From the IMG/VR virus record IMGVR_UViG_3300042558_001779, positions 1 through 53,196 of that record: a stretch of 53,196 nt of DNA; one strand, 5' to 3'. The DNA comes from a virus (taxonomy: Duplodnaviria > Caudoviricetes). Numbering within the stretch: the first letter of the stretch is position 1; each line of letters opens with the position of its first letter. Positions 1 to 53,196 of the stretch are shown here, in pieces. The notes beneath the pieces were generated by a model. It searched no databases. It saw only the letters and a list, made by a program, of their open reading frames with translations, and had not been told where the DNA came from. The translations under genes were made by a program, and so were the position numbers.

Positions 1-1
1 C

Positions 2-73
2 ACAATTTCACAAATCGGTTCCTCATACGCTGGAAAAGACCTCACAGTTGCTTTCACAGTAACCGAAGGCTAA
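2..73 (+). CDS. 3' end of an upstream gene (partial, ...TISQIGSSYAGKDLTVAFTVTEG*)
   Basis: Open frame from base 2 to TAA at 71-73, followed directly by a terminator. Confidence 0.6.
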   Translation, partial: TISQIGSSYAGKDLTVAFTVTEG

Positions 74-96
74 ATCCAAAGCCTTAAAACTTGATT

Positions 97-126
97 AGAG
101 CGCCTCCTTCGGGGGGCGCTTTTTTC
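97..126 (+). terminator. Rho-independent terminator
   Basis: GAGCGCCTCC-TTCG-GGGGGCGCTT hairpin with a C(UUCG)G loop, followed by a T-tract. Confidence 0.9.
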
Positions 127-142
127 ATGCAATAATGTATGT

Positions 143-442
143 ATGAGCCAGTACAACAACCCCGAGTATTTATTTGATGGCATTAGCATCGTCCGCGCAG
201 ATAGACAGCCATGTCCAGTGTGTGGACATCCAACTGGTGACTGCGCAACAAAAAACTCAGAACCGCATCATGTTATTGGTATGGGAATTTTTAAGACAAT
301 CGACCAAAAACTTACATTTACCGTAGAGGAAAATGTTTATGAAGAACGCCAAATAAACCCTTTCTATAAAGCAAAGGTCATCCTTGCCCGCAAAGGACAA
401 AAAATATCTGTGGATAAAGCACGAGAATTAGGTCTTCTCTAA
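143..442 (+). CDS. Small hypothetical protein with Cys/His motif (CPVCGHPTGDC)
   Basis: 99 aa ORF with a possible Zn-binding motif. Confidence 0.75.
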   Translation: MSQYNNPEYLFDGISIVRADRQPCPVCGHPTGDCATKNSEPHHVIGMGIFKTIDQKLTFTVEENVYEERQINPFYKAKVILARKGQKISVDKARELGLL

Positions 443-516
443 ACACTTTCTGTATTCACCTCTTGTGTATGATGGTTGTTCCTACAACTTGAGTACCTAA
501 ATAAAAGGGGAATACA

Positions 517-2442
517 ATGCCAATCCTAGAACAGTCATTTGTTGATTCATACAAGACAAAGACACCTCCGTGGGGCTTTGGTGGACTCGGAGAGATTGTT
601 TATCTCCGCACCTATAGCCGTCCAGTGGAAGGTTTAAACCGTAATGAAACATGGGTTGAAACAATCCAGCGCGTCATTGAAGGCGCAGTTGAAATCGGTG
701 TTCCGTACACCAAACAGCAAGCAGAACTTTTGTTTGACCATATGTTTTATTTGCGTTGTTCAATGTCTGGACGCGCACTGTGGCAACTTGGAACCCCGCT
801 CGTAAAGCAGTTCAATGGAACATCGCTTAATAACTGCTACTTCACAAACATTGAAACAGTTGAAGACTTCGAACTTTTGTTTGATTACCTCATGCTCGGT
901 GGCGGTGTTGGATTCTCCGTTGAGCGTTCAAAAATTCATGACCTTCCAAAAGTCAAGGCTGGTGTTTCAATCACTCATGAGCGCTCAAATGATGCAGACA
1001 TCATTGTTCCAGACTCCCGTCAAGGCTGGCGCAGACTGTTGCATTCAGTTCTCAAGTCATACTTTGAAACAGGCAAGTCATTCACATACTCAACAATTTT
1101 GATTCGCGAGTTCGGTGCAAAGTTGAAAACATTTGGGGGAACAGCCTCTGGTCCTGGCGCACTAATTGACGGTATTGAAGATATTTGTAAGGTTCTTGAT
1201 AACCGTGCAGGAAAGAAACTTCGTTCAATCGATGTTTTGGACATCTGCAACATTATTGGGCGCATTGTTGTCTCTGGTTCGTCACGACGCTCAGCACAAA
1301 TTGCAATCGGTGACCCTGACGATGTTCTTTTCCTTCGTGCAAAGAACTGGGGCGGTGGCAATATCCCAGCATGGCGTGCAAACTCAAACAACAGTATCTA
1401 TGCCGACTACTACGACCATATTCTTCCAGAACTTTGGAAGGGTTATAACGGCTCGGGAGAACCATACGGTTTGTTGAATCGTCGTCTTGCACGCAAGTTT
1501 GGACGCACAGGCGAACATCGTCCTGACCCAACAATCGAAGGCTTCAACCCATGTGCTGAAATTGCACTTGGTGACGGAGAGTCTTGCAACCTTGCAACAT
1601 TGTTCCTTCCAAATATTGAATCATATGAACAGTTCCTCGAAGTGTCTGAACTTTTGTACATCACACAGAAGCAAATTACACGCATGGATTACCCATATGA
1701 AAAGACGACAAACATTGTTCGCAAGAACTCCCGTCTTGGACAGTCAATCACTGGAATTCTTCAAGCAACAGAAGAGCAGGTTTCATGGCTCAAGCCAGCA
1801 TATGAGGCTCTTGATATCCTTGATAAGGAATACTCGGCAAAGAACAATATTCCAGTATCTGTACGCCTCACAACCGTTCAACCATCTGGAACGCTCTCTC
1901 TGCTTCCTGGCGTAACCCCAGGCATTCACCCAGCGTTCGCTCGTTTTTATACGCGCCGTGTCCGTTTCAACGCCGCTGACCCACTTGTAGATGCATGCCG
2001 TAAGCGTGGATACAAGATTCAATGGGAAGTCGGTCTTGATGGTCGTGAAGACCACACAAAGTATGTAGTTGAATTCCCATGTAAGTCACCAGACAATTCA
2101 GTTCTTGCAAAAGACATGACTGCTGTTGAGCAACTTGAATGGGTAGCAACAATGCAACGAGACTGGGCAGACAACGCAGTTTCTGTAACTGTGTACTACC
2201 GCAAGGAAGAACTTGACCAAATCCGTGAATGGCTTTCACAGCATTACGACACAAGCATCAAGTCAGTATCTTTCCTTCTTCATGCAGACCACAACTTCCC
2301 GCTTCCTCCATACGAGGAAATCACGGAAGAGGAATACAACAAGACAATCGCAAAGATTGACTTGACTATCCCAATGCAGTCAGTTGGAACAGACACAATC
2401 GACCTTGATGATTGCGCAACAGGAGCCTGCCCTGTAAAGTAA
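517..2442 (+). CDS. nrdJ: Class II (adenosylcobalamin-dependent, monomeric RTPR-like) ribonucleotide reductase
   Basis: YLRTYSR, LNNC, GGGVG, RRSAQI, catalytic NPCAEI, ESCNL, VQPSGTLS, C-terminal CATGACPVK redox pair; no beta-subunit gene nearby. Confidence 0.93.
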   Translation: MPILEQSFVDSYKTKTPPWGFGGLGEIVYLRTYSRPVEGLNRNETWVETIQRVIEGAVEIGVPYTKQQAELLFDHMFYLRCSMSGRALWQLGTPLVKQFNGTSLNNCYFTNIETVEDFELLFDYLMLGGGVGFSVERSKIHDLPKVKAGVSITHERSNDADIIVPDSRQGWRRLLHSVLKSYFETGKSFTYSTILIREFGAKLKTFGGTASGPGALIDGIEDICKVLDNRAGKKLRSIDVLDICNIIGRIVVSGSSRRSAQIAIGDPDDVLFLRAKNWGGGNIPAWRANSNNSIYADYYDHILPELWKGYNGSGEPYGLLNRRLARKFGRTGEHRPDPTIEGFNPCAEIALGDGESCNLATLFLPNIESYEQFLEVSELLYITQKQITRMDYPYEKTTNIVRKNSRLGQSITGILQATEEQVSWLKPAYEALDILDKEYSAKNNIPVSVRLTTVQPSGTLSLLPGVTPGIHPAFARFYTRRVRFNAADPLVDACRKRGYKIQWEVGLDGREDHTKYVVEFPCKSPDNSVLAKDMTAVEQLEWVATMQRDWADNAVSVTVYYRKEELDQIREWLSQHYDTSIKSVSFLLHADHNFPLPPYEEITEEEYNKTIAKIDLTIPMQSVGTDTIDLDDCATGACPVK

Positions 2443-2446
2443 GGGT

Positions 2447-2809
2447 ATGTCCCTATCTTATCTTGGCGCTCTTGGAGCAATAGATACTCTGCGGTCCGCG
2501 GGTGGCGAAGTTGCTGCTCGCGGATTTGCACATCTAATGCCATGCGACCCTTATTCTGGCAATATCAACGCTGTAGGTGCTTTGGCCCTTGCATGTGGTG
2601 CTAAAGATAAAGAATTGAAGGCATGGTCAGGAGACCTAGAATTTGTTCCAATTCCAGATATTAAACATGGAATCTTTATGGAACTTCTTGGCTTCGTTGA
2701 ATCGATTATTGACGAAGATATTGATGTTTGGTGTGAGGAAGCAACTCAGGAAGAGTGCATCAAGTTGTTTGAACGCTCAGCAACCCGTATTGAGATAGCG
2801 GTTATCTAA
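2447..2809 (+). CDS. Hypothetical protein
   Basis: 120 aa ORF starting just after the nrdJ stop; its stop overlaps that of the convergent gene. Confidence 0.7.
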   Translation: MSLSYLGALGAIDTLRSAGGEVAARGFAHLMPCDPYSGNINAVGALALACGAKDKELKAWSGDLEFVPIPDIKHGIFMELLGFVESIIDEDIDVWCEEATQEECIKLFERSATRIEIAVI

Positions 2810-3015
2810 CTCGCTAAAGCACATGTGGCTGAACAGTAGAACTTTTCTGCCTTCATACGAACCATTCCACGAACTGTACGCTTCCCGCATTTTCCGCATA
2901 CACATGCCGCGTCTTTTGAGCCATAGAAAAGGATTAGTGAACCGTGAGTGGCAGGGTCTTGGACTGTTTGCTTGCTTTGTCCTGCCATTGGCTTTGCTGG
3001 TTTTTTGCTTGCCAT
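2806..3015 (-). CDS. Small Zn-ribbon/TRASH-like protein, last gene of the head operon
   Basis: CGKCG...FYCSATC motif; abuts the upstream gene. Confidence 0.7.
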   Translation of the reverse strand: MASKKPAKPMAGQSKQTVQDPATHGSLILFYGSKDAACVCGKCGKRTVRGMVRMKAEKFYCSATCALAS

Positions 3016-3016
3016 G

Positions 3017-4084
3017 TCAGCCTTCTTTCAAAAGGTCTTTGCGGATAATCCACAACTTACAGATTGCTTCTGGTTCAATTTCTCCAGTGACAACTTCACA
3101 GCGTCCACCACCTTGGAAGAATGAACAGTTAATGCACTTCATACCATCTTTACCGAAGGGGTTTTCTTCTGCGTAGTGTGCTCCGTCTGGACCAGTGTCT
3201 TGTGACCACTTGCCCATCTTCTTTGCAATCAGTTCATAGAACTCGTACATGATGCGTTGGCGCGGTTCAAGTTCTGCGTCTTCATCTTTCATAATTCGCA
3301 AATTGTTAGGGATTGAACTGTGCATGTGTTCATTGTTCATGTTCATCATATTTTCTTCTTCTGCATAACCTGACTTGCCTCTACTGTAAGGCATTATCGC
3401 TTCATCTCGATTTCTATCAAGCGGAGCGTTCGGTATTGGTCTTGCGGGTATATCTCTTCCCTGCAGTGGGGCGTTCGGTATCGGCCTTATAGGGGTATTT
3501 CTTCCCTTAGGTTTTTTGGGCAGATACTGTGCAGCCTGGTCCTTGTGTAAATTTTCTGCGTAGACATCTGCATCTTCGATACTGGAAAACTTTCCGAGAT
3601 GTTCTCCAGTCCTTTGATAGTGCCGCCATGCTTCTCTATCGCTAACAATCTTTCCAGTACCATCTGGATTCCTAATAACAGTAGGAATCAAAACTGTTTC
3701 TTTTCCTTCAGTCATGCTAATTGAACGAACAGTGCTGATTGAGCCGTCGCTGTTCTTGACTATAGGACGATTGTTGAGGTTGATGTTACCTTTTACCACC
3801 TGTCCCTTGGGCTGATTTTTTGGTTTTGGCGGACCAACTCCGTCTCCAGGTACTGGGCGTTCATCCCTGTTTTGGTCTCTTGACGGAGCAGGTACTGGGC
3901 GTTCATCTCGTTTTTTCTTTTTAACTGGCTTCTCGTCTTCTGTGCCATCATTTATAACACCGTCGCCATCTCTGTCAACGCCATCCCTTCGCTGTTCTGA
4001 TTGAGAAGTGCCGCCGATTGTGGCTCCTAGTGCTTTCTCGTCAGTTACGAATTCAATTTTTTTGGGAATTGTATTGCCGCTCAT
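3017..4084 (-). CDS. Modular head-associated protein with C-terminal HiPIP-like Cys4 domain
   Basis: DRDGDG motif, internal repeats, a GNINLNNRP...STVRS domain, and C-terminal KCINCSFF...RCEVV.GEI...ICKLW. Confidence 0.75.
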   Translation of the reverse strand: MSGNTIPKKIEFVTDEKALGATIGGTSQSEQRRDGVDRDGDGVINDGTEDEKPVKKKKRDERPVPAPSRDQNRDERPVPGDGVGPPKPKNQPKGQVVKGNINLNNRPIVKNSDGSISTVRSISMTEGKETVLIPTVIRNPDGTGKIVSDREAWRHYQRTGEHLGKFSSIEDADVYAENLHKDQAAQYLPKKPKGRNTPIRPIPNAPLQGRDIPARPIPNAPLDRNRDEAIMPYSRGKSGYAEEENMMNMNNEHMHSSIPNNLRIMKDEDAELEPRQRIMYEFYELIAKKMGKWSQDTGPDGAHYAEENPFGKDGMKCINCSFFQGGGRCEVVTGEIEPEAICKLWIIRKDLLKEG

Positions 4085-4089
4085 ATTTT

Positions 4090-4461
4090 TTAGTCCTGTG
4101 TCTTTTTGTATTTTTCAAGAAGTGAGCGACCTTTAGCCGCAAGTTTTGCTGCGTCTTCTGCTGTTTCTGGTACTGGTTCGCCCCATGCTGCTGCGGAAAG
4201 AGCCAAACGAGTTGGTCTTCCTTTTTCGTCTTTCAGGGGCCCACTGAGGTTTGTGAAAAACCTTGTCAAGAAAGAACCTTTGCGCCGCATCTTGTCTGGC
4301 GTATCTGCTGCTCCTCGTACACCAGGCTTCAGGTTTGAACCTTCTGTACGGTTGAAGTAAGCACGACCTGCAGCAGTTAAGCCACCTTTGGGGTCTTTGA
4401 GTGGTTTGTCCGCTTTTGCTTCAATAAAAACCACAAATGGAATGATGCTGTCTTCGTTCAT
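4090..4461 (-). CDS. Conserved phage protein (DUF6321-like)
   Basis: KDPKGGLTAAGR...NLKPGV...RRKGSFL motif. Confidence 0.7.
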   Translation of the reverse strand: MNEDSIIPFVVFIEAKADKPLKDPKGGLTAAGRAYFNRTEGSNLKPGVRGAADTPDKMRRKGSFLTRFFTNLSGPLKDEKGRPTRLALSAAAWGEPVPETAEDAAKLAAKGRSLLEKYKKTQD

Positions 4462-4507
4462 AATAAGTCTCTCTTGGATATAGATATTTTACGCTATATA
4501 AGCCCGT

Positions 4508-4546
4508 AAATAGAAGAACCCCCCGCCATTTCTGACGAGGGGTTCT
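4508..4546 (-). terminator. Rho-independent terminator downstream of the major capsid gene
   Basis: Minus strand AGAACCCCTCGTCA-GAAA-TGGCGGGGGGTTCT-TCTATTT. Confidence 0.8.
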
Positions 4547-4573
4547 CCAGTGCCTAAGGTAGGCGGATTGTTA

Positions 4574-5869
4574 TCAGGCAGGTGCGTTGTCGAAGGTAAC
4601 TGCGACGAAAGCCTCTGGACGCTTGACTGCAAGAGCGAGACGCTGCTCAGCAAGTACAACGATTGCGTTGCGGACGAAGAAGTCTGCGTGCTGTTCGCTG
4701 ATACGGATGCTTGCTTGCTCACGGTCATACAACTGTGCGCCTGTACCGAATGCTCCGACGAGAGCGGTGCCCTCGGTCATTGCTGGGGTATCGACGACAG
4801 GGATTCTCCACAAGCGTGGCTCGCCACCAAGTGCGACAGAGACAGCAACGAGGTACTGACCATTGTCGTCCTTTGACAATTCAATGTCTTCCCAATCATT
4901 AGGGTGCAACACGATGCCTGTTGGCTCGTAGTAAGCGAGGAACGAAAGGGTTGCTGCACGACGAAGTGCGTCAGCCTTGTTGTCCTTCGTTACACCGTCT
5001 GACCAGTTGTAGGTCTGTGGGTCTGAGTTCATGATGCCTGTGAGGTTTTCGCCAACACCATTACCGTTGAGGATTTGCTCATCTTCTTGCAAACGAAGAC
5101 CGTAAAGGAGTTCGTTGTCAATGATTGAACGCAACTGTGGCTCGTCGGCAAGCACATTGCGGTGTGCTGCTTCCCAGTGAGCGAGTGTGCGAACAGGAGC
5201 CTGCTCACCAACGAAGGTGAAGCCTGACTGTGGCTTCGCAGCAAATGCTGAACCGTCGCGCTCTGCGACTGAACCTGCATTGTTGGTGAAACCAGTCATG
5301 CGGAAGTACTCAACCACTGCGGCAGTCGTGGTGCGGCTTGGGAACAAGTCACGAACACGACGGGTACGCATTGGAGGAACAACGATTGGGTCGCGCTGGA
5401 TTGAACCAAACGAGCCAGGTGTACCTGATGGCATTGAGGAGAAAACATCCTTGGTTCCCCAAAGACCAGTGACATCGCCACGGTTCAATTGGAAAGGTGA
5501 AGGCATGTTTGCGCCGTTCTTGCCGCCTTGAAGGGACTTGAACTCAGGTGAGTCAAGGAACATTGCACCAAGCGACTTCGCTTGTGGCTGTTGTGTCCAT
5601 TGACCTTGAGCAGCAGCAGCAGATGCTACTGAATCGCTTGCAGGACGGTCGCCCCACTGCTCAACATCGCGCATTCCTTCAATACCCTCGATGAGGCTCT
5701 TGATTTCGCGGATGTCACGCATGTTGTTATCGAATGCTGACTTTTGTTCAGCACCAACGATGACGGTGCCATCTTCGATTTTGAATGAGTCTGCAATTGT
5801 TTTGTTGTCCGCCATCTTGGCACGCAAGGCACCTTGTAGTTCGCGGAGACGGGATTCGTCGAATGACAT
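4574..5869 (-). CDS. HK97-fold major capsid protein with N-terminal delta (scaffold) domain
   Basis: VRTLAHW, EQILNGNG.GENLTGI, LWRIPVV, FVRNAIVVLAEQRLALAVKRPEAF; strong AAGGAG RBS. Confidence 0.96.
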   Translation of the reverse strand: MSFDESRLRELQGALRAKMADNKTIADSFKIEDGTVIVGAEQKSAFDNNMRDIREIKSLIEGIEGMRDVEQWGDRPASDSVASAAAAQGQWTQQPQAKSLGAMFLDSPEFKSLQGGKNGANMPSPFQLNRGDVTGLWGTKDVFSSMPSGTPGSFGSIQRDPIVVPPMRTRRVRDLFPSRTTTAAVVEYFRMTGFTNNAGSVAERDGSAFAAKPQSGFTFVGEQAPVRTLAHWEAAHRNVLADEPQLRSIIDNELLYGLRLQEDEQILNGNGVGENLTGIMNSDPQTYNWSDGVTKDNKADALRRAATLSFLAYYEPTGIVLHPNDWEDIELSKDDNGQYLVAVSVALGGEPRLWRIPVVDTPAMTEGTALVGAFGTGAQLYDREQASIRISEQHADFFVRNAIVVLAEQRLALAVKRPEAFVAVTFDNAPA

Positions 5870-5950
5870 TGTTCACTCCTTAGTGAAAGTAATTTTGTTT
5901 TGCCAGACTAACGGCTCAGGTAAGCACCCACCCATAAGGTCTTATAAACG

Positions 5951-5984
5951 AGAATAACACCGTAGAGTATCTACGGTATGTAAC
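5951..5984 (-). promoter_or_regulatory. Putative late promoter of the capsid gene (GTTAC-N23-TATTCT) containing an inverted repeat
   Basis: TGn-TATTCT extended -10; ACCGTAGA-GTA-TCTACGGT at 5959-5977. Confidence 0.5.
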
Positions 5985-5994
5985 TATGTGTATT

Positions 5995-7245
5995 TTATTG
6001 AAGTTTTTCTTGACTGTCATCTTCTAAGGGAATGATGACATAACGCGTCTTTTTCCCTTTTGCATCAACCGTTTGGTCAATAGGTTCTGCAAGGTATTCA
6101 TCTCCGTCAATAAACAGCGATTTGCTACCTAATCCACGCTTTTTCCAAGGGTGTCCTTTAGGAAGAAGGTCGTTGTCTGTTACATAAGAAGCCTTAGCGC
6201 TTCCAGACATAAGCAGTCTCAGGAAGGCGTTTACTCTTCCCATTGCCCACTGGTTGCGGGTCATTCCTGGTCTGTGGCTGACACTGAATGCTCCAGCACC
6301 ACGGCGGTATACAGCCTTGAGTGCGCGAAGGTTGGTCTTTGACCATTCATTCTTGTCATTTTTCTTTACAGAAGCGTTATGTTCTCTTACCTTTGAAGAA
6401 AGAGTACGAACGATTGTTTCATCCATAGCAATAGAACCAGCAGAGCCAACAGAACCAGCAGAGCCAATACGGTTATTTCTAGAACCAATAACGCGGTCTT
6501 TCTTAGGTGCTGGAGTTTTAGCCAAAGACTTTTCTTCACAGCCACAATCCTCTTTTTTCTTTTGCTTCTTTGGGCGACCATCAGGACGAATATTCATCAC
6601 TCTGTTGTAATCAGGGGTCGCAGTACATGGAAGATAAACTCTTTTCCCATCACTTGCTGTGTAGGAGCGAATACCAATACATCCAAGTTGACGCGCACGA
6701 ACACGAGCAGAATCTGGGTTTGTGTAAACATCGGGGTCTGTTGAACGGCTTACATAATTAACAAAACCTTTTGCATCAATCGGCGTGATGTCTTCGTTTT
6801 TTCCAGAAACAAGAGAGCCGTCAGGGAGAGTGTCGATTGAAATGATTCCACCTTCGTTAAGTGGCTCCCAATCGCTCTTAGAAGGCTTTATCATCCCAGT
6901 GTTTTCTGGTCTGCCGTTATTCTTTGGCATACAGGCGGCATACATCGTTCCACCATTAATTCTGACTACACGAACTCTTGCGCAACCATTCCTTTTAGAG
7001 GCAGCAAGTGCTTGCTCTCTGGTCGGGTATAAGGATTTACTAATAGATGCGTGCCTAGCGGTTTTGCTTTCAATTAGTGAAATCTTTTCACCTTTTTTTG
7101 CTGGCAGTTTTTCACCACGAGAGACAGCAATAAATGTCTCTTCATCTTTGCATGGCAGCCAAGAGCCGTCCTCTGCCTGGTGTGCGCCATAGCATCCAAG
7201 GCGTTGAGCAATCTTCAAAGCCTGTTCCCGTGTTGATTTCATCAC
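5995..7245 (-). CDS. Head-associated protein with three DUF3721-like Cys repeats and a C-terminal DUF5824-like domain
   Basis: Three A..LGC.G.......Y/W.PC-type repeats; LKAVYRRGAGAF..SHRPGMTRNQWAMGRVNAF. Confidence 0.75.
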   Translation of the reverse strand: MMKSTREQALKIAQRLGCYGAHQAEDGSWLPCKDEETFIAVSRGEKLPAKKGEKISLIESKTARHASISKSLYPTREQALAASKRNGCARVRVVRINGGTMYAACMPKNNGRPENTGMIKPSKSDWEPLNEGGIISIDTLPDGSLVSGKNEDITPIDAKGFVNYVSRSTDPDVYTNPDSARVRARQLGCIGIRSYTASDGKRVYLPCTATPDYNRVMNIRPDGRPKKQKKKEDCGCEEKSLAKTPAPKKDRVIGSRNNRIGSAGSVGSAGSIAMDETIVRTLSSKVREHNASVKKNDKNEWSKTNLRALKAVYRRGAGAFSVSHRPGMTRNQWAMGRVNAFLRLLMSGSAKASYVTDNDLLPKGHPWKKRGLGSKSLFIDGDEYLAEPIDQTVDAKGKKTRYVIIPLEDDSQEKLQ

Positions 7246-7532
7246 TTCTTGTCTTTAACGATTTTAATTTTTGAAGGAACGCCAGGCTTTTTGCCTTCTT
7301 TTTCATCAACATTTTGAAAATCGATGTTGTTGTTTGCAACATCTTTGAAGACACTGTCTAACTCTTTACGGTTTTCTTTTTTTGAAAAATACCAAACAAG
7401 AGAGTGAAGCGTTTCTTCATCGCCGTCAGAAAGACTTTCAGAAACGATAGTTATCTTTCTGCGGACATCAACACCCAACTTAAAGTACTGCTCTTTAATG
7501 AATGAGATATTTCCCTCGGTCAACTTAGACAT
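7242..7532 (-). CDS. Small hypothetical protein downstream of the GNAT effector (candidate partner/immunity)
   Basis: 96 aa, tightly coupled to both neighbours. Confidence 0.7.
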   Translation of the reverse strand: MSKLTEGNISFIKEQYFKLGVDVRRKITIVSESLSDGDEETLHSLVWYFSKKENRKELDSVFKDVANNNIDFQNVDEKEGKKPGVPSKIKIVKDKK

Positions 7533-7534
7533 AT

Positions 7535-10153
7535 CTATTCCCTTTCATCTCTTGGGTCTGCTGAAATTTCATTCTTCTCCAGGTAAAAGGCACCGCTGCT
7601 AAATGGCATATTAGTAAGGAACCAATCTTTGATTTCTTGTTCCCTATCTTTTTTGGCTTGTCCTACTTCATTATTGCTCAAAGCATAGATGAAGTCCATG
7701 TGACGAACAGAGTTAGGGTCTGCTTGCTGTTTGCGAATTAGGTATTCAATCAACTTTGCATCATCTTCATTTTTGATAATGCTTTGTCTTCCACCCCTAA
7801 AGGCTGCTAGTTGTCTTTCCATTCGGCTAATTCTTGCTCCAAGATTGCCTGGGTCTTCAAAGCCCATTCTTCCCCAAACATATGGACCATCATCAACAGC
7901 ACTAACACTAACTTTTTCAAATCCAGCAGCACGGGCATACATCCATGAGTGCTGGTTGTAGATTGTTGCAATGCCAGAGTTTTTATGCTTGGCACCTCTA
8001 ATAAACATAGTGTTGTGATAAATGCGGTCACTTCCCGCATAAATCGTTCTTCCACTGCTGCCTACTGTTTCCCAACTACCATCATTTTTTTTGTGCTCAA
8101 TGCGAAGTCCGATAGAAATTTGTCCATCTCTTTCCACATAGGGAGGATTTTCTAGAACAATTCTATATGTTCTTCCATTTGTGCCCTTAATCTCATCATG
8201 GGTATACATTGCTGTAGCCCATTCGCGTAATTGACGCTCAGCATCCAGTTTTTCTTCAGGCGTGCCGTTTCTGAGTTTTTGAACAAGTTCCAGTCTGCGC
8301 TCTTGGGTCATTTCCTTCCAAGGAGCGTTACCTTTTCCATATCGTTCGTCGAGATATTTAGAAAGAACCTTTTTTCTGTTTTTGATGGCATCCTTAACTC
8401 GTTTGTTTGCTGCTGCAGCAACATCTGGCGCAAGGTCCTCAGGCACTGCGGCAGCAGGCTTATTAACAGCATCTTGATTATTAAGCAACGCTACAGCACG
8501 GTCAGCAAAAACATCGCGACGCATTGCTGCATCTTTCAAATTAGCGTTAATATTGTAGATTTCTCGTGCAATTCGCTTTCTTTCAGCAGCATCTGGTTCG
8601 TTTTCAAAACGAAGCATTGCTTCTCTTAACGCTTTTCGATATTCCTGCTTTCGGTCATTAAATTCGTTGGCATTTTGAATAACATTTTCGCGAGGAGAAT
8701 TTGCAATTTCATTAAACCGTACCAACGCATCTCGCTCATAAATTAGGCGATTTTCTCTGTCTCTTGGTGTCATGGCCCAATCTTCATTGCGGTAAAGGTC
8801 ACCCAATACGCCATCAAGTTCATTCCAATCAATGCCGTCGCCAACATTAAGTCTTCCAAATGCTTCCCAATCTGGCTGGTCTTTACCACCTGCGGCTCCA
8901 GCCTTTGGTGCTTTGTCACCAGAAAGTTCTTCTAAACGATTCTTAAATGCGTTACGCCGATTAAGAGCCATCGCATAGTCTCTGTTCTTCTGCAGAATCT
9001 TTATCTGCATAACCTCAAAGTCGTTATTGTTTGCATCTGGACCATCCGCTCTCATCTTGTCAAGAGCATCTTGGAGTTCCCTCTTAGCCTCTTTTACATA
9101 ACGGTCCTGATTTTCAATGTTTCCGCGAAGTTCAGCAAGGTTCTCTTTACCCCACGCATTCATATCTCTCAAAACATTTTTGCGAGCAACCTCAATTTCG
9201 TTCTGTGCTTCTTCAATATCATTCTTGCTTAAACCAGCAAACCGTGAAAGTTCATCAGCATTAAGAGGTTCATCACCAACACCAATAAATCCAGCGGCAC
9301 GAATCTTTTCACGCACAGGATTTTCTGCCTCTGGCTTGACGGCTGGTTTTTTAGGCTTTGCCACCAACTTAGGTGGTTCATCATTTCCACCAGCAGCAGG
9401 AGTGACACGACGAGCAGCAGCCTTCTTGGCAGGTGCCTTCTTCTTGACTGCCTTCTTCTTTGCTGCAGCCTTTTTGACTGGAGCCTTCTTTGCAGGCGCT
9501 GGAGCCTCTGGAGCATCAACTTCGGGCTTTGGCTTCTCTCTTGTTACCTGTTGTGTAGCAGGTCGACGACGAGCAGCAGGGGCATTGGGTCGTGGACGAC
9601 GGGCAGGAGGAACATCGCCTTCACCAGTGCGAGGAGCGCCAGGCTGGTCAATTTCTCTCTCAATACGGCGCAACTCTGAATCACGGAAATTTGGCTTTCG
9701 GCTACGCTGAACTTTTCCACCACCGCGTCTAGTGCGTGGTGCTTTAGGTGCTTCTACTGTTTCTGTGCTGTCTAATGCGTTGGCAATACCTCGGGCTGCT
9801 CTTTCAAGTCTTCCGCCTTCTTGCATTCTCCGTACTACACGCTCGTTGCGACGATTCACACGACGACCGCGACGACGGTCTCCAATATTTTCAAGACGCT
9901 CGCCAAGGTCGGAAATTTCATTTGCTAATCGACGAGAAACACCCCAGCCACAGTTACGACCGAAACGGTCAGTGATTTGACCACCGTAACGAGTACCTGG
10001 CGGGCAACGCCAACCACCCCGACGATTAGTGCCAGGGATTGCAAGGCTGTCGTCAAATACGGCGCGTGTTCTTTTAACTTCGTAGGCAATTGATGATGTA
10101 TCACGCTCTGAAATAAAAGATTTTGCTCTGTATGTAGATATTTCACGGAGCAT
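7535..10153 (-). CDS. Large protein: conserved N-terminal RCP..TD..C module, PAKK repeats, helical region, C-terminal GNAT acetyltransferase-like domain
   Basis: KHKNSGIAT (GNAT motif A) ... GFEKVSVSAVDDGPYVWGRMGF; N-terminus nearly identical to part of the 984 aa ORF. Confidence 0.8.
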   Translation of the reverse strand: MLREISTYRAKSFISERDTSSIAYEVKRTRAVFDDSLAIPGTNRRGGWRCPPGTRYGGQITDRFGRNCGWGVSRRLANEISDLGERLENIGDRRRGRRVNRRNERVVRRMQEGGRLERAARGIANALDSTETVEAPKAPRTRRGGGKVQRSRKPNFRDSELRRIEREIDQPGAPRTGEGDVPPARRPRPNAPAARRRPATQQVTREKPKPEVDAPEAPAPAKKAPVKKAAAKKKAVKKKAPAKKAAARRVTPAAGGNDEPPKLVAKPKKPAVKPEAENPVREKIRAAGFIGVGDEPLNADELSRFAGLSKNDIEEAQNEIEVARKNVLRDMNAWGKENLAELRGNIENQDRYVKEAKRELQDALDKMRADGPDANNNDFEVMQIKILQKNRDYAMALNRRNAFKNRLEELSGDKAPKAGAAGGKDQPDWEAFGRLNVGDGIDWNELDGVLGDLYRNEDWAMTPRDRENRLIYERDALVRFNEIANSPRENVIQNANEFNDRKQEYRKALREAMLRFENEPDAAERKRIAREIYNINANLKDAAMRRDVFADRAVALLNNQDAVNKPAAAVPEDLAPDVAAAANKRVKDAIKNRKKVLSKYLDERYGKGNAPWKEMTQERRLELVQKLRNGTPEEKLDAERQLREWATAMYTHDEIKGTNGRTYRIVLENPPYVERDGQISIGLRIEHKKNDGSWETVGSSGRTIYAGSDRIYHNTMFIRGAKHKNSGIATIYNQHSWMYARAAGFEKVSVSAVDDGPYVWGRMGFEDPGNLGARISRMERQLAAFRGGRQSIIKNEDDAKLIEYLIRKQQADPNSVRHMDFIYALSNNEVGQAKKDREQEIKDWFLTNMPFSSGAFYLEKNEISADPRDERE
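9788..10126 (-). repeat. Copy 1 of a 339 bp duplicated coding module (copy 2 at 12655-12993)
   Basis: Both encode AKSFI...YEVKRTRAVFDDSLAIPGTNRRGGWRCPPGTRYGGQITDRFGRNCGWGV.RRLANEISDLGER...GGRLERAARG. Confidence 0.92.
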
Positions 10154-10436
10154 CGTAACCGTATTCCTTTAAGAGTTTGTCGACTTTTTCTTTTGCAGCG
10201 CCAGAGTATTCCCCTTTTTCTACAGAAGATGTGTCGCTAACGGAAGCGACTCTTTCCATTTTTAGTTCTTCTTTTGAAGGGTTTTCTTTTTTAAGGTTTT
10301 CGTACCATGTGTTGAACCATGTGTCGTAATTCTTTGACTTTGAATATTGTTTTACTGTGTCGCCAAAGTCAATATAAATCAATACGCCATCTGCTTCCAC
10401 ATCTGGCATTTTTTCTTCTGCAATCATGTATTTCAT
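10143..10436 (-). CDS. Small hypothetical protein downstream of kinase effector 1 (candidate partner/immunity)
   Basis: Likely start MKYMIAEE at 10436 with AAGGA upstream; 97 aa. Confidence 0.72.
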   Translation of the reverse strand: MKYMIAEEKMPDVEADGVLIYIDFGDTVKQYSKSKNYDTWFNTWYENLKKENPSKEELKMERVASVSDTSSVEKGEYSGAAKEKVDKLLKEYGYDAP

Positions 10437-10446
10437 TATTTTTCCT

Positions 10447-13389
10447 TTAACTTCCGATGATGAGGTCTGCAATTGATGATGCACTTAGCGAAAGGAAGAA
10501 ATCAATTCGTTGCTGAGGCTCGTCAATAAGTTTTCTTTGTTCGGTGTTTCCGACAACATGTCTTTGTGCGCCACGAGCAAATTCATCAAATTTCAAATCT
10601 CTCTGGCTACGACGCATATTATCTTGCATATCTTGTACTACGCGAGCAATTTCATCGCGTGTTACTTGATTTCTTTGTACTGACTGACGGAGACGGGCAA
10701 GCATGTCATTTCTCCCACCACCGCGATGGCTTTCGAGGAATGCTGCCAGACCTGCTCTGTCTGCCATTGCGCCATTCCAGTTTGCATACACCTCAGCATT
10801 GAAGCCTAAAGATGGGTCAATTGGAACAAACCTGTTTTCCCCATTTTGTTCGGCAACGAAGTAGTTGCCCGCATGTCTGTCGACATTAACAATAAGGTAG
10901 TCAAGAATTGTGGCGCGAACTTTATCTTCGTTAGATACTTCACCGCCATTTCGTGGAGATTTGATATCCCCCTCAATGTAGTTGCCAGCATGTTCGAACA
11001 AGATTGGTCTTAAAGCGCCGTGCCTGTCATTCTTTAGCGGACCAGCGAATCTAAATTCTCCAACGGGGAAGCCGAGTCTTGCTGCCATGTTGTTACCGAG
11101 GATTTCGCGAATGTCTTCACCTTTTGCAGCACGACCATTTTCATACTTTGTATAGTATTTTTTACCGTTTGTACTATCTTCAAATAGGAACATGTTGTCT
11201 GCAATTTGACCATTTACTCCTCCGCCAGCGGCTTCGCGTTTGAAACGCTTGCCTGGACCAGAGTTGTCATGCAGTGCTTTAAGCACGAAATCGTCTGGGA
11301 CATCAGCAATGTCACCGCCATTAGCAACATGGAGAATTGCGTCAGCCTCAGTGTTCATTCCCTTGTTTCCGACTGGAACGCCACCCCATCCAGGGAAACC
11401 ATCTTCGCCAATTGGGCCAAGTTTTCTGTCGCCTCTCTTGGAGCGAAGGAATCCTCGTGCCGCCTGAGCAATTTTTGCCCCTCGTCTTGTCTTTGCTTGC
11501 GCTGGTGGAGACGGAGGTGTAATTGCTGCTGGAGATGGGGTGTCGGTGAGAACAGGGGGGACTTGAGAACGACGAGGACCAGGGCGTGGTGGTTCATTGT
11601 GAACATCGAGATTTGCACCATTAGCGTTCGCTCTGTCGACTTCTGCCTTTGACACGACATAGTATTTGCCGTTGTGCTTAACGATTTTGTAATCACCGCG
11701 TTGTGCAGGATTTTCTTGTTCAATAAATTCGCGCTTGCGCCGTGCTGCCGCTAGGTCGTTTACGCCACGCTGACCAGGAGCGTTGAATGGCTTGCGCTGA
11801 CGACGGGCAGGTTGGTTTGCGTCTGGGGCATCGGCAGGCTTTGGACGGCGTGTTGCTGTACGGGCTGCACCAGCATCTGTTGCTGTGCGGCGAGCGCCAC
11901 GACCTGCGTTTCTCTGCTGGGCACGATTCCAGTTTTCTTCAACTGCTGGTCCGTGGAACTGGTCCCATTCTTCGCGTCTTAAAAATCCAGCGTTGCCGCC
12001 TGCTTCGTTAATTTCGCGCACACGCTGTTGGTGTTCGTTGAATTTGCGTGTCTTGTATTGTTCAAGTGTTTCGCCTGCTCGTGGTGCGCCAGCAGGTACT
12101 GGGGTTCCGCTTACATTGTCAACTTGTGGTCGACGGGGTTTGCGTGGTTGGCGCTCAGGGACGATATCTCCTGGGCGAGGGCGAACGCCTTGTCCGCCAC
12201 CATCTAGACCATTTGGGTATCTTCCACCAGGAGGGATTACACCCTGACCGCCGTTTGGCAGAATGTCTGGTCGACGGGGTTGGCGGGGTTGGCGTGGCTT
12301 AGCAGGGCGAGCCTGTGGAGCCTTCGGTCTCTTTGGTGAGGGCGTAACTTCACCAGGAAGTTTTGGGTCGCGGATTCCACGACCGCCACCATCAAGACCT
12401 CGTGGTCTACGAGGGCTAGGCGTTCCGTTTGGCACTGTTTCTTCGCCGTTCCATCCTTCTCTGAAACCTTCGATGAATGCACCTACAGCGCCACCTCTAT
12501 TGCCTCTACGGCGACGACGACCGCCATTGTTGTCTGAGTCCAAAGCGTCTCCAACACGACGGGCAGCACGCTCAAGGAGACCAGTACCACGAGGCTTTGA
12601 AGAATCAGGGGTATCTACACCTGGTCTGTTTGTTACATCAAGTACATCTGCAACTCCACGGGCTGCTCTCTCAAGACGACCACCTTGTGCTAAACGACGA
12701 CCAACGCGCTCATTGCGGCGAGATACTCGGCGTTCACGACGCTTGTCTCCGATGTTTTCTGCACGCTCACCGAGGTCAGAGATTTCATTAGCCAAACGAC
12801 GGGCTACACCCCAGCCACAGTTACGACCGAAACGGTCAGTAATTTGTCCACCGTAGCGAGTTCCTGGCGGGCAACGCCAGCCGCCTCTACGATTTGTACC
12901 TGGAATAGCAAGACTGTCGTCAAAAACAGCACGAGTACGCTTCACTTCATAAGCAAATGTTGATTTATTTACATCAGCAATAAAAGATTTTGCTTTGAAC
13001 TGAACAGCATTGCGCCATTCGCTATTTTCAAGATAGTCAAGACGGGCATCCATCAAAGAAATGACTGGCACAAGTTCGGCAGATTTTTCTTCTTTTGCTG
13101 ACTCGACTGGTTCAACTTCTTGAGTTTTCTTAGACTTGGCAATTAACTCGTCAATCTTTGCTTTGTTTGCACGATTTGCTACGACTGGACCTTCAACATC
13201 CATTGAGTTATCAAGAGTTGCGGATAGTTCCTGTTTTGTTATTGTACGAGCAGCGTATTCATCTTTCATCCATGATGCCCATGTCGTGGATGATTCAGCA
13301 AGTGGGTAGAACTCTGTTCCTCCAGCAAGAAGCGCAACTACTGCGTATGGCTTCCCTGTCTTGTCTTTGATAATGAACGCTGATTTCAT
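10447..13389 (-). CDS. Large protein: small N-terminal domain, RCP..TD..C module, Arg/Pro-rich linker, C-terminal HipA/PI3K-PI4K-like kinase
   Basis: GGGVNG loop, YYTKY, EILGNNMAARLG, DYLIVNVDRHAGNYF, IDPSLGF; ATG at 13389 just after the upstream stop. Confidence 0.85.
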   Translation of the reverse strand: MKSAFIIKDKTGKPYAVVALLAGGTEFYPLAESSTTWASWMKDEYAARTITKQELSATLDNSMDVEGPVVANRANKAKIDELIAKSKKTQEVEPVESAKEEKSAELVPVISLMDARLDYLENSEWRNAVQFKAKSFIADVNKSTFAYEVKRTRAVFDDSLAIPGTNRRGGWRCPPGTRYGGQITDRFGRNCGWGVARRLANEISDLGERAENIGDKRRERRVSRRNERVGRRLAQGGRLERAARGVADVLDVTNRPGVDTPDSSKPRGTGLLERAARRVGDALDSDNNGGRRRRRGNRGGAVGAFIEGFREGWNGEETVPNGTPSPRRPRGLDGGGRGIRDPKLPGEVTPSPKRPKAPQARPAKPRQPRQPRRPDILPNGGQGVIPPGGRYPNGLDGGGQGVRPRPGDIVPERQPRKPRRPQVDNVSGTPVPAGAPRAGETLEQYKTRKFNEHQQRVREINEAGGNAGFLRREEWDQFHGPAVEENWNRAQQRNAGRGARRTATDAGAARTATRRPKPADAPDANQPARRQRKPFNAPGQRGVNDLAAARRKREFIEQENPAQRGDYKIVKHNGKYYVVSKAEVDRANANGANLDVHNEPPRPGPRRSQVPPVLTDTPSPAAITPPSPPAQAKTRRGAKIAQAARGFLRSKRGDRKLGPIGEDGFPGWGGVPVGNKGMNTEADAILHVANGGDIADVPDDFVLKALHDNSGPGKRFKREAAGGGVNGQIADNMFLFEDSTNGKKYYTKYENGRAAKGEDIREILGNNMAARLGFPVGEFRFAGPLKNDRHGALRPILFEHAGNYIEGDIKSPRNGGEVSNEDKVRATILDYLIVNVDRHAGNYFVAEQNGENRFVPIDPSLGFNAEVYANWNGAMADRAGLAAFLESHRGGGRNDMLARLRQSVQRNQVTRDEIARVVQDMQDNMRRSQRDLKFDEFARGAQRHVVGNTEQRKLIDEPQQRIDFFLSLSASSIADLIIGS
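12655..12993 (-). repeat. Copy 2 of the 339 bp duplicated coding module
   Basis: Collinear and same length as 9788-10126; the core differs mainly at synonymous sites. Confidence 0.92.
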
Positions 13390-13390
13390 A

Positions 13391-15598
13391 TTAGATTCCA
13401 AGCAATTTTATTGTCTGCTGTTTTCCACGGACAAGCCTGTCAAGGCGTAATGTAAACAGTTTTTTGAGAATTTCTAGGTGAGCCTGTTCTGAGCGGGAGA
13501 GGTTTCCATCTGCCGAGAGACGACTTGCGTATTCGTCCCATTTAAATTTCTGTGCTCTATCGATAAGGGTATCATAAATACCAAGTAGTTCATTTCTCTC
13601 TTTGGGAGAAAGAGAGCCGAATCTGTCTTTGTAAATTTTGCTACTGCGATTTTCAATATATGTTGGCAGGTCGATTTTGAATCGCTCAGCAATGTCTTCG
13701 GCACTCAGACCAGAGAGCGCTGAAAGTTCATTTCCTGATGGGACGACAATAAGTTTTTGCTGTGTGCGCACTGGACGCAGTGTTGCTGGGGAACGGTCAC
13801 GAGCATCTGTCAAGTAATCTGCCATAAATACGCGAAGCATGTCTTCTGCGGAAACCTTGCTGAAAGGTTGGTCAAAATCAATACGGTTGCCATCGTTAGC
13901 GACATCGCCAATAAATGATTCACGCGAACCATCTTTGCCAATAAACCTAACTGCTGGTGTCGGAATACCTAACTGTGAAGCAACATCTGAATAGTATCTC
14001 TCTGCGATGGAGCCATTCTTTTTAGTTTCAGGAACTTGGTAATAAGTCTTGCCAGAACCATCTGAATACTCAGTAACTCCAGTACCCAACTTGCGAGATT
14101 GATACTTCTTGCTACGACGCATAGCATCAGACAAAAATTCAGGAGAAATATCAAACGGGTCTCCGCCGTTATCAATCAACTCAACAGCGTCAGCAAGGTT
14201 CTCTGGAGCATCAGAAACATTAGCCCCATCCTCACGAAGAGTTTCTTTCTCCACGCGGGCAGAAAGTTTACCAGTCTTGCCGCTGTCCTTCATGAAGGTT
14301 TCATAAACCCAACGGCGAACTTCTTTTTTATTGCCATTAGCATCTTCAACTTCAATCAAATCAAGAGGCTTGGGAACATTGGGAAACTTCTCTGAATATT
14401 TGAAAGCACCGCCAGAACCATTAGCAAAATCACGAATGTTATTACCGACATCATATTGGTCACTGGCAGCAGCAACATTGTTCAACTGGCGACCGAACTT
14501 ACGGCGCTCACCAACAGTTAAATCACGCTGACGCTCAATTGAAAGAACGGAACCATTTGGTGTTACATAAGCAACTTGACGAATTGCTGGACCAGATAAT
14601 AGAGCAAGGTCATCACCAACGATGTCGGTTGGCTTTGCAATAGAGCGAACAAAAACGCCATTTTCCATGTCAGGGTTGCCGCCAAAGTTACGCAAAACAG
14701 AAGAAGGGACAAGAGACCTCAGGATGACTCCATCCTTACGGATTAGGCGTGACTCTCCAGCGGGGGAGCCAGTAATACCTGAAATAACCTTAGCCACATT
14801 GGCAGCCCGAACTGTAGGATTTTCAACAGCACTACGGGGAACCTTCGCCATACGCATAATCTGAATTGCACGACTTTGTTCTGGAGTCGTACCCTCTACA
14901 ACCTCTGAAACATCCTCAGCCCGTGCTCTAGCAATTGCGGGCTTATCTCCGCGCAAAGAGTTAACCGCGGCATTGAGTGCAAGTTCAAACAACTGTGCTC
15001 CACAGGTGCTGTAGTTTCTGTCTGTAAATCTACCGCCATGCTGGAAACCTGCTGGACAGCGATATCCGCGTTCACCGTTTGGGCGAGGAATTCTACGGCC
15101 TCCACCGCCACCAGGAACCAGTGCTGAATAAATGCGCGAACGGATAGGGCTGCGAATTCCTGAAATGTCGCCAGGTATTGCAGCAGTTCCAGCCGCTTGT
15201 GCTGCTTGACCAAGGCGGCTCTGTGAACCAATCAACCCAACTTTTACCTGAATTTCTTCGCTTGTTTGTTTTACTTGGACATCTGCGCCGATTCGTGGCT
15301 TTGTTGTGCGAGTAAATGCTGCAGCCTTAAAGTTGAGAGCGTTCTTATTGTTTTGTAGTTCTACTTGATTGCGAAGAATTGCTGACTTTGAACGGATGTA
15401 GGGTTCAAGCGGTCGCTTGATTGCTGTTTCGCCATTGACAAAATGACGGGTGCTTTTCGACTTTTGACGGCTTGGGTAAAAATCAATTGTGCGATAGTTG
15501 TCTACTGCAACTGTACGGCGTACTACTGCGTCTTTGAGCATGGTCGGACGATGATGACGCAAGAGGGAATTAATTGAACCATTGGAGTTATTTATCAT
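13391..15598 (-). CDS. Large protein with RCP..TD..C module and degenerate C-terminal HipA/PI3K-like (pseudo)kinase
   Basis: YRCPAGFQHGGRFTDRNYSTC; AERYYSDVASQLG; DYLTDARDRSPATL in place of DRHxGN. Confidence 0.75.
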   Translation of the reverse strand: MINNSNGSINSLLRHHRPTMLKDAVVRRTVAVDNYRTIDFYPSRQKSKSTRHFVNGETAIKRPLEPYIRSKSAILRNQVELQNNKNALNFKAAAFTRTTKPRIGADVQVKQTSEEIQVKVGLIGSQSRLGQAAQAAGTAAIPGDISGIRSPIRSRIYSALVPGGGGGRRIPRPNGERGYRCPAGFQHGGRFTDRNYSTCGAQLFELALNAAVNSLRGDKPAIARARAEDVSEVVEGTTPEQSRAIQIMRMAKVPRSAVENPTVRAANVAKVISGITGSPAGESRLIRKDGVILRSLVPSSVLRNFGGNPDMENGVFVRSIAKPTDIVGDDLALLSGPAIRQVAYVTPNGSVLSIERQRDLTVGERRKFGRQLNNVAAASDQYDVGNNIRDFANGSGGAFKYSEKFPNVPKPLDLIEVEDANGNKKEVRRWVYETFMKDSGKTGKLSARVEKETLREDGANVSDAPENLADAVELIDNGGDPFDISPEFLSDAMRRSKKYQSRKLGTGVTEYSDGSGKTYYQVPETKKNGSIAERYYSDVASQLGIPTPAVRFIGKDGSRESFIGDVANDGNRIDFDQPFSKVSAEDMLRVFMADYLTDARDRSPATLRPVRTQQKLIVVPSGNELSALSGLSAEDIAERFKIDLPTYIENRSSKIYKDRFGSLSPKERNELLGIYDTLIDRAQKFKWDEYASRLSADGNLSRSEQAHLEILKKLFTLRLDRLVRGKQQTIKLLGI

Positions 15599-15962
15599 TT
15601 TTTTGAGTTCCCATATTTTTGTCCATTTCCATAAGCACTATGTCTATTGGTGACATTTGGCGTTGAGCATCAAGTTCTAGTTCCTCTTGACGGTTGCTTT
15701 CATCTTGTCGGCTAATTTGAGCGCGAACTGTGTTCAACATAGATTCTATATCAAGAGTGACTTCCCCAATTTGACTATCTTGATAGGGGAAGCGATTTGA
15801 AATTCTTTCTAAAGTGCTGTATGCGTCACGCTTTAATAATTCTTTCATCTCTTTACGGATTTTTATGTTATTGCTTACAACTTCGATACTGCCATTATCG
15901 TCTACAAAAACAATTGGCGCAAAGGGGGTTGTTCCATCTGAACTGACTAGTAAAAATCTCAT
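15588..15962 (-). CDS. Small hypothetical protein downstream of kinase effector 2 (candidate partner/immunity)
   Basis: About 124 aa (MRFLLVSSDG...); overlaps the start of the next gene. Confidence 0.72.
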   Translation of the reverse strand: MRFLLVSSDGTTPFAPIVFVDDNGSIEVVSNNIKIRKEMKELLKRDAYSTLERISNRFPYQDSQIGEVTLDIESMLNTVRAQISRQDESNRQEELELDAQRQMSPIDIVLMEMDKNMGTQKNDK

Positions 15963-15968
15963 TACCAA

Positions 15969-17438
15969 CTATGCCTCACTGCTGACTACTGGCATTTTTT
16001 CTCTATCAAATTCATTAATTTTTTCTTTACCTATGATTTCGGTAAATAAATCTTGAGCGCTTATAGACCTTGCGTATTCAAGACGCAAAATTGAATCTTC
16101 GATTTGTTTTCTTTTAGAAACAGCATTGAAATCATCAAACGCTCCCACATCTCTTTGTGTTTGCATTTGCTCAAAAACAGCAATTAACTCATCTGCCTTT
16201 CTGCGTAATTCATCCGTATTTATTTCTTTTAGTCGCGTTTGTATGTTCCTAAGCGTTTCGAGCGCCTCGTCGTTTGCTACATCTTCAAAATACGCTTGTT
16301 TAAATACTTCAACCATTATATCTGGTCTATACATGTCGTCAAAAAGAGCATCGTTCCTTGCATTTGAATCAAATCCAAGCGAGTTGTCGATGGGCACCAT
16401 GTAACTAACTCCGCCGTCTGTTTCAAGCAAAAAGTTTCCAGTATGCCTATCTCCATTGACCATAATTGAATCAAATAATGCAGTTGTCCATAAAGACTCT
16501 TTGTCAATATTTTCTGGTGTTTTAGTAATAGTGTAAGGTCCAAAATTCCTTTCAACACTATGGATTTTACCAGACCTGCGATTATGCACTAGTTCTGACA
16601 CAAGAGTAACGCCATTGTATTCTGCTGGAACAATACGCATCGGTATTGGTTCAAAACCTAGCGCTTGAGAAAAGTGCTCACCCATTACTTCGTTTAATGG
16701 TTCTGCAATATGAAACGATGGTGCTTCTTTATATTTATAGCCAATCATGTTCCCCGTAATCGTGTCTTCGAGGCGTGTCATTCCATTTACACCACCACCC
16801 GAACCAATGACTTTAAAACGCGGTTTACGACCAAAAAGTCCTATTCTCCCAGAGTTTGAAACAATCGCAGCCATTAGGTATTCATCTGGAATATCAGACA
16901 ATGAACCACCGTCTCCAATATGTTTAATTGCATCAGCAGAGGACTCAATAACTTTTGACTCCCCAGTTTTGGGGTCTTTAATTATTGCGCCAGAAGGAAC
17001 TGGTTTAATTTCAAGACGACCAGCAGCATCAGAAAATCCGACACCAGAATCAACAATTTGTTTTTCATCTTTACTTGATTTAGGTCTCAAAAATCCTCTA
17101 TTGAAACCGCCAGCCAACTTTTTTAACCCATCAGCGGCAGCACGCGCAGCCTCATTTGCTGCTGTTTGTGCGCTTGGAACCATACAGTTAGACATATTTA
17201 TGTCTGTGAACTGATTGGCATTAGGGGTTCCTGCTGGGCATCGCATCTTGCCGTTTTCGTCAACAATAACGCCTGCACGCCGAGCAGAAGTTACACCTAC
17301 AGAAGGAACACTATTGTCTTCCCGCAATGACCGTCCAAGAAAACCTTTTGTGCGGATGCCGTCGCCTACAGACTTAAATGCTGCTGCAGCCTTCACTACC
17401 CTCTGAGTGGGGTCAAATGGTTGTTCGTAGACAGCCAC
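15969..17438 (-). CDS. Protein with RCP..TD..C module and C-terminal HipA/PI3K-PI4K-like kinase
   Basis: MRCPAGTPNANQFTDINMSNC; GSGGGVNG, IGYKY, NEVMGEHFSQALG, DSIMVNGDRHTGNF, IDNSLGF. Confidence 0.85.
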   Translation of the reverse strand: MAVYEQPFDPTQRVVKAAAAFKSVGDGIRTKGFLGRSLREDNSVPSVGVTSARRAGVIVDENGKMRCPAGTPNANQFTDINMSNCMVPSAQTAANEAARAAADGLKKLAGGFNRGFLRPKSSKDEKQIVDSGVGFSDAAGRLEIKPVPSGAIIKDPKTGESKVIESSADAIKHIGDGGSLSDIPDEYLMAAIVSNSGRIGLFGRKPRFKVIGSGGGVNGMTRLEDTITGNMIGYKYKEAPSFHIAEPLNEVMGEHFSQALGFEPIPMRIVPAEYNGVTLVSELVHNRRSGKIHSVERNFGPYTITKTPENIDKESLWTTALFDSIMVNGDRHTGNFLLETDGGVSYMVPIDNSLGFDSNARNDALFDDMYRPDIMVEVFKQAYFEDVANDEALETLRNIQTRLKEINTDELRRKADELIAVFEQMQTQRDVGAFDDFNAVSKRKQIEDSILRLEYARSISAQDLFTEIIGKEKINEFDREKMPVVSSEA

Positions 17439-17456
17439 CAGAAACCTCTGGTGAAC

Positions 17457-17708
17457 TTACTCTGTTGGCTCTGAAGCAGGCTCTTCAGCAGGTGCTTCTT
17501 CAGCAACTACTACTGTCTCTTCGACAACTGGAGCAGGCTCAGACTCAACGACTGGCTCAGACTTCTTCTTAGACTTCTTGTCGGCAGCCTTAGGCTCTTC
17601 AGCCTCAACTACTTCAACGACTTCAGTCTTTGATTGAACTGGCTCAACAGCCTTGTTTTCAACTTGGATAAACCCAGTTGTGCTTGGTTGAACTTTTTTC
17701 GGTGCCAT
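17457..17708 (-). CDS. Small acidic low-complexity protein
   Basis: 83 aa, E/P/V/A-rich, TAATG-coupled to the upstream gene. Confidence 0.7.
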   Translation of the reverse strand: MAPKKVQPSTTGFIQVENKAVEPVQSKTEVVEVVEAEEPKAADKKSKKKSEPVVESEPAPVVEETVVVAEEAPAEEPASEPTE

Positions 17709-19114
17709 TATTGTTCCTCAATTCCTGTCTCAACAGCGAGCATTTCAAATTCCATAAGGTCTGCAAGGAACTTCGTTGCTTCAGCATCGTCGCTCTTCTC
17801 GCCTTCGGTCATGTCCTCTTCAGGCTTGACCATTTCCTCGGATTCCTCTTCGTCGTCTTCCATGTCCTCGGACTTTTCGGACCATTCTTCTGGAATCATG
17901 TCTTCCTTGCCAAGTTCTGCTGCGCGCTTCATGATATGAGCCTTTGCTGCTTCCTTGTCTCCTGCGCGACCGTATGCTTGGATTGCGTTCTTGAGGTCGT
18001 CTTCATCCTTGATTGGGAATGAACCGTCAGGAAGTGCTTCTCCAGCCTCTGCCATTGCGTTGCGAGCCTCTTCGTCATACATGCGCTTGAGGGCGAGGTC
18101 TGCAACTTCTGCATCGATGTCTGCTGCTTCGTCTGCTTCGTACTCATCCCATCCAAGGACTTCTCCGTCCAAGGAAACGAATACATCGTATGACTTGCCA
18201 TCAAGACCGTCAATTTCAACTGCGAAAGCGTCGTAGCCTTCAAACATGTCTGCATCAACGCTGATTACATCGCCTTCAACTGACTTTGTAGCGAGGATTG
18301 CTGCTTCGTTGAACGAGATAACTTTTGTGCCGTTAATTTCTGCAACTTCGCCAATGACGCTTTCGTTGAGAAGGTGCCAGCCCATGCATTCACCAGTTGA
18401 ACCATCAAAGAATGCTTCAATTGGCTTGCCATCTTTGCGCTGAACATCAACAACATAAATGTCTGTTTCATCTGAATAGCCAGAGTCAAGAACTTTTCCT
18501 GAGAACATGTCCTCAGCAACGCCTTCAACTTCAAGAAGTGACGGCATGTCTTGTTCTGCTGCACAACCACCTGGGCATTGTGCGCAAACTGTTGCACCAC
18601 CAGGGAGCATCTTGCGTTCAAACGCGCAAACAAATGCGTCGTCGTCGAAATCTGCTGACTTAACGCCCATTGTGTCCATGCGCTTTGCACGAGCCTTCTT
18701 GCGCTTTGCCATTGGAGATTCGTCCATCAACTCTTCTTCGACACCTTCGACCATGTTGGACATAGGCGAACCGCCCTTGGTGTCCATGTCGTCTACGGTG
18801 ACCCAGCCATCTTCTTCGATGTCTGACTTAACGGAAACTGCTGCTGCGCCGCATTTGCCGCACACCTTGTCTCCGACCTTGTATCCGCATTCTGAGAGTT
18901 CAAGACCCTTTGCGCATGAAATGCTGCCGTCTGCGCTCAACTTGACTGTGGGCTTGTCTGCCATGTCTTCTGTCTCCTTGTATTGCATGGTTGATGAAAT
19001 ACAACCCTTAGGATTGGTACATCCAGAACATGGGTTCATTCGCTTTTCGCCTGAAACCATGCAATGAAATTTTGCTGTTGTTTTTGGTAAACCGTTCTGA
19101 GAAGTATAACTCAT
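17708..19114 (-). CDS. Cys-rich, acidic head protein with two PepSY-like repeats and a DUF6582-like domain
   Basis: CxxC clusters; YVVDV..KDG...FDGSTGE and FAVEI...DGKSYDVFVSLDGEVL; ALPDGSFPIKDEDDLKNAIQAYGRA. Confidence 0.78.
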   Translation of the reverse strand: MSYTSQNGLPKTTAKFHCMVSGEKRMNPCSGCTNPKGCISSTMQYKETEDMADKPTVKLSADGSISCAKGLELSECGYKVGDKVCGKCGAAAVSVKSDIEEDGWVTVDDMDTKGGSPMSNMVEGVEEELMDESPMAKRKKARAKRMDTMGVKSADFDDDAFVCAFERKMLPGGATVCAQCPGGCAAEQDMPSLLEVEGVAEDMFSGKVLDSGYSDETDIYVVDVQRKDGKPIEAFFDGSTGECMGWHLLNESVIGEVAEINGTKVISFNEAAILATKSVEGDVISVDADMFEGYDAFAVEIDGLDGKSYDVFVSLDGEVLGWDEYEADEAADIDAEVADLALKRMYDEEARNAMAEAGEALPDGSFPIKDEDDLKNAIQAYGRAGDKEAAKAHIMKRAAELGKEDMIPEEWSEKSEDMEDDEEESEEMVKPEEDMTEGEKSDDAEATKFLADLMEFEMLAVETGIEEQ

Positions 19115-19129
19115 CTGAGTATGTCCCTC

Positions 19130-21163
19130 TTAGTGGTTTTCCTTGTTGTGCAATTCTTTATACGCGCTTAACGCATTAATCATTGCACTCTTTGCTTCTG
19201 ACGAAACACTACTACCAAAGTAGATTCCTGTCTCGTCAACTTGCGAATCAATTTCGTGGAACTCAAGGATTGGGTCAATGAGTGCTTTCACGCTGAAAAG
19301 CGAGGCAATAGGTGCAGTAATTCTCATTTCACCATTTGACTTAACTTGTACGACTGGTTCTTTTGATGGCGCTGATGCAGCGACAACTTCTTGAAGGATT
19401 TCCATAGCCTGCTGAAGTTTCTGCAGGTTGCGATTGCTAATCATGCGACCAGCCTTCGTCTGCATTTCTTCGTCAATAGACTTACCAAGTTGTGAAAGGA
19501 TTGACATAAGTGCCGAAACTGGCTTTGGCTTATCTTTTCCTCCGCAACCACAACCACAGTCATCCTTGTCTTCCTCGGTGTCCATACCCATTCCGTCACC
19601 CATATTGCGACGGTGAATGACAATCATTCCCTTTTCGTCATCGCCAGCATGTTCCCAGTTATTTTTGTCTTCAACAAACTTGGCAAATTCTGGTTGCTCA
19701 GCAAGGAATGCTTTAAGCATTTCTGCTGCTTTACCTTCAATTTGACCAGGAGTCATGGATGACATATCTTCGTCTTCCATCATGTCCATTCCCTTTTCGG
19801 CACCTGACGGGATGCGACTAAGACGGTCGTTCCACTCGCGGTCATTCCAGATAGAACCGTTAGAAACTCCACGAATCTTGTTGCGGCAGTTCTTCATGCC
19901 AGGATGGTGACATCCTTCGTTAGGCCAAAGACCAGTAGTTTCATGATGCAACCATGCGCAAATACGCTCAAGTGGGTACAACTCTGGGTGGTCAGCAAGA
20001 ATTACTCTGCAACGACGGAATCCGCCTTCGCGCTTCATGATTGGACGCCAGTATTTCAGCAATGCTTCAAGGTTTCCGCGACGAGGACCGCGACCTTGGA
20101 GGACATCTCCAGTGAAGTTTTCCTGAGGAATACCCACAGCCTCGGGTGCTTTTACAGATGGCTCATTGAGAGGAATGTCAACTGACTCGCTTCCGCCACC
20201 CGAGCATGATGCGCACTTGCAAATCTTTGGCTTAACGCCTTCTGGCAGTCCTGGATATTCTTCCATTTCGCGCTGGTATTGACGCATTACGGGATTGCCA
20301 TTTCTTTGAGGCATCTCTTCTTCGTTGTCATCATTTTCGGCATTTAAGTAAACAGTCTCTGGCTTTACCTTTACTGCGCTGCCAAACATGAACTCATCGC
20401 CATCAAAATGGTAGGTGACGCGCAATGTCTGCTTGTTTCCATCTTTGTCCATATGGTCGAAGATGACCATGTTTTTATCTGATGTGCGGAGGCGTACTGC
20501 ACCACCAAAACGCATAGCAAGTGCTTTTGCCAGGTTTGCTTGGCGACCCATTGCTGGATTTGCTGCTGGAACTCCGCCATCTTCGCCGCGTGGACCAGTG
20601 TAATCTGCATCATCATCTTGCTCACGGAGAGATTCATCTGACTTGATTGAAATGGTGCTTGTAAGTTGGTTTGCGCCGTGGAGAACTGGTGAAACTTCGT
20701 AAAGTTCTACTTCACGGAGGAGGTTTGCTTGACGCTGTGAGTCATAGTCGGCATTAAGGGTTTTGTAACCGATTGACCATTCCTGTTCTTCTCCAAAGAA
20801 TGCAACATCAGCAAATGCTTGACGACCACGCTCAGATTTAAGGTTGAACTGAACTCGTGCGTAGAGTCCGCCGATGCCAGCACGCTTCATCTTCATTGGG
20901 AGACGAGGGTCATTTGGTCCAACTTCGTAGATTTCAATGACTTTCCCGATTGGTTCGTTCCAGTTATGCCCCCAAACAACGCGAGGCTTGCGGCGCTTGA
21001 GGCTTTCAGTAAAGCAACCAGGGAGACAGATGTCGCCAACGCTGTCTTTATTTCCAAGACCTGCTACGAAGCACTCAATGATGCCTTCTGCCTCGTCAAT
21101 GTTGACTTGCCCTTGCATCGCTTTGTATTCGGTACCAGACAGTGCGGCATTATCATGAGGCAT
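19130..21163 (-). CDS. HK97-family prohead (maturation) protease with long C-terminal extension
   Basis: GNKDSVGD, VVWGHNWNEPIG, WSIGY, LYEVSPVLHGAN. Confidence 0.93.
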   Translation of the reverse strand: MPHDNAALSGTEYKAMQGQVNIDEAEGIIECFVAGLGNKDSVGDICLPGCFTESLKRRKPRVVWGHNWNEPIGKVIEIYEVGPNDPRLPMKMKRAGIGGLYARVQFNLKSERGRQAFADVAFFGEEQEWSIGYKTLNADYDSQRQANLLREVELYEVSPVLHGANQLTSTISIKSDESLREQDDDADYTGPRGEDGGVPAANPAMGRQANLAKALAMRFGGAVRLRTSDKNMVIFDHMDKDGNKQTLRVTYHFDGDEFMFGSAVKVKPETVYLNAENDDNEEEMPQRNGNPVMRQYQREMEEYPGLPEGVKPKICKCASCSGGGSESVDIPLNEPSVKAPEAVGIPQENFTGDVLQGRGPRRGNLEALLKYWRPIMKREGGFRRCRVILADHPELYPLERICAWLHHETTGLWPNEGCHHPGMKNCRNKIRGVSNGSIWNDREWNDRLSRIPSGAEKGMDMMEDEDMSSMTPGQIEGKAAEMLKAFLAEQPEFAKFVEDKNNWEHAGDDEKGMIVIHRRNMGDGMGMDTEEDKDDCGCGCGGKDKPKPVSALMSILSQLGKSIDEEMQTKAGRMISNRNLQKLQQAMEILQEVVAASAPSKEPVVQVKSNGEMRITAPIASLFSVKALIDPILEFHEIDSQVDETGIYFGSSVSSEAKSAMINALSAYKELHNKENH

Positions 21164-21193
21164 AAAACAACTCCAAAAGCATGTGTTTCTTCA

Positions 21194-21227
21194 ACAATAA
21201 ACCATTGAGGGTTGTGTTTACTGCAAC
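21194..21227 (-). promoter_or_regulatory. Putative late promoter of the protease gene (GTTGC-N23-TATTGT)
   Basis: Same architecture and spacing as the capsid-gene promoter. Confidence 0.45.
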
Positions 21228-21279
21228 AATGAAAACTTTATTGGCCTGCTTTTAGTAAAGTAAGCCAGGTTTACTTAAA

Positions 21280-21600
21280 CTATTTGTAGTGCTTCTCTAG
21301 AATCTTGGTAAGAGATTGCTTGCTTGTAGCACCAATAACCCTGTCGACTTCTTTGCCATTGACATAAACAATCATCGTAGGGATGCTCATAATCTCCATA
21401 GATTCTCCAAGAGAAGTGTTCTTGTCAACATTTACAGCAGCAAAAGAAACTTCACCCGATAAATCAAATGAAATATCCTCAAGAATTGGTGCCATCATCT
21501 TGCATGGTCCACACCATTCAGCCCAAAAGTCAACAACAGCAACGGAGTTGTTGTTGATGAAGTCATCGTAAATGGATTGTGTAAGTTCTGGAAGAGCCAT
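21280..21600 (-). CDS. trxA: Thioredoxin
   Basis: VDFWAEWCGPCK, MSIPT; 106 aa. Confidence 0.95.
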   Translation of the reverse strand: MALPELTQSIYDDFINNNSVAVVDFWAEWCGPCKMMAPILEDISFDLSGEVSFAAVNVDKNTSLGESMEIMSIPTMIVYVNGKEVDRVIGATSKQSLTKILEKHYK

Positions 21601-23798
21601 TAGTCAAACTTCAATCTGCATCGACAGTTAATCGTCAAATTAATAGGAGCAAGCGGGTCGCCAGGGAAACGAAGAGTTGCATCGCTCACTGGGAATCCAT
21701 CTTTAATGTCAACGGTTTTGCCGTGGAGGAGAATATGTTCTCCACGAACTCGTGAATCGCGACGGGTAACCCATGTTTTTGTTGCGCCGCCCATTCTAAT
21801 CCCACCAAAGTATGTTCCAGCGTTATATGAAGTTTGCGACTCTTGCTCTGCAATTGTGCGCTTACGCTTTCCGAGAAGGTTTGCAAAGATTGCCCCAATG
21901 GCAGCCTTCAGCATGCTCAACCTGTCTTCGTCTTCATCAAGAGCCATAGCAATCAGAATTGCTGCAATGATTTCCTCTTTGGTTGTTGTATTTGCCTTTT
22001 GCACACGAGCAATCTGGTCATCTACAACCTTTTCAACTTCTGCTTCTTCAACATCTGGTGGCATACCTGTTCTTTGACCAGCGAGAGCAATAGCATCTGT
22101 TGCAATTGATTTGAGCATCGGGCGAACATCTTCGTCTAATTGCTTTGCCCAAACCTCTGTGTCAAAGATTGCATCAACTTCTAAAGTCTTTGATGCCAGC
22201 GCCTTGCGAGCCTTGGCACCAAAAGCCTTCTCTGTTACAACCCTTTGTTGACGCTCAAAGTATCGCTCAAGGTTACGGTCAAGAATTTCTGTCCATCTAT
22301 CAGAGTCTTGCTCTGCCTTAACATCCCACTCATCATCGGCAACAAAAGCACTCTTGTACTCAATTCCACCAAACTCTGCGCTCAAAGCACCTTCAGGCGT
22401 CGGAGCAACGGTCGTTTCAAGACTTGTTGGTGCTGTTTCTGGCGTTGGAGGAATACCAGCGGCTGCCAACTCCTCTGGTGAAACCTCTGGAGAATTCATC
22501 GGGAGCCCTTGAGGGCCAGCAGGTGCAGCAGCGCCTGCAGCCATATCAACAGGCTGTTGCTCTTCTGGCTTAAACGGCTTCTCTGTATTGGCAATTGGTG
22601 TTTGGTTAGGATTCTGAAGAAGACTGTCTGCAAGTTCAGAGTCAACCTTTTTCTTCCCAGTGCCATCACGATACTCATTGACGCTAATAAGTCCCTGCTG
22701 GAACTCATCCATCAAATAACGCTGACGCTCCTGTTTTGCAACAATAAGAATTGGAACACTGCTTGTATCAAAATCAACATAGTATTTTTCGTCAAGGTCA
22801 TCCAATGCGCGAGCAAGAGAATCAAGGTGAGGAAGCATTGTTTCCATCCAGAAAACACGCAACTCTTCGCCAGCATTAGAAAAAGTACGACCAGCGGCAT
22901 TGCCAATAGCAGACTCTGGAACACCAAAAGCAGAAAGAATTTCTTCCTTAGTGATTTGACGCATTTGCGTATATGCGGCATCTCGTGGAGAAGCCGAAGT
23001 GTCTACGAAGTCAACGCCGTCGTCTGATGAAATGACTGTTGTCGCGCCAGTTCGTGAGAGGTTTCCACGGAAGCGGTTGCGCAATTCGTCCTTGTCGTCA
23101 TCGTCCATCTCTCCACGAACAACAAGAAGACCACCAGGGCGACCATCGTTGAGCAGGTAGTTGCGGTTGTACAACTTTGCCAAGTTTTCAATCTCGATGG
23201 CTACGCCAGCAGATTCCATTGGAGTGATTGAAAGATATGGGTCAAGAGGGTGTGGGCGACGAACCCAAATAACATCCTCTGGCTTGAGGATTACTTTTGT
23301 CCCATTGCGCATATCAACTTCAAAACCTGAAACAAACCTTTTAGGGTCTGGAATTGGCTTGGTGTGCTGTGGTGGCAGAAGATGAAGCCCAATAATACGA
23401 CCATCACGACCGCGCACTTTTTCGATAAATGCACCACGACTGCTCATCAAGAGTTGTGCGGAAAGGCGATAACGGAAAATAAATGAGTTTTCACCAGGGT
23501 TTGACTTTGAGTTCAGGATGTCAAGAAGCGAATCATTCTTGCCAACGATTGCACCCTGAGGAGAGTTGTCCTTCTTCAAGACCATTGGAAGACGGGCTTG
23601 GTTTCCAGCAATTGCGTCAATACAACGGAAGACCCAAGTTACCTTTTGGACGCCTTCACGGTATGCGCGTTCAATATCCCACGCATCGCTATATGGCCTC
23701 CCAGCAAAGGAAGGGTTGAAAGCAACGGGTGCGCCAGCATTAAGCACTGATTTTTCATCAAACCCGTTTAGCGACTTATTGGAACTGTTCCATGCCAT
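21600..23798 (-). CDS. HK97-family portal protein fused to a C-terminal MuF (head morphogenesis) domain
   Basis: Portal motifs VFRCIDAIA, NDGRPGGLL, EILSAFGVP, ISVNEYR; MuF motifs KTWVTRRDSRVRGEH, LRFPGDP, INCRC. Confidence 0.92.
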   Translation of the reverse strand: MAWNSSNKSLNGFDEKSVLNAGAPVAFNPSFAGRPYSDAWDIERAYREGVQKVTWVFRCIDAIAGNQARLPMVLKKDNSPQGAIVGKNDSLLDILNSKSNPGENSFIFRYRLSAQLLMSSRGAFIEKVRGRDGRIIGLHLLPPQHTKPIPDPKRFVSGFEVDMRNGTKVILKPEDVIWVRRPHPLDPYLSITPMESAGVAIEIENLAKLYNRNYLLNDGRPGGLLVVRGEMDDDDKDELRNRFRGNLSRTGATTVISSDDGVDFVDTSASPRDAAYTQMRQITKEEILSAFGVPESAIGNAAGRTFSNAGEELRVFWMETMLPHLDSLARALDDLDEKYYVDFDTSSVPILIVAKQERQRYLMDEFQQGLISVNEYRDGTGKKKVDSELADSLLQNPNQTPIANTEKPFKPEEQQPVDMAAGAAAPAGPQGLPMNSPEVSPEELAAAGIPPTPETAPTSLETTVAPTPEGALSAEFGGIEYKSAFVADDEWDVKAEQDSDRWTEILDRNLERYFERQQRVVTEKAFGAKARKALASKTLEVDAIFDTEVWAKQLDEDVRPMLKSIATDAIALAGQRTGMPPDVEEAEVEKVVDDQIARVQKANTTTKEEIIAAILIAMALDEDEDRLSMLKAAIGAIFANLLGKRKRTIAEQESQTSYNAGTYFGGIRMGGATKTWVTRRDSRVRGEHILLHGKTVDIKDGFPVSDATLRFPGDPLAPINLTINCRCRLKFD

Positions 23799-23801
23799 GT
23801 G

Positions 23802-24032
23802 TTATTCGTTTCCTAACAAGTAGCCGTAGATGCCTGAGCAAACACCAGCAGTGATGAGACCGTATTGGGGCGCGATTATCCACGCACCGATAGTATTAAA
23901 TAATACAAAAAGAACCATGAATAGATGTGCAGCATTTGCTCTATTCGTAATCTTTCTGAGTTTTATTGCTACCGAGGCTGCTTTAATCTTCGTGCGTTTA
24001 AGTTTTGTTGGTAGGAATTTTTTGAATGCCAT
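23802..24032 (-). CDS. Small two-helix membrane protein preceding the portal
   Basis: Basic N-terminus plus two hydrophobic segments. Confidence 0.7.
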   Translation of the reverse strand: MAFKKFLPTKLKRTKIKAASVAIKLRKITNRANAAHLFMVLFVLFNTIGAWIIAPQYGLITAGVCSGIYGYLLGNE

Positions 24033-24041
24033 GCAGTTCAT

Positions 24042-24075
24042 ACCTTAGCGCAGTCAAACTCCATAGTACAGTAAA
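24042..24075 (-). promoter_or_regulatory. Putative promoter of the head operon in the divergent gap (TTTAC-N23-TAAGGT)
   Basis: Short divergent intergenic region; spacing matches the other head promoters. Confidence 0.4.
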
Positions 24076-24097
24076 AAGCGATAGGAGTTTGCTTTAT

Positions 24098-25402
24098 ATG
24101 CCTGACTGGAACGCCGTTTACGAGTATCTGCAGCCGAAAGAACCATCTTTTTGCCCAGAAACACCATCAATCACACAGAAAGTGTTTTTACGCACATATG
24201 CCCTAGAGGGTCTTTTTGGTGGTGCGGCTGGTGGTGGTAAGTCGTCTGCACTCCTGATGTCTGCTCTTCAGTATGTTGATGTGCCTGGGTATTCAGCAAT
24301 CCTGTTTCGTCGCACATATGCCGACTTGGCGCTTCCTGGCGCTCTTATGGATAGATTTAAGTCGTGGATGGCTAACTACGACGACATTCACTGGAATGCC
24401 AACTCCTATGTTGCAACCTTCCCGTCTGGGGCGAGAGTCTCGTTTGGGTATCTGAACAACACGAACGACTACTTGAGATATAAGGGTTCTGAATTCCAGT
24501 TTATCGGAATGGACGAAGTTACAGAAATTCGTGAATCTGACTATAGATACATGTTCTCCCGTCTTCGTCGCCCTGCCAGTGGTCCGTTGTCTCAGGTTCC
24601 TCTTCGCATGAGGTCTGCTTCAAACCCTGCCCCCAACTGGGTCCGTCAGCGTTTTATTGTTGAGGGGCACAATACGGGAAGAATCTTTGTTCCCAGCCTT
24701 TTGACGGATAACCCAGGAATTGACGCTGATTCTTATCGTCAGGCTCTTTCTGCTCTTGACCCTGTTGAGCGTCGCCGCTTGGAGCAGGGTGACTGGTGGT
24801 CTACGAGTCTCGGAACTTTGTTCAATCGTGAAGATTTTGTCATTATTGACCCTCTGGATGTGCCTCAGGTCACATCTGCTGCTCGCGCTGTGAGGTTTTG
24901 GGACTTGGCGGCTACCGAGCCGCACTCAGGAAACCCAGACCCTGACTGGACCGTTGGTACATTAATGCTTTTTGACCAAGGAATTGCATATGTTATGGAT
25001 GTCCGTAAGATGAGGGCACGAGGCGAAAAAGTTGAACAACTAATCGCACAGACTGCAGCCGAAGACGGGCACATGGTTTCCATCAGAATTGAACAAGAAC
25101 CAGGCTCCAGCGGTAAAGCATTGATTGACCAGTACGCCCGCTATGTAGTCCCAGGGTACGACCTTATCGGTTTGCGCTCCTCTGGAGACAAAGTAACCCG
25201 TGCTCGGCCATTTGCTGCTGCTGTGGCTAACGGCAATGTTCGCCTTGTGCGCGGCTCATGGCTTACGGACTGGCTGGATGAATTTGCTTCATTCCCAGAG
25301 GCTTGCAATCACGACGACCAAGTTGACTCGGCAGTTGGGGCTTTTACATACCTTGCTGGTTTGGGGTTGCCTCAAAGGAAGAGAGCGGCTATCATCATCT
25401 AG
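24098..25402 (+). CDS. terL: Terminase large subunit
   Basis: Walker A GGAAGGGKS, Walker B IGMDE, SASNP, nuclease RFWDLAAT and HDDQVDS; AGGAG before ATG 24098. Confidence 0.95.
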   Translation: MPDWNAVYEYLQPKEPSFCPETPSITQKVFLRTYALEGLFGGAAGGGKSSALLMSALQYVDVPGYSAILFRRTYADLALPGALMDRFKSWMANYDDIHWNANSYVATFPSGARVSFGYLNNTNDYLRYKGSEFQFIGMDEVTEIRESDYRYMFSRLRRPASGPLSQVPLRMRSASNPAPNWVRQRFIVEGHNTGRIFVPSLLTDNPGIDADSYRQALSALDPVERRRLEQGDWWSTSLGTLFNREDFVIIDPLDVPQVTSAARAVRFWDLAATEPHSGNPDPDWTVGTLMLFDQGIAYVMDVRKMRARGEKVEQLIAQTAAEDGHMVSIRIEQEPGSSGKALIDQYARYVVPGYDLIGLRSSGDKVTRARPFAAAVANGNVRLVRGSWLTDWLDEFASFPEACNHDDQVDSAVGAFTYLAGLGLPQRKRAAIII

Positions 25403-25435
25403 GTATTAACTATTAATTATCTAGGAAGGTATTTA

Positions 25436-25933
25436 ATGTCTATAAATGAAGTCATCTCAAACTTGACGAAAGTCATCATGGATACAGAGGACGCCCTAAA
25501 CGAGTTTGTAGGGTCTGGTGCAGAAATTGATGAAATTGCTGAATCACTAATTCAACTTCACCAAATTAAAAACGGTTTTGGTGATGTCTACTCGATGTAT
25601 GCAGCAAAAGTAATGGCTATACTTCAATCTGCAAATATTGAAGACATGGATGTTGCTGGTGCAAAAATTGAGGTCCGTTCTGCTGCTGACCGTAAGAAGT
25701 GGAACCATGAGCAACTTGCTCATGCTGTAAGTAGAAAACTCATTGATTTATCAGTTGACATGGACACTGGTGAAGTGGTATTGTCCCCAGAGGACATCGC
25801 AAACAAGATGCTCAATTTTGTTCAGCCTTCATACTGGCGTGTGAAAGAACTGGCAAAAGTAGGAATCAACGCAGATAACTTCTGTGAAGTTGGCGACTAC
25901 AAAACAAACATAATTATTAGAAAGGCTAAGTAA
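25436..25933 (+). CDS. Hypothetical protein of the recombination module
   Basis: 165 aa with RBS, immediately upstream of the Rad52-like gene. Confidence 0.75.
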   Translation: MSINEVISNLTKVIMDTEDALNEFVGSGAEIDEIAESLIQLHQIKNGFGDVYSMYAAKVMAILQSANIEDMDVAGAKIEVRSAADRKKWNHEQLAHAVSRKLIDLSVDMDTGEVVLSPEDIANKMLNFVQPSYWRVKELAKVGINADNFCEVGDYKTNIIIRKAK

Positions 25934-25935
25934 AC

Positions 25936-26715
25936 ATGGCTACTACAAAGAAGACAGAAACAGAAGAAACCACTGTTGTAAACAATCTTGTTCAGCAAGA
26001 AATTGACTGGCAAGCAGTGCGTGAAAAGGAACGAAAGGCTCAGCGTGAAAAAACCGCTCAGTCGCAGTCTCTTTTTAATGAGCAGTTTCCTCAAGAAGTT
26101 GAGCGTCAACTCAAAAAAGGTGGAACATCTCTCACCTACATCCCTGTAAGTGAAGTCATAACTCGTCTTAATAAAGTCCTTGGTTTTGACGGATGGGCAT
26201 ACGAAATTGTTCGTTGCGAGCGTGACGCTCTTGACCCAGATTTCATCGTGGCTCATGTCCGTCTCAGCATCTACCCTGAAGGAGACAAGTTTGTCTCTGT
26301 CGTGAAAGATGGCTTTGGTGGTCAGAAAATTAAGCGCACAAAGAATGGCGACATTGTTGACCTTGGAGACGAATTCAAGGGTGCTGTTTCTGACGCTTTG
26401 AAAAAGGCTGCTCAGACACTTGGCATTGGTCTTTACCTCGCTCGCACTGAGGAAGCAATTGAAGCAGTCGAATCTGTTCCACCAGCACCAGAACCAGTGA
26501 TTGACCCGCAGATTGCTGAACTGTGGGATAACTTTGTTGGTCTTTCAAAAACCCTTGATGCAAACGGCAAGGCTGAACTCAATACATTCTGGTCAACCCA
26601 TGCTCATGGTCAACCAAAACCAACTAAGCAGACAGCAACAAGCGAAGACCTTGAAGCACTGATTGGCGAATGCGTTCGTATTTCATTTCAAGGAACAGAA
26701 GTAACTGGTGAGTGA
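25936..26715 (+). CDS. Rad52/Rad22-family (Sak-like) single-strand annealing protein
   Basis: LTYI....VITRLNKVLGFDGW...KGAVSDALKKAAQTLGIGLYL. Confidence 0.88.
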   Translation: MATTKKTETEETTVVNNLVQQEIDWQAVREKERKAQREKTAQSQSLFNEQFPQEVERQLKKGGTSLTYIPVSEVITRLNKVLGFDGWAYEIVRCERDALDPDFIVAHVRLSIYPEGDKFVSVVKDGFGGQKIKRTKNGDIVDLGDEFKGAVSDALKKAAQTLGIGLYLARTEEAIEAVESVPPAPEPVIDPQIAELWDNFVGLSKTLDANGKAELNTFWSTHAHGQPKPTKQTATSEDLEALIGECVRISFQGTEVTGE

Positions 26716-27478
26716 GTTCATTTTAGAACCACCGCCGTATCTTTCCCCGTCTTCAATATCCACATTCCAGCAATGTCCGCTGAAATACAAGTATTCACGA
26801 ATTGATGGTCTTCAAGACCCTCCAACAGAGGCAACTTTACGAGGAAACTTCGTTCACTCTGTCCTTGAAGAAATGTACTGCTTCCCAGCAGATACAAGAA
26901 CTCTTTCTACTGCAAAACAATTAGCAAAAGATTTATGGGAAAGTGAATACATGGAGCGTGTTGCTCCTTATGTTCGTGGAGAAGAAGCAATGAGACTCTT
27001 TAGATGGAGTTCATGGTGGTGCATTGAGAATCTGTTCTCGATGGAAGACCCAACATCTCTTCATTTTGACGGTATTGAAACAGAACTTAATGACACCATT
27101 GACGGTGTAGCAATTAAAGGGTTTATCGACCGATGGAGAAAAACTGACGATGGAATCATTGTTGGTGACTATAAAACTGGGAAGACACCATCTCCCCGTT
27201 TCCGTGACGATAAATACTTTCAATTACTTCTTTACGCTTATGTTTTAGAAAAACAGTTAAATCAAACCGTAAAAGAAATTGAGTTGCTTTTCATCAAAGA
27301 CTCAGTTCGTCTATCAAAAGAAGTAACAGACGAGGACAGAGAGAATGTCCGAACAACCGTTGTTCAGGTACGCAAAGACATCGACGAACGATGTGTATCT
27401 GGAGAATTTGAACCAATCAAACATAGGCTGTGCGATTGGTGTAACTACAAATCAATATGCCCAATATGGAGTAAATAA
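26708..27478 (+). CDS. PD-(D/E)XK RecB/Cas4-like exonuclease with a putative Fe-S cluster
   Basis: LSPSSI..F.QCP, GNFVH, KGFIDR, GDYKTG, QLLLY, CDWCNYKSIC. Confidence 0.9.
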   Translation: MSEFILEPPPYLSPSSISTFQQCPLKYKYSRIDGLQDPPTEATLRGNFVHSVLEEMYCFPADTRTLSTAKQLAKDLWESEYMERVAPYVRGEEAMRLFRWSSWWCIENLFSMEDPTSLHFDGIETELNDTIDGVAIKGFIDRWRKTDDGIIVGDYKTGKTPSPRFRDDKYFQLLLYAYVLEKQLNQTVKEIELLFIKDSVRLSKEVTDEDRENVRTTVVQVRKDIDERCVSGEFEPIKHRLCDWCNYKSICPIWSK

Positions 27479-27479
27479 C

Positions 27480-27998
27480 ATGAACGATGATGCATTTGCG
27501 CGGTTAGTCGCAGAAGAAATTAAAAACCAAGTAACTATTGAACAACGAGATTATTTAAATCTTCCAGAGAACTGGGCACGATGGAAAAGGGCTGTAGAAG
27601 GTCTTGCCGACAACCTCGATTCTCAATTAGAGACAATCCAGCAGACAGAAGACCGCGAGGTCGAAAAGTACCGTGCCCTCGGTGAAGACGGAACGAAACT
27701 TCTTGCTGAAGTAACGGCAGAGTTTTCAAACCGTCGAAAGAAGATTGAGCGTTTTCGCTTTCATGTGATTACACGACTTGATGAAATCTCTCGCACTATT
27801 GCTATGGGTACAGAGGTTGTTGAGGAACGGATGAAAACAGTTGAGTTCCTCCGCAAAGCAATTGAACGACATCAGGAATTAATGCGTGAATATGAACTTG
27901 AACCAACTCAGATTGATATTGCCCTTTGGGATACCCTCAATGGTCGGTGGATATTTGAGGAAATTACAGAAGAAGATATTCTCAATCTTGATAACTAA
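27480..27998 (+). CDS. Hypothetical helical protein
   Basis: Likely start MNDDAFARLV just after the nuclease stop. Confidence 0.75.
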   Translation: MNDDAFARLVAEEIKNQVTIEQRDYLNLPENWARWKRAVEGLADNLDSQLETIQQTEDREVEKYRALGEDGTKLLAEVTAEFSNRRKKIERFRFHVITRLDEISRTIAMGTEVVEERMKTVEFLRKAIERHQELMREYELEPTQIDIALWDTLNGRWIFEEITEEDILNLDN

Positions 27999-28007
27999 GG
28001 AAACAAA

Positions 28008-29171
28008 ATGACACGCCAAAGAATGTTTCTAGACATATCATGCGTCGATGCTGCTCGGGAAAGAATCCGCCATGTCTATGATACTTTTGATACTGTTTGC
28101 GTTCAGTTTTCTGGAGGAAAAGACAGCACAGCGGTTCTTTACTTGGCTAAAGAAATTCATGAAGAACGAGGACTCGGACCAGTAAAAGTAATCTTCCGCG
28201 ATGAAGAAATGGTCAGTCCGTTCATTTATGAATTTATTAACAAGGTCAGAAACTATGACTGGGTTGATATGGAGTGGTATTGCCTTCCAGTTGGTCAAGA
28301 GGTATGGGTTTTGGGGCGTCGTGAATATGCGCTTCTGTGGTCCCCTGAACGCGCAAAGCGTGGTCGTCTAGTTAGAGAAATGCCACCTTGGGCTATTCGT
28401 GCAGAGCATTTTGGGATTGACCCAACACGGCCAATTCCAGAAACTATCGACTTTTATACCATGCAAGGGAAACAAGGAAGAACTGCATTTATTACGGGTG
28501 TTCGTGCCAACGAATCGATGATTCGTTATCGCTCGTGCGTTCAAAAACTCCACGAAAACTACATCAATATTCCTTACAAGATGAAGAAATCTGTCCCTTT
28601 GAGATTTGCAAAAATTATTTATGACTGGACAACAGATGATGTTTTGAAGTTCATCAATGAAGAACACAATGCTGAGTGGTGCGAATATTACGACATTGCT
28701 GCAATCACTGGAAGTAACACTCGCGTTGGAATCCCCCTCCACGCTATTGCTGCAAGACGAATTGGTGATGTTGTAGCCACAGAGCCTGGTTTCTTTGACG
28801 AGTTGTACCGTTGCTATCCGCATATTGATGCTCAACGGCGCTGGTGGTCTTCATTTGACATAGAAAGCCTTGTTGCTGATTATGTATCTAAAGGCTGGGG
28901 CGGGGTTAAGGACTGCATTGAGGACAACATGCTGACCCCTGGCTACCAGGCTGCCGCATACAAGTTTGCTGGCGAGTTCAGAAAAAAGCAAGCAACAGAC
29001 CCATACGGTTACCCGCTTGACTCCCTTATTAGAACGCTCCTTCTGAATGAATTCCAAGTAACTAGCCCGAACCCTGTAGGACCGAAAACTCGTGCCCACA
29101 CAATGAGAATGGCTGCGGCTCAACAAGAAGCAGACCTTAACGACCTTGATAGATTGGATGACAATATATGA
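28008..29171 (+). CDS. PAPS-reductase-like PP-loop protein (IbrA/YbdN, DUF3440-like)
   Basis: VQFSGGKDS, FRDEE, EWYCLP, TGVRANES, IYDWTTDDV. Confidence 0.88.
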   Translation: MTRQRMFLDISCVDAARERIRHVYDTFDTVCVQFSGGKDSTAVLYLAKEIHEERGLGPVKVIFRDEEMVSPFIYEFINKVRNYDWVDMEWYCLPVGQEVWVLGRREYALLWSPERAKRGRLVREMPPWAIRAEHFGIDPTRPIPETIDFYTMQGKQGRTAFITGVRANESMIRYRSCVQKLHENYINIPYKMKKSVPLRFAKIIYDWTTDDVLKFINEEHNAEWCEYYDIAAITGSNTRVGIPLHAIAARRIGDVVATEPGFFDELYRCYPHIDAQRRWWSSFDIESLVADYVSKGWGGVKDCIEDNMLTPGYQAAAYKFAGEFRKKQATDPYGYPLDSLIRTLLLNEFQVTSPNPVGPKTRAHTMRMAAAQQEADLNDLDRLDDNI

Positions 29172-29713
29172 AAATTGATTACAGACCTTTTGATTCTGTT
29201 AAACCAGCAGAGTGGCGAACTAATTATGTTTTAAAGCCAGACATGGATTTGCTTAGGATTTCGATGAGCGATTTTGGTTGGCTTCAGCCAATTATTGTCC
29301 GTGTTGAAGACCAGAAAATCATTGATGGTACGCATCGGTGGGTTATTGCTGGTGAGAAAGATTTTCAGCGTAAGCATGGGAAAGATATTCCTGTTGTGTT
29401 TGTTGACTGCGATGAAATTGATGCAATGGTTATGCATGTGAGGATGAACCGTGCCCGAGGGGATATTTTTGCTAAGCCATTTTCTAAATTGCTTAAAAAT
29501 ATTGTTCTTTCTGACAAGTATTTACCAGAAGAATTAGAAAGCCTGCTTGTCATGTCTCCCGATGAGGTTGACTTGATGCTGGCTGGAGGTCTTTTAAAGA
29601 AACGCAATATTCCCAATCATCAGTATTCTCGTGCATGGGTTCCAGTAGAGGCACCATCGGCAGATGCAGTGCAACAAGCATCTATCGAAAGACCCCCAAA
29701 TCCAGATAGATGA
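29168..29713 (+). CDS. ParB/Srx-like domain protein (IbrB/YbdM-like)
   Basis: FGWLQPIIV...IIDGTHRW...RMNRARG; ATGA overlap with the PAPS-reductase gene. Confidence 0.87.
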   Translation: MKIDYRPFDSVKPAEWRTNYVLKPDMDLLRISMSDFGWLQPIIVRVEDQKIIDGTHRWVIAGEKDFQRKHGKDIPVVFVDCDEIDAMVMHVRMNRARGDIFAKPFSKLLKNIVLSDKYLPEELESLLVMSPDEVDLMLAGGLLKKRNIPNHQYSRAWVPVEAPSADAVQQASIERPPNPDR

Positions 29714-29729
29714 CAAGCGTTTAGGCTTG

Positions 29730-29742
29730 ATGTGGTAAAGTT
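29730..29742 (+). promoter_or_regulatory. Extended -10 promoter (TGTG-G-TAAAGT) of the neck/tail operon
   Basis: TRTGnTAnnnT in the intergenic gap, GGAGG RBS downstream; identical 13-mer at 35027-35039. Confidence 0.5.
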
Positions 29743-29772
29743 TCAATAGTCTTATCTAGCGGAGGACTAAAG

Positions 29773-30168
29773 ATGCCACCAACAAACTTAACAGAAGACA
29801 TCGAATTTCTAACAGATGTTGACACCCAGGGCGATGTTGTCCGCCGAGGCAGATTTATTCAGCGTCCTCGCCGTGTAAATGGTCGCACAGTTCCTGGTAA
29901 TGCTCGTTATTACCGTCGCCGTCAGAATGAACTTCTTTCTGCCCGTCGTGCCGCTCAGCGTGGCGGTGGTGCTGGTAGAGCAGCAAGCACGGCAGGTGGC
30001 GCTGCTTCAGCCCCAGCGCGTGCTCCGCGCCGTCCTGCTGCCCCTGCTTCGGGTCAGCGCCGTAGTGGCGGTGGTATCTTTTCTCGTGTCCGTCGCGCAG
30101 TCCGCAATGCAGCCCGCAATGTCGAGTCTCGTCAGCGTGACCGTAGGAACAACCGCAACCGTCGATAA
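29773..30168 (+). CDS. Very Arg-rich basic protein
   Basis: 131 aa, GGAGG RBS; R/A/G/N-dominated after a short acidic N-terminus. Confidence 0.8.
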   Translation: MPPTNLTEDIEFLTDVDTQGDVVRRGRFIQRPRRVNGRTVPGNARYYRRRQNELLSARRAAQRGGGAGRAASTAGGAASAPARAPRRPAAPASGQRRSGGGIFSRVRRAVRNAARNVESRQRDRRNNRNRR

Positions 30169-30184
30169 TTGGAGGTGATTAGCG

Positions 30185-30811
30185 ATGCTAGTTACAGTCG
30201 CTGACCTCACAAAGTACATGGACATCAGGTTCTCTAACCGTCAGGAAGAGGCTGCTGAGTTTGTTCTTGAAGGTCTTCAAAGTGAACTTGAGGGTTATCT
30301 TCGTCGCCCAGTAGAACCTACTGAGTTTACAGAAACCTATATTATGGATTCCAACTTTGTTGGTGTTCCTACTTCTGCTTTCTTTTACAACGAAAGTCTC
30401 GATACAACTCTTAACACGAGCACATACTTGATGCCCCCAAATACAATTTATTTGCGGAATTCACCTGTTGTTGAAGTTACTTCAGTAACAATTCGTCAAC
30501 AAACCGAAACAACTGGCGTTGAACAGACTGAAGGAAATGACTATACGGTTCGCCGTTATGGTATCGACCTATATCGTGCTTATGCAAACGATGAAGTCAC
30601 CATCGAATATACCGCAGGGCTCAACGGCAACGAAATTAAAGTTTTTAAACTGCTAATCCTTCGTGCCGCGACAAGGGAGATGCAAAATATGCATGATGAT
30701 GTTGTCGGCATCAAAGACCTTGAAACACGCAATGTTGCTCCATTGGAAACTGGATTCACCGAAAGAGAACTTCTATCTGTAAAGAGATGGAAGCGCGTTA
30801 GGATTGCTTAA
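30185..30811 (+). CDS. Head-tail adaptor/connector protein
   Basis: LVTVADL..Y, YLRR, SPVVEVTSV, VTIEYTAG; position. Confidence 0.8.
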   Translation: MLVTVADLTKYMDIRFSNRQEEAAEFVLEGLQSELEGYLRRPVEPTEFTETYIMDSNFVGVPTSAFFYNESLDTTLNTSTYLMPPNTIYLRNSPVVEVTSVTIRQQTETTGVEQTEGNDYTVRRYGIDLYRAYANDEVTIEYTAGLNGNEIKVFKLLILRAATREMQNMHDDVVGIKDLETRNVAPLETGFTERELLSVKRWKRVRIA

Positions 30812-31290
30812 TGTATCGCATTAAAATAAAATGCGACAACCGCCGTGCGATGCTTCGCCTCAAAGCGATGGAAGAAGCAGCACAAGACTTTCGCCCAGTA
30901 TTTGAATGGGCAAGACGCGAACTGGCTAAATCCTACAGGGACAACTTCACTGCATCTGGGCTCCCAGTTGGTGGATGGTCTCCCCTGAAGCCGCAGTATT
31001 CATCGTGGAAAGCACGAAACTTCCCAGGAGCACCAATCATGCAGCAAACAGGAAAACTCTTTAGAGACCTGTCATCCCTGCGTGGAGCAAATACCGAAAT
31101 CCGCAAAACAAAAGCAACATTCTCAACAACAGGGATTGAATACGCTAGTTTTCACCAATACGGCACAAGCCGCATGGCAAAGCGCATGGTCATCTTTGAA
31201 CCACCACTATTTGCTCAAAAATTAGCATTTGAAGCCGAAGAGCACATTACAGATGCTGCAAATGGCGTAATCAGAAGAGGTTTACCATGA
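30811..31290 (+). CDS. Virion morphogenesis protein (Mu gpG-like neck/tail completion)
   Basis: WSPLKP.Y...TGKL...YASFHQYGT..MAKR. Confidence 0.85.
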   Translation: MYRIKIKCDNRRAMLRLKAMEEAAQDFRPVFEWARRELAKSYRDNFTASGLPVGGWSPLKPQYSSWKARNFPGAPIMQQTGKLFRDLSSLRGANTEIRKTKATFSTTGIEYASFHQYGTSRMAKRMVIFEPPLFAQKLAFEAEEHITDAANGVIRRGLP

Positions 31291-31871
31291 CAGACATCCT
31301 GATGCAGGGTCCGCAATTTGCAAAAGAATATGTGACAGACTTTTTGCAGCACGACATGCCAACAAGGCTTACCCGCTACCGCAACGGGTGGAATGTAGAC
31401 GACTACACCCTTCCAGACCCAGAGTTATATCTTACTTATGAACCGATTGCTTTAGACCACTGGCCGACAATCATTACGGTTGCCGTCTCAACCAGTTCAT
31501 TTGAGCGCCAAGGCTATCTCAGCGGAACTAACCCTATTTATCGAGTTACATACTCAATGAGAACATATGTGTGGGTCAAGACAGAAGGCTCTGAACAAGT
31601 TACAACTATGCGAGATAGGCTAACGACCGTTGCTCGTTCGGCTCTTCTTGATTATCCAAGTCTTGCGAAGTGTGATTCAACAGAGATGATTAATCCGATG
31701 ATTGATGAGTCAAGCCTTCGTGAAGAGTATTCAGATTTGACTCTAATTAAGGGTGACCGTGTATTGGCGGGGGCTTATTTGGGGTATGATTTAACATTGA
31801 ACGAAGTTGTTTATCGTCAGCCGATGTCTGGACTAGCAAGTACGGACCTTTCTGTTTCTAACTTGCGCTAG
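31287..31871 (+). CDS. Putative tail terminator/completion protein
   Basis: Position between neck and sheath genes; 194 aa. Confidence 0.6.
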   Translation: MTDILMQGPQFAKEYVTDFLQHDMPTRLTRYRNGWNVDDYTLPDPELYLTYEPIALDHWPTIITVAVSTSSFERQGYLSGTNPIYRVTYSMRTYVWVKTEGSEQVTTMRDRLTTVARSALLDYPSLAKCDSTEMINPMIDESSLREEYSDLTLIKGDRVLAGAYLGYDLTLNEVVYRQPMSGLASTDLSVSNLR

Positions 31872-31879
31872 GAGTTATT

Positions 31880-32227
31880 ATGAGCAAAAATTTAGTTACT
31901 GCATGGAATGCTTCCCCTTCTGTTTTGAAAGTTGGCGAAGACAGGATTATTCTGAAGCCTGCCGAAACAATTGTCATTGAATTGGGAGAAGAAGTTAGGG
32001 AATTGGTTTACAGCGGAAAGTTGATTCTTATCCCAGCGGACGCAGAAAACAACTTTCCTTCGGTAAATATTGAGCCTCAAACTCGAAAAAAGAACAAAAA
32101 AGACATTGTTCAAGAAGACTTTACAGAAACTCAAGAAATTGAAGTTCTGGAAGAAGACAACAATCAATCATCGATTGAAGAGACAGAAGTTTCAGAAGAT
32201 TCAATACTTCCTGAAGAATCTGTTTGA
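31880..32227 (+). CDS. Hypothetical protein with acidic C-terminus, upstream of the sheath gene
   Basis: 115 aa, AGGAG RBS. Confidence 0.65.
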   Translation: MSKNLVTAWNASPSVLKVGEDRIILKPAETIVIELGEEVRELVYSGKLILIPADAENNFPSVNIEPQTRKKNKKDIVQEDFTETQEIEVLEEDNNQSSIEETEVSEDSILPEESV

Positions 32228-32294
32228 TTTCGGTATACTCACATATAGCGATTAGTAGTTACTGGTCGCATAGCAACACTACGGAGGGTCGCGA

Positions 32295-33779
32295 ATGCCT
32301 GGAGTAAGTATTTCAACAGCAGTCCGCACAGGTCCTGTCAACGCAGGACTTGCTCCTGCGTCAACTTTTTTCATTGTTGGCGAGACGGAGCGCGGTACTG
32401 ATTCTGTTGCTGTCGCAGTAGCAAGCCTTAGTGATTACGAGGCTTTTTTTGGCGGATACCAAGCAAACAAGTACACATATCAGCAGATTCGCACTTTCTT
32501 TGAAGAAGGTGGCTCACTTGCTTATGTTGCTCGTGTCTCGGCTGGTGTTGCGGCAAAAGCAGTGATTCAGGCAAACCCGTCCAACGCTCCTGGAATTACG
32601 CTGACCGCTGTTGGTCTTGGCGCATGGGGAAACAGTCTTCAGGTTCGCGTTGTCAACAACGAAGATGCAAACTTTGATGTTGCTATCTATTACGGTGGAA
32701 GCACTGAAGGTTTTCTTGTTGAAGAGTTAAATGGCCTGTTGACTCTTGATGCCGCTGTTGAAGCAATTAACAACAGCGTAGCGTTGAGCAGATACTGCAC
32801 AGCAGCATTGACTGCTCTTGCTGATGGTACAGCGAAACTGGAAGACCACGCAGTTGCAGCATTCACACTTGGAGAAGATACCACTCTTTCAGAATCAAAC
32901 TTCATTGCGGCGCTTAGCAAGTTTACTGAAGAACTTGGCGCAGGCTCTGTGGCTATCCCTGGTATCGCAGACGGAACCACCGACGCCACTCTCTACAATG
33001 CAATTAGAGCGCATTGTGTAGCAAACCGTCGCATTGGCCTTCTTTCCTTTCCAAATGGTTTGAATCCTGAAACAGCAGCAACCGCATCTGTTTCTTATGG
33101 CGCTGGCGACAACGCTAATCACGAATATCTTGCGATGTACTACCCTTGGGTGACAATTCCTTCTGGCTCTGGAACAACATTGACAATTCCGCCCGAAGCA
33201 TATGTTGCAGCAGCCCGTTCAAAAGCACATAACCGTGTTGGTTCTTGGCAGCCATTTGCTGGCGTTAACTCAGAATCAAAATTCGTCACTGGTGTTGCGA
33301 CAGGTATGAGCCGCACTCAAGCGCAATCACTTGATGACAGTCGCGTTAATGCAATCCGCATTATTGGCGGAACTGTTCGCATCTACGGCGCTCGTTCTCA
33401 CTCTCTGAACACTACGCAGTGGCGTTTTATTACACACCGAGACACAATGAACTACATCATTGAAGAGTGCGAATCCGCTCTTGAACCTCTTGTATTCTCT
33501 GTCATCAATGGTCGTAGGACTGTCTACGCTGACATCGCTACTACTTTGAAGGGTGTTTTGGAGCCAATCCGTATGGCTGGTGGATTATTTGAAGGTTTCG
33601 ACCTTTATGGTCGTCAGGTTGATTATGGATATACAGTTAGAGTTGATGATGGCATTAACCCTATTGCTCAACTTGAATCTGGTCTTGTTAAAGCGCAAAT
33701 TGGAGTTCGTATCTCCAGTATTGGCGACAAGATTGAAGTAACAGTTACCAAGTCAAACTTGACAGCAACTCTCGTTTAA
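32295..33779 (+). CDS. Contractile tail sheath protein
   Basis: MPGV start, GETERG, FFEEGG...YVARV, GAWGN, YYPWV, VNAIR...RIYGARS, LVFS.ING. Confidence 0.93.
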   Translation: MPGVSISTAVRTGPVNAGLAPASTFFIVGETERGTDSVAVAVASLSDYEAFFGGYQANKYTYQQIRTFFEEGGSLAYVARVSAGVAAKAVIQANPSNAPGITLTAVGLGAWGNSLQVRVVNNEDANFDVAIYYGGSTEGFLVEELNGLLTLDAAVEAINNSVALSRYCTAALTALADGTAKLEDHAVAAFTLGEDTTLSESNFIAALSKFTEELGAGSVAIPGIADGTTDATLYNAIRAHCVANRRIGLLSFPNGLNPETAATASVSYGAGDNANHEYLAMYYPWVTIPSGSGTTLTIPPEAYVAAARSKAHNRVGSWQPFAGVNSESKFVTGVATGMSRTQAQSLDDSRVNAIRIIGGTVRIYGARSHSLNTTQWRFITHRDTMNYIIEECESALEPLVFSVINGRRTVYADIATTLKGVLEPIRMAGGLFEGFDLYGRQVDYGYTVRVDDGINPIAQLESGLVKAQIGVRISSIGDKIEVTVTKSNLTATLV

Positions 33780-33791
33780 CGGAGGAAAAAA

Positions 33792-34340
33792 ATGACAACA
33801 GCCCCAGCGATTAAAAAGTTTGCTTCTCAGCGGAGTATTCTAGCGAAAATTTCTTTGAACTCAGGACAGACAGTTACTGGCTTAGATGCCACTTCTTTCA
33901 GTGATGCGTTTGCCCAGGTTTCTGGCGGAGAAATTACTGCTTCTGTAGAAAAAATCTATAGAGGCGGAAGCACTTTTCCTGAAACTCTTTGTGCCCCATC
34001 GGAAATTGGTGACATCACTCTTACTGATTTCTTAGAGTATGAAGAGTCCCCTGCTGCTACTGGTAGTTTTTATGCCAAGATGCAAATTCTCCGCCAATAT
34101 GTTGGTCGTATCTATTTTGATATTTCTGTCATGACTTATGACTGTGATTTGGCTGTCCCTGGCTCTGAGCGTTTGTACACGAAGGCTCTTCTTGTTGGTT
34201 TGACTGAGGCTGATGGTGATGCTTCTTCGGGTGCCCCAGCAACATTCGCACTTACTTTCAGCATTTCCACGATTTCTCCATCAGTTACAGGTGCTGGCTC
34301 AACAACTACAACAACTACAACTACAACTACAACCGCATAA
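33792..34340 (+). CDS. Tail tube protein with C-terminal poly-Thr tail
   Basis: Follows the sheath gene; FAQVSGGEI...GDITL; ends GSTTTTTTTTTTA. Confidence 0.82.
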   Translation: MTTAPAIKKFASQRSILAKISLNSGQTVTGLDATSFSDAFAQVSGGEITASVEKIYRGGSTFPETLCAPSEIGDITLTDFLEYEESPAATGSFYAKMQILRQYVGRIYFDISVMTYDCDLAVPGSERLYTKALLVGLTEADGDASSGAPATFALTFSISTISPSVTGAGSTTTTTTTTTTTA

Positions 34341-34349
34341 ATAGCAAAA

Positions 34350-34382
34350 GTTGCTAAATAGCAAGTAGTGCTGTGCTAGTGT
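34350..34382 (+). promoter_or_regulatory. Putative leaderless-mRNA promoter for the tail chaperone (GTTGC-N22-TAGTGT)
   Basis: TGTG-C-TAGTGT lies 7 nt before ATG 34390; no Shine-Dalgarno. Confidence 0.55.
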
Positions 34383-34389
34383 TTCGACC

Positions 34390-34920
34390 ATGAGCGATAC
34401 ACCTTCATCATTTACAGTCGTGTCAAACATTGACACACCATCTCCCGCACTTTCATCAATGGACAGCAACAATGTTCTGTCTCGTTTGAAGGATGTTGTA
34501 GGAAAGCGCGTTGAGCGCAAGACGGTTGAAATCAATGTTCCAGAAAGACAAGGGGTTTCAATCCTTGTTTCACCGAACATCACACAAAACCAGTTGAAAG
34601 CATGGCGTCGTAACGCTGGCGAAGACACCAAAAACGGTCTTGATACACTCAAGTTTGCATGTTCTGTTGTTGGACACACAACAAAATCAATCCTCATTGA
34701 CGGTGTAGTAGCAGTTGGCGAGAATGGTTACGAGTTGACCTTTGCTTCTCCAGAAATTCTTGAGATGACAAACACTACTCGTCCTCTTCCAGACTGTGTA
34801 CACGCGTTCTTTGGTACAGAGCCACATATCGAGGCTGCTGCTGTAGCCATCATGGAGGCCGCAGGGTACGGTGACACCGTTGATGCCGTGGACCCTACGC
34901 TGAACTCTACTACGAACTAG
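34390..34920 (+). CDS. Tail assembly chaperone (gpG-equivalent)
   Basis: Between tube and tape measure genes; ends ...VDPTLNSTTN. Confidence 0.8.
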   Translation: MSDTPSSFTVVSNIDTPSPALSSMDSNNVLSRLKDVVGKRVERKTVEINVPERQGVSILVSPNITQNQLKAWRRNAGEDTKNGLDTLKFACSVVGHTTKSILIDGVVAVGENGYELTFASPEILEMTNTTRPLPDCVHAFFGTEPHIEAAAVAIMEAAGYGDTVDAVDPTLNSTTN

Positions 34921-35084
34921 TAGAGGACACCAGAATCATCAGTGCTGCGAGGCTTGGTGAACTTTTTGGCACAGACCCAATTCAAATATTGAACTGTTCT
35001 GAAGAGGAATGGTTGATAAGGATGGCATGTGGTAAAGTTATTCAGGACGACCGTGAAGAACAGGCTAGGCAGTCTCGTCAATAA
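34893..35084 (+). CDS. -1 frameshift extension of the tail chaperone (gpGT-equivalent); not in the ORF track
   Basis: 63 open codons PYAELYYELVEDTRIISAARLGELFGTDPIQIL...QSRQ* overlapping the gpG 3' end, with no start codon near its 5' end. Confidence 0.72.
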   Translation, partial: PYAELYYELVEDTRIISAARLGELFGTDPIQILNCSEEEWLIRMACGKVIQDDREEQARQSRQ

Positions 35085-35120
35085 TTGGTCTGATTCTGCA
35101 GTGTTTTAAGGACAAGTCGT

Positions 35121-38100
35121 ATGGCTGATGTCAAAATTACAATCGACATTGATGCTGATACAGCCGCAATAGATAGGGTACGCCAAAAACTGCGTCGTCT
35201 TTGTTCGGAAGTCGAAGATTGTTCTGACACGATGGACAAGCACAGTACCAGTCTTAGGGATTTAGGAAAAGCCCAAGACGACAACGGTAAAAAAAGCACT
35301 AAGAACGGCAGTATTTTTGGCAAACTTGGCAAATCAACAAAGTCCTTAACGAAGTTACTCGGTACTTTAGCGAAATTTGGTTGGAAGTTTCTTGCCATTG
35401 AGGCTGCTTTAGCCTTGGCTGTAATTGCTTCTGCTGGACCTTTGATGAAATTAGGAAGTTTGGCCACAAAGGGCTATCAAATTGCGCTAAGCGGTCTTGG
35501 ATATGCTTTTACTGCTGCCGCAGCAGCAGCAGCAGCGTTCCTTGCAGCCCAAAGACAGTTTCAATCTGTCCAGTTTGCTCCAGCATACTTTGAAGGAGCG
35601 CTAACCACCGAAGACCGTTTTGTTGCAGCATCTGGCGCAATGAAAATGTTTGTTGACAATGCAGACCTTGCTGTTATTGGAACAAAAGGTCTTAGTGCTG
35701 CTTTTAAAACACTTTCTGACCAGCAGCCTGTCACGGGTGAAACAGTGGCGGTTTATCGCGAACTAAGCAACTACACCGCAGGTATGGGTGGAGACATGGA
35801 AAAAGGTTCGCAAGCAATGGCGAAATTCCTTGCCCAGTTCCAAAAAGACAAGACCATGACAGCAGCGGTTAAAGAGGCTGGAAAAGAACTTGGACCAGGA
35901 TTTGCAAAGATTCTTAAAGAAGCAAACGCGCTTGGTTTAACAACATATGACAAATTTACCAAGGGTGCAATGTCTGGTGAACTTGGAGAAACATTTAAGA
36001 AATACGCGGGTCAACTTGATGCCGTAAACAACACTCTTATCGGAAGATTTAAACAGGCATTTGCTGGAATCAAGGCAACATTTATGGAAATGGGTGAGCC
36101 GCTTCTCGGTCCTATTTCTGAACAAATTCCACGAATTGCAAATATTATTGATGCGCTTCTTTTTAGAATTCGCGGAAGTGTAGTTGCTATTGGTAGCGGA
36201 AGTTTGCTTACTGGTCTTGTAAATGCTTTTGAGAAGGCAGCGATATTTATTGGAAATGTGGCTACCAACACTGGCGAGGCTGGAAAAATCATTGATGGAA
36301 TGAAAAAATCGTGGAATTTCATTCGAGATGCTTTTGAAAAAATACAGGATTATCTGCGTCCGTTGGTTGCTGCTTCCGAGGTTCTTGGTCGTATCGCTAT
36401 GGAATTGTTTAAAATTTTTGGCGGCGGTCTAGATAATAAGATTAAAGATTTCAGCACAATGTTGGTTGATAACGAACAAAAGTTCCAGGATTTTTTCAAA
36501 GGTTTGGGCGACCTTGTTGTCGGGTTTGGAAAATTTGGCGCTGTTGTTACAGATTTGTTTATTGAATTGTTGCCTGGTCTAGGGAAGACGCTTAGCCTTC
36601 TCGGGGATTTGTACGAGATGTTGGCAAAAATCATTTCACCGCTTAAATTTATATTTAAAATGATTATGGGTGTAGCAAAGGCTATCGACTTTGTTTTAAA
36701 TCCTATTTTGACTGTCGTTGAAAAAATGACTTTTGGGGTTGTTGCTTTCAAAGATGTTATTCAGGGTTTGACTGCTGCCGTTCTGGCTTTTGCTGCTGCA
36801 ATGCTTGTATCTAGTAAGGCGCGAGGCGCAGGGAAGAAATTGTTTTCTAATATGGCCGATGAGGCTATGGATGGTGGCGGCGGTAAAAAGGGAGGATTTA
36901 AAAAGGCAGGAAAATTTCTTGGCAAAGGAACTAAGGGTCTCGGCAAAGGGATAATGAGTTTCGGCAGGGGTCTTGGAAATGTTGGAACAAAGTTTGCAGG
37001 GAAGATTGGAATGGGCGGCGGAGGCGGAGGTCTCGGAGTTGGCGGTACGGGTGCTGCTGCTGCATTAGCACCACTTGCCATTGCTGCTGGTTCTGCATAC
37101 GCTGGTTCTAAGGTTGGAGGGTTTGCTAGCGACAAGTTATTCAATGATGACAGTGTTTTAAGTAAAACTGGTGGTGCGGCGGTCGGTGCAGTTTCTGGCG
37201 GTGCAACTGGAGCAATGATTGGTGCTGGAATTGGTTCTGTTTTTGGTGGCGTGGGCGCTGTTCCTGGTGCTGTTATTGGTGCTGCAGTTGGGGCAATCTT
37301 TGGTGGTATTAGCGGATGGATTAAGGCTGGTAAAGAAAAGAAAGAAGCCCGCAAAGCCGCCGACTCTATACTTAAAAATTATGGCGAGGGCATGGACAAG
37401 GCCATTGAAAATGGTGACATACAAGCACTTTTGGGTTCTAGAACAAAAGCAATGAAAGAACTAGAAGGTCTTGCTGGCTCTAACAAGTACGGTTCTAAAG
37501 AAGTCAAAAAGCGTCGTCAGGAAATTGAAAAACTTAACAAACAAGTTGATACCTATGTAGGAAATGCTGGAAATTTCAAACAGTTCGGCGGCATGGACGC
37601 TGATGGAATGAATAAAATGTTGTCGGAGCAGGGCATAGCAGCCGACGCAGCAAAAAATGAAATCTTAAATGTTTTTAAGATTATGCGTGAAGGTGGAATA
37701 GATGTTGGTCAAGCATGGGATACGACGATGGGGGAAATCAACCAGAAGATGCTTGAACTCAGGCTTGCCATGTTTCAACCCGTACAAAGTGAACTTACGG
37801 GTCTTATGGATGCTGTTGATGCCGCGCAGCAACAGGCGCTTGCAGAAAACGGAAGCGAAAAATCTGTTACCAAGTTCTTGGAGACAGCATACGAATTTGC
37901 TCTTGGACAGGCTGGTGGCGACGCTATTAAGGCAACAGCGATTATGCAAAAGACGCTCAATACCGCATATGGTCCTAATGGTGCTTTAAATAAAATTGCT
38001 GGAAAAGTTCAAGAACAAACAACTGCACTGAACTTGTTTGACCCTCAAACTCTTATTGACCAAATGAATCAAACTGGTCAACTTCAAACAGCAGGAAACG

Positions 38101-38534
38101 CTCTTGAATCAATGACTGGTGGACAGATGGGGTCTTCTGGTGAACTTCAAATGTTGATTCAAGAAAGAGTTATGAATGCTGGTGAGGGCGGCGCTGCGGA
38201 AATGGACAAAATTAACACTCTTTTGAGGGCTTCCGCAACAGGTGAAATTAGCGCCGACAGAGTTGCAATGATGCTTGCTGACAAGACTGGAACATTAACT
38301 CCAGATATTATGATTGGCCGTCTAAATCATATGCGCGCAAAGAACGCAGAAGCAGAGGCAGAAGGACGAGAAGCGCCTTTTAAGCCTGTAAATACACAAA
38401 CAATTGATGTTGGCGGTGTCAGTATTCAACTTTCTGGTTTCATTAATGATGACAAAACAGCCAAGAGGATTGCAAAAATGATTTCTGAAGAAGTTGCAGC
38501 ACAAACAGCAAGAAGAAATGGAACTGGTTCCTAA
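35121..38534 (+). CDS. Tape measure protein
   Basis: 1137 aa helical, Ala/Gly-rich, with hydrophobic and glycine-zipper segments; canonical position. Confidence 0.9.
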   Translation: MADVKITIDIDADTAAIDRVRQKLRRLCSEVEDCSDTMDKHSTSLRDLGKAQDDNGKKSTKNGSIFGKLGKSTKSLTKLLGTLAKFGWKFLAIEAALALAVIASAGPLMKLGSLATKGYQIALSGLGYAFTAAAAAAAAFLAAQRQFQSVQFAPAYFEGALTTEDRFVAASGAMKMFVDNADLAVIGTKGLSAAFKTLSDQQPVTGETVAVYRELSNYTAGMGGDMEKGSQAMAKFLAQFQKDKTMTAAVKEAGKELGPGFAKILKEANALGLTTYDKFTKGAMSGELGETFKKYAGQLDAVNNTLIGRFKQAFAGIKATFMEMGEPLLGPISEQIPRIANIIDALLFRIRGSVVAIGSGSLLTGLVNAFEKAAIFIGNVATNTGEAGKIIDGMKKSWNFIRDAFEKIQDYLRPLVAASEVLGRIAMELFKIFGGGLDNKIKDFSTMLVDNEQKFQDFFKGLGDLVVGFGKFGAVVTDLFIELLPGLGKTLSLLGDLYEMLAKIISPLKFIFKMIMGVAKAIDFVLNPILTVVEKMTFGVVAFKDVIQGLTAAVLAFAAAMLVSSKARGAGKKLFSNMADEAMDGGGGKKGGFKKAGKFLGKGTKGLGKGIMSFGRGLGNVGTKFAGKIGMGGGGGGLGVGGTGAAAALAPLAIAAGSAYAGSKVGGFASDKLFNDDSVLSKTGGAAVGAVSGGATGAMIGAGIGSVFGGVGAVPGAVIGAAVGAIFGGISGWIKAGKEKKEARKAADSILKNYGEGMDKAIENGDIQALLGSRTKAMKELEGLAGSNKYGSKEVKKRRQEIEKLNKQVDTYVGNAGNFKQFGGMDADGMNKMLSEQGIAADAAKNEILNVFKIMREGGIDVGQAWDTTMGEINQKMLELRLAMFQPVQSELTGLMDAVDAAQQQALAENGSEKSVTKFLETAYEFALGQAGGDAIKATAIMQKTLNTAYGPNGALNKIAGKVQEQTTALNLFDPQTLIDQMNQTGQLQTAGNALESMTGGQMGSSGELQMLIQERVMNAGEGGAAEMDKINTLLRASATGEISADRVAMMLADKTGTLTPDIMIGRLNHMRAKNAEAEAEGREAPFKPVNTQTIDVGGVSIQLSGFINDDKTAKRIAKMISEEVAAQTARRNGTGS

Positions 38535-39331
38535 TGCCAACTCAAGACAACAGAGAAATACTTAGATATAGAGGAATAGCGACACCTTCGACAACATTAG
38601 AAGCAACTCGCACTGCAGCGTTGGGAAGACTTGTCTTAAATGCTGAGGCTCTTAGTTCAAATATTAACGCAGAGTATATTACAACAACAAATCCTAACGG
38701 TGTAGTTGCTGTTAACAGTAATCCTTATATGAGACTTCTCCCGAATGTTGCGACCGACACAACATACGATTTTTATTTTCCGTTTGCTCCGCAGAGCATT
38801 TCTTACACTGATTTGTCTGATGAAGTTTCCGAAATCCCTCGTGCTGGAACAACGCCACTGGTTGTATTTACATCTCATAAATTATTGAAGATAAGTTTTG
38901 AATTTCTTCTTGCTGTTCCTTATGACGGAATGCAACTTAATATTGAATCAAGTATTGATTTGCTGCGTATTTTTTCGACATCTTCACATAGAAACATAAT
39001 TTTTTTCAATATGGATTCGACGATGACTTCTGCATGGCAATACCGTAGAGGACCGCTTGCTTCTACTCTTTATTTCACTATTACGGATATGACTTTTGAT
39101 GCTCGTATGAGAAATTCTTTTGGAAGAATTACGCAGGCTGTTGTCAATATGAGTCTTATTGAAAACCAGAACCCCACGATGACTGTTGTAAGGGTTCCTC
39201 CTTTTGAAAAAAAACCAAAACCTAAGCGTGGTGGCGGTCCTGGCACAAGCACGAATACAGAAAGAGCGCCTTCATTCGCTCAAACAGGTAGAGATGTTGT
39301 AGAAGCAACACCATCATTTAGGCTCCGATGA
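38534..39331 (+). CDS. Baseplate/tail tube initiator protein
   Basis: FPFAP..ISY......EIPRAG; ITQAVVNMSLIE; follows the tape measure gene. Confidence 0.65.
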   Translation: MPTQDNREILRYRGIATPSTTLEATRTAALGRLVLNAEALSSNINAEYITTTNPNGVVAVNSNPYMRLLPNVATDTTYDFYFPFAPQSISYTDLSDEVSEIPRAGTTPLVVFTSHKLLKISFEFLLAVPYDGMQLNIESSIDLLRIFSTSSHRNIIFFNMDSTMTSAWQYRRGPLASTLYFTITDMTFDARMRNSFGRITQAVVNMSLIENQNPTMTVVRVPPFEKKPKPKRGGGPGTSTNTERAPSFAQTGRDVVEATPSFRLR

Positions 39332-40341
39332 GCGCTATACAGCCTGCTTTTCGTCCACAATTACTCCTTTCTTCAACAGATGGAGTAGTTCGAGACATTG
39401 GCGAAACCATTATTTCTACAAGCCTTAACTACACTATGGATGCGGGGGTTGAACTTAGGGTAGAGATTGTCGATGAATCGATGTCAATGTTAAAGGCTGG
39501 ATATTTTAGGCTTGGACAAAGATATGATTTTGTTCAATACAACAACCCGTCGGAAATTTTTGTGGGTTTAGGTTATGCTTCAGAAAGTTTTACGCTTGTG
39601 TCTCTTGATGTAAAACAGGGAAATGGCGAGATGGCTAATATTGCTTTGTCTTTTCAGGACACTAATTTTAGTGATTTAAAAAGAGATTTTAAACCGCAGG
39701 CGTATCGTGCTGCAAATGGATTTTCATACGCGCGCAATGTTGCAAAAAAATATAAGTTGAATTTTATTGGTGAAGAATTAAAAGGAAAACAAGAAACCAT
39801 CAAGGTAAAGGTAAGAAGAAACACTGAGTCGGTATGGTCCATTTTGCAAAAAAGTGCATCGGATAATCAGTTCCTTTGTTTTATAAGTAACGGAACTTTA
39901 TATTTTGCATCTCCAAAGTATTTGATTGGTAGATGGGGAATTGATGTGGTGAACTTTACCCCTGATGGGGAGAAAAAAGAACGCGCTTTTAGGTATATTC
40001 CCTTACAGTACCCTACTCCCGATAATGAGACACGATATTTTTTGACGGAATTGCCTCAGTTAAGAAAGTCTCTTGATTCGCCTAAGGTTGCCGAAGGAAG
40101 CGCAACTATTTTTGGTGGTTCTTCTCGCTATTTGCGCGCTGGAATGACAGCGATGTTGTACGGAGTCAACTTTCAATTTGATAATGCTTATCTTATTACA
40201 TCTGTTGACTATCAGGTGGATTCCAATGAACCCACCCAGATTACATTTGCCAACATCAGTAGCCTCGCGCCTGCAGATAAAGCAAGAGTTGATAAAAAAA
40301 TTGCCGAAGTTACGGTTATTTCAGGGACTGGTACATCATGA
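39328..40341 (+). CDS. Baseplate hub protein (T4 gp27/P2 gpD-like)
   Basis: ESVWSILQK.A......FISNGTLYF; LRAG...YLITSV. Confidence 0.75.
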   Translation: MSAIQPAFRPQLLLSSTDGVVRDIGETIISTSLNYTMDAGVELRVEIVDESMSMLKAGYFRLGQRYDFVQYNNPSEIFVGLGYASESFTLVSLDVKQGNGEMANIALSFQDTNFSDLKRDFKPQAYRAANGFSYARNVAKKYKLNFIGEELKGKQETIKVKVRRNTESVWSILQKSASDNQFLCFISNGTLYFASPKYLIGRWGIDVVNFTPDGEKKERAFRYIPLQYPTPDNETRYFLTELPQLRKSLDSPKVAEGSATIFGGSSRYLRAGMTAMLYGVNFQFDNAYLITSVDYQVDSNEPTQITFANISSLAPADKARVDKKIAEVTVISGTGTS

Positions 40342-40631
40342 TGCTTGGCGGAGTTTACGACCCGTTTTCCAATATTGCTGGAAGCGAAGATATTGAAGAT
40401 GTTGTTTCCCCTGGTGTCCATGTTGGGATTGTAAAAAGATACATTAGTTCGACTCATTCGTGCATGGTGCTTATCCCATCTGTTAACGATACTGACTCAA
40501 TTGGCCCAGTAAGAATTATGAAGCCGTTGCAGGGGGGGACAGTCTCTGCTCCTGCCATCAACTCAAAAGTTGTTGTTGGTTTTCTTGATGGAAAATTCAA
40601 CAATGCTATTATTTTGGGCTATCTTGCATAG
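40338..40631 (+). CDS. Baseplate spike OB-fold protein (gp5/gpV-like, short)
   Basis: GVHVGIV...VLIPSV...GP...P.INSKVVVGFLDG....IILG. Confidence 0.72.
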   Translation: MMLGGVYDPFSNIAGSEDIEDVVSPGVHVGIVKRYISSTHSCMVLIPSVNDTDSIGPVRIMKPLQGGTVSAPAINSKVVVGFLDGKFNNAIILGYLA

Positions 40632-40651
40632 TTATATGGGAGAATAGAGCA

Positions 40652-40945
40652 GTGAATACCCTTTCTGTCCCTTTTAGATTTACGAATACTGGCTCTGTTG
40701 CGCAACACGCAGAAGGGTCTAGTTCCTATTACACTCATATTTTGTCAAATGTTCTTCAAACAGAACCTGGCGAATTAGCATTAGACGCATCTTTCGGTAC
40801 AGAAGACCCAACATTTGAAGCAATCAACCGTGCAACGCTCGTTGAGATGGCAGCAAAATATGTTCAAGAAATTAGAATTGATAACATTTCTACTTTTATC
40901 AACGATAACGGCAATGAACAAATTATCATTTCGTTTCAACTATAG
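40652..40945 (+). CDS. gp25/gpW-like baseplate wedge protein
   Basis: LSVPFRF...LQTEPGEL.LD.SFG. Confidence 0.8.
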   Translation: MNTLSVPFRFTNTGSVAQHAEGSSSYYTHILSNVLQTEPGELALDASFGTEDPTFEAINRATLVEMAAKYVQEIRIDNISTFINDNGNEQIIISFQL

Positions 40946-40953
40946 GAGACAAA

Positions 40954-42126
40954 ATGGCTTCCCCAGATTTTAGCAACTATGTAGACCTCACGGTCTACGA
41001 CCTTGACCCATTTCAGGTATACGACGATGCTATTACCTATGCTCGCACGACCCTTCCAGACTTTTCTCCACGAACAGGAACACTAGAAGACGCCATCATT
41101 CAGGCTATTGCATATAACACTGGATTGATATCTTCACAAATAAACCGCCTGCCAGATGGATTAATGGAAGGAATTGCTCGGCTTTCTGGGTTAATTAGAA
41201 GAGAAGCGACATTTTCTTCAGGAACAGTGGAAATTGAAGTTTTTGACAACAACGGCGTAACAATTCCTGCTGGCACAGTTGTGCAGTACGAAACAGTCAC
41301 TGACGATATTGTTGTTTCTTTCCCGTTTGAAACAGTCACAGACCTTGTTATTGCAGAGGGAGGAACAACAGGTTCCGTCGCAATCAAAGGTTTGTTCGCT
41401 GGAATTTATCCAGCACTTCTGAGTGGGCAATCATTAACGCTTGTTTCACCAGCACCTGCTGTCATCTCAATTGAGTTAACCTCTGTTCTTTCTGTTGGTA
41501 CAGACCCAGAAACAGATGTTCAGTATTTTGACCGAGCAGCGCAGCATTTTGCTTCGCTGTCTTCTGTTTTGACAACTAAATCTCAAATGGCTAACTACAT
41601 AAAATCGGTATATCCTAATGTTCCGTATTTTGGAGTCTTCGACCTGACGCAAAACACTGGAGGGGTGCTTTGGTCTGCCAGCGCCGCCCCTGGGTATGTC
41701 ACGGTAGTTGCAGCAACAGCAACTGGCGCTTCTCTCCCGACGGTGGACTCTGATGCATTGTTGGCAGATTTGCAGTCAAAGTGTGTTGCTGGATTAACAG
41801 TCGCCGTCACCGATGTAGACCCAGTAAATATTAGCGTTGCATGCAGTATTGCAATTCTCACTGGATTTACATCCTTGGAAGTAAGGCTTGCAGTTGATGA
41901 ATATTTAACAACAAAACTTTCATATGCGGGATACGACTTTTCTGGGACCATCCTTAAAAACGAACTCATTTCTGGGGTTGCAAATATCTCTGGTGTTAAA
42001 TATGTAAGCGACATCTCTTTTACTTGTTCTGATGCTGATTACTCATACAACTCTGTAACAAGTGTTATTTCATTTGCGTCTAAAAAGAATGTTCCCAATG
42101 CTGACACAACAGTGACGGTAGTTTAA
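40954..42126 (+). CDS. Baseplate J-like wedge protein
   Basis: TIPAGT, G.DPETD..Y, PGYVTVV, ISGVKYV. Confidence 0.88.
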   Translation: MASPDFSNYVDLTVYDLDPFQVYDDAITYARTTLPDFSPRTGTLEDAIIQAIAYNTGLISSQINRLPDGLMEGIARLSGLIRREATFSSGTVEIEVFDNNGVTIPAGTVVQYETVTDDIVVSFPFETVTDLVIAEGGTTGSVAIKGLFAGIYPALLSGQSLTLVSPAPAVISIELTSVLSVGTDPETDVQYFDRAAQHFASLSSVLTTKSQMANYIKSVYPNVPYFGVFDLTQNTGGVLWSASAAPGYVTVVAATATGASLPTVDSDALLADLQSKCVAGLTVAVTDVDPVNISVACSIAILTGFTSLEVRLAVDEYLTTKLSYAGYDFSGTILKNELISGVANISGVKYVSDISFTCSDADYSYNSVTSVISFASKKNVPNADTTVTVV

Positions 42127-43374
42127 ATGGCAGGATATGTTTTAAATAGAATCCCATTGCTTGGGAGGACATTTTTCGAGGGAGTTTCTTCGTTGTGGAC
42201 TTCGACTGGGACAACGCTTGAAAAATCTGCTGTTGTTTCTCGTTTTGAGAATGCAGGTTCGCTTGTTGCTCAAGTATCAGACAATGATGTTATTTACTTT
42301 AATAAAAACAGTTCAACCAACCTGGCTGTAAGTAACTTGATAAGCAGTAACCCAGCAACAGAAGTGGGGGACTCTTTTGCTGTTGGCTTCTGGATTAAAT
42401 CAGACTCTGCATTGGCTTTTGATTTTACTGTTGAATTGTTGCTGCCGAATCAAAACGGTATTACTTTGCCAAAACAGAAAAAAACAGAAAACACAAGTAT
42501 TACTTCTGGGGAATGGTCGTTCATTCAACTTGAAGAACGGGTTGTAGTTCCCGACGATGAGTATGCATATCCGATTTCTTTTAACATCAAAATTACAGAT
42601 GTTATAGATTCGGCAACGGCAAACATAAACATTTCTCACCCGCTGATTACTGCCAGTCTTGACTTTGTTAACAATCCAATGCTTTTAGATGCTTATCGAA
42701 AAATTCCTGAGTTTTATCGAAATTTTGATTCTTTAGGCACAGAAGCGCCATACCCGTGGAGTCTCGCTCGTTTTCTTGAGATGTGTATGATTCACCAAGG
42801 GGAAATGAGGCAAGTTCTTGAAGATACAATTTATGCGGACATCTCAGAGGGTAAAAACTCTGCAGATGTAACGACATTAAGCACCCTTGTAGACCCAATT
42901 GTCGCTCCACGAAAAAACATATTTTGGTTGGCTCAGTTTTCTGGAACAAAAATAGTTAACCCAACTACGGGGGTGACTCCTTGGAATAACCTTCCAGTGA
43001 CATGGCAAGGAATCGACGACCTCGATGGAATTGATGTACCTGACGACGACATTGCTCCCTGGGATGTCGTTCAAGACTCAGACCCTGAACCTGCTGGATT
43101 GGATGAGTTTCTCCGCTGGCAAGTCCAGTACGGTTATTACGGCATAAATGCTGGCTCAAAAGAAGCGATTATTCAGTCAGTAAAGCGTGTCTTAACAGAA
43201 ACAAAAGAAGTTACATACACCACTCCAAGCGCATGGAATATTTTGGTTAAAACCAAAAAGACGGAAACCCCAGATTCTTCATTGCTTTCCCTCGGAGACC
43301 CAGTTCTTGAAATTCTTGAATTGATGGAATATACCCGTCCACTTGGGTGTGTTATTACCCATGAACTTATCTAA
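42127..43374 (+). CDS. Baseplate wedge protein (P2 gpI-like) with N-terminal beta-sandwich domain
   Basis: IPEFYR..D, VDP..AP....WLAQFSG, GSKEAI...VKRVL, RPLGCVITH. Confidence 0.72.
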   Translation: MAGYVLNRIPLLGRTFFEGVSSLWTSTGTTLEKSAVVSRFENAGSLVAQVSDNDVIYFNKNSSTNLAVSNLISSNPATEVGDSFAVGFWIKSDSALAFDFTVELLLPNQNGITLPKQKKTENTSITSGEWSFIQLEERVVVPDDEYAYPISFNIKITDVIDSATANINISHPLITASLDFVNNPMLLDAYRKIPEFYRNFDSLGTEAPYPWSLARFLEMCMIHQGEMRQVLEDTIYADISEGKNSADVTTLSTLVDPIVAPRKNIFWLAQFSGTKIVNPTTGVTPWNNLPVTWQGIDDLDGIDVPDDDIAPWDVVQDSDPEPAGLDEFLRWQVQYGYYGINAGSKEAIIQSVKRVLTETKEVTYTTPSAWNILVKTKKTETPDSSLLSLGDPVLEILELMEYTRPLGCVITHELI

Positions 43375-43416
43375 CATGAAATTGTTTGATACAATTGCTT
43401 AGTCGCGAGGTTAATT

Positions 43417-44220
43417 ATGACTGTTACCAACACAACACGGTTTGAACTGACCCAATGGTCTTCAGGCGAAGATGAATTTTCTCGCGAACAATTGACGCTG
43501 GACAACGCCTCGCTAGGACTTGACGCAGCAATTTTCCTATCTGGAACATCAGCAACCCCGCCAACGGCTGCAGCGGCAAATACGCGCGCTTTTTACTGGG
43601 ATAAAACAAACAGTAAACTTTACTTTCGTGGAGATGTCGCAGGGGTGGACCCTGCAGCATGGACACAGGTTCACCCAGTTCTGCCTACTGGTCATGTGCA
43701 TACAGACCTTCAGCCACTTGATGCCGACCTGACTGCTCTTGCTGCTATTTCTACAAACGGATTAATTACCCGTACAGCAAGCAATACCTTCACAACTCGC
43801 TCTATTGTTGTTTCTGGCACTGGTTTGGCAATCACTCACGGCAATGGTGTCGATGGGAATATGACTATTTCTATCAATGCAACCAATGAGGCAACAGTTA
43901 GTACGGTTGTTTCGCGTGATGCGAGCGGAAATTTCAGGGCTGCATCTCCTTCAAACTCTGCCGATGTTGCAATTAAATCATATGTTGACACCGCTGATAA
44001 CCTAAAAGCGAATGCTGCCGATGTCTATTCAAAGACAGACATTCACGGCGCAAAACTATACCAATATGGGAACATCGCTGCTGGCGGAACAGACACCTCG
44101 GGGGCAAAGTTGCCAACATCGGGAACAAGAACAACACCCCGTATTTATGTTCAGTCAAACGACCCGTCAGCCGCTACGGGATATGTTGGCGTTACTGGCG
44201 ACATTTGGTTCCAGATATGA
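43417..44220 (+). CDS. Tail fibre-like/baseplate-attached protein
   Basis: TNTTRFEL..W, QPLDADLTALA, VSRDASGN, KSYVD, GDIWFQ motifs. Confidence 0.72.
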   Translation: MTVTNTTRFELTQWSSGEDEFSREQLTLDNASLGLDAAIFLSGTSATPPTAAAANTRAFYWDKTNSKLYFRGDVAGVDPAAWTQVHPVLPTGHVHTDLQPLDADLTALAAISTNGLITRTASNTFTTRSIVVSGTGLAITHGNGVDGNMTISINATNEATVSTVVSRDASGNFRAASPSNSADVAIKSYVDTADNLKANAADVYSKTDIHGAKLYQYGNIAAGGTDTSGAKLPTSGTRTTPRIYVQSNDPSAATGYVGVTGDIWFQI

Positions 44221-44390
44221 ACGCTTTTGCCTTTATTGATGGGGACTGGAAGGCGATTAAGTCTGCTCATTGTTTCCACGAAGGCATTGGTTTTGTAAAA
44301 CTTTATTCAATTCGTGCCCACGATGGGGATGATTGGAAAGTTATTGAACTTGGTAAAGAACTACATCTTGTAGGTGCCTCACATGACTGA
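44217..44390 (+). CDS. Small protein with repeated DG.WK beta motifs
   Basis: ATGA overlap with the previous gene; IDGDWKAI / DGDDWKVI. Confidence 0.6.
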   Translation: MNAFAFIDGDWKAIKSAHCFHEGIGFVKLYSIRAHDGDDWKVIELGKELHLVGASHD

Positions 44391-44697
44391 TGCATCTATT
44401 TATCTTGCAATTTCCTCTCTGCTGGCAGCATTGATTTCTGCTTTTGTTGTTGTGCGCGGACAAAAGACATCTGCTTCTGTTGATGCGCGTAGGCACACAA
44501 ATGCGGAGGTTCAAACTATTTTTGATGGGTACGGCCAAATTGTTGAGGAACTTCGCATTGAAGTTGAAAGATTGATGACAACTATTGCTATTCTCCAAGA
44601 GGAGCAGGCGGCGTGTGATGAGCGTAATAATGCTCTGATTGATGAGGTTGAAGAACTGAAAGCCCGACTGTCCCAATTGGAGTCTAAAGATGGATGA
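44383..44697 (+). CDS. Membrane-anchored coiled-coil protein (possible lysis accessory)
   Basis: N-terminal transmembrane helix followed by heptad coiled coil. Confidence 0.65.
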   Translation: MTDASIYLAISSLLAALISAFVVVRGQKTSASVDARRHTNAEVQTIFDGYGQIVEELRIEVERLMTTIAILQEEQAACDERNNALIDEVEELKARLSQLESKDG

Positions 44698-44941
44698 CCA
44701 TAATAGCGAAGATTCAATTATCGCTACATTTATTGACATGATGCGGGATTCTATGCCCGAAAAAGTCATTACAAACTTTGTTTTTGTTGCAGAAGTTGTC
44801 GGAAACAAAGACAACGAACTGAGCATCATTACAAGCACTGGAATGACCCCGTGGCTGGCTCAAGGAATGTTGAAAGCAGCAGAAGACATGGTTATTTCTG
44901 GTGTTGACTCGTTTATAGACGAAAGTGATGATGACCAGTAG
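44690..44941 (+). CDS. Small hypothetical protein
   Basis: 83 aa; ITNFVFVAEV...PWLAQGML. Confidence 0.7.
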   Translation: MDDHNSEDSIIATFIDMMRDSMPEKVITNFVFVAEVVGNKDNELSIITSTGMTPWLAQGMLKAAEDMVISGVDSFIDESDDDQ

Positions 44942-44995
44942 CCCATCAAACCCCTCTTAGTGGTCTAAAATCAATATAGTTCTCGGAGGATTGCC

Positions 44996-45346
44996 ATGAT
45001 TGCTGGTATATACAATATTACATGTGAGCAAGGTGCAACTTTTAATCGTCGTTTCACTATCACACAACCAGACGGTACCCCATTTTTTTTGAATGGGTAC
45101 TCTGCCCGTATGCAGGTAAGAAGAGACATTGATTCGTCAACAGTTCTATTATCTATTACAAGCGCTACAACAAACATTGTTTTGTCAAATTCTCTTGGAA
45201 TAATCGATGTTTATTTGACCCCTACGCAAACAGCATCCTTAACTCGCAGCGGAGTATATGACTTAGAACTTATTCATACATCATCTGGCAATGTTTATCG
45301 TGTTGTAAAAGGCGCTTTCAGGCTTGACAAGGAAGTAACAAAATGA
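44996..45346 (+). CDS. Beta-sandwich structural protein (BppU N-terminal-like)
   Basis: YNI.CEQGATF, GYSARMQVR, GVYDLEL, RVVKG; GGAGG RBS. Confidence 0.75.
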   Translation: MIAGIYNITCEQGATFNRRFTITQPDGTPFFLNGYSARMQVRRDIDSSTVLLSITSATTNIVLSNSLGIIDVYLTPTQTASLTRSGVYDLELIHTSSGNVYRVVKGAFRLDKEVTK

Positions 45347-45537
45347 GTAATCCTCGCGAAGAGTTCAACGGATTTTATCCAAAGGTTACTGTAGAAGAAC
45401 TGAGAAATGTTGTATATGTTGACGAAACAGCGCCGAATAATGTAACGGTGTCCTTGGGTGGCGGAACTGGAACTGGTGCTGGATGGTCTTATGGCAGCGG
45501 TGCTCCGTGGACAATTGAAATAATCGTAGGAGAATAG
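45343..45537 (+). CDS. Small structural protein
   Basis: 64 aa, ATGA-coupled; ends WSYGSGAPWTIEIIVGE. Confidence 0.65.
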   Translation: MSNPREEFNGFYPKVTVEELRNVVYVDETAPNNVTVSLGGGTGTGAGWSYGSGAPWTIEIIVGE

Positions 45538-45538
45538 C

Positions 45539-45889
45539 GTGCCTGCCTTTATTCCAAGTGATTACGGAAATGTCGGTGACTTCTATATTGATGTTGCGAC
45601 TGGCGATTTCTATGGTCCAAAAACAACCGATGGCTGGCCCGATGAACCATTCTTTACTGCCCTTACGCAATTAAATGTTGATTTGCTCACAAACAATGAG
45701 CGTTACATTCACGCACAGCCCACTGCCTCTGCTACCTGGGTTATTACACACCCTCTGGGCGGGCATCCTTCTGTTACTGTTGTTGATTCTGCAGGCACAT
45801 CAGTGTTTGGTGAGGTAAAATATGACAGTACCACTCAAGTGACAATTTCGTTCACTGTTCCGTTTTCAGGGCTGGCATACCTCACCTAG
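45539..45889 (+). CDS. Small structural (fibre-associated) protein
   Basis: GNVGDFYID...YGPK, HAQ..ASATWVITHPLG..PSVTVVDS; AGGAG then GTG start. Confidence 0.75.
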   Translation: MPAFIPSDYGNVGDFYIDVATGDFYGPKTTDGWPDEPFFTALTQLNVDLLTNNERYIHAQPTASATWVITHPLGGHPSVTVVDSAGTSVFGEVKYDSTTQVTISFTVPFSGLAYLT

Positions 45890-45901
45890 GAGAGACAAAA
45901 G

Positions 45902-47230
45902 ATGGCAAGTAAGTTTCTTACAAATATTGACCTTAATGGCAATCAGGTTATCAACGCCACTTTTGAGGTTCTCGGCTTAGCCCCAACAACAAACCTCTTT
46001 GATGGTCGTATGTACTTTGATAGCGCCAGTGGTGTTATCAGAATCTATGACGCTACTGCTTCTGCGTGGAGAAAGGTAGTTGCTGGCTACGAGGAAACTG
46101 CTGGTGTCATCTCGGGCGGAACGCATTCTGCTGCCCTGACAATCACAGAGTCAAACGGTCAAATTACTGTTACGCCAAGTCTTGCAACTTCAAGCAACGC
46201 TGGTCTTTTGTCGTCAACTTTTTATGATGACCTCAATACTGCGACTTCGGATGCAACTGCTTCCAAGTTGGCTAAAAGAGACGCAAATGGAAATATCAAG
46301 GTTGCTACCCCAACAGATGCCGCTCATGCTGCTACTAAGGGCTATGTAGATTCTGCCCGTCAGGGTCTTGATGTCAAGCAATCAGTTCGCGCCGCTACTA
46401 CTGGTCCAGTCACTCTTGCTACTGACCTTGAGGCTGGCGACACTCTTGATACGACAGTAACTCTTGTTGCTGGCAACCGAATCTTGGTAAAAAACCAAGC
46501 GACAGCATCACAAAATGGTATTTATGTTGTTCAGGCTACTGGCGCACCAGTCCGTGCAGCCGATGCTAACGGAACAGCAGATACTGGAGAAGTATCGGGC
46601 GGAACATTCGTATTCGTTGAAGAAGGTACTTTAAACGCCGATTCTGGGTTCGTAGTATCAAGCAACGGAACAATTGCCGTTGGAACCGACCCAATGAACT
46701 GGGTTCAGTTCTCTGGTGCAGGAGCATTTACTGCTGGGGATGGTCTCACTCAGGATGGAACCACAATCAACGCAGTTGGTACTACTGACAGAATCGCTGT
46801 ATCGGCTAACGCTATTGACATTTCAGCCAACTATGTTGGTCAATCATCAATTACAACGCTGGGCACAATCACTGCTGGCACATGGAACGGCACGGATATT
46901 GCCGTTACCGATGGTGGTACTGGCGCTTCAACGGCAGCAGACGCTCGTACAAACCTTGGTATCAAAACAACTTCAGGTGCAGTAACCACTAGTACCTCTG
47001 TTCTTGCTCGTACCGCCCATCAAGCATGTGCCGCTTCTAGTGGACCTACATCGGTAACAACAGTTACGCACAATTTCAACACAAAAAATGTTATTGTTCA
47101 GGTTTATCAAGTATCAACTGGCGAAACCGTTACAACCGATGTAGTTCGCGGAACAGTTGACTCGCTTACAGTGACAATCAATGGTTCAACAATCGCCTCC
47201 GATGATTACCACATCGTAGTAACAGGCTGA
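45902..47230 (+). CDS. Tail fibre-like protein
   Basis: ATKGYVD, GLDVKQSVRAAT, RILVKNQ....NGIY, GGTGAST..AR.NLG, VTHNFNT. Confidence 0.8.
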   Translation: MASKFLTNIDLNGNQVINATFEVLGLAPTTNLFDGRMYFDSASGVIRIYDATASAWRKVVAGYEETAGVISGGTHSAALTITESNGQITVTPSLATSSNAGLLSSTFYDDLNTATSDATASKLAKRDANGNIKVATPTDAAHAATKGYVDSARQGLDVKQSVRAATTGPVTLATDLEAGDTLDTTVTLVAGNRILVKNQATASQNGIYVVQATGAPVRAADANGTADTGEVSGGTFVFVEEGTLNADSGFVVSSNGTIAVGTDPMNWVQFSGAGAFTAGDGLTQDGTTINAVGTTDRIAVSANAIDISANYVGQSSITTLGTITAGTWNGTDIAVTDGGTGASTAADARTNLGIKTTSGAVTTSTSVLARTAHQACAASSGPTSVTTVTHNFNTKNVIVQVYQVSTGETVTTDVVRGTVDSLTVTINGSTIASDDYHIVVTG

Positions 47231-47235
47231 TAATC

Positions 47236-52067
<4,832 letters not shown>

Positions 52068-52069
52068 GC

Positions 52070-52420
52070 ATGTTGATTCAACTTTATTACTGGCCTCTTG
52101 ACACAATTCAAAAAGCAGCAACAACACAAGAAGAACTTCTAATGGCATTGCGTGAGATGCGTGATGTTCTTTTGAAAGAGTCAGACTGGACTCAAATGTC
52201 AGATTGTCCATTATCTGAAGAAATTAAGAATGACTGGCGCATTTGGAGACAAGAAATGAGAGATATTACTTCTCTTGTGTCTTTACCTCTGCAGAATACG
52301 ATTCAATTGCCGATTCCGCCAGTGGCAGGTCGCCCTTCCTCGTGGGACAACTGGGATTTAAATGCTGGAGCAACTCCTTGGGAAGCGCCTCACCATCATG
52401 AAGAAGAGGATGGAGAATAA
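52070..52420 (+). CDS. Tail fibre assembly chaperone
   Basis: LREMRDVLLKESDWTQMSD.P......W..WRQ.MRDIT. Confidence 0.88.
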   Translation: MLIQLYYWPLDTIQKAATTQEELLMALREMRDVLLKESDWTQMSDCPLSEEIKNDWRIWRQEMRDITSLVSLPLQNTIQLPIPPVAGRPSSWDNWDLNAGATPWEAPHHHEEEDGE

Positions 52421-52422
52421 AA

Positions 52423-53196
52423 ATGGCAAGAACAAGATTTACAGTCAAAGAAGGAATTTCTGTTGCTGACGACAACGCTGTTGGCGGCTACCCATTAATT
52501 CCTGTTGGTGCATTGATGCCATACGCTGGTTCTACTGCCCCAGACGGCTGGTTGCTGTGTAATGGTCAAACACCGAGCAGGACAACATATGCAAATCTTT
52601 TTGCAGTAATAGGAACTACATACGGTGCTGGAGACGGTTCTACTTTTGGTCTTCCTGACCCGATGGGTAGAGCAATTATTGGAGTGGGTAGTGGCTCGGG
52701 GTTAACTGCACGAGCACTCGCTGCTAAAAGTGGTGCTGAAACGGTAGTTATTGCTTCTGGGAATCTTCCAACACATCAACACACCCTTAGCGCACATACA
52801 CATGCTCTTGGTAGCCATACTCATACTCTTAGCGACCACACGCATGCCATAACAGTTAATGGAAACAACTTTGATACTGGGACGGTGTCAGCAGACCATA
52901 GCCACTCTGGTACAACGGGATTCACAAGCGGGGACCACGCGCATAACCTTCCTCGTTCGTTGATTGCGACTGCTGGAACAAACAGAGCGGTTGTTTCATC
53001 TACTTCAAACCAGGCAACACTTTTTGTTGACGGCCAAAACGCAAACCACACCCACGGATTTAGTACTGGTGGCATTTCGGCAAACCACTCACATAACGCA
53101 AATCACGGGCACACTGCTGGTTCTGGTGGGCCTTCCAACAATACCTCGGGTGGGCCTTCAGCAGGCTCAAACGGACCCAGCACTGACGCTACTGGC
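52423..53196 (+). CDS. Tail collar domain fibre protein with HxH repeats (partial, runs off the window; not in the ORF track)
   Basis: ATG 52423 reads MARTRF...IPVGALMPYAGSTAPDGWLLCNGQ..SRTTYANLFAVIGTTYGAGDGSTFGLPD..., then many H-x-H motifs. Confidence 0.9.
   Translation, partial: MARTRFTVKEGISVADDNAVGGYPLIPVGALMPYAGSTAPDGWLLCNGQTPSRTTYANLFAVIGTTYGAGDGSTFGLPDPMGRAIIGVGSGSGLTARALAAKSGAETVVIASGNLPTHQHTLSAHTHALGSHTHTLSDHTHAITVNGNNFDTGTVSADHSHSGTTGFTSGDHAHNLPRSLIATAGTNRAVVSSTSNQATLFVDGQNANHTHGFSTGGISANHSHNANHGHTAGSGGPSNNTSGGPSAGSNGPSTDATG

Follow-up and report, generated by a model that had tools for sequence, protein, structure and literature searches.

The window analysed here, a stretch of 53,196 nucleotides, is a fragment (36% complete) of an uncultured tailed phage, a myovirus, whose minus strand carries a head operon in the order portal-MuF, thioredoxin, S78 protease, p468, p489, p735, p984, p872, p416 and capsid gene (Table 1). 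Four large genes of 489, 735, about 980 and 872 aa had been predicted between the protease and the capsid genes, and this is what the ORFs confirm; the same interval holds three further genes, p468, p83 and p416, which were absent from that earlier list.

Table 1. Features of the head operon, with positions in the window
Feature	Position	Strand	Description or basis
Portal, C-terminal MuF domain, 732 aa	21600..23798	-	Pfam Phage_portal E 5.2e-52
Thioredoxin, 106 aa	21280..21600	-	Pfam Thioredoxin E 1.1e-28
Prohead protease, long C-terminal extension, 677 aa	19130..21163	-	Peptidase_S78 E 8.5e-12, residues 23-172
p468, acidic, scaffold-like, 468 aa	17708..19114	-	net charge -64
p83, acidic low-complexity ORF ahead of p489	17457..17708	-	ORF list
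p489, 489 aa	15969..17438	-	canonical front module, predicted intact HipA/PI3K-like kinase
p489 front module	residues ~1-105, DNA ~17124-17438	-	
p489 kinase domain (predicted)	residues ~110-489	-	DRHTGN at 330, VPIDNS at 348
p126, small, acidic, after p489	15588..15968 (probable start 15962)	-	small-ORF family behind kinase domains
p735, 735 aa	13391..15598	-	basic front, diverged two-Cys module, conserved middle, C-terminal putative pseudokinase
p735 pseudokinase (from sequence)	residues ~461-735, DNA 13391-14218	-	catalytic motifs replaced
p984, 984 aa from TTG	10447..13401	-	front domain, two-Cys module, basic linker, predicted intact kinase
p984 kinase domain (predicted)	residues 661-984, DNA 10447-11421	-	DRHAGN at 841, VPIDPS at 859
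p113, after p984 kinase	10143..10484 (probable start 10436, ~97 aa)	-	family HMM residues 17-113, E 4.2e-25
p872, 872 aa	7535..10153	-	two-Cys module, basic linker, helical middle, C-terminal predicted GNAT-fold domain
p872 GNAT-fold domain (predicted)	residues 600-872, DNA 7535-8356	-	AF2 model, VIA matches
p96, after GNAT-type p872	7242..7532	-	position; identity to relatives' small ORFs
p416, basic (net +26), DUF3721 + DUF5824	5995..7245	-	always just upstream of capsid gene
Major capsid protein, HK97 type, 431 aa	4574..5869	-	Pfam Phage_capsid E 2.6e-48
20-aa motif	p489 17184-17243; p735 15002-15061; p984 12817-12876; p872 9950-10009	-	

The protease also matches the head maturation protease family phrog_80 (E 7.7e-31), and the thioredoxin gene is present in only some of the related loci. 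The MuF domain had been noted on the portal rather than on the cargo, and Pfam indeed places Phage_Mu_F at residues 644-729 of the 732 of the portal (E 1.6e-8) and on none of the four large proteins. Residues 343-408 of p468 show 52-65% identity, among 15 listed of 25 matching records, to a stretch that lies within genes annotated as capsid maturation protease in three Gordonia/Microbacterium phages; in one of these, the Gordonia phage ChisanaKitsune, whose capsid protein is 49% identical to that of the window, the gene is located directly upstream of the capsid gene. The small p83 is fused to the front of the p489 homologues in P0007, P0027 and P0031. No WhiB gene was found in the fragment, which is 36% complete. 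The start of p984 may alternatively be the ATG at 13389 (~980 aa), in agreement with the junctions of 0-3 nt that relatives have.

All four large proteins share a 20-aa motif, RCPxG..[FI]TD..C. Translating the window in all six frames gives just four copies, one in each large ORF, and every copy has 18 residues separating its cysteines; the motif appeared in 0 of 2000 shuffles of the 16 head-operon proteins. This motif is part of a larger module of ~70-100 aa without a Pfam model, found in its canonical form on p489 (KGFLG..RCPxGTPNANQFTD..C) and diverged on p735, p984 and p872. The original prediction of a common N-terminal tag thus stands as regards its presence on all four proteins, but not as regards a strictly N-terminal position: the motif starts at residues 66 (p489), 180 (p735), 176 (p984) and 49 (p872), and in p735, p984 and the giant tagged relatives described below the module lies ~100-280 residues in. 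Residues 3-151 of p872 and 130-279 of p984 are 71.5% identical, p984 itself beginning with a conserved front domain of ~75-125 aa. The structure of the module was predicted with low confidence (pLDDT ~40-65 over p489 residues 1-100). A very basic segment is found in p735 (residues 1-215, net +20), in p984 (Arg/Pro-rich linker, residues 216-660, net +46) and in p872 (Lys/Arg/Pro/Ala-rich linker, residues 86-290, net +34), and the whole proteins have net charges of +25, +41 and +34, respectively. Three relatives of p872 carry a precomputed match to PF07382, which we take to be histone H1-like.

The C-terminal domains, for which the original prediction had proposed two HipA/PI3K-like kinases, a degenerate kinase and a GNAT acetyltransferase, were subjected to structure prediction, which supports the kinase and GNAT folds. 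Even though the Pfam matches of p489 remain below the cut-offs (PI3_PI4_kinase, 23.1 bits vs 27.1; HipA_2, 18 vs 27), p489 and p984 are read as HipA/PI3K-like kinases, the modelled fold and the motifs both agreeing with a kinase, and DRHxxN and IDxS are intact in both proteins. Foldseek returned 144 matches at E<=0.001, the best one being CtkA from H. pylori (E 8.9e-6), with Fam20C and VPS34 also at the top and PI4KII-alpha included, all at TM 0.25-0.33, values that denote the general kinase fold and are silent on the substrate. The kinase domain of p984 matches the kinase HMM with E 3.8e-41. Residues K235, E250, D330, H332, N335 and D351 (p489 numbering) are invariant across 38 sequences, and DRHxxN is kept in 45 of 52 distinct kinase-positive ORFs. 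The p735 family aligns with the kinase family (hhalign probability 98%, E 2.3e-13), with DRSPAT instead of DRHxxN and VPSGNE instead of VPIDxS, so that p735 is, by its sequence, a pseudokinase. As for p872, its C-terminus has no Pfam match, and its AF2 model (pLDDT 93) supports a GNAT-fold domain: each of the 50 VIA rows listed is an acetyltransferase, either a GNAT or one of the related HAT kind, the toxins AtaT/TacT/KacT are among the structural matches, and a KxxGxA motif is present at 724. The best VIA match (Z 8.8, rmsd 3.5, 113 aligned) falls close to the Z of ~8 that the tool calls middling, and the assignment is made because the matches are uniform, not because of the score.

A small gene follows three of the four large genes, as had been noticed earlier, namely p126, p113 and p96, while p735 is without one. 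The first two belong to a family (family-1) of 38 members of ~100 aa encoded behind kinase domains, which gave no match in Pfam, PHROG or NCBIfam and nothing significant against PDB sequences (best E 0.039). The two-Cys module is present in 0 of 128 small ORFs. The 122 junctions after large genes comprise 32 with a kinase and a family-1 member, 17 with a kinase only (17 of the 49 kinase genes thus having no recognisable family-1 partner), three with family-1 only and 70 with neither, counts that do not translate into a probability because the loci are related. Behind the GNAT-bearing gene there is a small ORF of 87-115 aa in all seven related loci, and p96 is 43-46% identical to it in three of the seven. 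These sequence comparisons support the view that which small gene lies downstream varies together with the type of enzyme. The predicted complex of p489 residues 110-489 with p126 reached an ipSAE of 0.77, the best of three controls giving 0.00; at the ipSAE mark applied, 58 of 80 solved complexes passed, as did 2 of 110 mismatched pairs, benchmark counts that apply only roughly here because our own alignments were used. The model runs agreed in at least 78% of contacts, with a partner pLDDT of at least 74. On the p489 side, the predicted interface comprises the Gly-rich loop 211-222, K235, the catalytic loop 330-337 and I350-D351, and on the p126 side residues 55-63 around the nearly invariant Tyr60. 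In this model, which supports binding, p126 occupies the active site of the p489 kinase.

The comparison set consisted of 80 related viral contigs, with ORFs taken from our own longest-ORF calls. The order portal-MuF, protease, p468, tagged gene, p735-like and p984-like gene is recurrent, and the tie to head modules that had been proposed is evident: the p468-like, scaffold-like gene is directly upstream of the tagged gene, ending <800 nt away, in 79 of the 80 loci. Of the 80 loci, many of them cut short, 49 have a homologue of p735, the most constant member of the array, behind the tagged gene, and in six of the seven GNAT loci (those reaching that far) the array ends with the GNAT-type gene, the small ORF, a p416-like gene and the capsid gene. 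The polymorphic layout that had been suggested was recovered at the first position, where the C-termini are far from fixed. Nearly half of the p489 homologues (45 of 96) align with no more than its first 181 residues; the first-position gene, complete in 63 of the 80 loci, yields 40 non-redundant proteins of 220-3490 aa; and 41 first-position proteins fall into 18 architecture clusters, with blocks common to several of them at differing positions. An HMM search with the module, as had been suggested, retrieved 425 cluster representatives at E<=0.001 among 1.84 billion, with lengths of 99-4121 aa, and in 149 of 150 listed matches the module is confined to the first ~282 residues. Three different non-kinase proteins occupy the first position in phages with a portal 73% identical to that of the window, and kinases do so in more distant ones (portal identity 65-66%). 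The C-terminal 400 residues of the 28 non-redundant p984/p872-like relatives all join the kinase group by single linkage. Variability is, as judged from these alignments, concentrated in the first position, the later positions in relatives being mostly kinase domains.

No cultured phage with the module was detected by tblastn of p489, p872 and p735 against 50,697 phage records, and a search of 185,579 species, each represented by a single genome, gave no prophage copy. Other phages have similar kinase folds on a protein of 1201 aa that bears the name portal and on proteins of 1220-1340 aa that bear the name ADP-ribosyltransferase. The 2235-aa gp82 of Microbacterium phage Pumpernickel, encoded two genes downstream of the portal gene, after the small gp81, has a kinase motif at its end (kinase HMM E 4.1e-8; Pfam PI3_PI4 E 7.2e-5, below cut-off).

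Several known systems share parts of this organization. HipBA and HipBST are toxin-antitoxin systems of HipA-family kinases in which a small adjacent protein neutralises the kinase, and HipS reaches into the HipT kinase active site. The arrangement predicted here resembles these systems and AtaT/TacT/KacT in pairing a kinase or acetyltransferase with a small adjacent neutralising protein, and the modelled partner would likewise reach into the kinase active site; however, the partner gene lies downstream, there is no HTH antitoxin, and the enzymes form part of proteins that also contain head-operon modules and basic linkers. The internal proteins and Alt of T4, and Dar of P1, are enzymes or anti-restriction proteins that a short targeting element brings into the head while the prohead is assembled; they are injected along with the DNA and act ahead of phage gene expression. 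Head loading by a targeting element and injection are proposed here by analogy, whereas there is no sequence relation to these proteins, the module is longer (~70-100 aa) with two conserved cysteines, and the cargo is polymorphic between close relatives.

As the two papers describe them, the closest known systems are the polyvalent proteins (Iyer, Burroughs, Anand, de Souza, Aravind 2017, PMC5512222) and the MuF toxins (Jamet et al. 2017, PMC5576092). PMC5512222 already sets out the general idea of multi-enzyme proteins, packaged in the head, that include kinases and GNATs, and it also mentions T4 Alt. Like the array, polyvalent proteins are described there as large, multi-domain, encoded next to portal and head genes, predicted to be packaged and injected, endowed with protein kinase and GNAT catalytic domains, and shuffling domains among relatives; among the giant tagged relatives found here, of up to 4121 aa, an RNase_T exonuclease is present in 4 of the 21 scanned, and an HExxH consensus occurs as well. 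Contrary to them, the payload is here divided over four or five genes with one enzyme each, all with the two-Cys module, there is a small partner gene per live enzyme, and the kinases, which are of the HipA/PI3K-like kind, have a complete C-terminal part, unlike the truncated Ser/Thr/Tyr-type ones of PMC5512222. MuF toxins share with the array a conserved N-terminal head-associated domain with a variable C-terminal toxin, a location within the packaging/head module, and a small ORF immediately downstream, reported in 89.4% of 191 genes (PMC5576092). They differ in that MuF lies here on the portal and a different module would act as the address on four proteins, in that the genes lie between scaffold and capsid instead of after the portal gene, and in that MuF toxins are described in that paper as exclusive to temperate phages, whereas the prophage search above gave no copy of the array.

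We consider it reasonably likely that the array represents enzyme cargo proteins built into the head-assembly operon, the four large proteins probably being taken up into the virus head and delivered together with the DNA. As their operon position suggests, they would be made late, together with scaffold and capsid. In the producing cell, the small acidic protein encoded downstream would fill the catalytic cleft and keep each live enzyme inactive, as the model predicts, and the two-Cys module would address the protein to the assembling prohead, be it through the scaffold, the capsid interior or the portal-MuF protein. Basic segments may then lie against the packed DNA, the untagged inhibitor being left behind.

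The same genes might instead encode late cytoplasmic enzymes that are never packaged and that block abortive infection, shut off the host or exclude superinfecting phages, with the small proteins as regulators and the shared module as an oligomerisation or localisation domain. Packaging is indeed inferred, the enzymatic domains are intact in fold and motifs, partners able to time their activity are predicted, and the T7 kinase, a broad anti-defence factor according to PMC13645617, acts from the cytoplasm. We nevertheless regard this as unlikely: the position between scaffold-like gene and capsid is invariant (79/80 loci), the front module sits on otherwise unrelated proteins up to the largest, extremely basic segments near an acidic scaffold are hard to explain for free enzymes, and an enzyme of the producer cell would need no co-expressed blocker of its active site, as predicted for p126. 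The charges of p735, p984, p872 and p416, the PF07382 match, presumably histone H1-like, and the constancy of the pseudokinase p735, which lacks a partner gene, would also suit structural internal head proteins (DNA-condensing, inner-body or part of an ejection apparatus) whose enzyme-like domains were co-opted with little or no catalysis. This is less probable still, given the retention of DRHxxN in most kinase-positive ORFs, the six invariant catalytic positions, first-position ends too variable for a fixed structural role, and a dedicated partner predicted over exactly those catalytic residues, which implies that kinase activity matters.

A role against eukaryotic grazers, in which the kinases and acetyltransferases would act in a protist that ate cells or virions, appears very improbable. 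Such a 'trojan horse' has been proposed for the VIP2-type toxins of 24 freshwater phages (10.1101/670067), a related cultured phage carries a VIP2-like toxin gene in its head region, and VPS34, PI4KII-alpha, Fam20C and CtkA, a secreted kinase of H. pylori, are among the proteins with a fold like that of the kinases. These structural matches are nonetheless at the level of the general kinase fold and do not indicate the substrate, Pfam found no translocation or receptor-binding domain, and an active-site blocker, as predicted for the co-encoded protein, implies an enzyme that is harmful or active in the bacterial cell.

Taking the array as head-loaded cargo, and by analogy with T4 Alt, P1 Dar, the polyvalent proteins and the T7 kinase, the enzymes would exit the head with the DNA on infection and phosphorylate or acetylate host proteins before phage gene expression. 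Sequence comparison has shown related phages to swap the C-terminal domains along with their partner genes, and the modifications thus delivered may serve host takeover or the disarming of defences.

The 53,196-base record is a linear viral fragment, 36% complete according to CheckV. In addition to the head genes it encodes a B12-type ribonucleotide reductase, Rad52, a Cas4-like nuclease, baseplate J and, on the plus strand, a T4-type large terminase. Since baseplate J is encoded and a tail sheath is annotated in the closest cultured relative of the capsid protein, the fragment is part of a tailed phage, probably a myovirus. Its capsid protein shares 49% identity with the capsid proteins of Chidieberevirus, a genus of Gordonia phages, where the interval between portal and protease holds an RNA ligase, a VIP2-like toxin and a large HNH protein. 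The sole hints to the host are the actinophage relatives of the capsid and of the scaffold motifs, and WhiB (PF02467) was not found in this 36% complete fragment. The genes of the head operon follow one another on the minus strand in the order portal-MuF, thioredoxin, S78 prohead protease, p468 (acidic and scaffold-like; these proteins are named by their length in residues), p83 (a small acidic ORF), p489, p126, p735, p984, p113, p872, p96, p416 (a basic protein) and capsid protein.

Features of the head operon and other genes of the fragment for which positions are available
Feature	Positions	Strand	Remark
Portal with C-terminal MuF domain	21600-23798	minus	first in the operon order
Thioredoxin gene	21280-21600	minus	between portal and protease genes
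S78 prohead protease, 677 aa	19130-21163	minus	
p468, acidic, 468 aa	17708-19114	minus	
p984	10447-13401	minus	
p416, DUF3721/DUF5824	5995-7245	minus	
HK97-type capsid protein	4574-5869	minus	
p123, DUF6321	4090-4461		separate gene
Collagen-repeat protein, 1597 aa	47274-52067	plus	ten collagen triple-helix repeat stretches, Pfam E 7.4e-54

The four large proteins of this operon, p489, p735, p984 and p872, have in common a front module of 70-100 residues whose core is the two-cysteine motif RCPxG..[FI]TD..C. In the six-frame translation of the window this motif occurs four times, once per large ORF, always with 18 residues separating its cysteines, and it was found in 0/2000 shuffles; between p872 (residues 3-151) and p984 (residues 130-279) the identity reaches 71.5%. 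The shared tag of the original prediction is thereby borne out, as are all its statements about the sequence, with one refinement regarding position: the tag lies near the N-terminus in all four proteins and is strictly N-terminal in p489 and p872 only. The module is poorly folded in the model (pLDDT ~40-65), and the K-GFLG found at its start is, as read from the sequence, only a candidate cleavage site for the prohead protease. In T4-type internal proteins, a targeting element is needed for incorporation and is cut off by the prohead protease.

A broader module profile (alignment A7) run against 1.84 billion representatives retrieved 425 proteins at E<=0.001, 244 at E<=1e-10 and 27 at E<=1e-30. 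The 150 listed of these 425 span 99-4121 aa and bear the module inside their first ~282 residues in 149 cases, the exception being P0274, where it occupies residues 567-646. A scan of one genome for each of 185,579 species gave 27 pattern matches, none of them confirmed, and tblastn of p489, p872 and p735 against 50,697 phage records gave no match, i.e. no cultured relative was found there.

Two kinases, a degenerate kinase and a GNAT acetyltransferase had been predicted behind this module. For the kinase families PF00454 (PI3_PI4_kinase) and PF20613 (HipA_2), both p489 (23.1 bits with a cut-off of 27.1, and 18 bits with a cut-off of 27) and p984 (16.4 bits for both) remain below the curated cut-offs, and p872 matches no acetyltransferase family of Pfam at E<=0.01. 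Some relatives do exceed the kinase cut-off (L003, 30.8 bits), and 10/32 of the proteins at the first position of the array match at E<=0.001. Because the support from Pfam was below cut-off for the kinases and absent for the GNAT domain, the folds themselves were tested by structure prediction.

The AF2 model of p489, built with 38 homologues, has a mean pLDDT of 78.6 (mostly ~75-96 over residues 110-480), and its Foldseek matches in the PDB are kinases only, the best being the H. pylori kinase CtkA (E 8.9e-6; TM 0.30-0.33 by query, 0.46-0.52 by target), followed by Fam20C, VPS34 and PI4KII-alpha; these four have a probability of 1.00, E of 9e-6 to 2e-4 and TM of 0.25-0.52. The motifs DRHxGN (a catalytic loop of the DxHxxN type) and VPIDxS (with the metal-binding Asp) are kept in both proteins, as DRHTGN at 330 and IDNS at 350 in p489 and as DRHAGN at 841 and IDPS at 861 in p984, and residues K235, E250, D330, R331, H332, N335 and D351 are invariant among 38 sequences. 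The model of p489 and the motifs of both proteins support a protein-kinase-like fold with intact catalytic motifs for the C-terminal parts of p489 and p984, as had been anticipated. When the kinase part of p489 was searched against phage records at E<=5, the matches were at chance level (best 0.8), among them gp82 of Microbacterium phage Pumpernickel, later backed by the kinase HMM.

The p735 family aligns with the kinase family by hhalign (probability 98%, E 2.3e-13). Since the catalytic positions of p735 read DRSPAT and VPSGNE and the Gly-rich loop is missing, we consider this protein a conserved pseudokinase, in agreement with the degenerate kinase proposed for it. For residues 216-462 of p735 the ESM Atlas offered no usable feature match, and structural matches stayed at TM<=0.30 with a poor model.

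As for p872, its last 273 residues, folded with 31 homologues, gave a model with a pLDDT of 93, and all 21 Foldseek matches at E<=0.001 are acetyltransferases (p300/CBP, NatD, PatZ and various GNATs), with a probability of 1.00 for several GNATs and TM of 0.25-0.32 by query. A structural second look with VIA returned acetyltransferases of the GNAT or related HAT kind in 50/50 rows, at Z values of 7.8-8.8 that are middling by the tool's own note; the best match was human GCN5 (rmsd 3.5, 113 residues aligned). GNAT enzymes bind the pyrophosphate of acetyl-CoA through the motif (Q/R)xxGx(G/A) that follows strand 4. In p872, KNSGIA at 724-729, with Lys in place of Arg/Gln, is placed by the domain model between a predicted strand (111-119) and a helix (129-143), and across 32 sequences G128 is invariant and K125 nearly so. 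The predicted GNAT fold is therefore supported because the matches are uniform and a KxxGxA motif occupies the expected loop, and not on account of the Z values. This domain has 38 homologues in a set of 5.8 billion proteins, being C-terminal in 37 of them; a single-sequence scan of viral contigs with it confirmed none, and a scan with the alignment gave 7 loci.

The variability of the C-terminal ends and their tie to head modules, both of them predicted, became apparent in the relatives. A search with p489 led to 96 proteins, 45 of which match only residues <=181 of p489, the remainder being unrelated. With the module alignment (A1), 126 places in IMG/VR were confirmed; the 80 best of them were examined with 10-kb flanks, with our own ORF calls and labels assigned by BLAST/HMM. 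The recurrent order is portal-MuF, thioredoxin (in some), protease, p468-like gene, tagged gene, small ORF, p735-like gene, p984-like gene, small ORF and further p984/p872-like genes; where loci reach that far, the array ends with a GNAT-type gene, a small ORF, a p416-like gene and the capsid gene. The p468-like gene ends <800 nt upstream of the tagged gene in 79/80 loci; among the 63 loci whose upstream flank measures 6.5 kb or more, 50 show a portal homologue.

Removal of redundancy leaves 40 of the 63 complete first-position proteins (220-3490 aa), which together with p489 fall into 18 architecture clusters (41 proteins; 60% mutual coverage, replacing a single linkage at E<1e-5 that had merged all of them into one component), with blocks common to different clusters at differing positions. 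Pfam names PI3_PI4_kinase in 10/32 first-position proteins, and DUF3626, RNase_T, KTSC and HipA_2 in one each; most of the 32 first-position, 30 later-position and 21 large tagged proteins scanned have no Pfam family. Portals 73% identical to that of the window are accompanied by three different non-kinase first-position proteins (~639, ~795 and ~920 aa), and portals 65-66% identical to it by kinases, so that, judged from these identities, the payload is not predicted by the similarity of the backbone. Less variation is seen at the later positions: all 28 non-redundant p984/p872-like proteins join the kinase group with their last 400 residues, a grouping by single linkage within the flanks to which the same caveat of over-merging applies. 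Tagged proteins of ~2600-4121 aa (P0179, P0183, P0205, P0242 and others; loci L064-L079) stand directly after the scaffold-like gene. Most of their length is without a Pfam match; an RNase_T exonuclease is named in some of them (2/3 giants scanned, 4/21 large tagged proteins), and HExxH occurs in the alignment consensus.

Other genes of the fragment have features of their own. The thioredoxin gene is present in only some relatives (L002, L003, L006, L007 and L009), and a redox link between thioredoxin and the two invariant cysteines of the cargo module is conceivable. The basic p416, with three DUF3721-like Cys-containing repeats and a DUF5824 domain, is encoded directly 5' of the capsid gene and kept in relatives (59-70% identity, L082-L084); it might be a further head-internal or decoration protein. 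Residues ~330-540 of the protease recur as a stand-alone ORF of ~210-226 aa within the array of phages with giant tagged proteins (L050, L052, L057, L065-L067, L069, L071, L074 and L088), and DUF6321, a separate gene in the window, is fused to the protease in other relatives; by this comparison of gene layouts the protease gene is itself modular. The collagen-repeat protein has a weak match to the Lcl C-terminal domain and is possibly a tail fibre.

The original prediction had also pointed to a small gene after three of the four large ones. These are p126 after p489, p113 after p984 and p96 after p872, and the relatives extend the pattern. Among the small ORFs collected in the gaps after large genes (at least 40 aa), the largest family, hereafter family 1, has 38 members, p126 and p113 among them, and is found behind kinase-bearing genes at both positions. 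At 122 junctions assigned by the kinase and family HMMs, 32 combine a kinase with family 1, 17 have a kinase without it, three have family 1 without a kinase and 70 have neither; since the loci are related to each other, these counts represent a pattern and not a test. A family-1 ORF thus follows 32/49 kinase genes, and the three exceptions consist of one split gene and two cases with two small ORFs after a non-kinase protein. First-position types other than kinases are followed by different small-ORF families, and a small ORF follows the GNAT-type gene in 7/7 loci, being 43-46% identical to p96 in 3/7. The module itself was found in 0/128 small ORFs.

A complex of p489 residues 110-489 (38-row alignment) with p126 (21-row alignment) was predicted with a score of 0.77, the best of 3 controls reaching 0.00; the mark set for this score is reached by 58/80 solved complexes and 2/110 mismatched pairs, and is a rough guide here, where our own alignments were used. 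The runs share at least 78% of their contacts, with a pLDDT of at least 74 for p126. On the kinase side the interface comprises the Gly-rich loop 211-222, K235, residues 283-298, the catalytic loop 330-337 and I350-D351, and on the p126 side residues 9-15, 32-47 and 52-65, centred on the nearly invariant Tyr60. The model supports binding of p126 to the p489 kinase, and because its confident interface covers the Gly-rich loop, K235, the catalytic loop and I350-D351, p126 is predicted to sit in the catalytic cleft like an inhibitor or pseudosubstrate. HipS is arranged similarly with HipT, the partner lying in the active site of the kinase. Family 1 has no meaningful relation to a solved protein among PDB sequences (best E 0.039), and NCBIfam gave no match near its cut-offs.

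A different kind of domain, of ~75 aa, is found at the extreme front of p984 (within residues 1-125), ahead of the two-Cys module; it is kept in relatives (alignment A8) and gave no family match. That this would be a partner-like domain fused to the next effector is unsupported: the family-1 HMM did not match p984 at E<=10, hhalign of A8 with the family-1 alignment (A6) gave a probability of 6%, indicating unrelated domains, and no large ORF of the loci was matched by that HMM, all 41 matches falling in ORFs of <200 aa.

Several observations bear on where these proteins would go. The acidic p468 has a net charge of -64, and its residues 343-408 are 52-65% identical to a stretch in cultured actinophage genomes (best 15 of 25 matching records). 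In three of these phages (ChisanaKitsune and DalanDe of Gordonia, Cece of Microbacterium) the stretch is part of a gene whose annotation reads capsid maturation protease. The motif lies around PDGSFPIKD..NAI..YGRAG, and in other records the gene is annotated as hypothetical or, once, as portal; this distribution suggests a widespread scaffold or capsid-binding element. In ChisanaKitsune the capsid maturation protease gene is immediately before the capsid gene, where a scaffold domain usually lies; the array is accordingly inserted between scaffold-like and capsid genes. Net charges are +25 for p735, +41 for p984, +34 for p872 and +26 for p416, and the basic segments, at +46 and +34, abound in Arg, Lys, Pro and Ala, a composition that suits proteins lying against packed DNA.

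Kinase-fold matches to the p489 model in BFVD include a 1201-aa protein of an uncultured phage named 'portal protein, HK97', 1220-1340-aa proteins named ADP-ribosyltransferase, such as the 1340-aa one of Mycobacterium phage Onyinye, and proteins of Gordonia phages Sixama and GodonK and of two haloarchaeal tailed viruses; by these modelled folds, this kinase type may be a common head-associated payload. In Pumpernickel, a cultured 186-kb actinophage, the end of gp82 (2235 aa; L089 2992-9699) is matched, at a kinase catalytic loop, by the kinase HMM at E 4.1e-8, and by Pfam PI3_PI4 weakly, below cut-off (E 7.2e-5). The gp82 gene is located two genes 3' of the portal gene, after the small gp81, and is followed by gp83 (205 aa; L089 9689-10306). 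The two-Cys module is absent from gp82; virion proteomics of this kinase type might use this protein as a cultured model.

The concept of head-packaged polymorphic enzymes is already in print, and two known systems come close to this array. MuF toxins have variable ends and small downstream ORFs in the account of Jamet et al. 2017 (PMC5576092). The array resembles them in its variable C-terminal domain on a conserved front and in the small ORF downstream (p126, p113 and p96; family 1 after 32/49 kinase genes; a small ORF after the GNAT-type gene in 7/7 loci). However, in MuF toxins the MuF domain is on the toxin itself, and here Pfam places Phage_Mu_F on the portal only and on none of the four large proteins, so the array fails the defining feature of that class. 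MuF toxins are carried by temperate phages or prophages. For the present phage, represented by a 36% complete fragment, the scan with the module gave no confirmed match in the genomes of 185,579 species (one each).

The other system is that of the phage polyvalent proteins of Iyer et al. 2017 (PMC5512222), described there as likely capsid-packaged and as variable in a cassette-like manner; one polypeptide has two to 15 conflict-related domains, and their domains include kinases and GNATs. The array shares with them the head/packaging gene context. Each of the four large proteins of the window has one enzyme domain plus module and linker; tagged relatives of 2662-4121 aa have RNase_T and the HExxH consensus, the rest being mostly without Pfam match. 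The array departs from the polyvalent proteins, as described in the main text of Iyer et al., by its separate unnamed address module, its payload spread over several genes, its HipA/PI3K-like kinases and its small partner per live enzyme. We found no paper describing the module or the array in a comparison that covered, for Iyer et al., passages of the main text; the portions of PMC12619734 and 10.1101/670067 covered contain no mention of kinases in this setting.

Comparison and modelling thus lend support to the enzyme folds, to the tie with head assembly and to a polymorphic layout of effectors with partners; loading into the head, ejection and the targets are inferred. The complete mechanism, a head-loaded and ejected enzyme cargo with partners, is in our estimation rather probable. 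A more far-reaching version is one that we put forward tentatively, with the odds somewhat against it. According to it, the two-Cys module would be a transferable address of general use in a large clade of uncultured aquatic phages: by binding the scaffold or the MuF domain fused to the portal, it would load into the prohead whatever protein is attached to it, of 200 to >4000 residues. Enzymes would be pre-made and freed from their active-site plugs at packaging, the virion would be a protein-injection device with exchangeable payload, and the constant pseudokinase would act as an organiser or activator of the live kinases.

If these proteins are indeed loaded and injected, a clade of abundant uncultured phages brings pre-formed kinases and acetyltransferases into the host as infection begins, its members exchanging them along with their predicted inhibitors. 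This would extend the idea of polyvalent proteins and MuF toxins to phages for which no prophage copy was found, to an address module that is new, lacks a Pfam model and spans 425 sequence clusters, and to a payload divided among several genes. Practical gains would be a candidate tag with which foreign proteins could be brought into capsids, a new family of small inhibitors for which binding to the kinase active site is predicted and, in the tagged proteins of 1000-4000 aa, mostly without Pfam match, a rich stock of uncharacterised domains whose probable points of action are host physiology or defence.

What the first reader, a model, noticed from the sequence alone, without database searches (positions are those of the whole stretch)
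9950..17243. Exactly spaced 20-aa two-Cys tag shared by all four effector-like proteins
Seen: RCPAGTPNANQFTDINMSNC (17184-17243), RCPAGFQHGGRFTDRNYSTC (15002-15061) and RCPPGTRYGGQITDRFGRNC (12817-12876 and 9950-10009). The consensus is R-C-P-x-G-x5-[QR]-[FI]-T-D-x5-C, with invariant Cys spacing in otherwise divergent sequence. Inference: a disulfide-closed or metal-bound loop acting as a capsid-targeting or portal/MuF docking signal, by analogy to the capsid-targeting sequence of T4 internal proteins.
Basis: partly seen in the sequence, partly recalled or inferred. Interest (0 to 1): 0.85.

Follow-up and report, generated by a model that had tools for sequence, protein, structure and literature searches.

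The report
Shared two-cysteine loop in phage-head proteins
Four large enzyme-carrying proteins in the head-building operon of an uncultured phage share one short, extremely conserved two-cysteine loop, probably a handle for loading them into the virus head, though this has not been shown.

Summary
It lies on the minus strand. R-C-P-x-G-x5-[QR]-[FI]-T-D-x5-C occurs in four consecutive head-operon proteins (489, 735, 984 and 872 aa) and nowhere else in the six frames (expected 2.5e-5). Its two cysteines are the only cysteines in each protein.

All 360 listed metagenomic homologues keep the loop. A 41-column loop profile finds 509 cluster representatives among 1.84 billion proteins. No Pfam, PHROG or PDB family covers it.

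The loop is not an N-terminal tag. It starts at residues 39-352 and is the only part shared by three unrelated front modules (A, C, B). In related phages these modules sit in one giant protein, in the same order as the window's genes.

Cysteine is about 12-fold depleted outside the loops. AlphaFold2 gives the loop pLDDT below 50.

A shared loading or anchoring handle for head cargo is my favoured reading (0.4). Packaging, the disulfide and the binding partner are all unproven.

This scan found the same array before on other DNA, in at least four other genomes.

The parts
17184..17243 (-). A-type Cys loop RCPAGTPNANQFTDINMSNC, residues 66-85 of the 489-aa protein
   Evidence: translation. It is the most conserved 20-aa window of the family alignment, rank 1 of 470, with column identity 0.96 against 0.51 elsewhere.
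15002..15061 (-). C-type Cys loop RCPAGFQHGGRFTDRNYSTC, residues 180-199 of the 735-aa protein
   Evidence: Rank 9 of 716 windows, 0.85 against 0.55.
12817..12876 (-). B-type Cys loop RCPPGTRYGGQITDRFGRNC, residues 176-195 of the 984-aa protein
9950..10009 (-). B-type Cys loop with the same peptide, residues 49-68 of the 872-aa protein
   Evidence: It differs from the other B loop at 4 synonymous nt.
15969..17438 (-). p489: A front module (about residues 1-110) plus a HipA/CtkA/PI3K-like kinase domain
   Evidence: Weak Pfam PI3_PI4_kinase and HipA_2 hits and phrog_3162. AF2 mean pLDDT 77. Foldseek top hit H. pylori CtkA 3akk, E 4e-5. The DRHxGN and ID catalytic columns are invariant in 46 sequences.
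13391..15598 (-). p735: C front module (lead-in, loop, folded domain at about 252-440) plus a HipA-like kinase-fold domain at about 462-735
   Evidence: AF2. Foldseek hits to CtkA and HipA. Atlas structure rows TM 0.66-0.69 to HipA_2 clusters.
10447..13401 (-). p984: about 125-aa lead, B front module, long basic linker, kinase-like C-terminus
   Evidence: BLASTP against p489 gives 27% over 423 aa, E 4e-27. Weak Pfam hits and phrog_3162. pI 10.1.
7535..10153 (-). p872: B front module at the N-terminus, an Arg-rich and K/A/P-rich histone-H1-like stretch, and a different C-terminal domain (GNAT-like according to another first-stage note; not verified here)
   Evidence: 40% identity to p984 over 413 aa. 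No Pfam or PDB hit for the C-terminus. pI 9.7.
17708..19114 (-). p468: acidic (pI 4.2), Cys-rich protein with PepSY-like features, always just upstream of the first loop gene; scaffold-like candidate
   Evidence: A homologue lies directly upstream of the first loop ORF in 79 of 80 related loci; the 80th locus is cut at the contig end. Atlas score 0.93 to viral clusters in which 14-17% of members carry PepSY. Residues 343-408 match the C-terminal parts of 'capsid maturation protease' genes just upstream of the capsid gene in Gordonia phages.
19130..21163 (-). Prohead protease: S78 domain at residues 23-172 plus a 500-aa extension
   Evidence: Pfam Peptidase_S78, E 8.5e-12; phrog_80.
19904..20152 (-). 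PX module inside the protease extension (about residues 338-420, GGFRRC-x16-CAWLHHE). In other phages it forms the N-terminus of the giant loop protein.
   Evidence: It lies at the N-terminus of 28 of 119 new family representatives at 60-81% identity and of the giant ORF in L086. No profile similarity to the loop, hhalign probability 1%.
21600..23798 (-). Portal-MuF fusion protein
   Evidence: Pfam Phage_portal, E 5e-52, and Phage_Mu_F, E 1.6e-8.
21280..21600 (-). Thioredoxin between the portal and protease genes
   Evidence: Pfam Thioredoxin, E 1e-28. Found only in the 5 closest loci (L003-L006, L018) of 80.
4574..5869 (-). HK97-type major capsid protein, which closes the module
   Evidence: Pfam Phage_capsid, E 2.6e-48.
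15588..15968 (-). 126-aa Cys-free small ORF after p489. Similar small ORFs lie at 10143-10484 (113 aa) and 7242-7532 (96 aa).
   Evidence: No PHROG hit. Their role as partners is another note's claim and was not tested here.

Best explanation
The 20-aa sequence is the invariant core of a short two-cysteine loop. About 25-45 columns around it can be aligned. The loop sits in flexible, mostly basic linker regions of a family of phage head-operon cargo proteins.

It occurs once in each of three otherwise unrelated front modules (A, C, B). In some phages these modules form the first 650 aa or so of one giant multi-enzyme protein. In this window they are spread over four genes in the same order: A is p489, C is p735, and B is p984 and p872. 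Each gene carries its own enzyme domain.

I think the loop most likely works as a common docking handle. Each polypeptide, or each segment of the giant, would use it to bind the same repeated partner inside the assembling prohead. Candidates are the scaffold-like p468, the protease extension, the portal-MuF ring or the inner capsid surface. The enzymes would then be enclosed with the DNA and delivered to the host. The two cysteines would close an 18-residue loop by a disulfide once the virion is in oxygenated water. The near absence of other cysteines would keep the proteins free of long-range cross-links, so they can be threaded out through the tail.

Shown: the anatomy, conservation, gene context, fused and split forms, and cysteine depletion. 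Inferred: packaging, docking, the disulfide and ejection.
For: 1. Context. In 79 of 80 related viral loci the first loop ORF directly follows the p468 homologue, on the same strand as portal-MuF, protease and p468. The 80th locus is cut at a contig end. In L086 one 2945-aa loop ORF fills the whole space between p468 and the gene that precedes the capsid gene.

2. One loop per polypeptide. The window's four proteins carry one each. In 49 of 49 loci with two or more loop ORFs the order is A, C, B. When kinase and non-kinase ends sit in separate genes, the B module is duplicated so that both keep it. The 128 compared codons show 52 synonymous-only and 26 non-synonymous differences, with none non-synonymous in the 49-residue core.

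3. Variable ends. A-type homologues fall into at least 9 classes of C-terminus behind the same front: kinase, DUF3626, ParB-like and others with no family hit.

4. Conservation. All 360 listed homologues keep C-P-x-G-x7-T-D-x5-C. The loop is the top-ranked 20-aa window of the p489 family.

5. The loop alone is shared between A, B and C. hhalign aligns only 25-45 columns, E 2e-5 to 1.4e-6.

6. Cysteine depletion. In 474 family proteins (434,175 aa), 1104 of 1380 Cys lie in i/i+17-18 pairs. Outside the pairs Cys is 0.064%, against 0.80% in 36 other ORFs of the window. Giants of up to 4629 aa have all six Cys in three pairs.

7. A second module (PX) is shared between the prohead-protease extension and the N-terminus of 28 of 119 giant or long representatives. 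This ties these proteins to prohead-internal components.

8. The loop lies in regions with pLDDT below 50, next to well-folded domains. This is the usual pattern for a motif that orders only on binding.
Against: There is no virion proteomics, so packaging is unproven. No partner is known.

The loop is not terminal. It starts at residues 39-352. It occurs 2-4 times in one chain in 47 of 119 new representatives, which one chain would not need simply to be loaded.

AlphaFold2 gives no confident fold for it, so a disulfide-closed hairpin is not supported by modelling.

T-D becomes T-N, S-D, A-D or T-G in distant copies, so part of the motif is dispensable.

Conserved gene order would by itself explain why p468 is always the neighbour.

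The thioredoxin gene occurs in only 5 of 80 related loci, so no dedicated redox partner is general.
Confidence: 0.4

Rival explanations
1. Processing site. The loop is the recognition element for the S78 prohead protease, or for self-cleavage, which cuts giant or split precursors into mature pieces inside the prohead. T4 and phiKZ-like phages cut their internal proteins in this way.
For: The loop recurs 2-4 times along single giant chains. In P0406 it sits between stretches of 300-880 aa, which looks like punctuation. It lies in regions modelled as flexible and so accessible to a protease. A protease-extension module (PX) is fused to the front of 28 of 119 representatives.
Against: Protease sites are usually 3-8 residues, not a 20-aa invariant two-Cys loop. 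The loops lie inside modules, 50-180 aa from the points where the genes are split, not at module borders. No loop-like sequence occurs in the capsid, portal or p468 proteins.
Confidence: 0.18
2. Redox latch. The loop is oxidised in the virion and holds the enzyme or its linker in an inactive or tethered state. Reduction in the host cytoplasm releases or activates it.
For: There are exactly two Cys at a fixed spacing, and other Cys are strongly avoided. A thioredoxin gene sits in the same operon in this window.
Against: The loop is far in sequence from the enzyme domains and is not modelled in contact with them. Thioredoxin is present in only 5 of 80 related loci. The same loop precedes unrelated enzymes, and in some proteins no recognisable enzyme at all.
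Confidence: 0.12
3. Metal or nucleic-acid knuckle. Cysteine pairs from two or more loops share a metal ion, or the basic loop regions bind the packaged DNA, so that the A, C and B pieces assemble into one internal body.
For: C-P-x-G resembles a zinc-knuckle half-site (recalled, not tested). Three of the four proteins are strongly basic, pI 9.7-10.1, and p872 has an H1-like K/A/P-rich stretch. A, C and B are covalently linked in other phages, and pieces of a split protein often still associate.
Against: Each loop offers only two ligands and there are no conserved His or Asp partners; D of T-D varies. The number of loops per genome varies from 1 to 5. The A-type protein p489 is acidic, pI 5.3.
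Confidence: 0.12
4. Not virion cargo at all. These are late-expressed cytoplasmic enzymes that happen to lie in the head operon, and the loop is a structural element of their own.
For: There is no direct evidence of packaging. AlphaFold2 and database searches give no function for the loop.
Against: The position between protease/p468 and capsid holds in 79 of 80 loci. The PX module is shared with the prohead protease. Cys depletion is specific to these proteins. Only 2 loci, both in one metagenome-assembled genome, were found among 185,579 species genomes, so the family belongs to phage particles' genomes rather than to cells.
Confidence: 0.1

Closest known systems
Polyvalent proteins of phages and conjugative elements (Iyer et al. 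2017, PMC5512222; passages read with 'find')
   Same: Giant multi-domain proteins encoded beside portal/terminase packaging genes and predicted to be packaged and delivered with the DNA. The single-chain relatives here (1300-4629 aa) carry kinase and other modules in one polypeptide.
   Different: The paper's text has no hit for 'cysteines', 'HipA', 'PI3K' or 'DUF3626', so this loop and these front modules are not described there. In this window the protein is split into four genes. I could not see the paper's supplementary files or web tables.
MuF-fused polymorphic toxins of temperate phages (Jamet et al. 2017; recalled, and named in earlier scan notes; not read here)
   Same: A constant front part, swappable enzyme ends, a head-module location, and small genes downstream.
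   Different: The constant part is not MuF. There is no Pfam MuF hit in the four proteins, and a profile-profile comparison of the C module with this phage's own MuF domain gives probability 0.2%. MuF here is fused to the portal. The phages look lytic: 2 loci, both in one metagenome-assembled genome, among 185,579 species genomes.
T4 capsid targeting sequence of internal proteins and Alt (recalled; papers seen only as a search listing)
   Same: A short shared sequence on otherwise unrelated proteins that are loaded into the prohead.
   Different: The T4 sequence is about 10 N-terminal residues that the head protease removes. This loop is internal, 20 or more residues long, holds two Cys and can be repeated. 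The capsid system is HK97/S78-type, not T4-type.
Phage P1 Dar antirestriction cargo, DarB N-terminal targeting (recalled; PMC9024508 seen only as a listing)
   Same: Large enzymes loaded into a myovirus head through a front segment and helper head proteins.
   Different: No sequence relation was found. P1 has no two-Cys motif that I know of (recalled, not tested).
Encapsulin cargo-loading peptides (recalled)
   Same: A short conserved peptide that docks diverse enzymes to the interior of an HK97-fold shell.
   Different: Those peptides are C-terminal and have no cysteines. Binding of this loop to the capsid protein was not tested.

Membership tests
T4-type capsid targeting sequence | Located at the extreme N-terminus of the cargo protein | tested here: not met
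   The loop starts at residues 49, 66, 176 and 180 in the window, at 39-352 in 360 homologues, and as far in as residue 1940 in P0406.
T4-type capsid targeting sequence | Removed by the prohead protease after loading | not testable with these tools
   This needs virion proteomics or N-terminal sequencing.
MuF polymorphic toxins | N-terminal MuF (PF04233) domain on the toxin-bearing protein | tested here: not met
   No MuF hit in the four proteins at E <= 0.01, nor in 58 C-type members at E <= 1. hhalign of A5 against A6 gives probability 0.2%. BFVD Foldseek does list some 'minor capsid protein' rows at E 2e-3 to 1e-2, but the aligned region is not given, so this remains only a lead.
MuF polymorphic toxins | Polymorphic C-terminal enzyme or toxin domains behind a constant front | tested here: met
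   At least 9 C-terminal classes among 120 A-type homologues. Kinase, DUF3626 and ParB-like domains identified.
Polyvalent proteins (Iyer 2017) | Two or more distinct effector domains in one polypeptide, encoded in a phage packaging context | tested here: inconclusive
   Giant relatives meet it. P0375 aligns to both the p872 C-terminal region and the kinase, P0406 has a 2H phosphoesterase domain, and L086 shows the head context. Each of the window's own four proteins shows only one recognisable enzyme domain.
Zinc ribbon / zinc knuckle | Four Cys/His ligands in two knuckles | tested here: not met
   There are two Cys per loop and no conserved His. The only invariant columns are R, C, P, G, T, D and C.
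HipA/CtkA/PI3-PI4-kinase-like kinases (C-terminal domain of p489) | Kinase fold with a catalytic-loop D-x-H-x-x-N and a metal-binding D | tested here: met
   Foldseek to CtkA 3akk, E 4e-5, and to VPS34. D330, R331, H332, N335 and D351 are invariant in 46 sequences. Pfam hits are below the curated cut-off, 23.1 against 27.1 bits.
Encapsulin cargo-loading peptide | Short C-terminal peptide that binds the interior of the HK97-fold shell | tested here: not met
   The position is not C-terminal. Binding itself was not tested.

The most novel reading that the evidence does not exclude
The two-cysteine loop, with about 10 flanking residues on each side, is a portable and sufficient ticket into HK97-type phage heads. 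Any protein that carries it is docked to a repeated site in the prohead, locked by a short disulfide outside the cell, and released on reduction in the host. The extreme avoidance of other cysteines is then the signature of proteins that must be threaded through the tail. That would be a new, sequence-defined rule for recognising ejected phage proteins in metagenomes, and a tag for loading engineered cargo.
Probability: 0.2. Interest if true: 0.8.

Novelty: new variant of a known kind. Interest (0 to 1): 0.6.

Why it matters
Phages that inject enzymes together with their DNA are known from only a few model systems (T4, P1, N4, MuF toxins), and each uses its own loading signal. Here one short motif marks hundreds of protein clusters in an abundant group of uncultured phages: 509 representatives at 50% identity.

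The motif links giant single-chain forms and split multi-gene forms of the same cargo. It also comes with a striking cysteine-avoidance rule.

If the loop is the loading handle, cargo proteins could be recognised from sequence alone. The question of how HK97-type heads select internal proteins would become directly testable with a 40-residue tag.

Tried and rejected
Complex prediction. p468 (alignment A4) with p489 residues 1-110 (alignment A1) gave no verdict: score 0.08 against a mark of 0.32, and the controls were not run. It counts neither for nor against binding.

Sequence search of the loop profile against all PDB chains found nothing (best E 1.9).

Cultured phages (INPHARED), tblastn: p489 and p735 had no match. 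Capsid, portal and p468 matched only distantly, to actinobacterial phages at 40-65% over parts.

Is the PX Cys pair in the protease extension a fourth loop type? hhalign probability 1%. Rejected.

Is the C module a MuF domain? There is no Pfam hit and hhalign gives 0.2%. It is kept only as a structural lead from BFVD.

Pfam on three giants gave only a 2H phosphoesterase domain in P0406. PHROGs on five family members and the three small ORFs gave only a ParB-like hit in P0115.

The GNAT assignment of the p872 C-terminus was not reproduced. No Pfam hit at E <= 0.01 except a sub-threshold Eco57I match, and no PDB sequence hit.

Literature searches and two papers read by 'find' (PMC5512222, PMC6802176) found nothing on this motif.

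Single-protein scans of viral contigs with P0375 and P0406 found no relatives.

Full report
OBSERVATION. The four stretches encode the quoted peptides on the minus strand; the plus strand gives unrelated peptides. They lie in four consecutive minus-strand ORFs of 489, 735, 984 and 872 aa. A six-frame regex scan finds the strict motif four times, only there. Composition predicts 2.5e-5 hits, and 200 shuffled windows gave none. Each protein has exactly two cysteines, those of the motif, always C-x17-C, at residues 67/85, 181/199, 177/195 and 50/68. The spacing between the cysteines is exact; the distance from the N-terminus is not.

SETTING. The window is a 53,196-bp viral record estimated to be 36% complete. 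On the minus strand lie, in order:
- a portal-MuF fusion;
- a thioredoxin;
- an S78 prohead protease with a 500-aa extension;
- an acidic 468-aa protein (p468);
- the four loop proteins, interleaved with three small Cys-free ORFs;
- a 416-aa DUF3721/DUF5824 protein;
- an HK97-type capsid protein.

The other strand carries a terminase, a baseplate protein and a collagen-like fibre protein. p489 has a confident kinase domain: AF2 mean pLDDT 77, Foldseek top hits H. pylori CtkA and VPS34, and invariant catalytic-loop residues. The C-terminus of p735 also has a CtkA/HipA-like fold. The C-terminus of p984 is 27% identical to p489. I could not confirm the GNAT reading for p872.

CONSERVATION. Searches with the loop regions of p489, p872 and p735 returned 138, 438 and 180 metagenomic proteins, with 120 listed each. 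The strict motif is present in 357 of the 360 listed. The other three differ only by Q to E or F to Y. Exactly two Cys occur in 113/120, 113/120 and 40/120. The loop is the most conserved 20-aa window of the p489 family, rank 1 of 470, and rank 9 of 716 in the p735 family. The two B modules in the window differ by 52 synonymous-only and 26 non-synonymous codons out of 128, with no non-synonymous change in the 49-residue core. Both copies are therefore under selection, not merely recent duplicates.

THE LOOP IS THE ONLY SHARED PART. Profile-profile comparison of the three subfamilies, using 70 residues before and 80 after the loop, aligns only 45, 25 and 32 columns around it (E 2e-5, 6e-5 and 1.4e-6). 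I call the subfamilies A (p489), B (p872 and p984) and C (p735).

BREADTH AND ARCHITECTURE. A 41-column profile of 36 loops (A2) found 509 cluster representatives at E <= 1e-3, 212 of them at E <= 1e-10, among 1.84 billion. It matched nothing in the PDB.

Among the 119 newly listed representatives, 47 carry 2-4 loops in one chain. P0374 (1066 aa) is colinear with A, then C, then B, then a kinase. P0375 (2811 aa) is colinear with C, then B, then a region like the p872 C-terminus, then a kinase. In locus L086 one 2945-aa ORF fills the whole interval between p468 and the gene before the capsid gene.

In 80 related viral loci a p468 homologue directly precedes the first loop ORF in 79; the last locus is cut by the contig end. 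In 49 of 49 loci with two or more loop ORFs the order is A, C, B. The window's four genes are therefore the split form of what other phages encode as one giant protein, or the giants are fusions of such genes. I did not determine the direction.

The C-terminal 220 aa of the 120 A-type homologues fall into at least 9 classes, among them kinase, DUF3626 and ParB-like ends.

Only 2 loci, both in one metagenome-assembled genome, were found in 185,579 species genomes.

CYSTEINE AVOIDANCE. In 474 family proteins (434,175 aa) 1104 of 1380 Cys lie in i/i+17-18 pairs. Elsewhere the Cys frequency is 0.064%, against 0.80% in 36 other ORFs of this window. In 335 of 474 proteins every Cys is paired. Giants of up to 4629 aa have six Cys in three pairs. 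The four window proteins have 8 Cys where 24.6 are expected.

In many giants the first pair belongs to the PX module, not to a loop, so the pairing rule is wider than the loop itself.

From memory, and untested here: proteins that cross narrow channels unfolded in oxidising surroundings, such as autotransporter passenger domains, tolerate only closely spaced Cys pairs. The pattern here fits proteins that must be threaded out of a particle living in oxygenated water.

STRUCTURE. AlphaFold2 with family alignments gives pLDDT below 50 for residues 71-89 of p489, which cover most of the loop at 66-85. In p735 it gives pLDDT below 50 for residues 97-195 and 208-251, which cover nearly all of the loop at 180-199 and its surroundings. 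The neighbouring domains are confident. So the loop is an island of near-invariant sequence in a region modelled as flexible. This fits a motif that orders on binding, on oxidation or on cleavage. It does not fit an autonomous mini-domain.

LINKS TO PROHEAD COMPONENTS. An approximately 85-aa module in the protease extension (PX, about residues 338-420) is 60-81% identical to the N-terminus of 28 of 119 new representatives and of the giant in L086. Residues 343-408 of p468 match the C-terminal parts of genes annotated as capsid maturation protease, just upstream of the capsid gene, in Gordonia phages. In L004 a domain that is a separate gene in this window (4090-4461) is inserted in frame in the protease.

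From memory: prohead proteases and scaffolds are built into the prohead interior, and protease-scaffold fusions are common. Sharing modules with them is the best available indirect sign that the loop proteins are head-internal.

MECHANISM. I favour a common docking handle (0.4). Every separately encoded polypeptide keeps one loop, the B module was duplicated when the enzyme ends separated, the ends are swappable, and conservation peaks on the loop.

Several facts count against a simple loading ticket. The loop is internal. It is repeated within single chains. No partner is known. Modelling gives no fold.

The rivals are a protease processing site (0.18), a redox latch (0.12), a metal or DNA knuckle that assembles the pieces (0.12), and proteins that are not cargo at all (0.1).

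COMPARISON WITH WHAT IS KNOWN. The system works like the packaged polyvalent proteins of Iyer et al. 2017 and like MuF polymorphic toxins. It lacks a MuF front, and the polyvalent-protein paper does not mention the loop in the passages I searched. It fails the defining N-terminal position of the T4 capsid targeting sequence.

Five literature searches found nothing on the motif. Supplements were closed.

Earlier notes of this scan describe the same kind of array in at least four other genomes and attribute it to lake phages of Actinobacteria. My only check of that host claim is that capsid, portal and p468 hit actinobacterial phages best.

LIMITS. The one complex job gave no verdict.

Noticed in passing
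window 19904-20152 (-), inside the protease gene 19130-21163: An ~85-aa module (GRGPRRGNLE..LKYWRPIM..GGFRRC-x16-CAWLHHE..WPNEG) in the protease extension recurs at 60-81% identity as the N-terminus of giant loop proteins in other phages. It has its own Cys pair at spacing 17-18 followed by His-His, which could form a metal site.
   Followed up: partly
L004:5850-8345 (also L005, L006, L009), compared with window 4090-4461: In these relatives the protease ORF carries an in-frame insert of about 110 aa that is 77% identical to the window's separate 123-aa gene next to the capsid gene. Modules move between the protease extension and stand-alone head genes.
   Followed up: partly
window 17708-19114 (-), residues 343-408 of p468: An LKRMY..ALPDGSFPI..DL.NAI.AYGRA motif matches the C-terminal part of 'capsid maturation protease' or hypothetical genes just upstream of the capsid gene in Gordonia and Microbacterium phages. 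In L086 it also occurs in the gene before the capsid gene. It is likely a scaffold-type or capsid-binding element.
   Followed up: partly
P0406 (2331 aa, metagenomic protein): Four divergent loops (RCPEGIASGGQFTGVLADNC-like) at residues 206, 533, 1418 and 1940, after an N-terminal 2H phosphoesterase domain. All 8 Cys lie in the four pairs.
   Followed up: partly
window 21280-21600 (-): A canonical thioredoxin lies between the portal and protease genes. Homologues at this position occur only in the 5 closest of 80 related loci.
   Followed up: partly
p735 model (window 13391-15598), BFVD search: Foldseek hits include MuF-type 'minor capsid proteins' and phage ADP-ribosyltransferase fusion proteins at E 2e-6 to 1e-2. 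The aligned region is not given, and sequence profiles show no MuF relation.
   Followed up: partly
L083 and L084 (two contigs of one Phycisphaerae metagenome-assembled genome): These are the only loop-bearing loci among 185,579 species genomes. L084 also holds a p468 homologue directly upstream, so they are probably phage contigs binned with the bacterium.
   Followed up: partly
C-type homologues such as P0288 (571 aa): Many C-type proteins carry an N-terminal DUF5872 domain with two extra Cys and lack the kinase end. This explains why only 40 of 120 C-type proteins have exactly two Cys.
   Followed up: no
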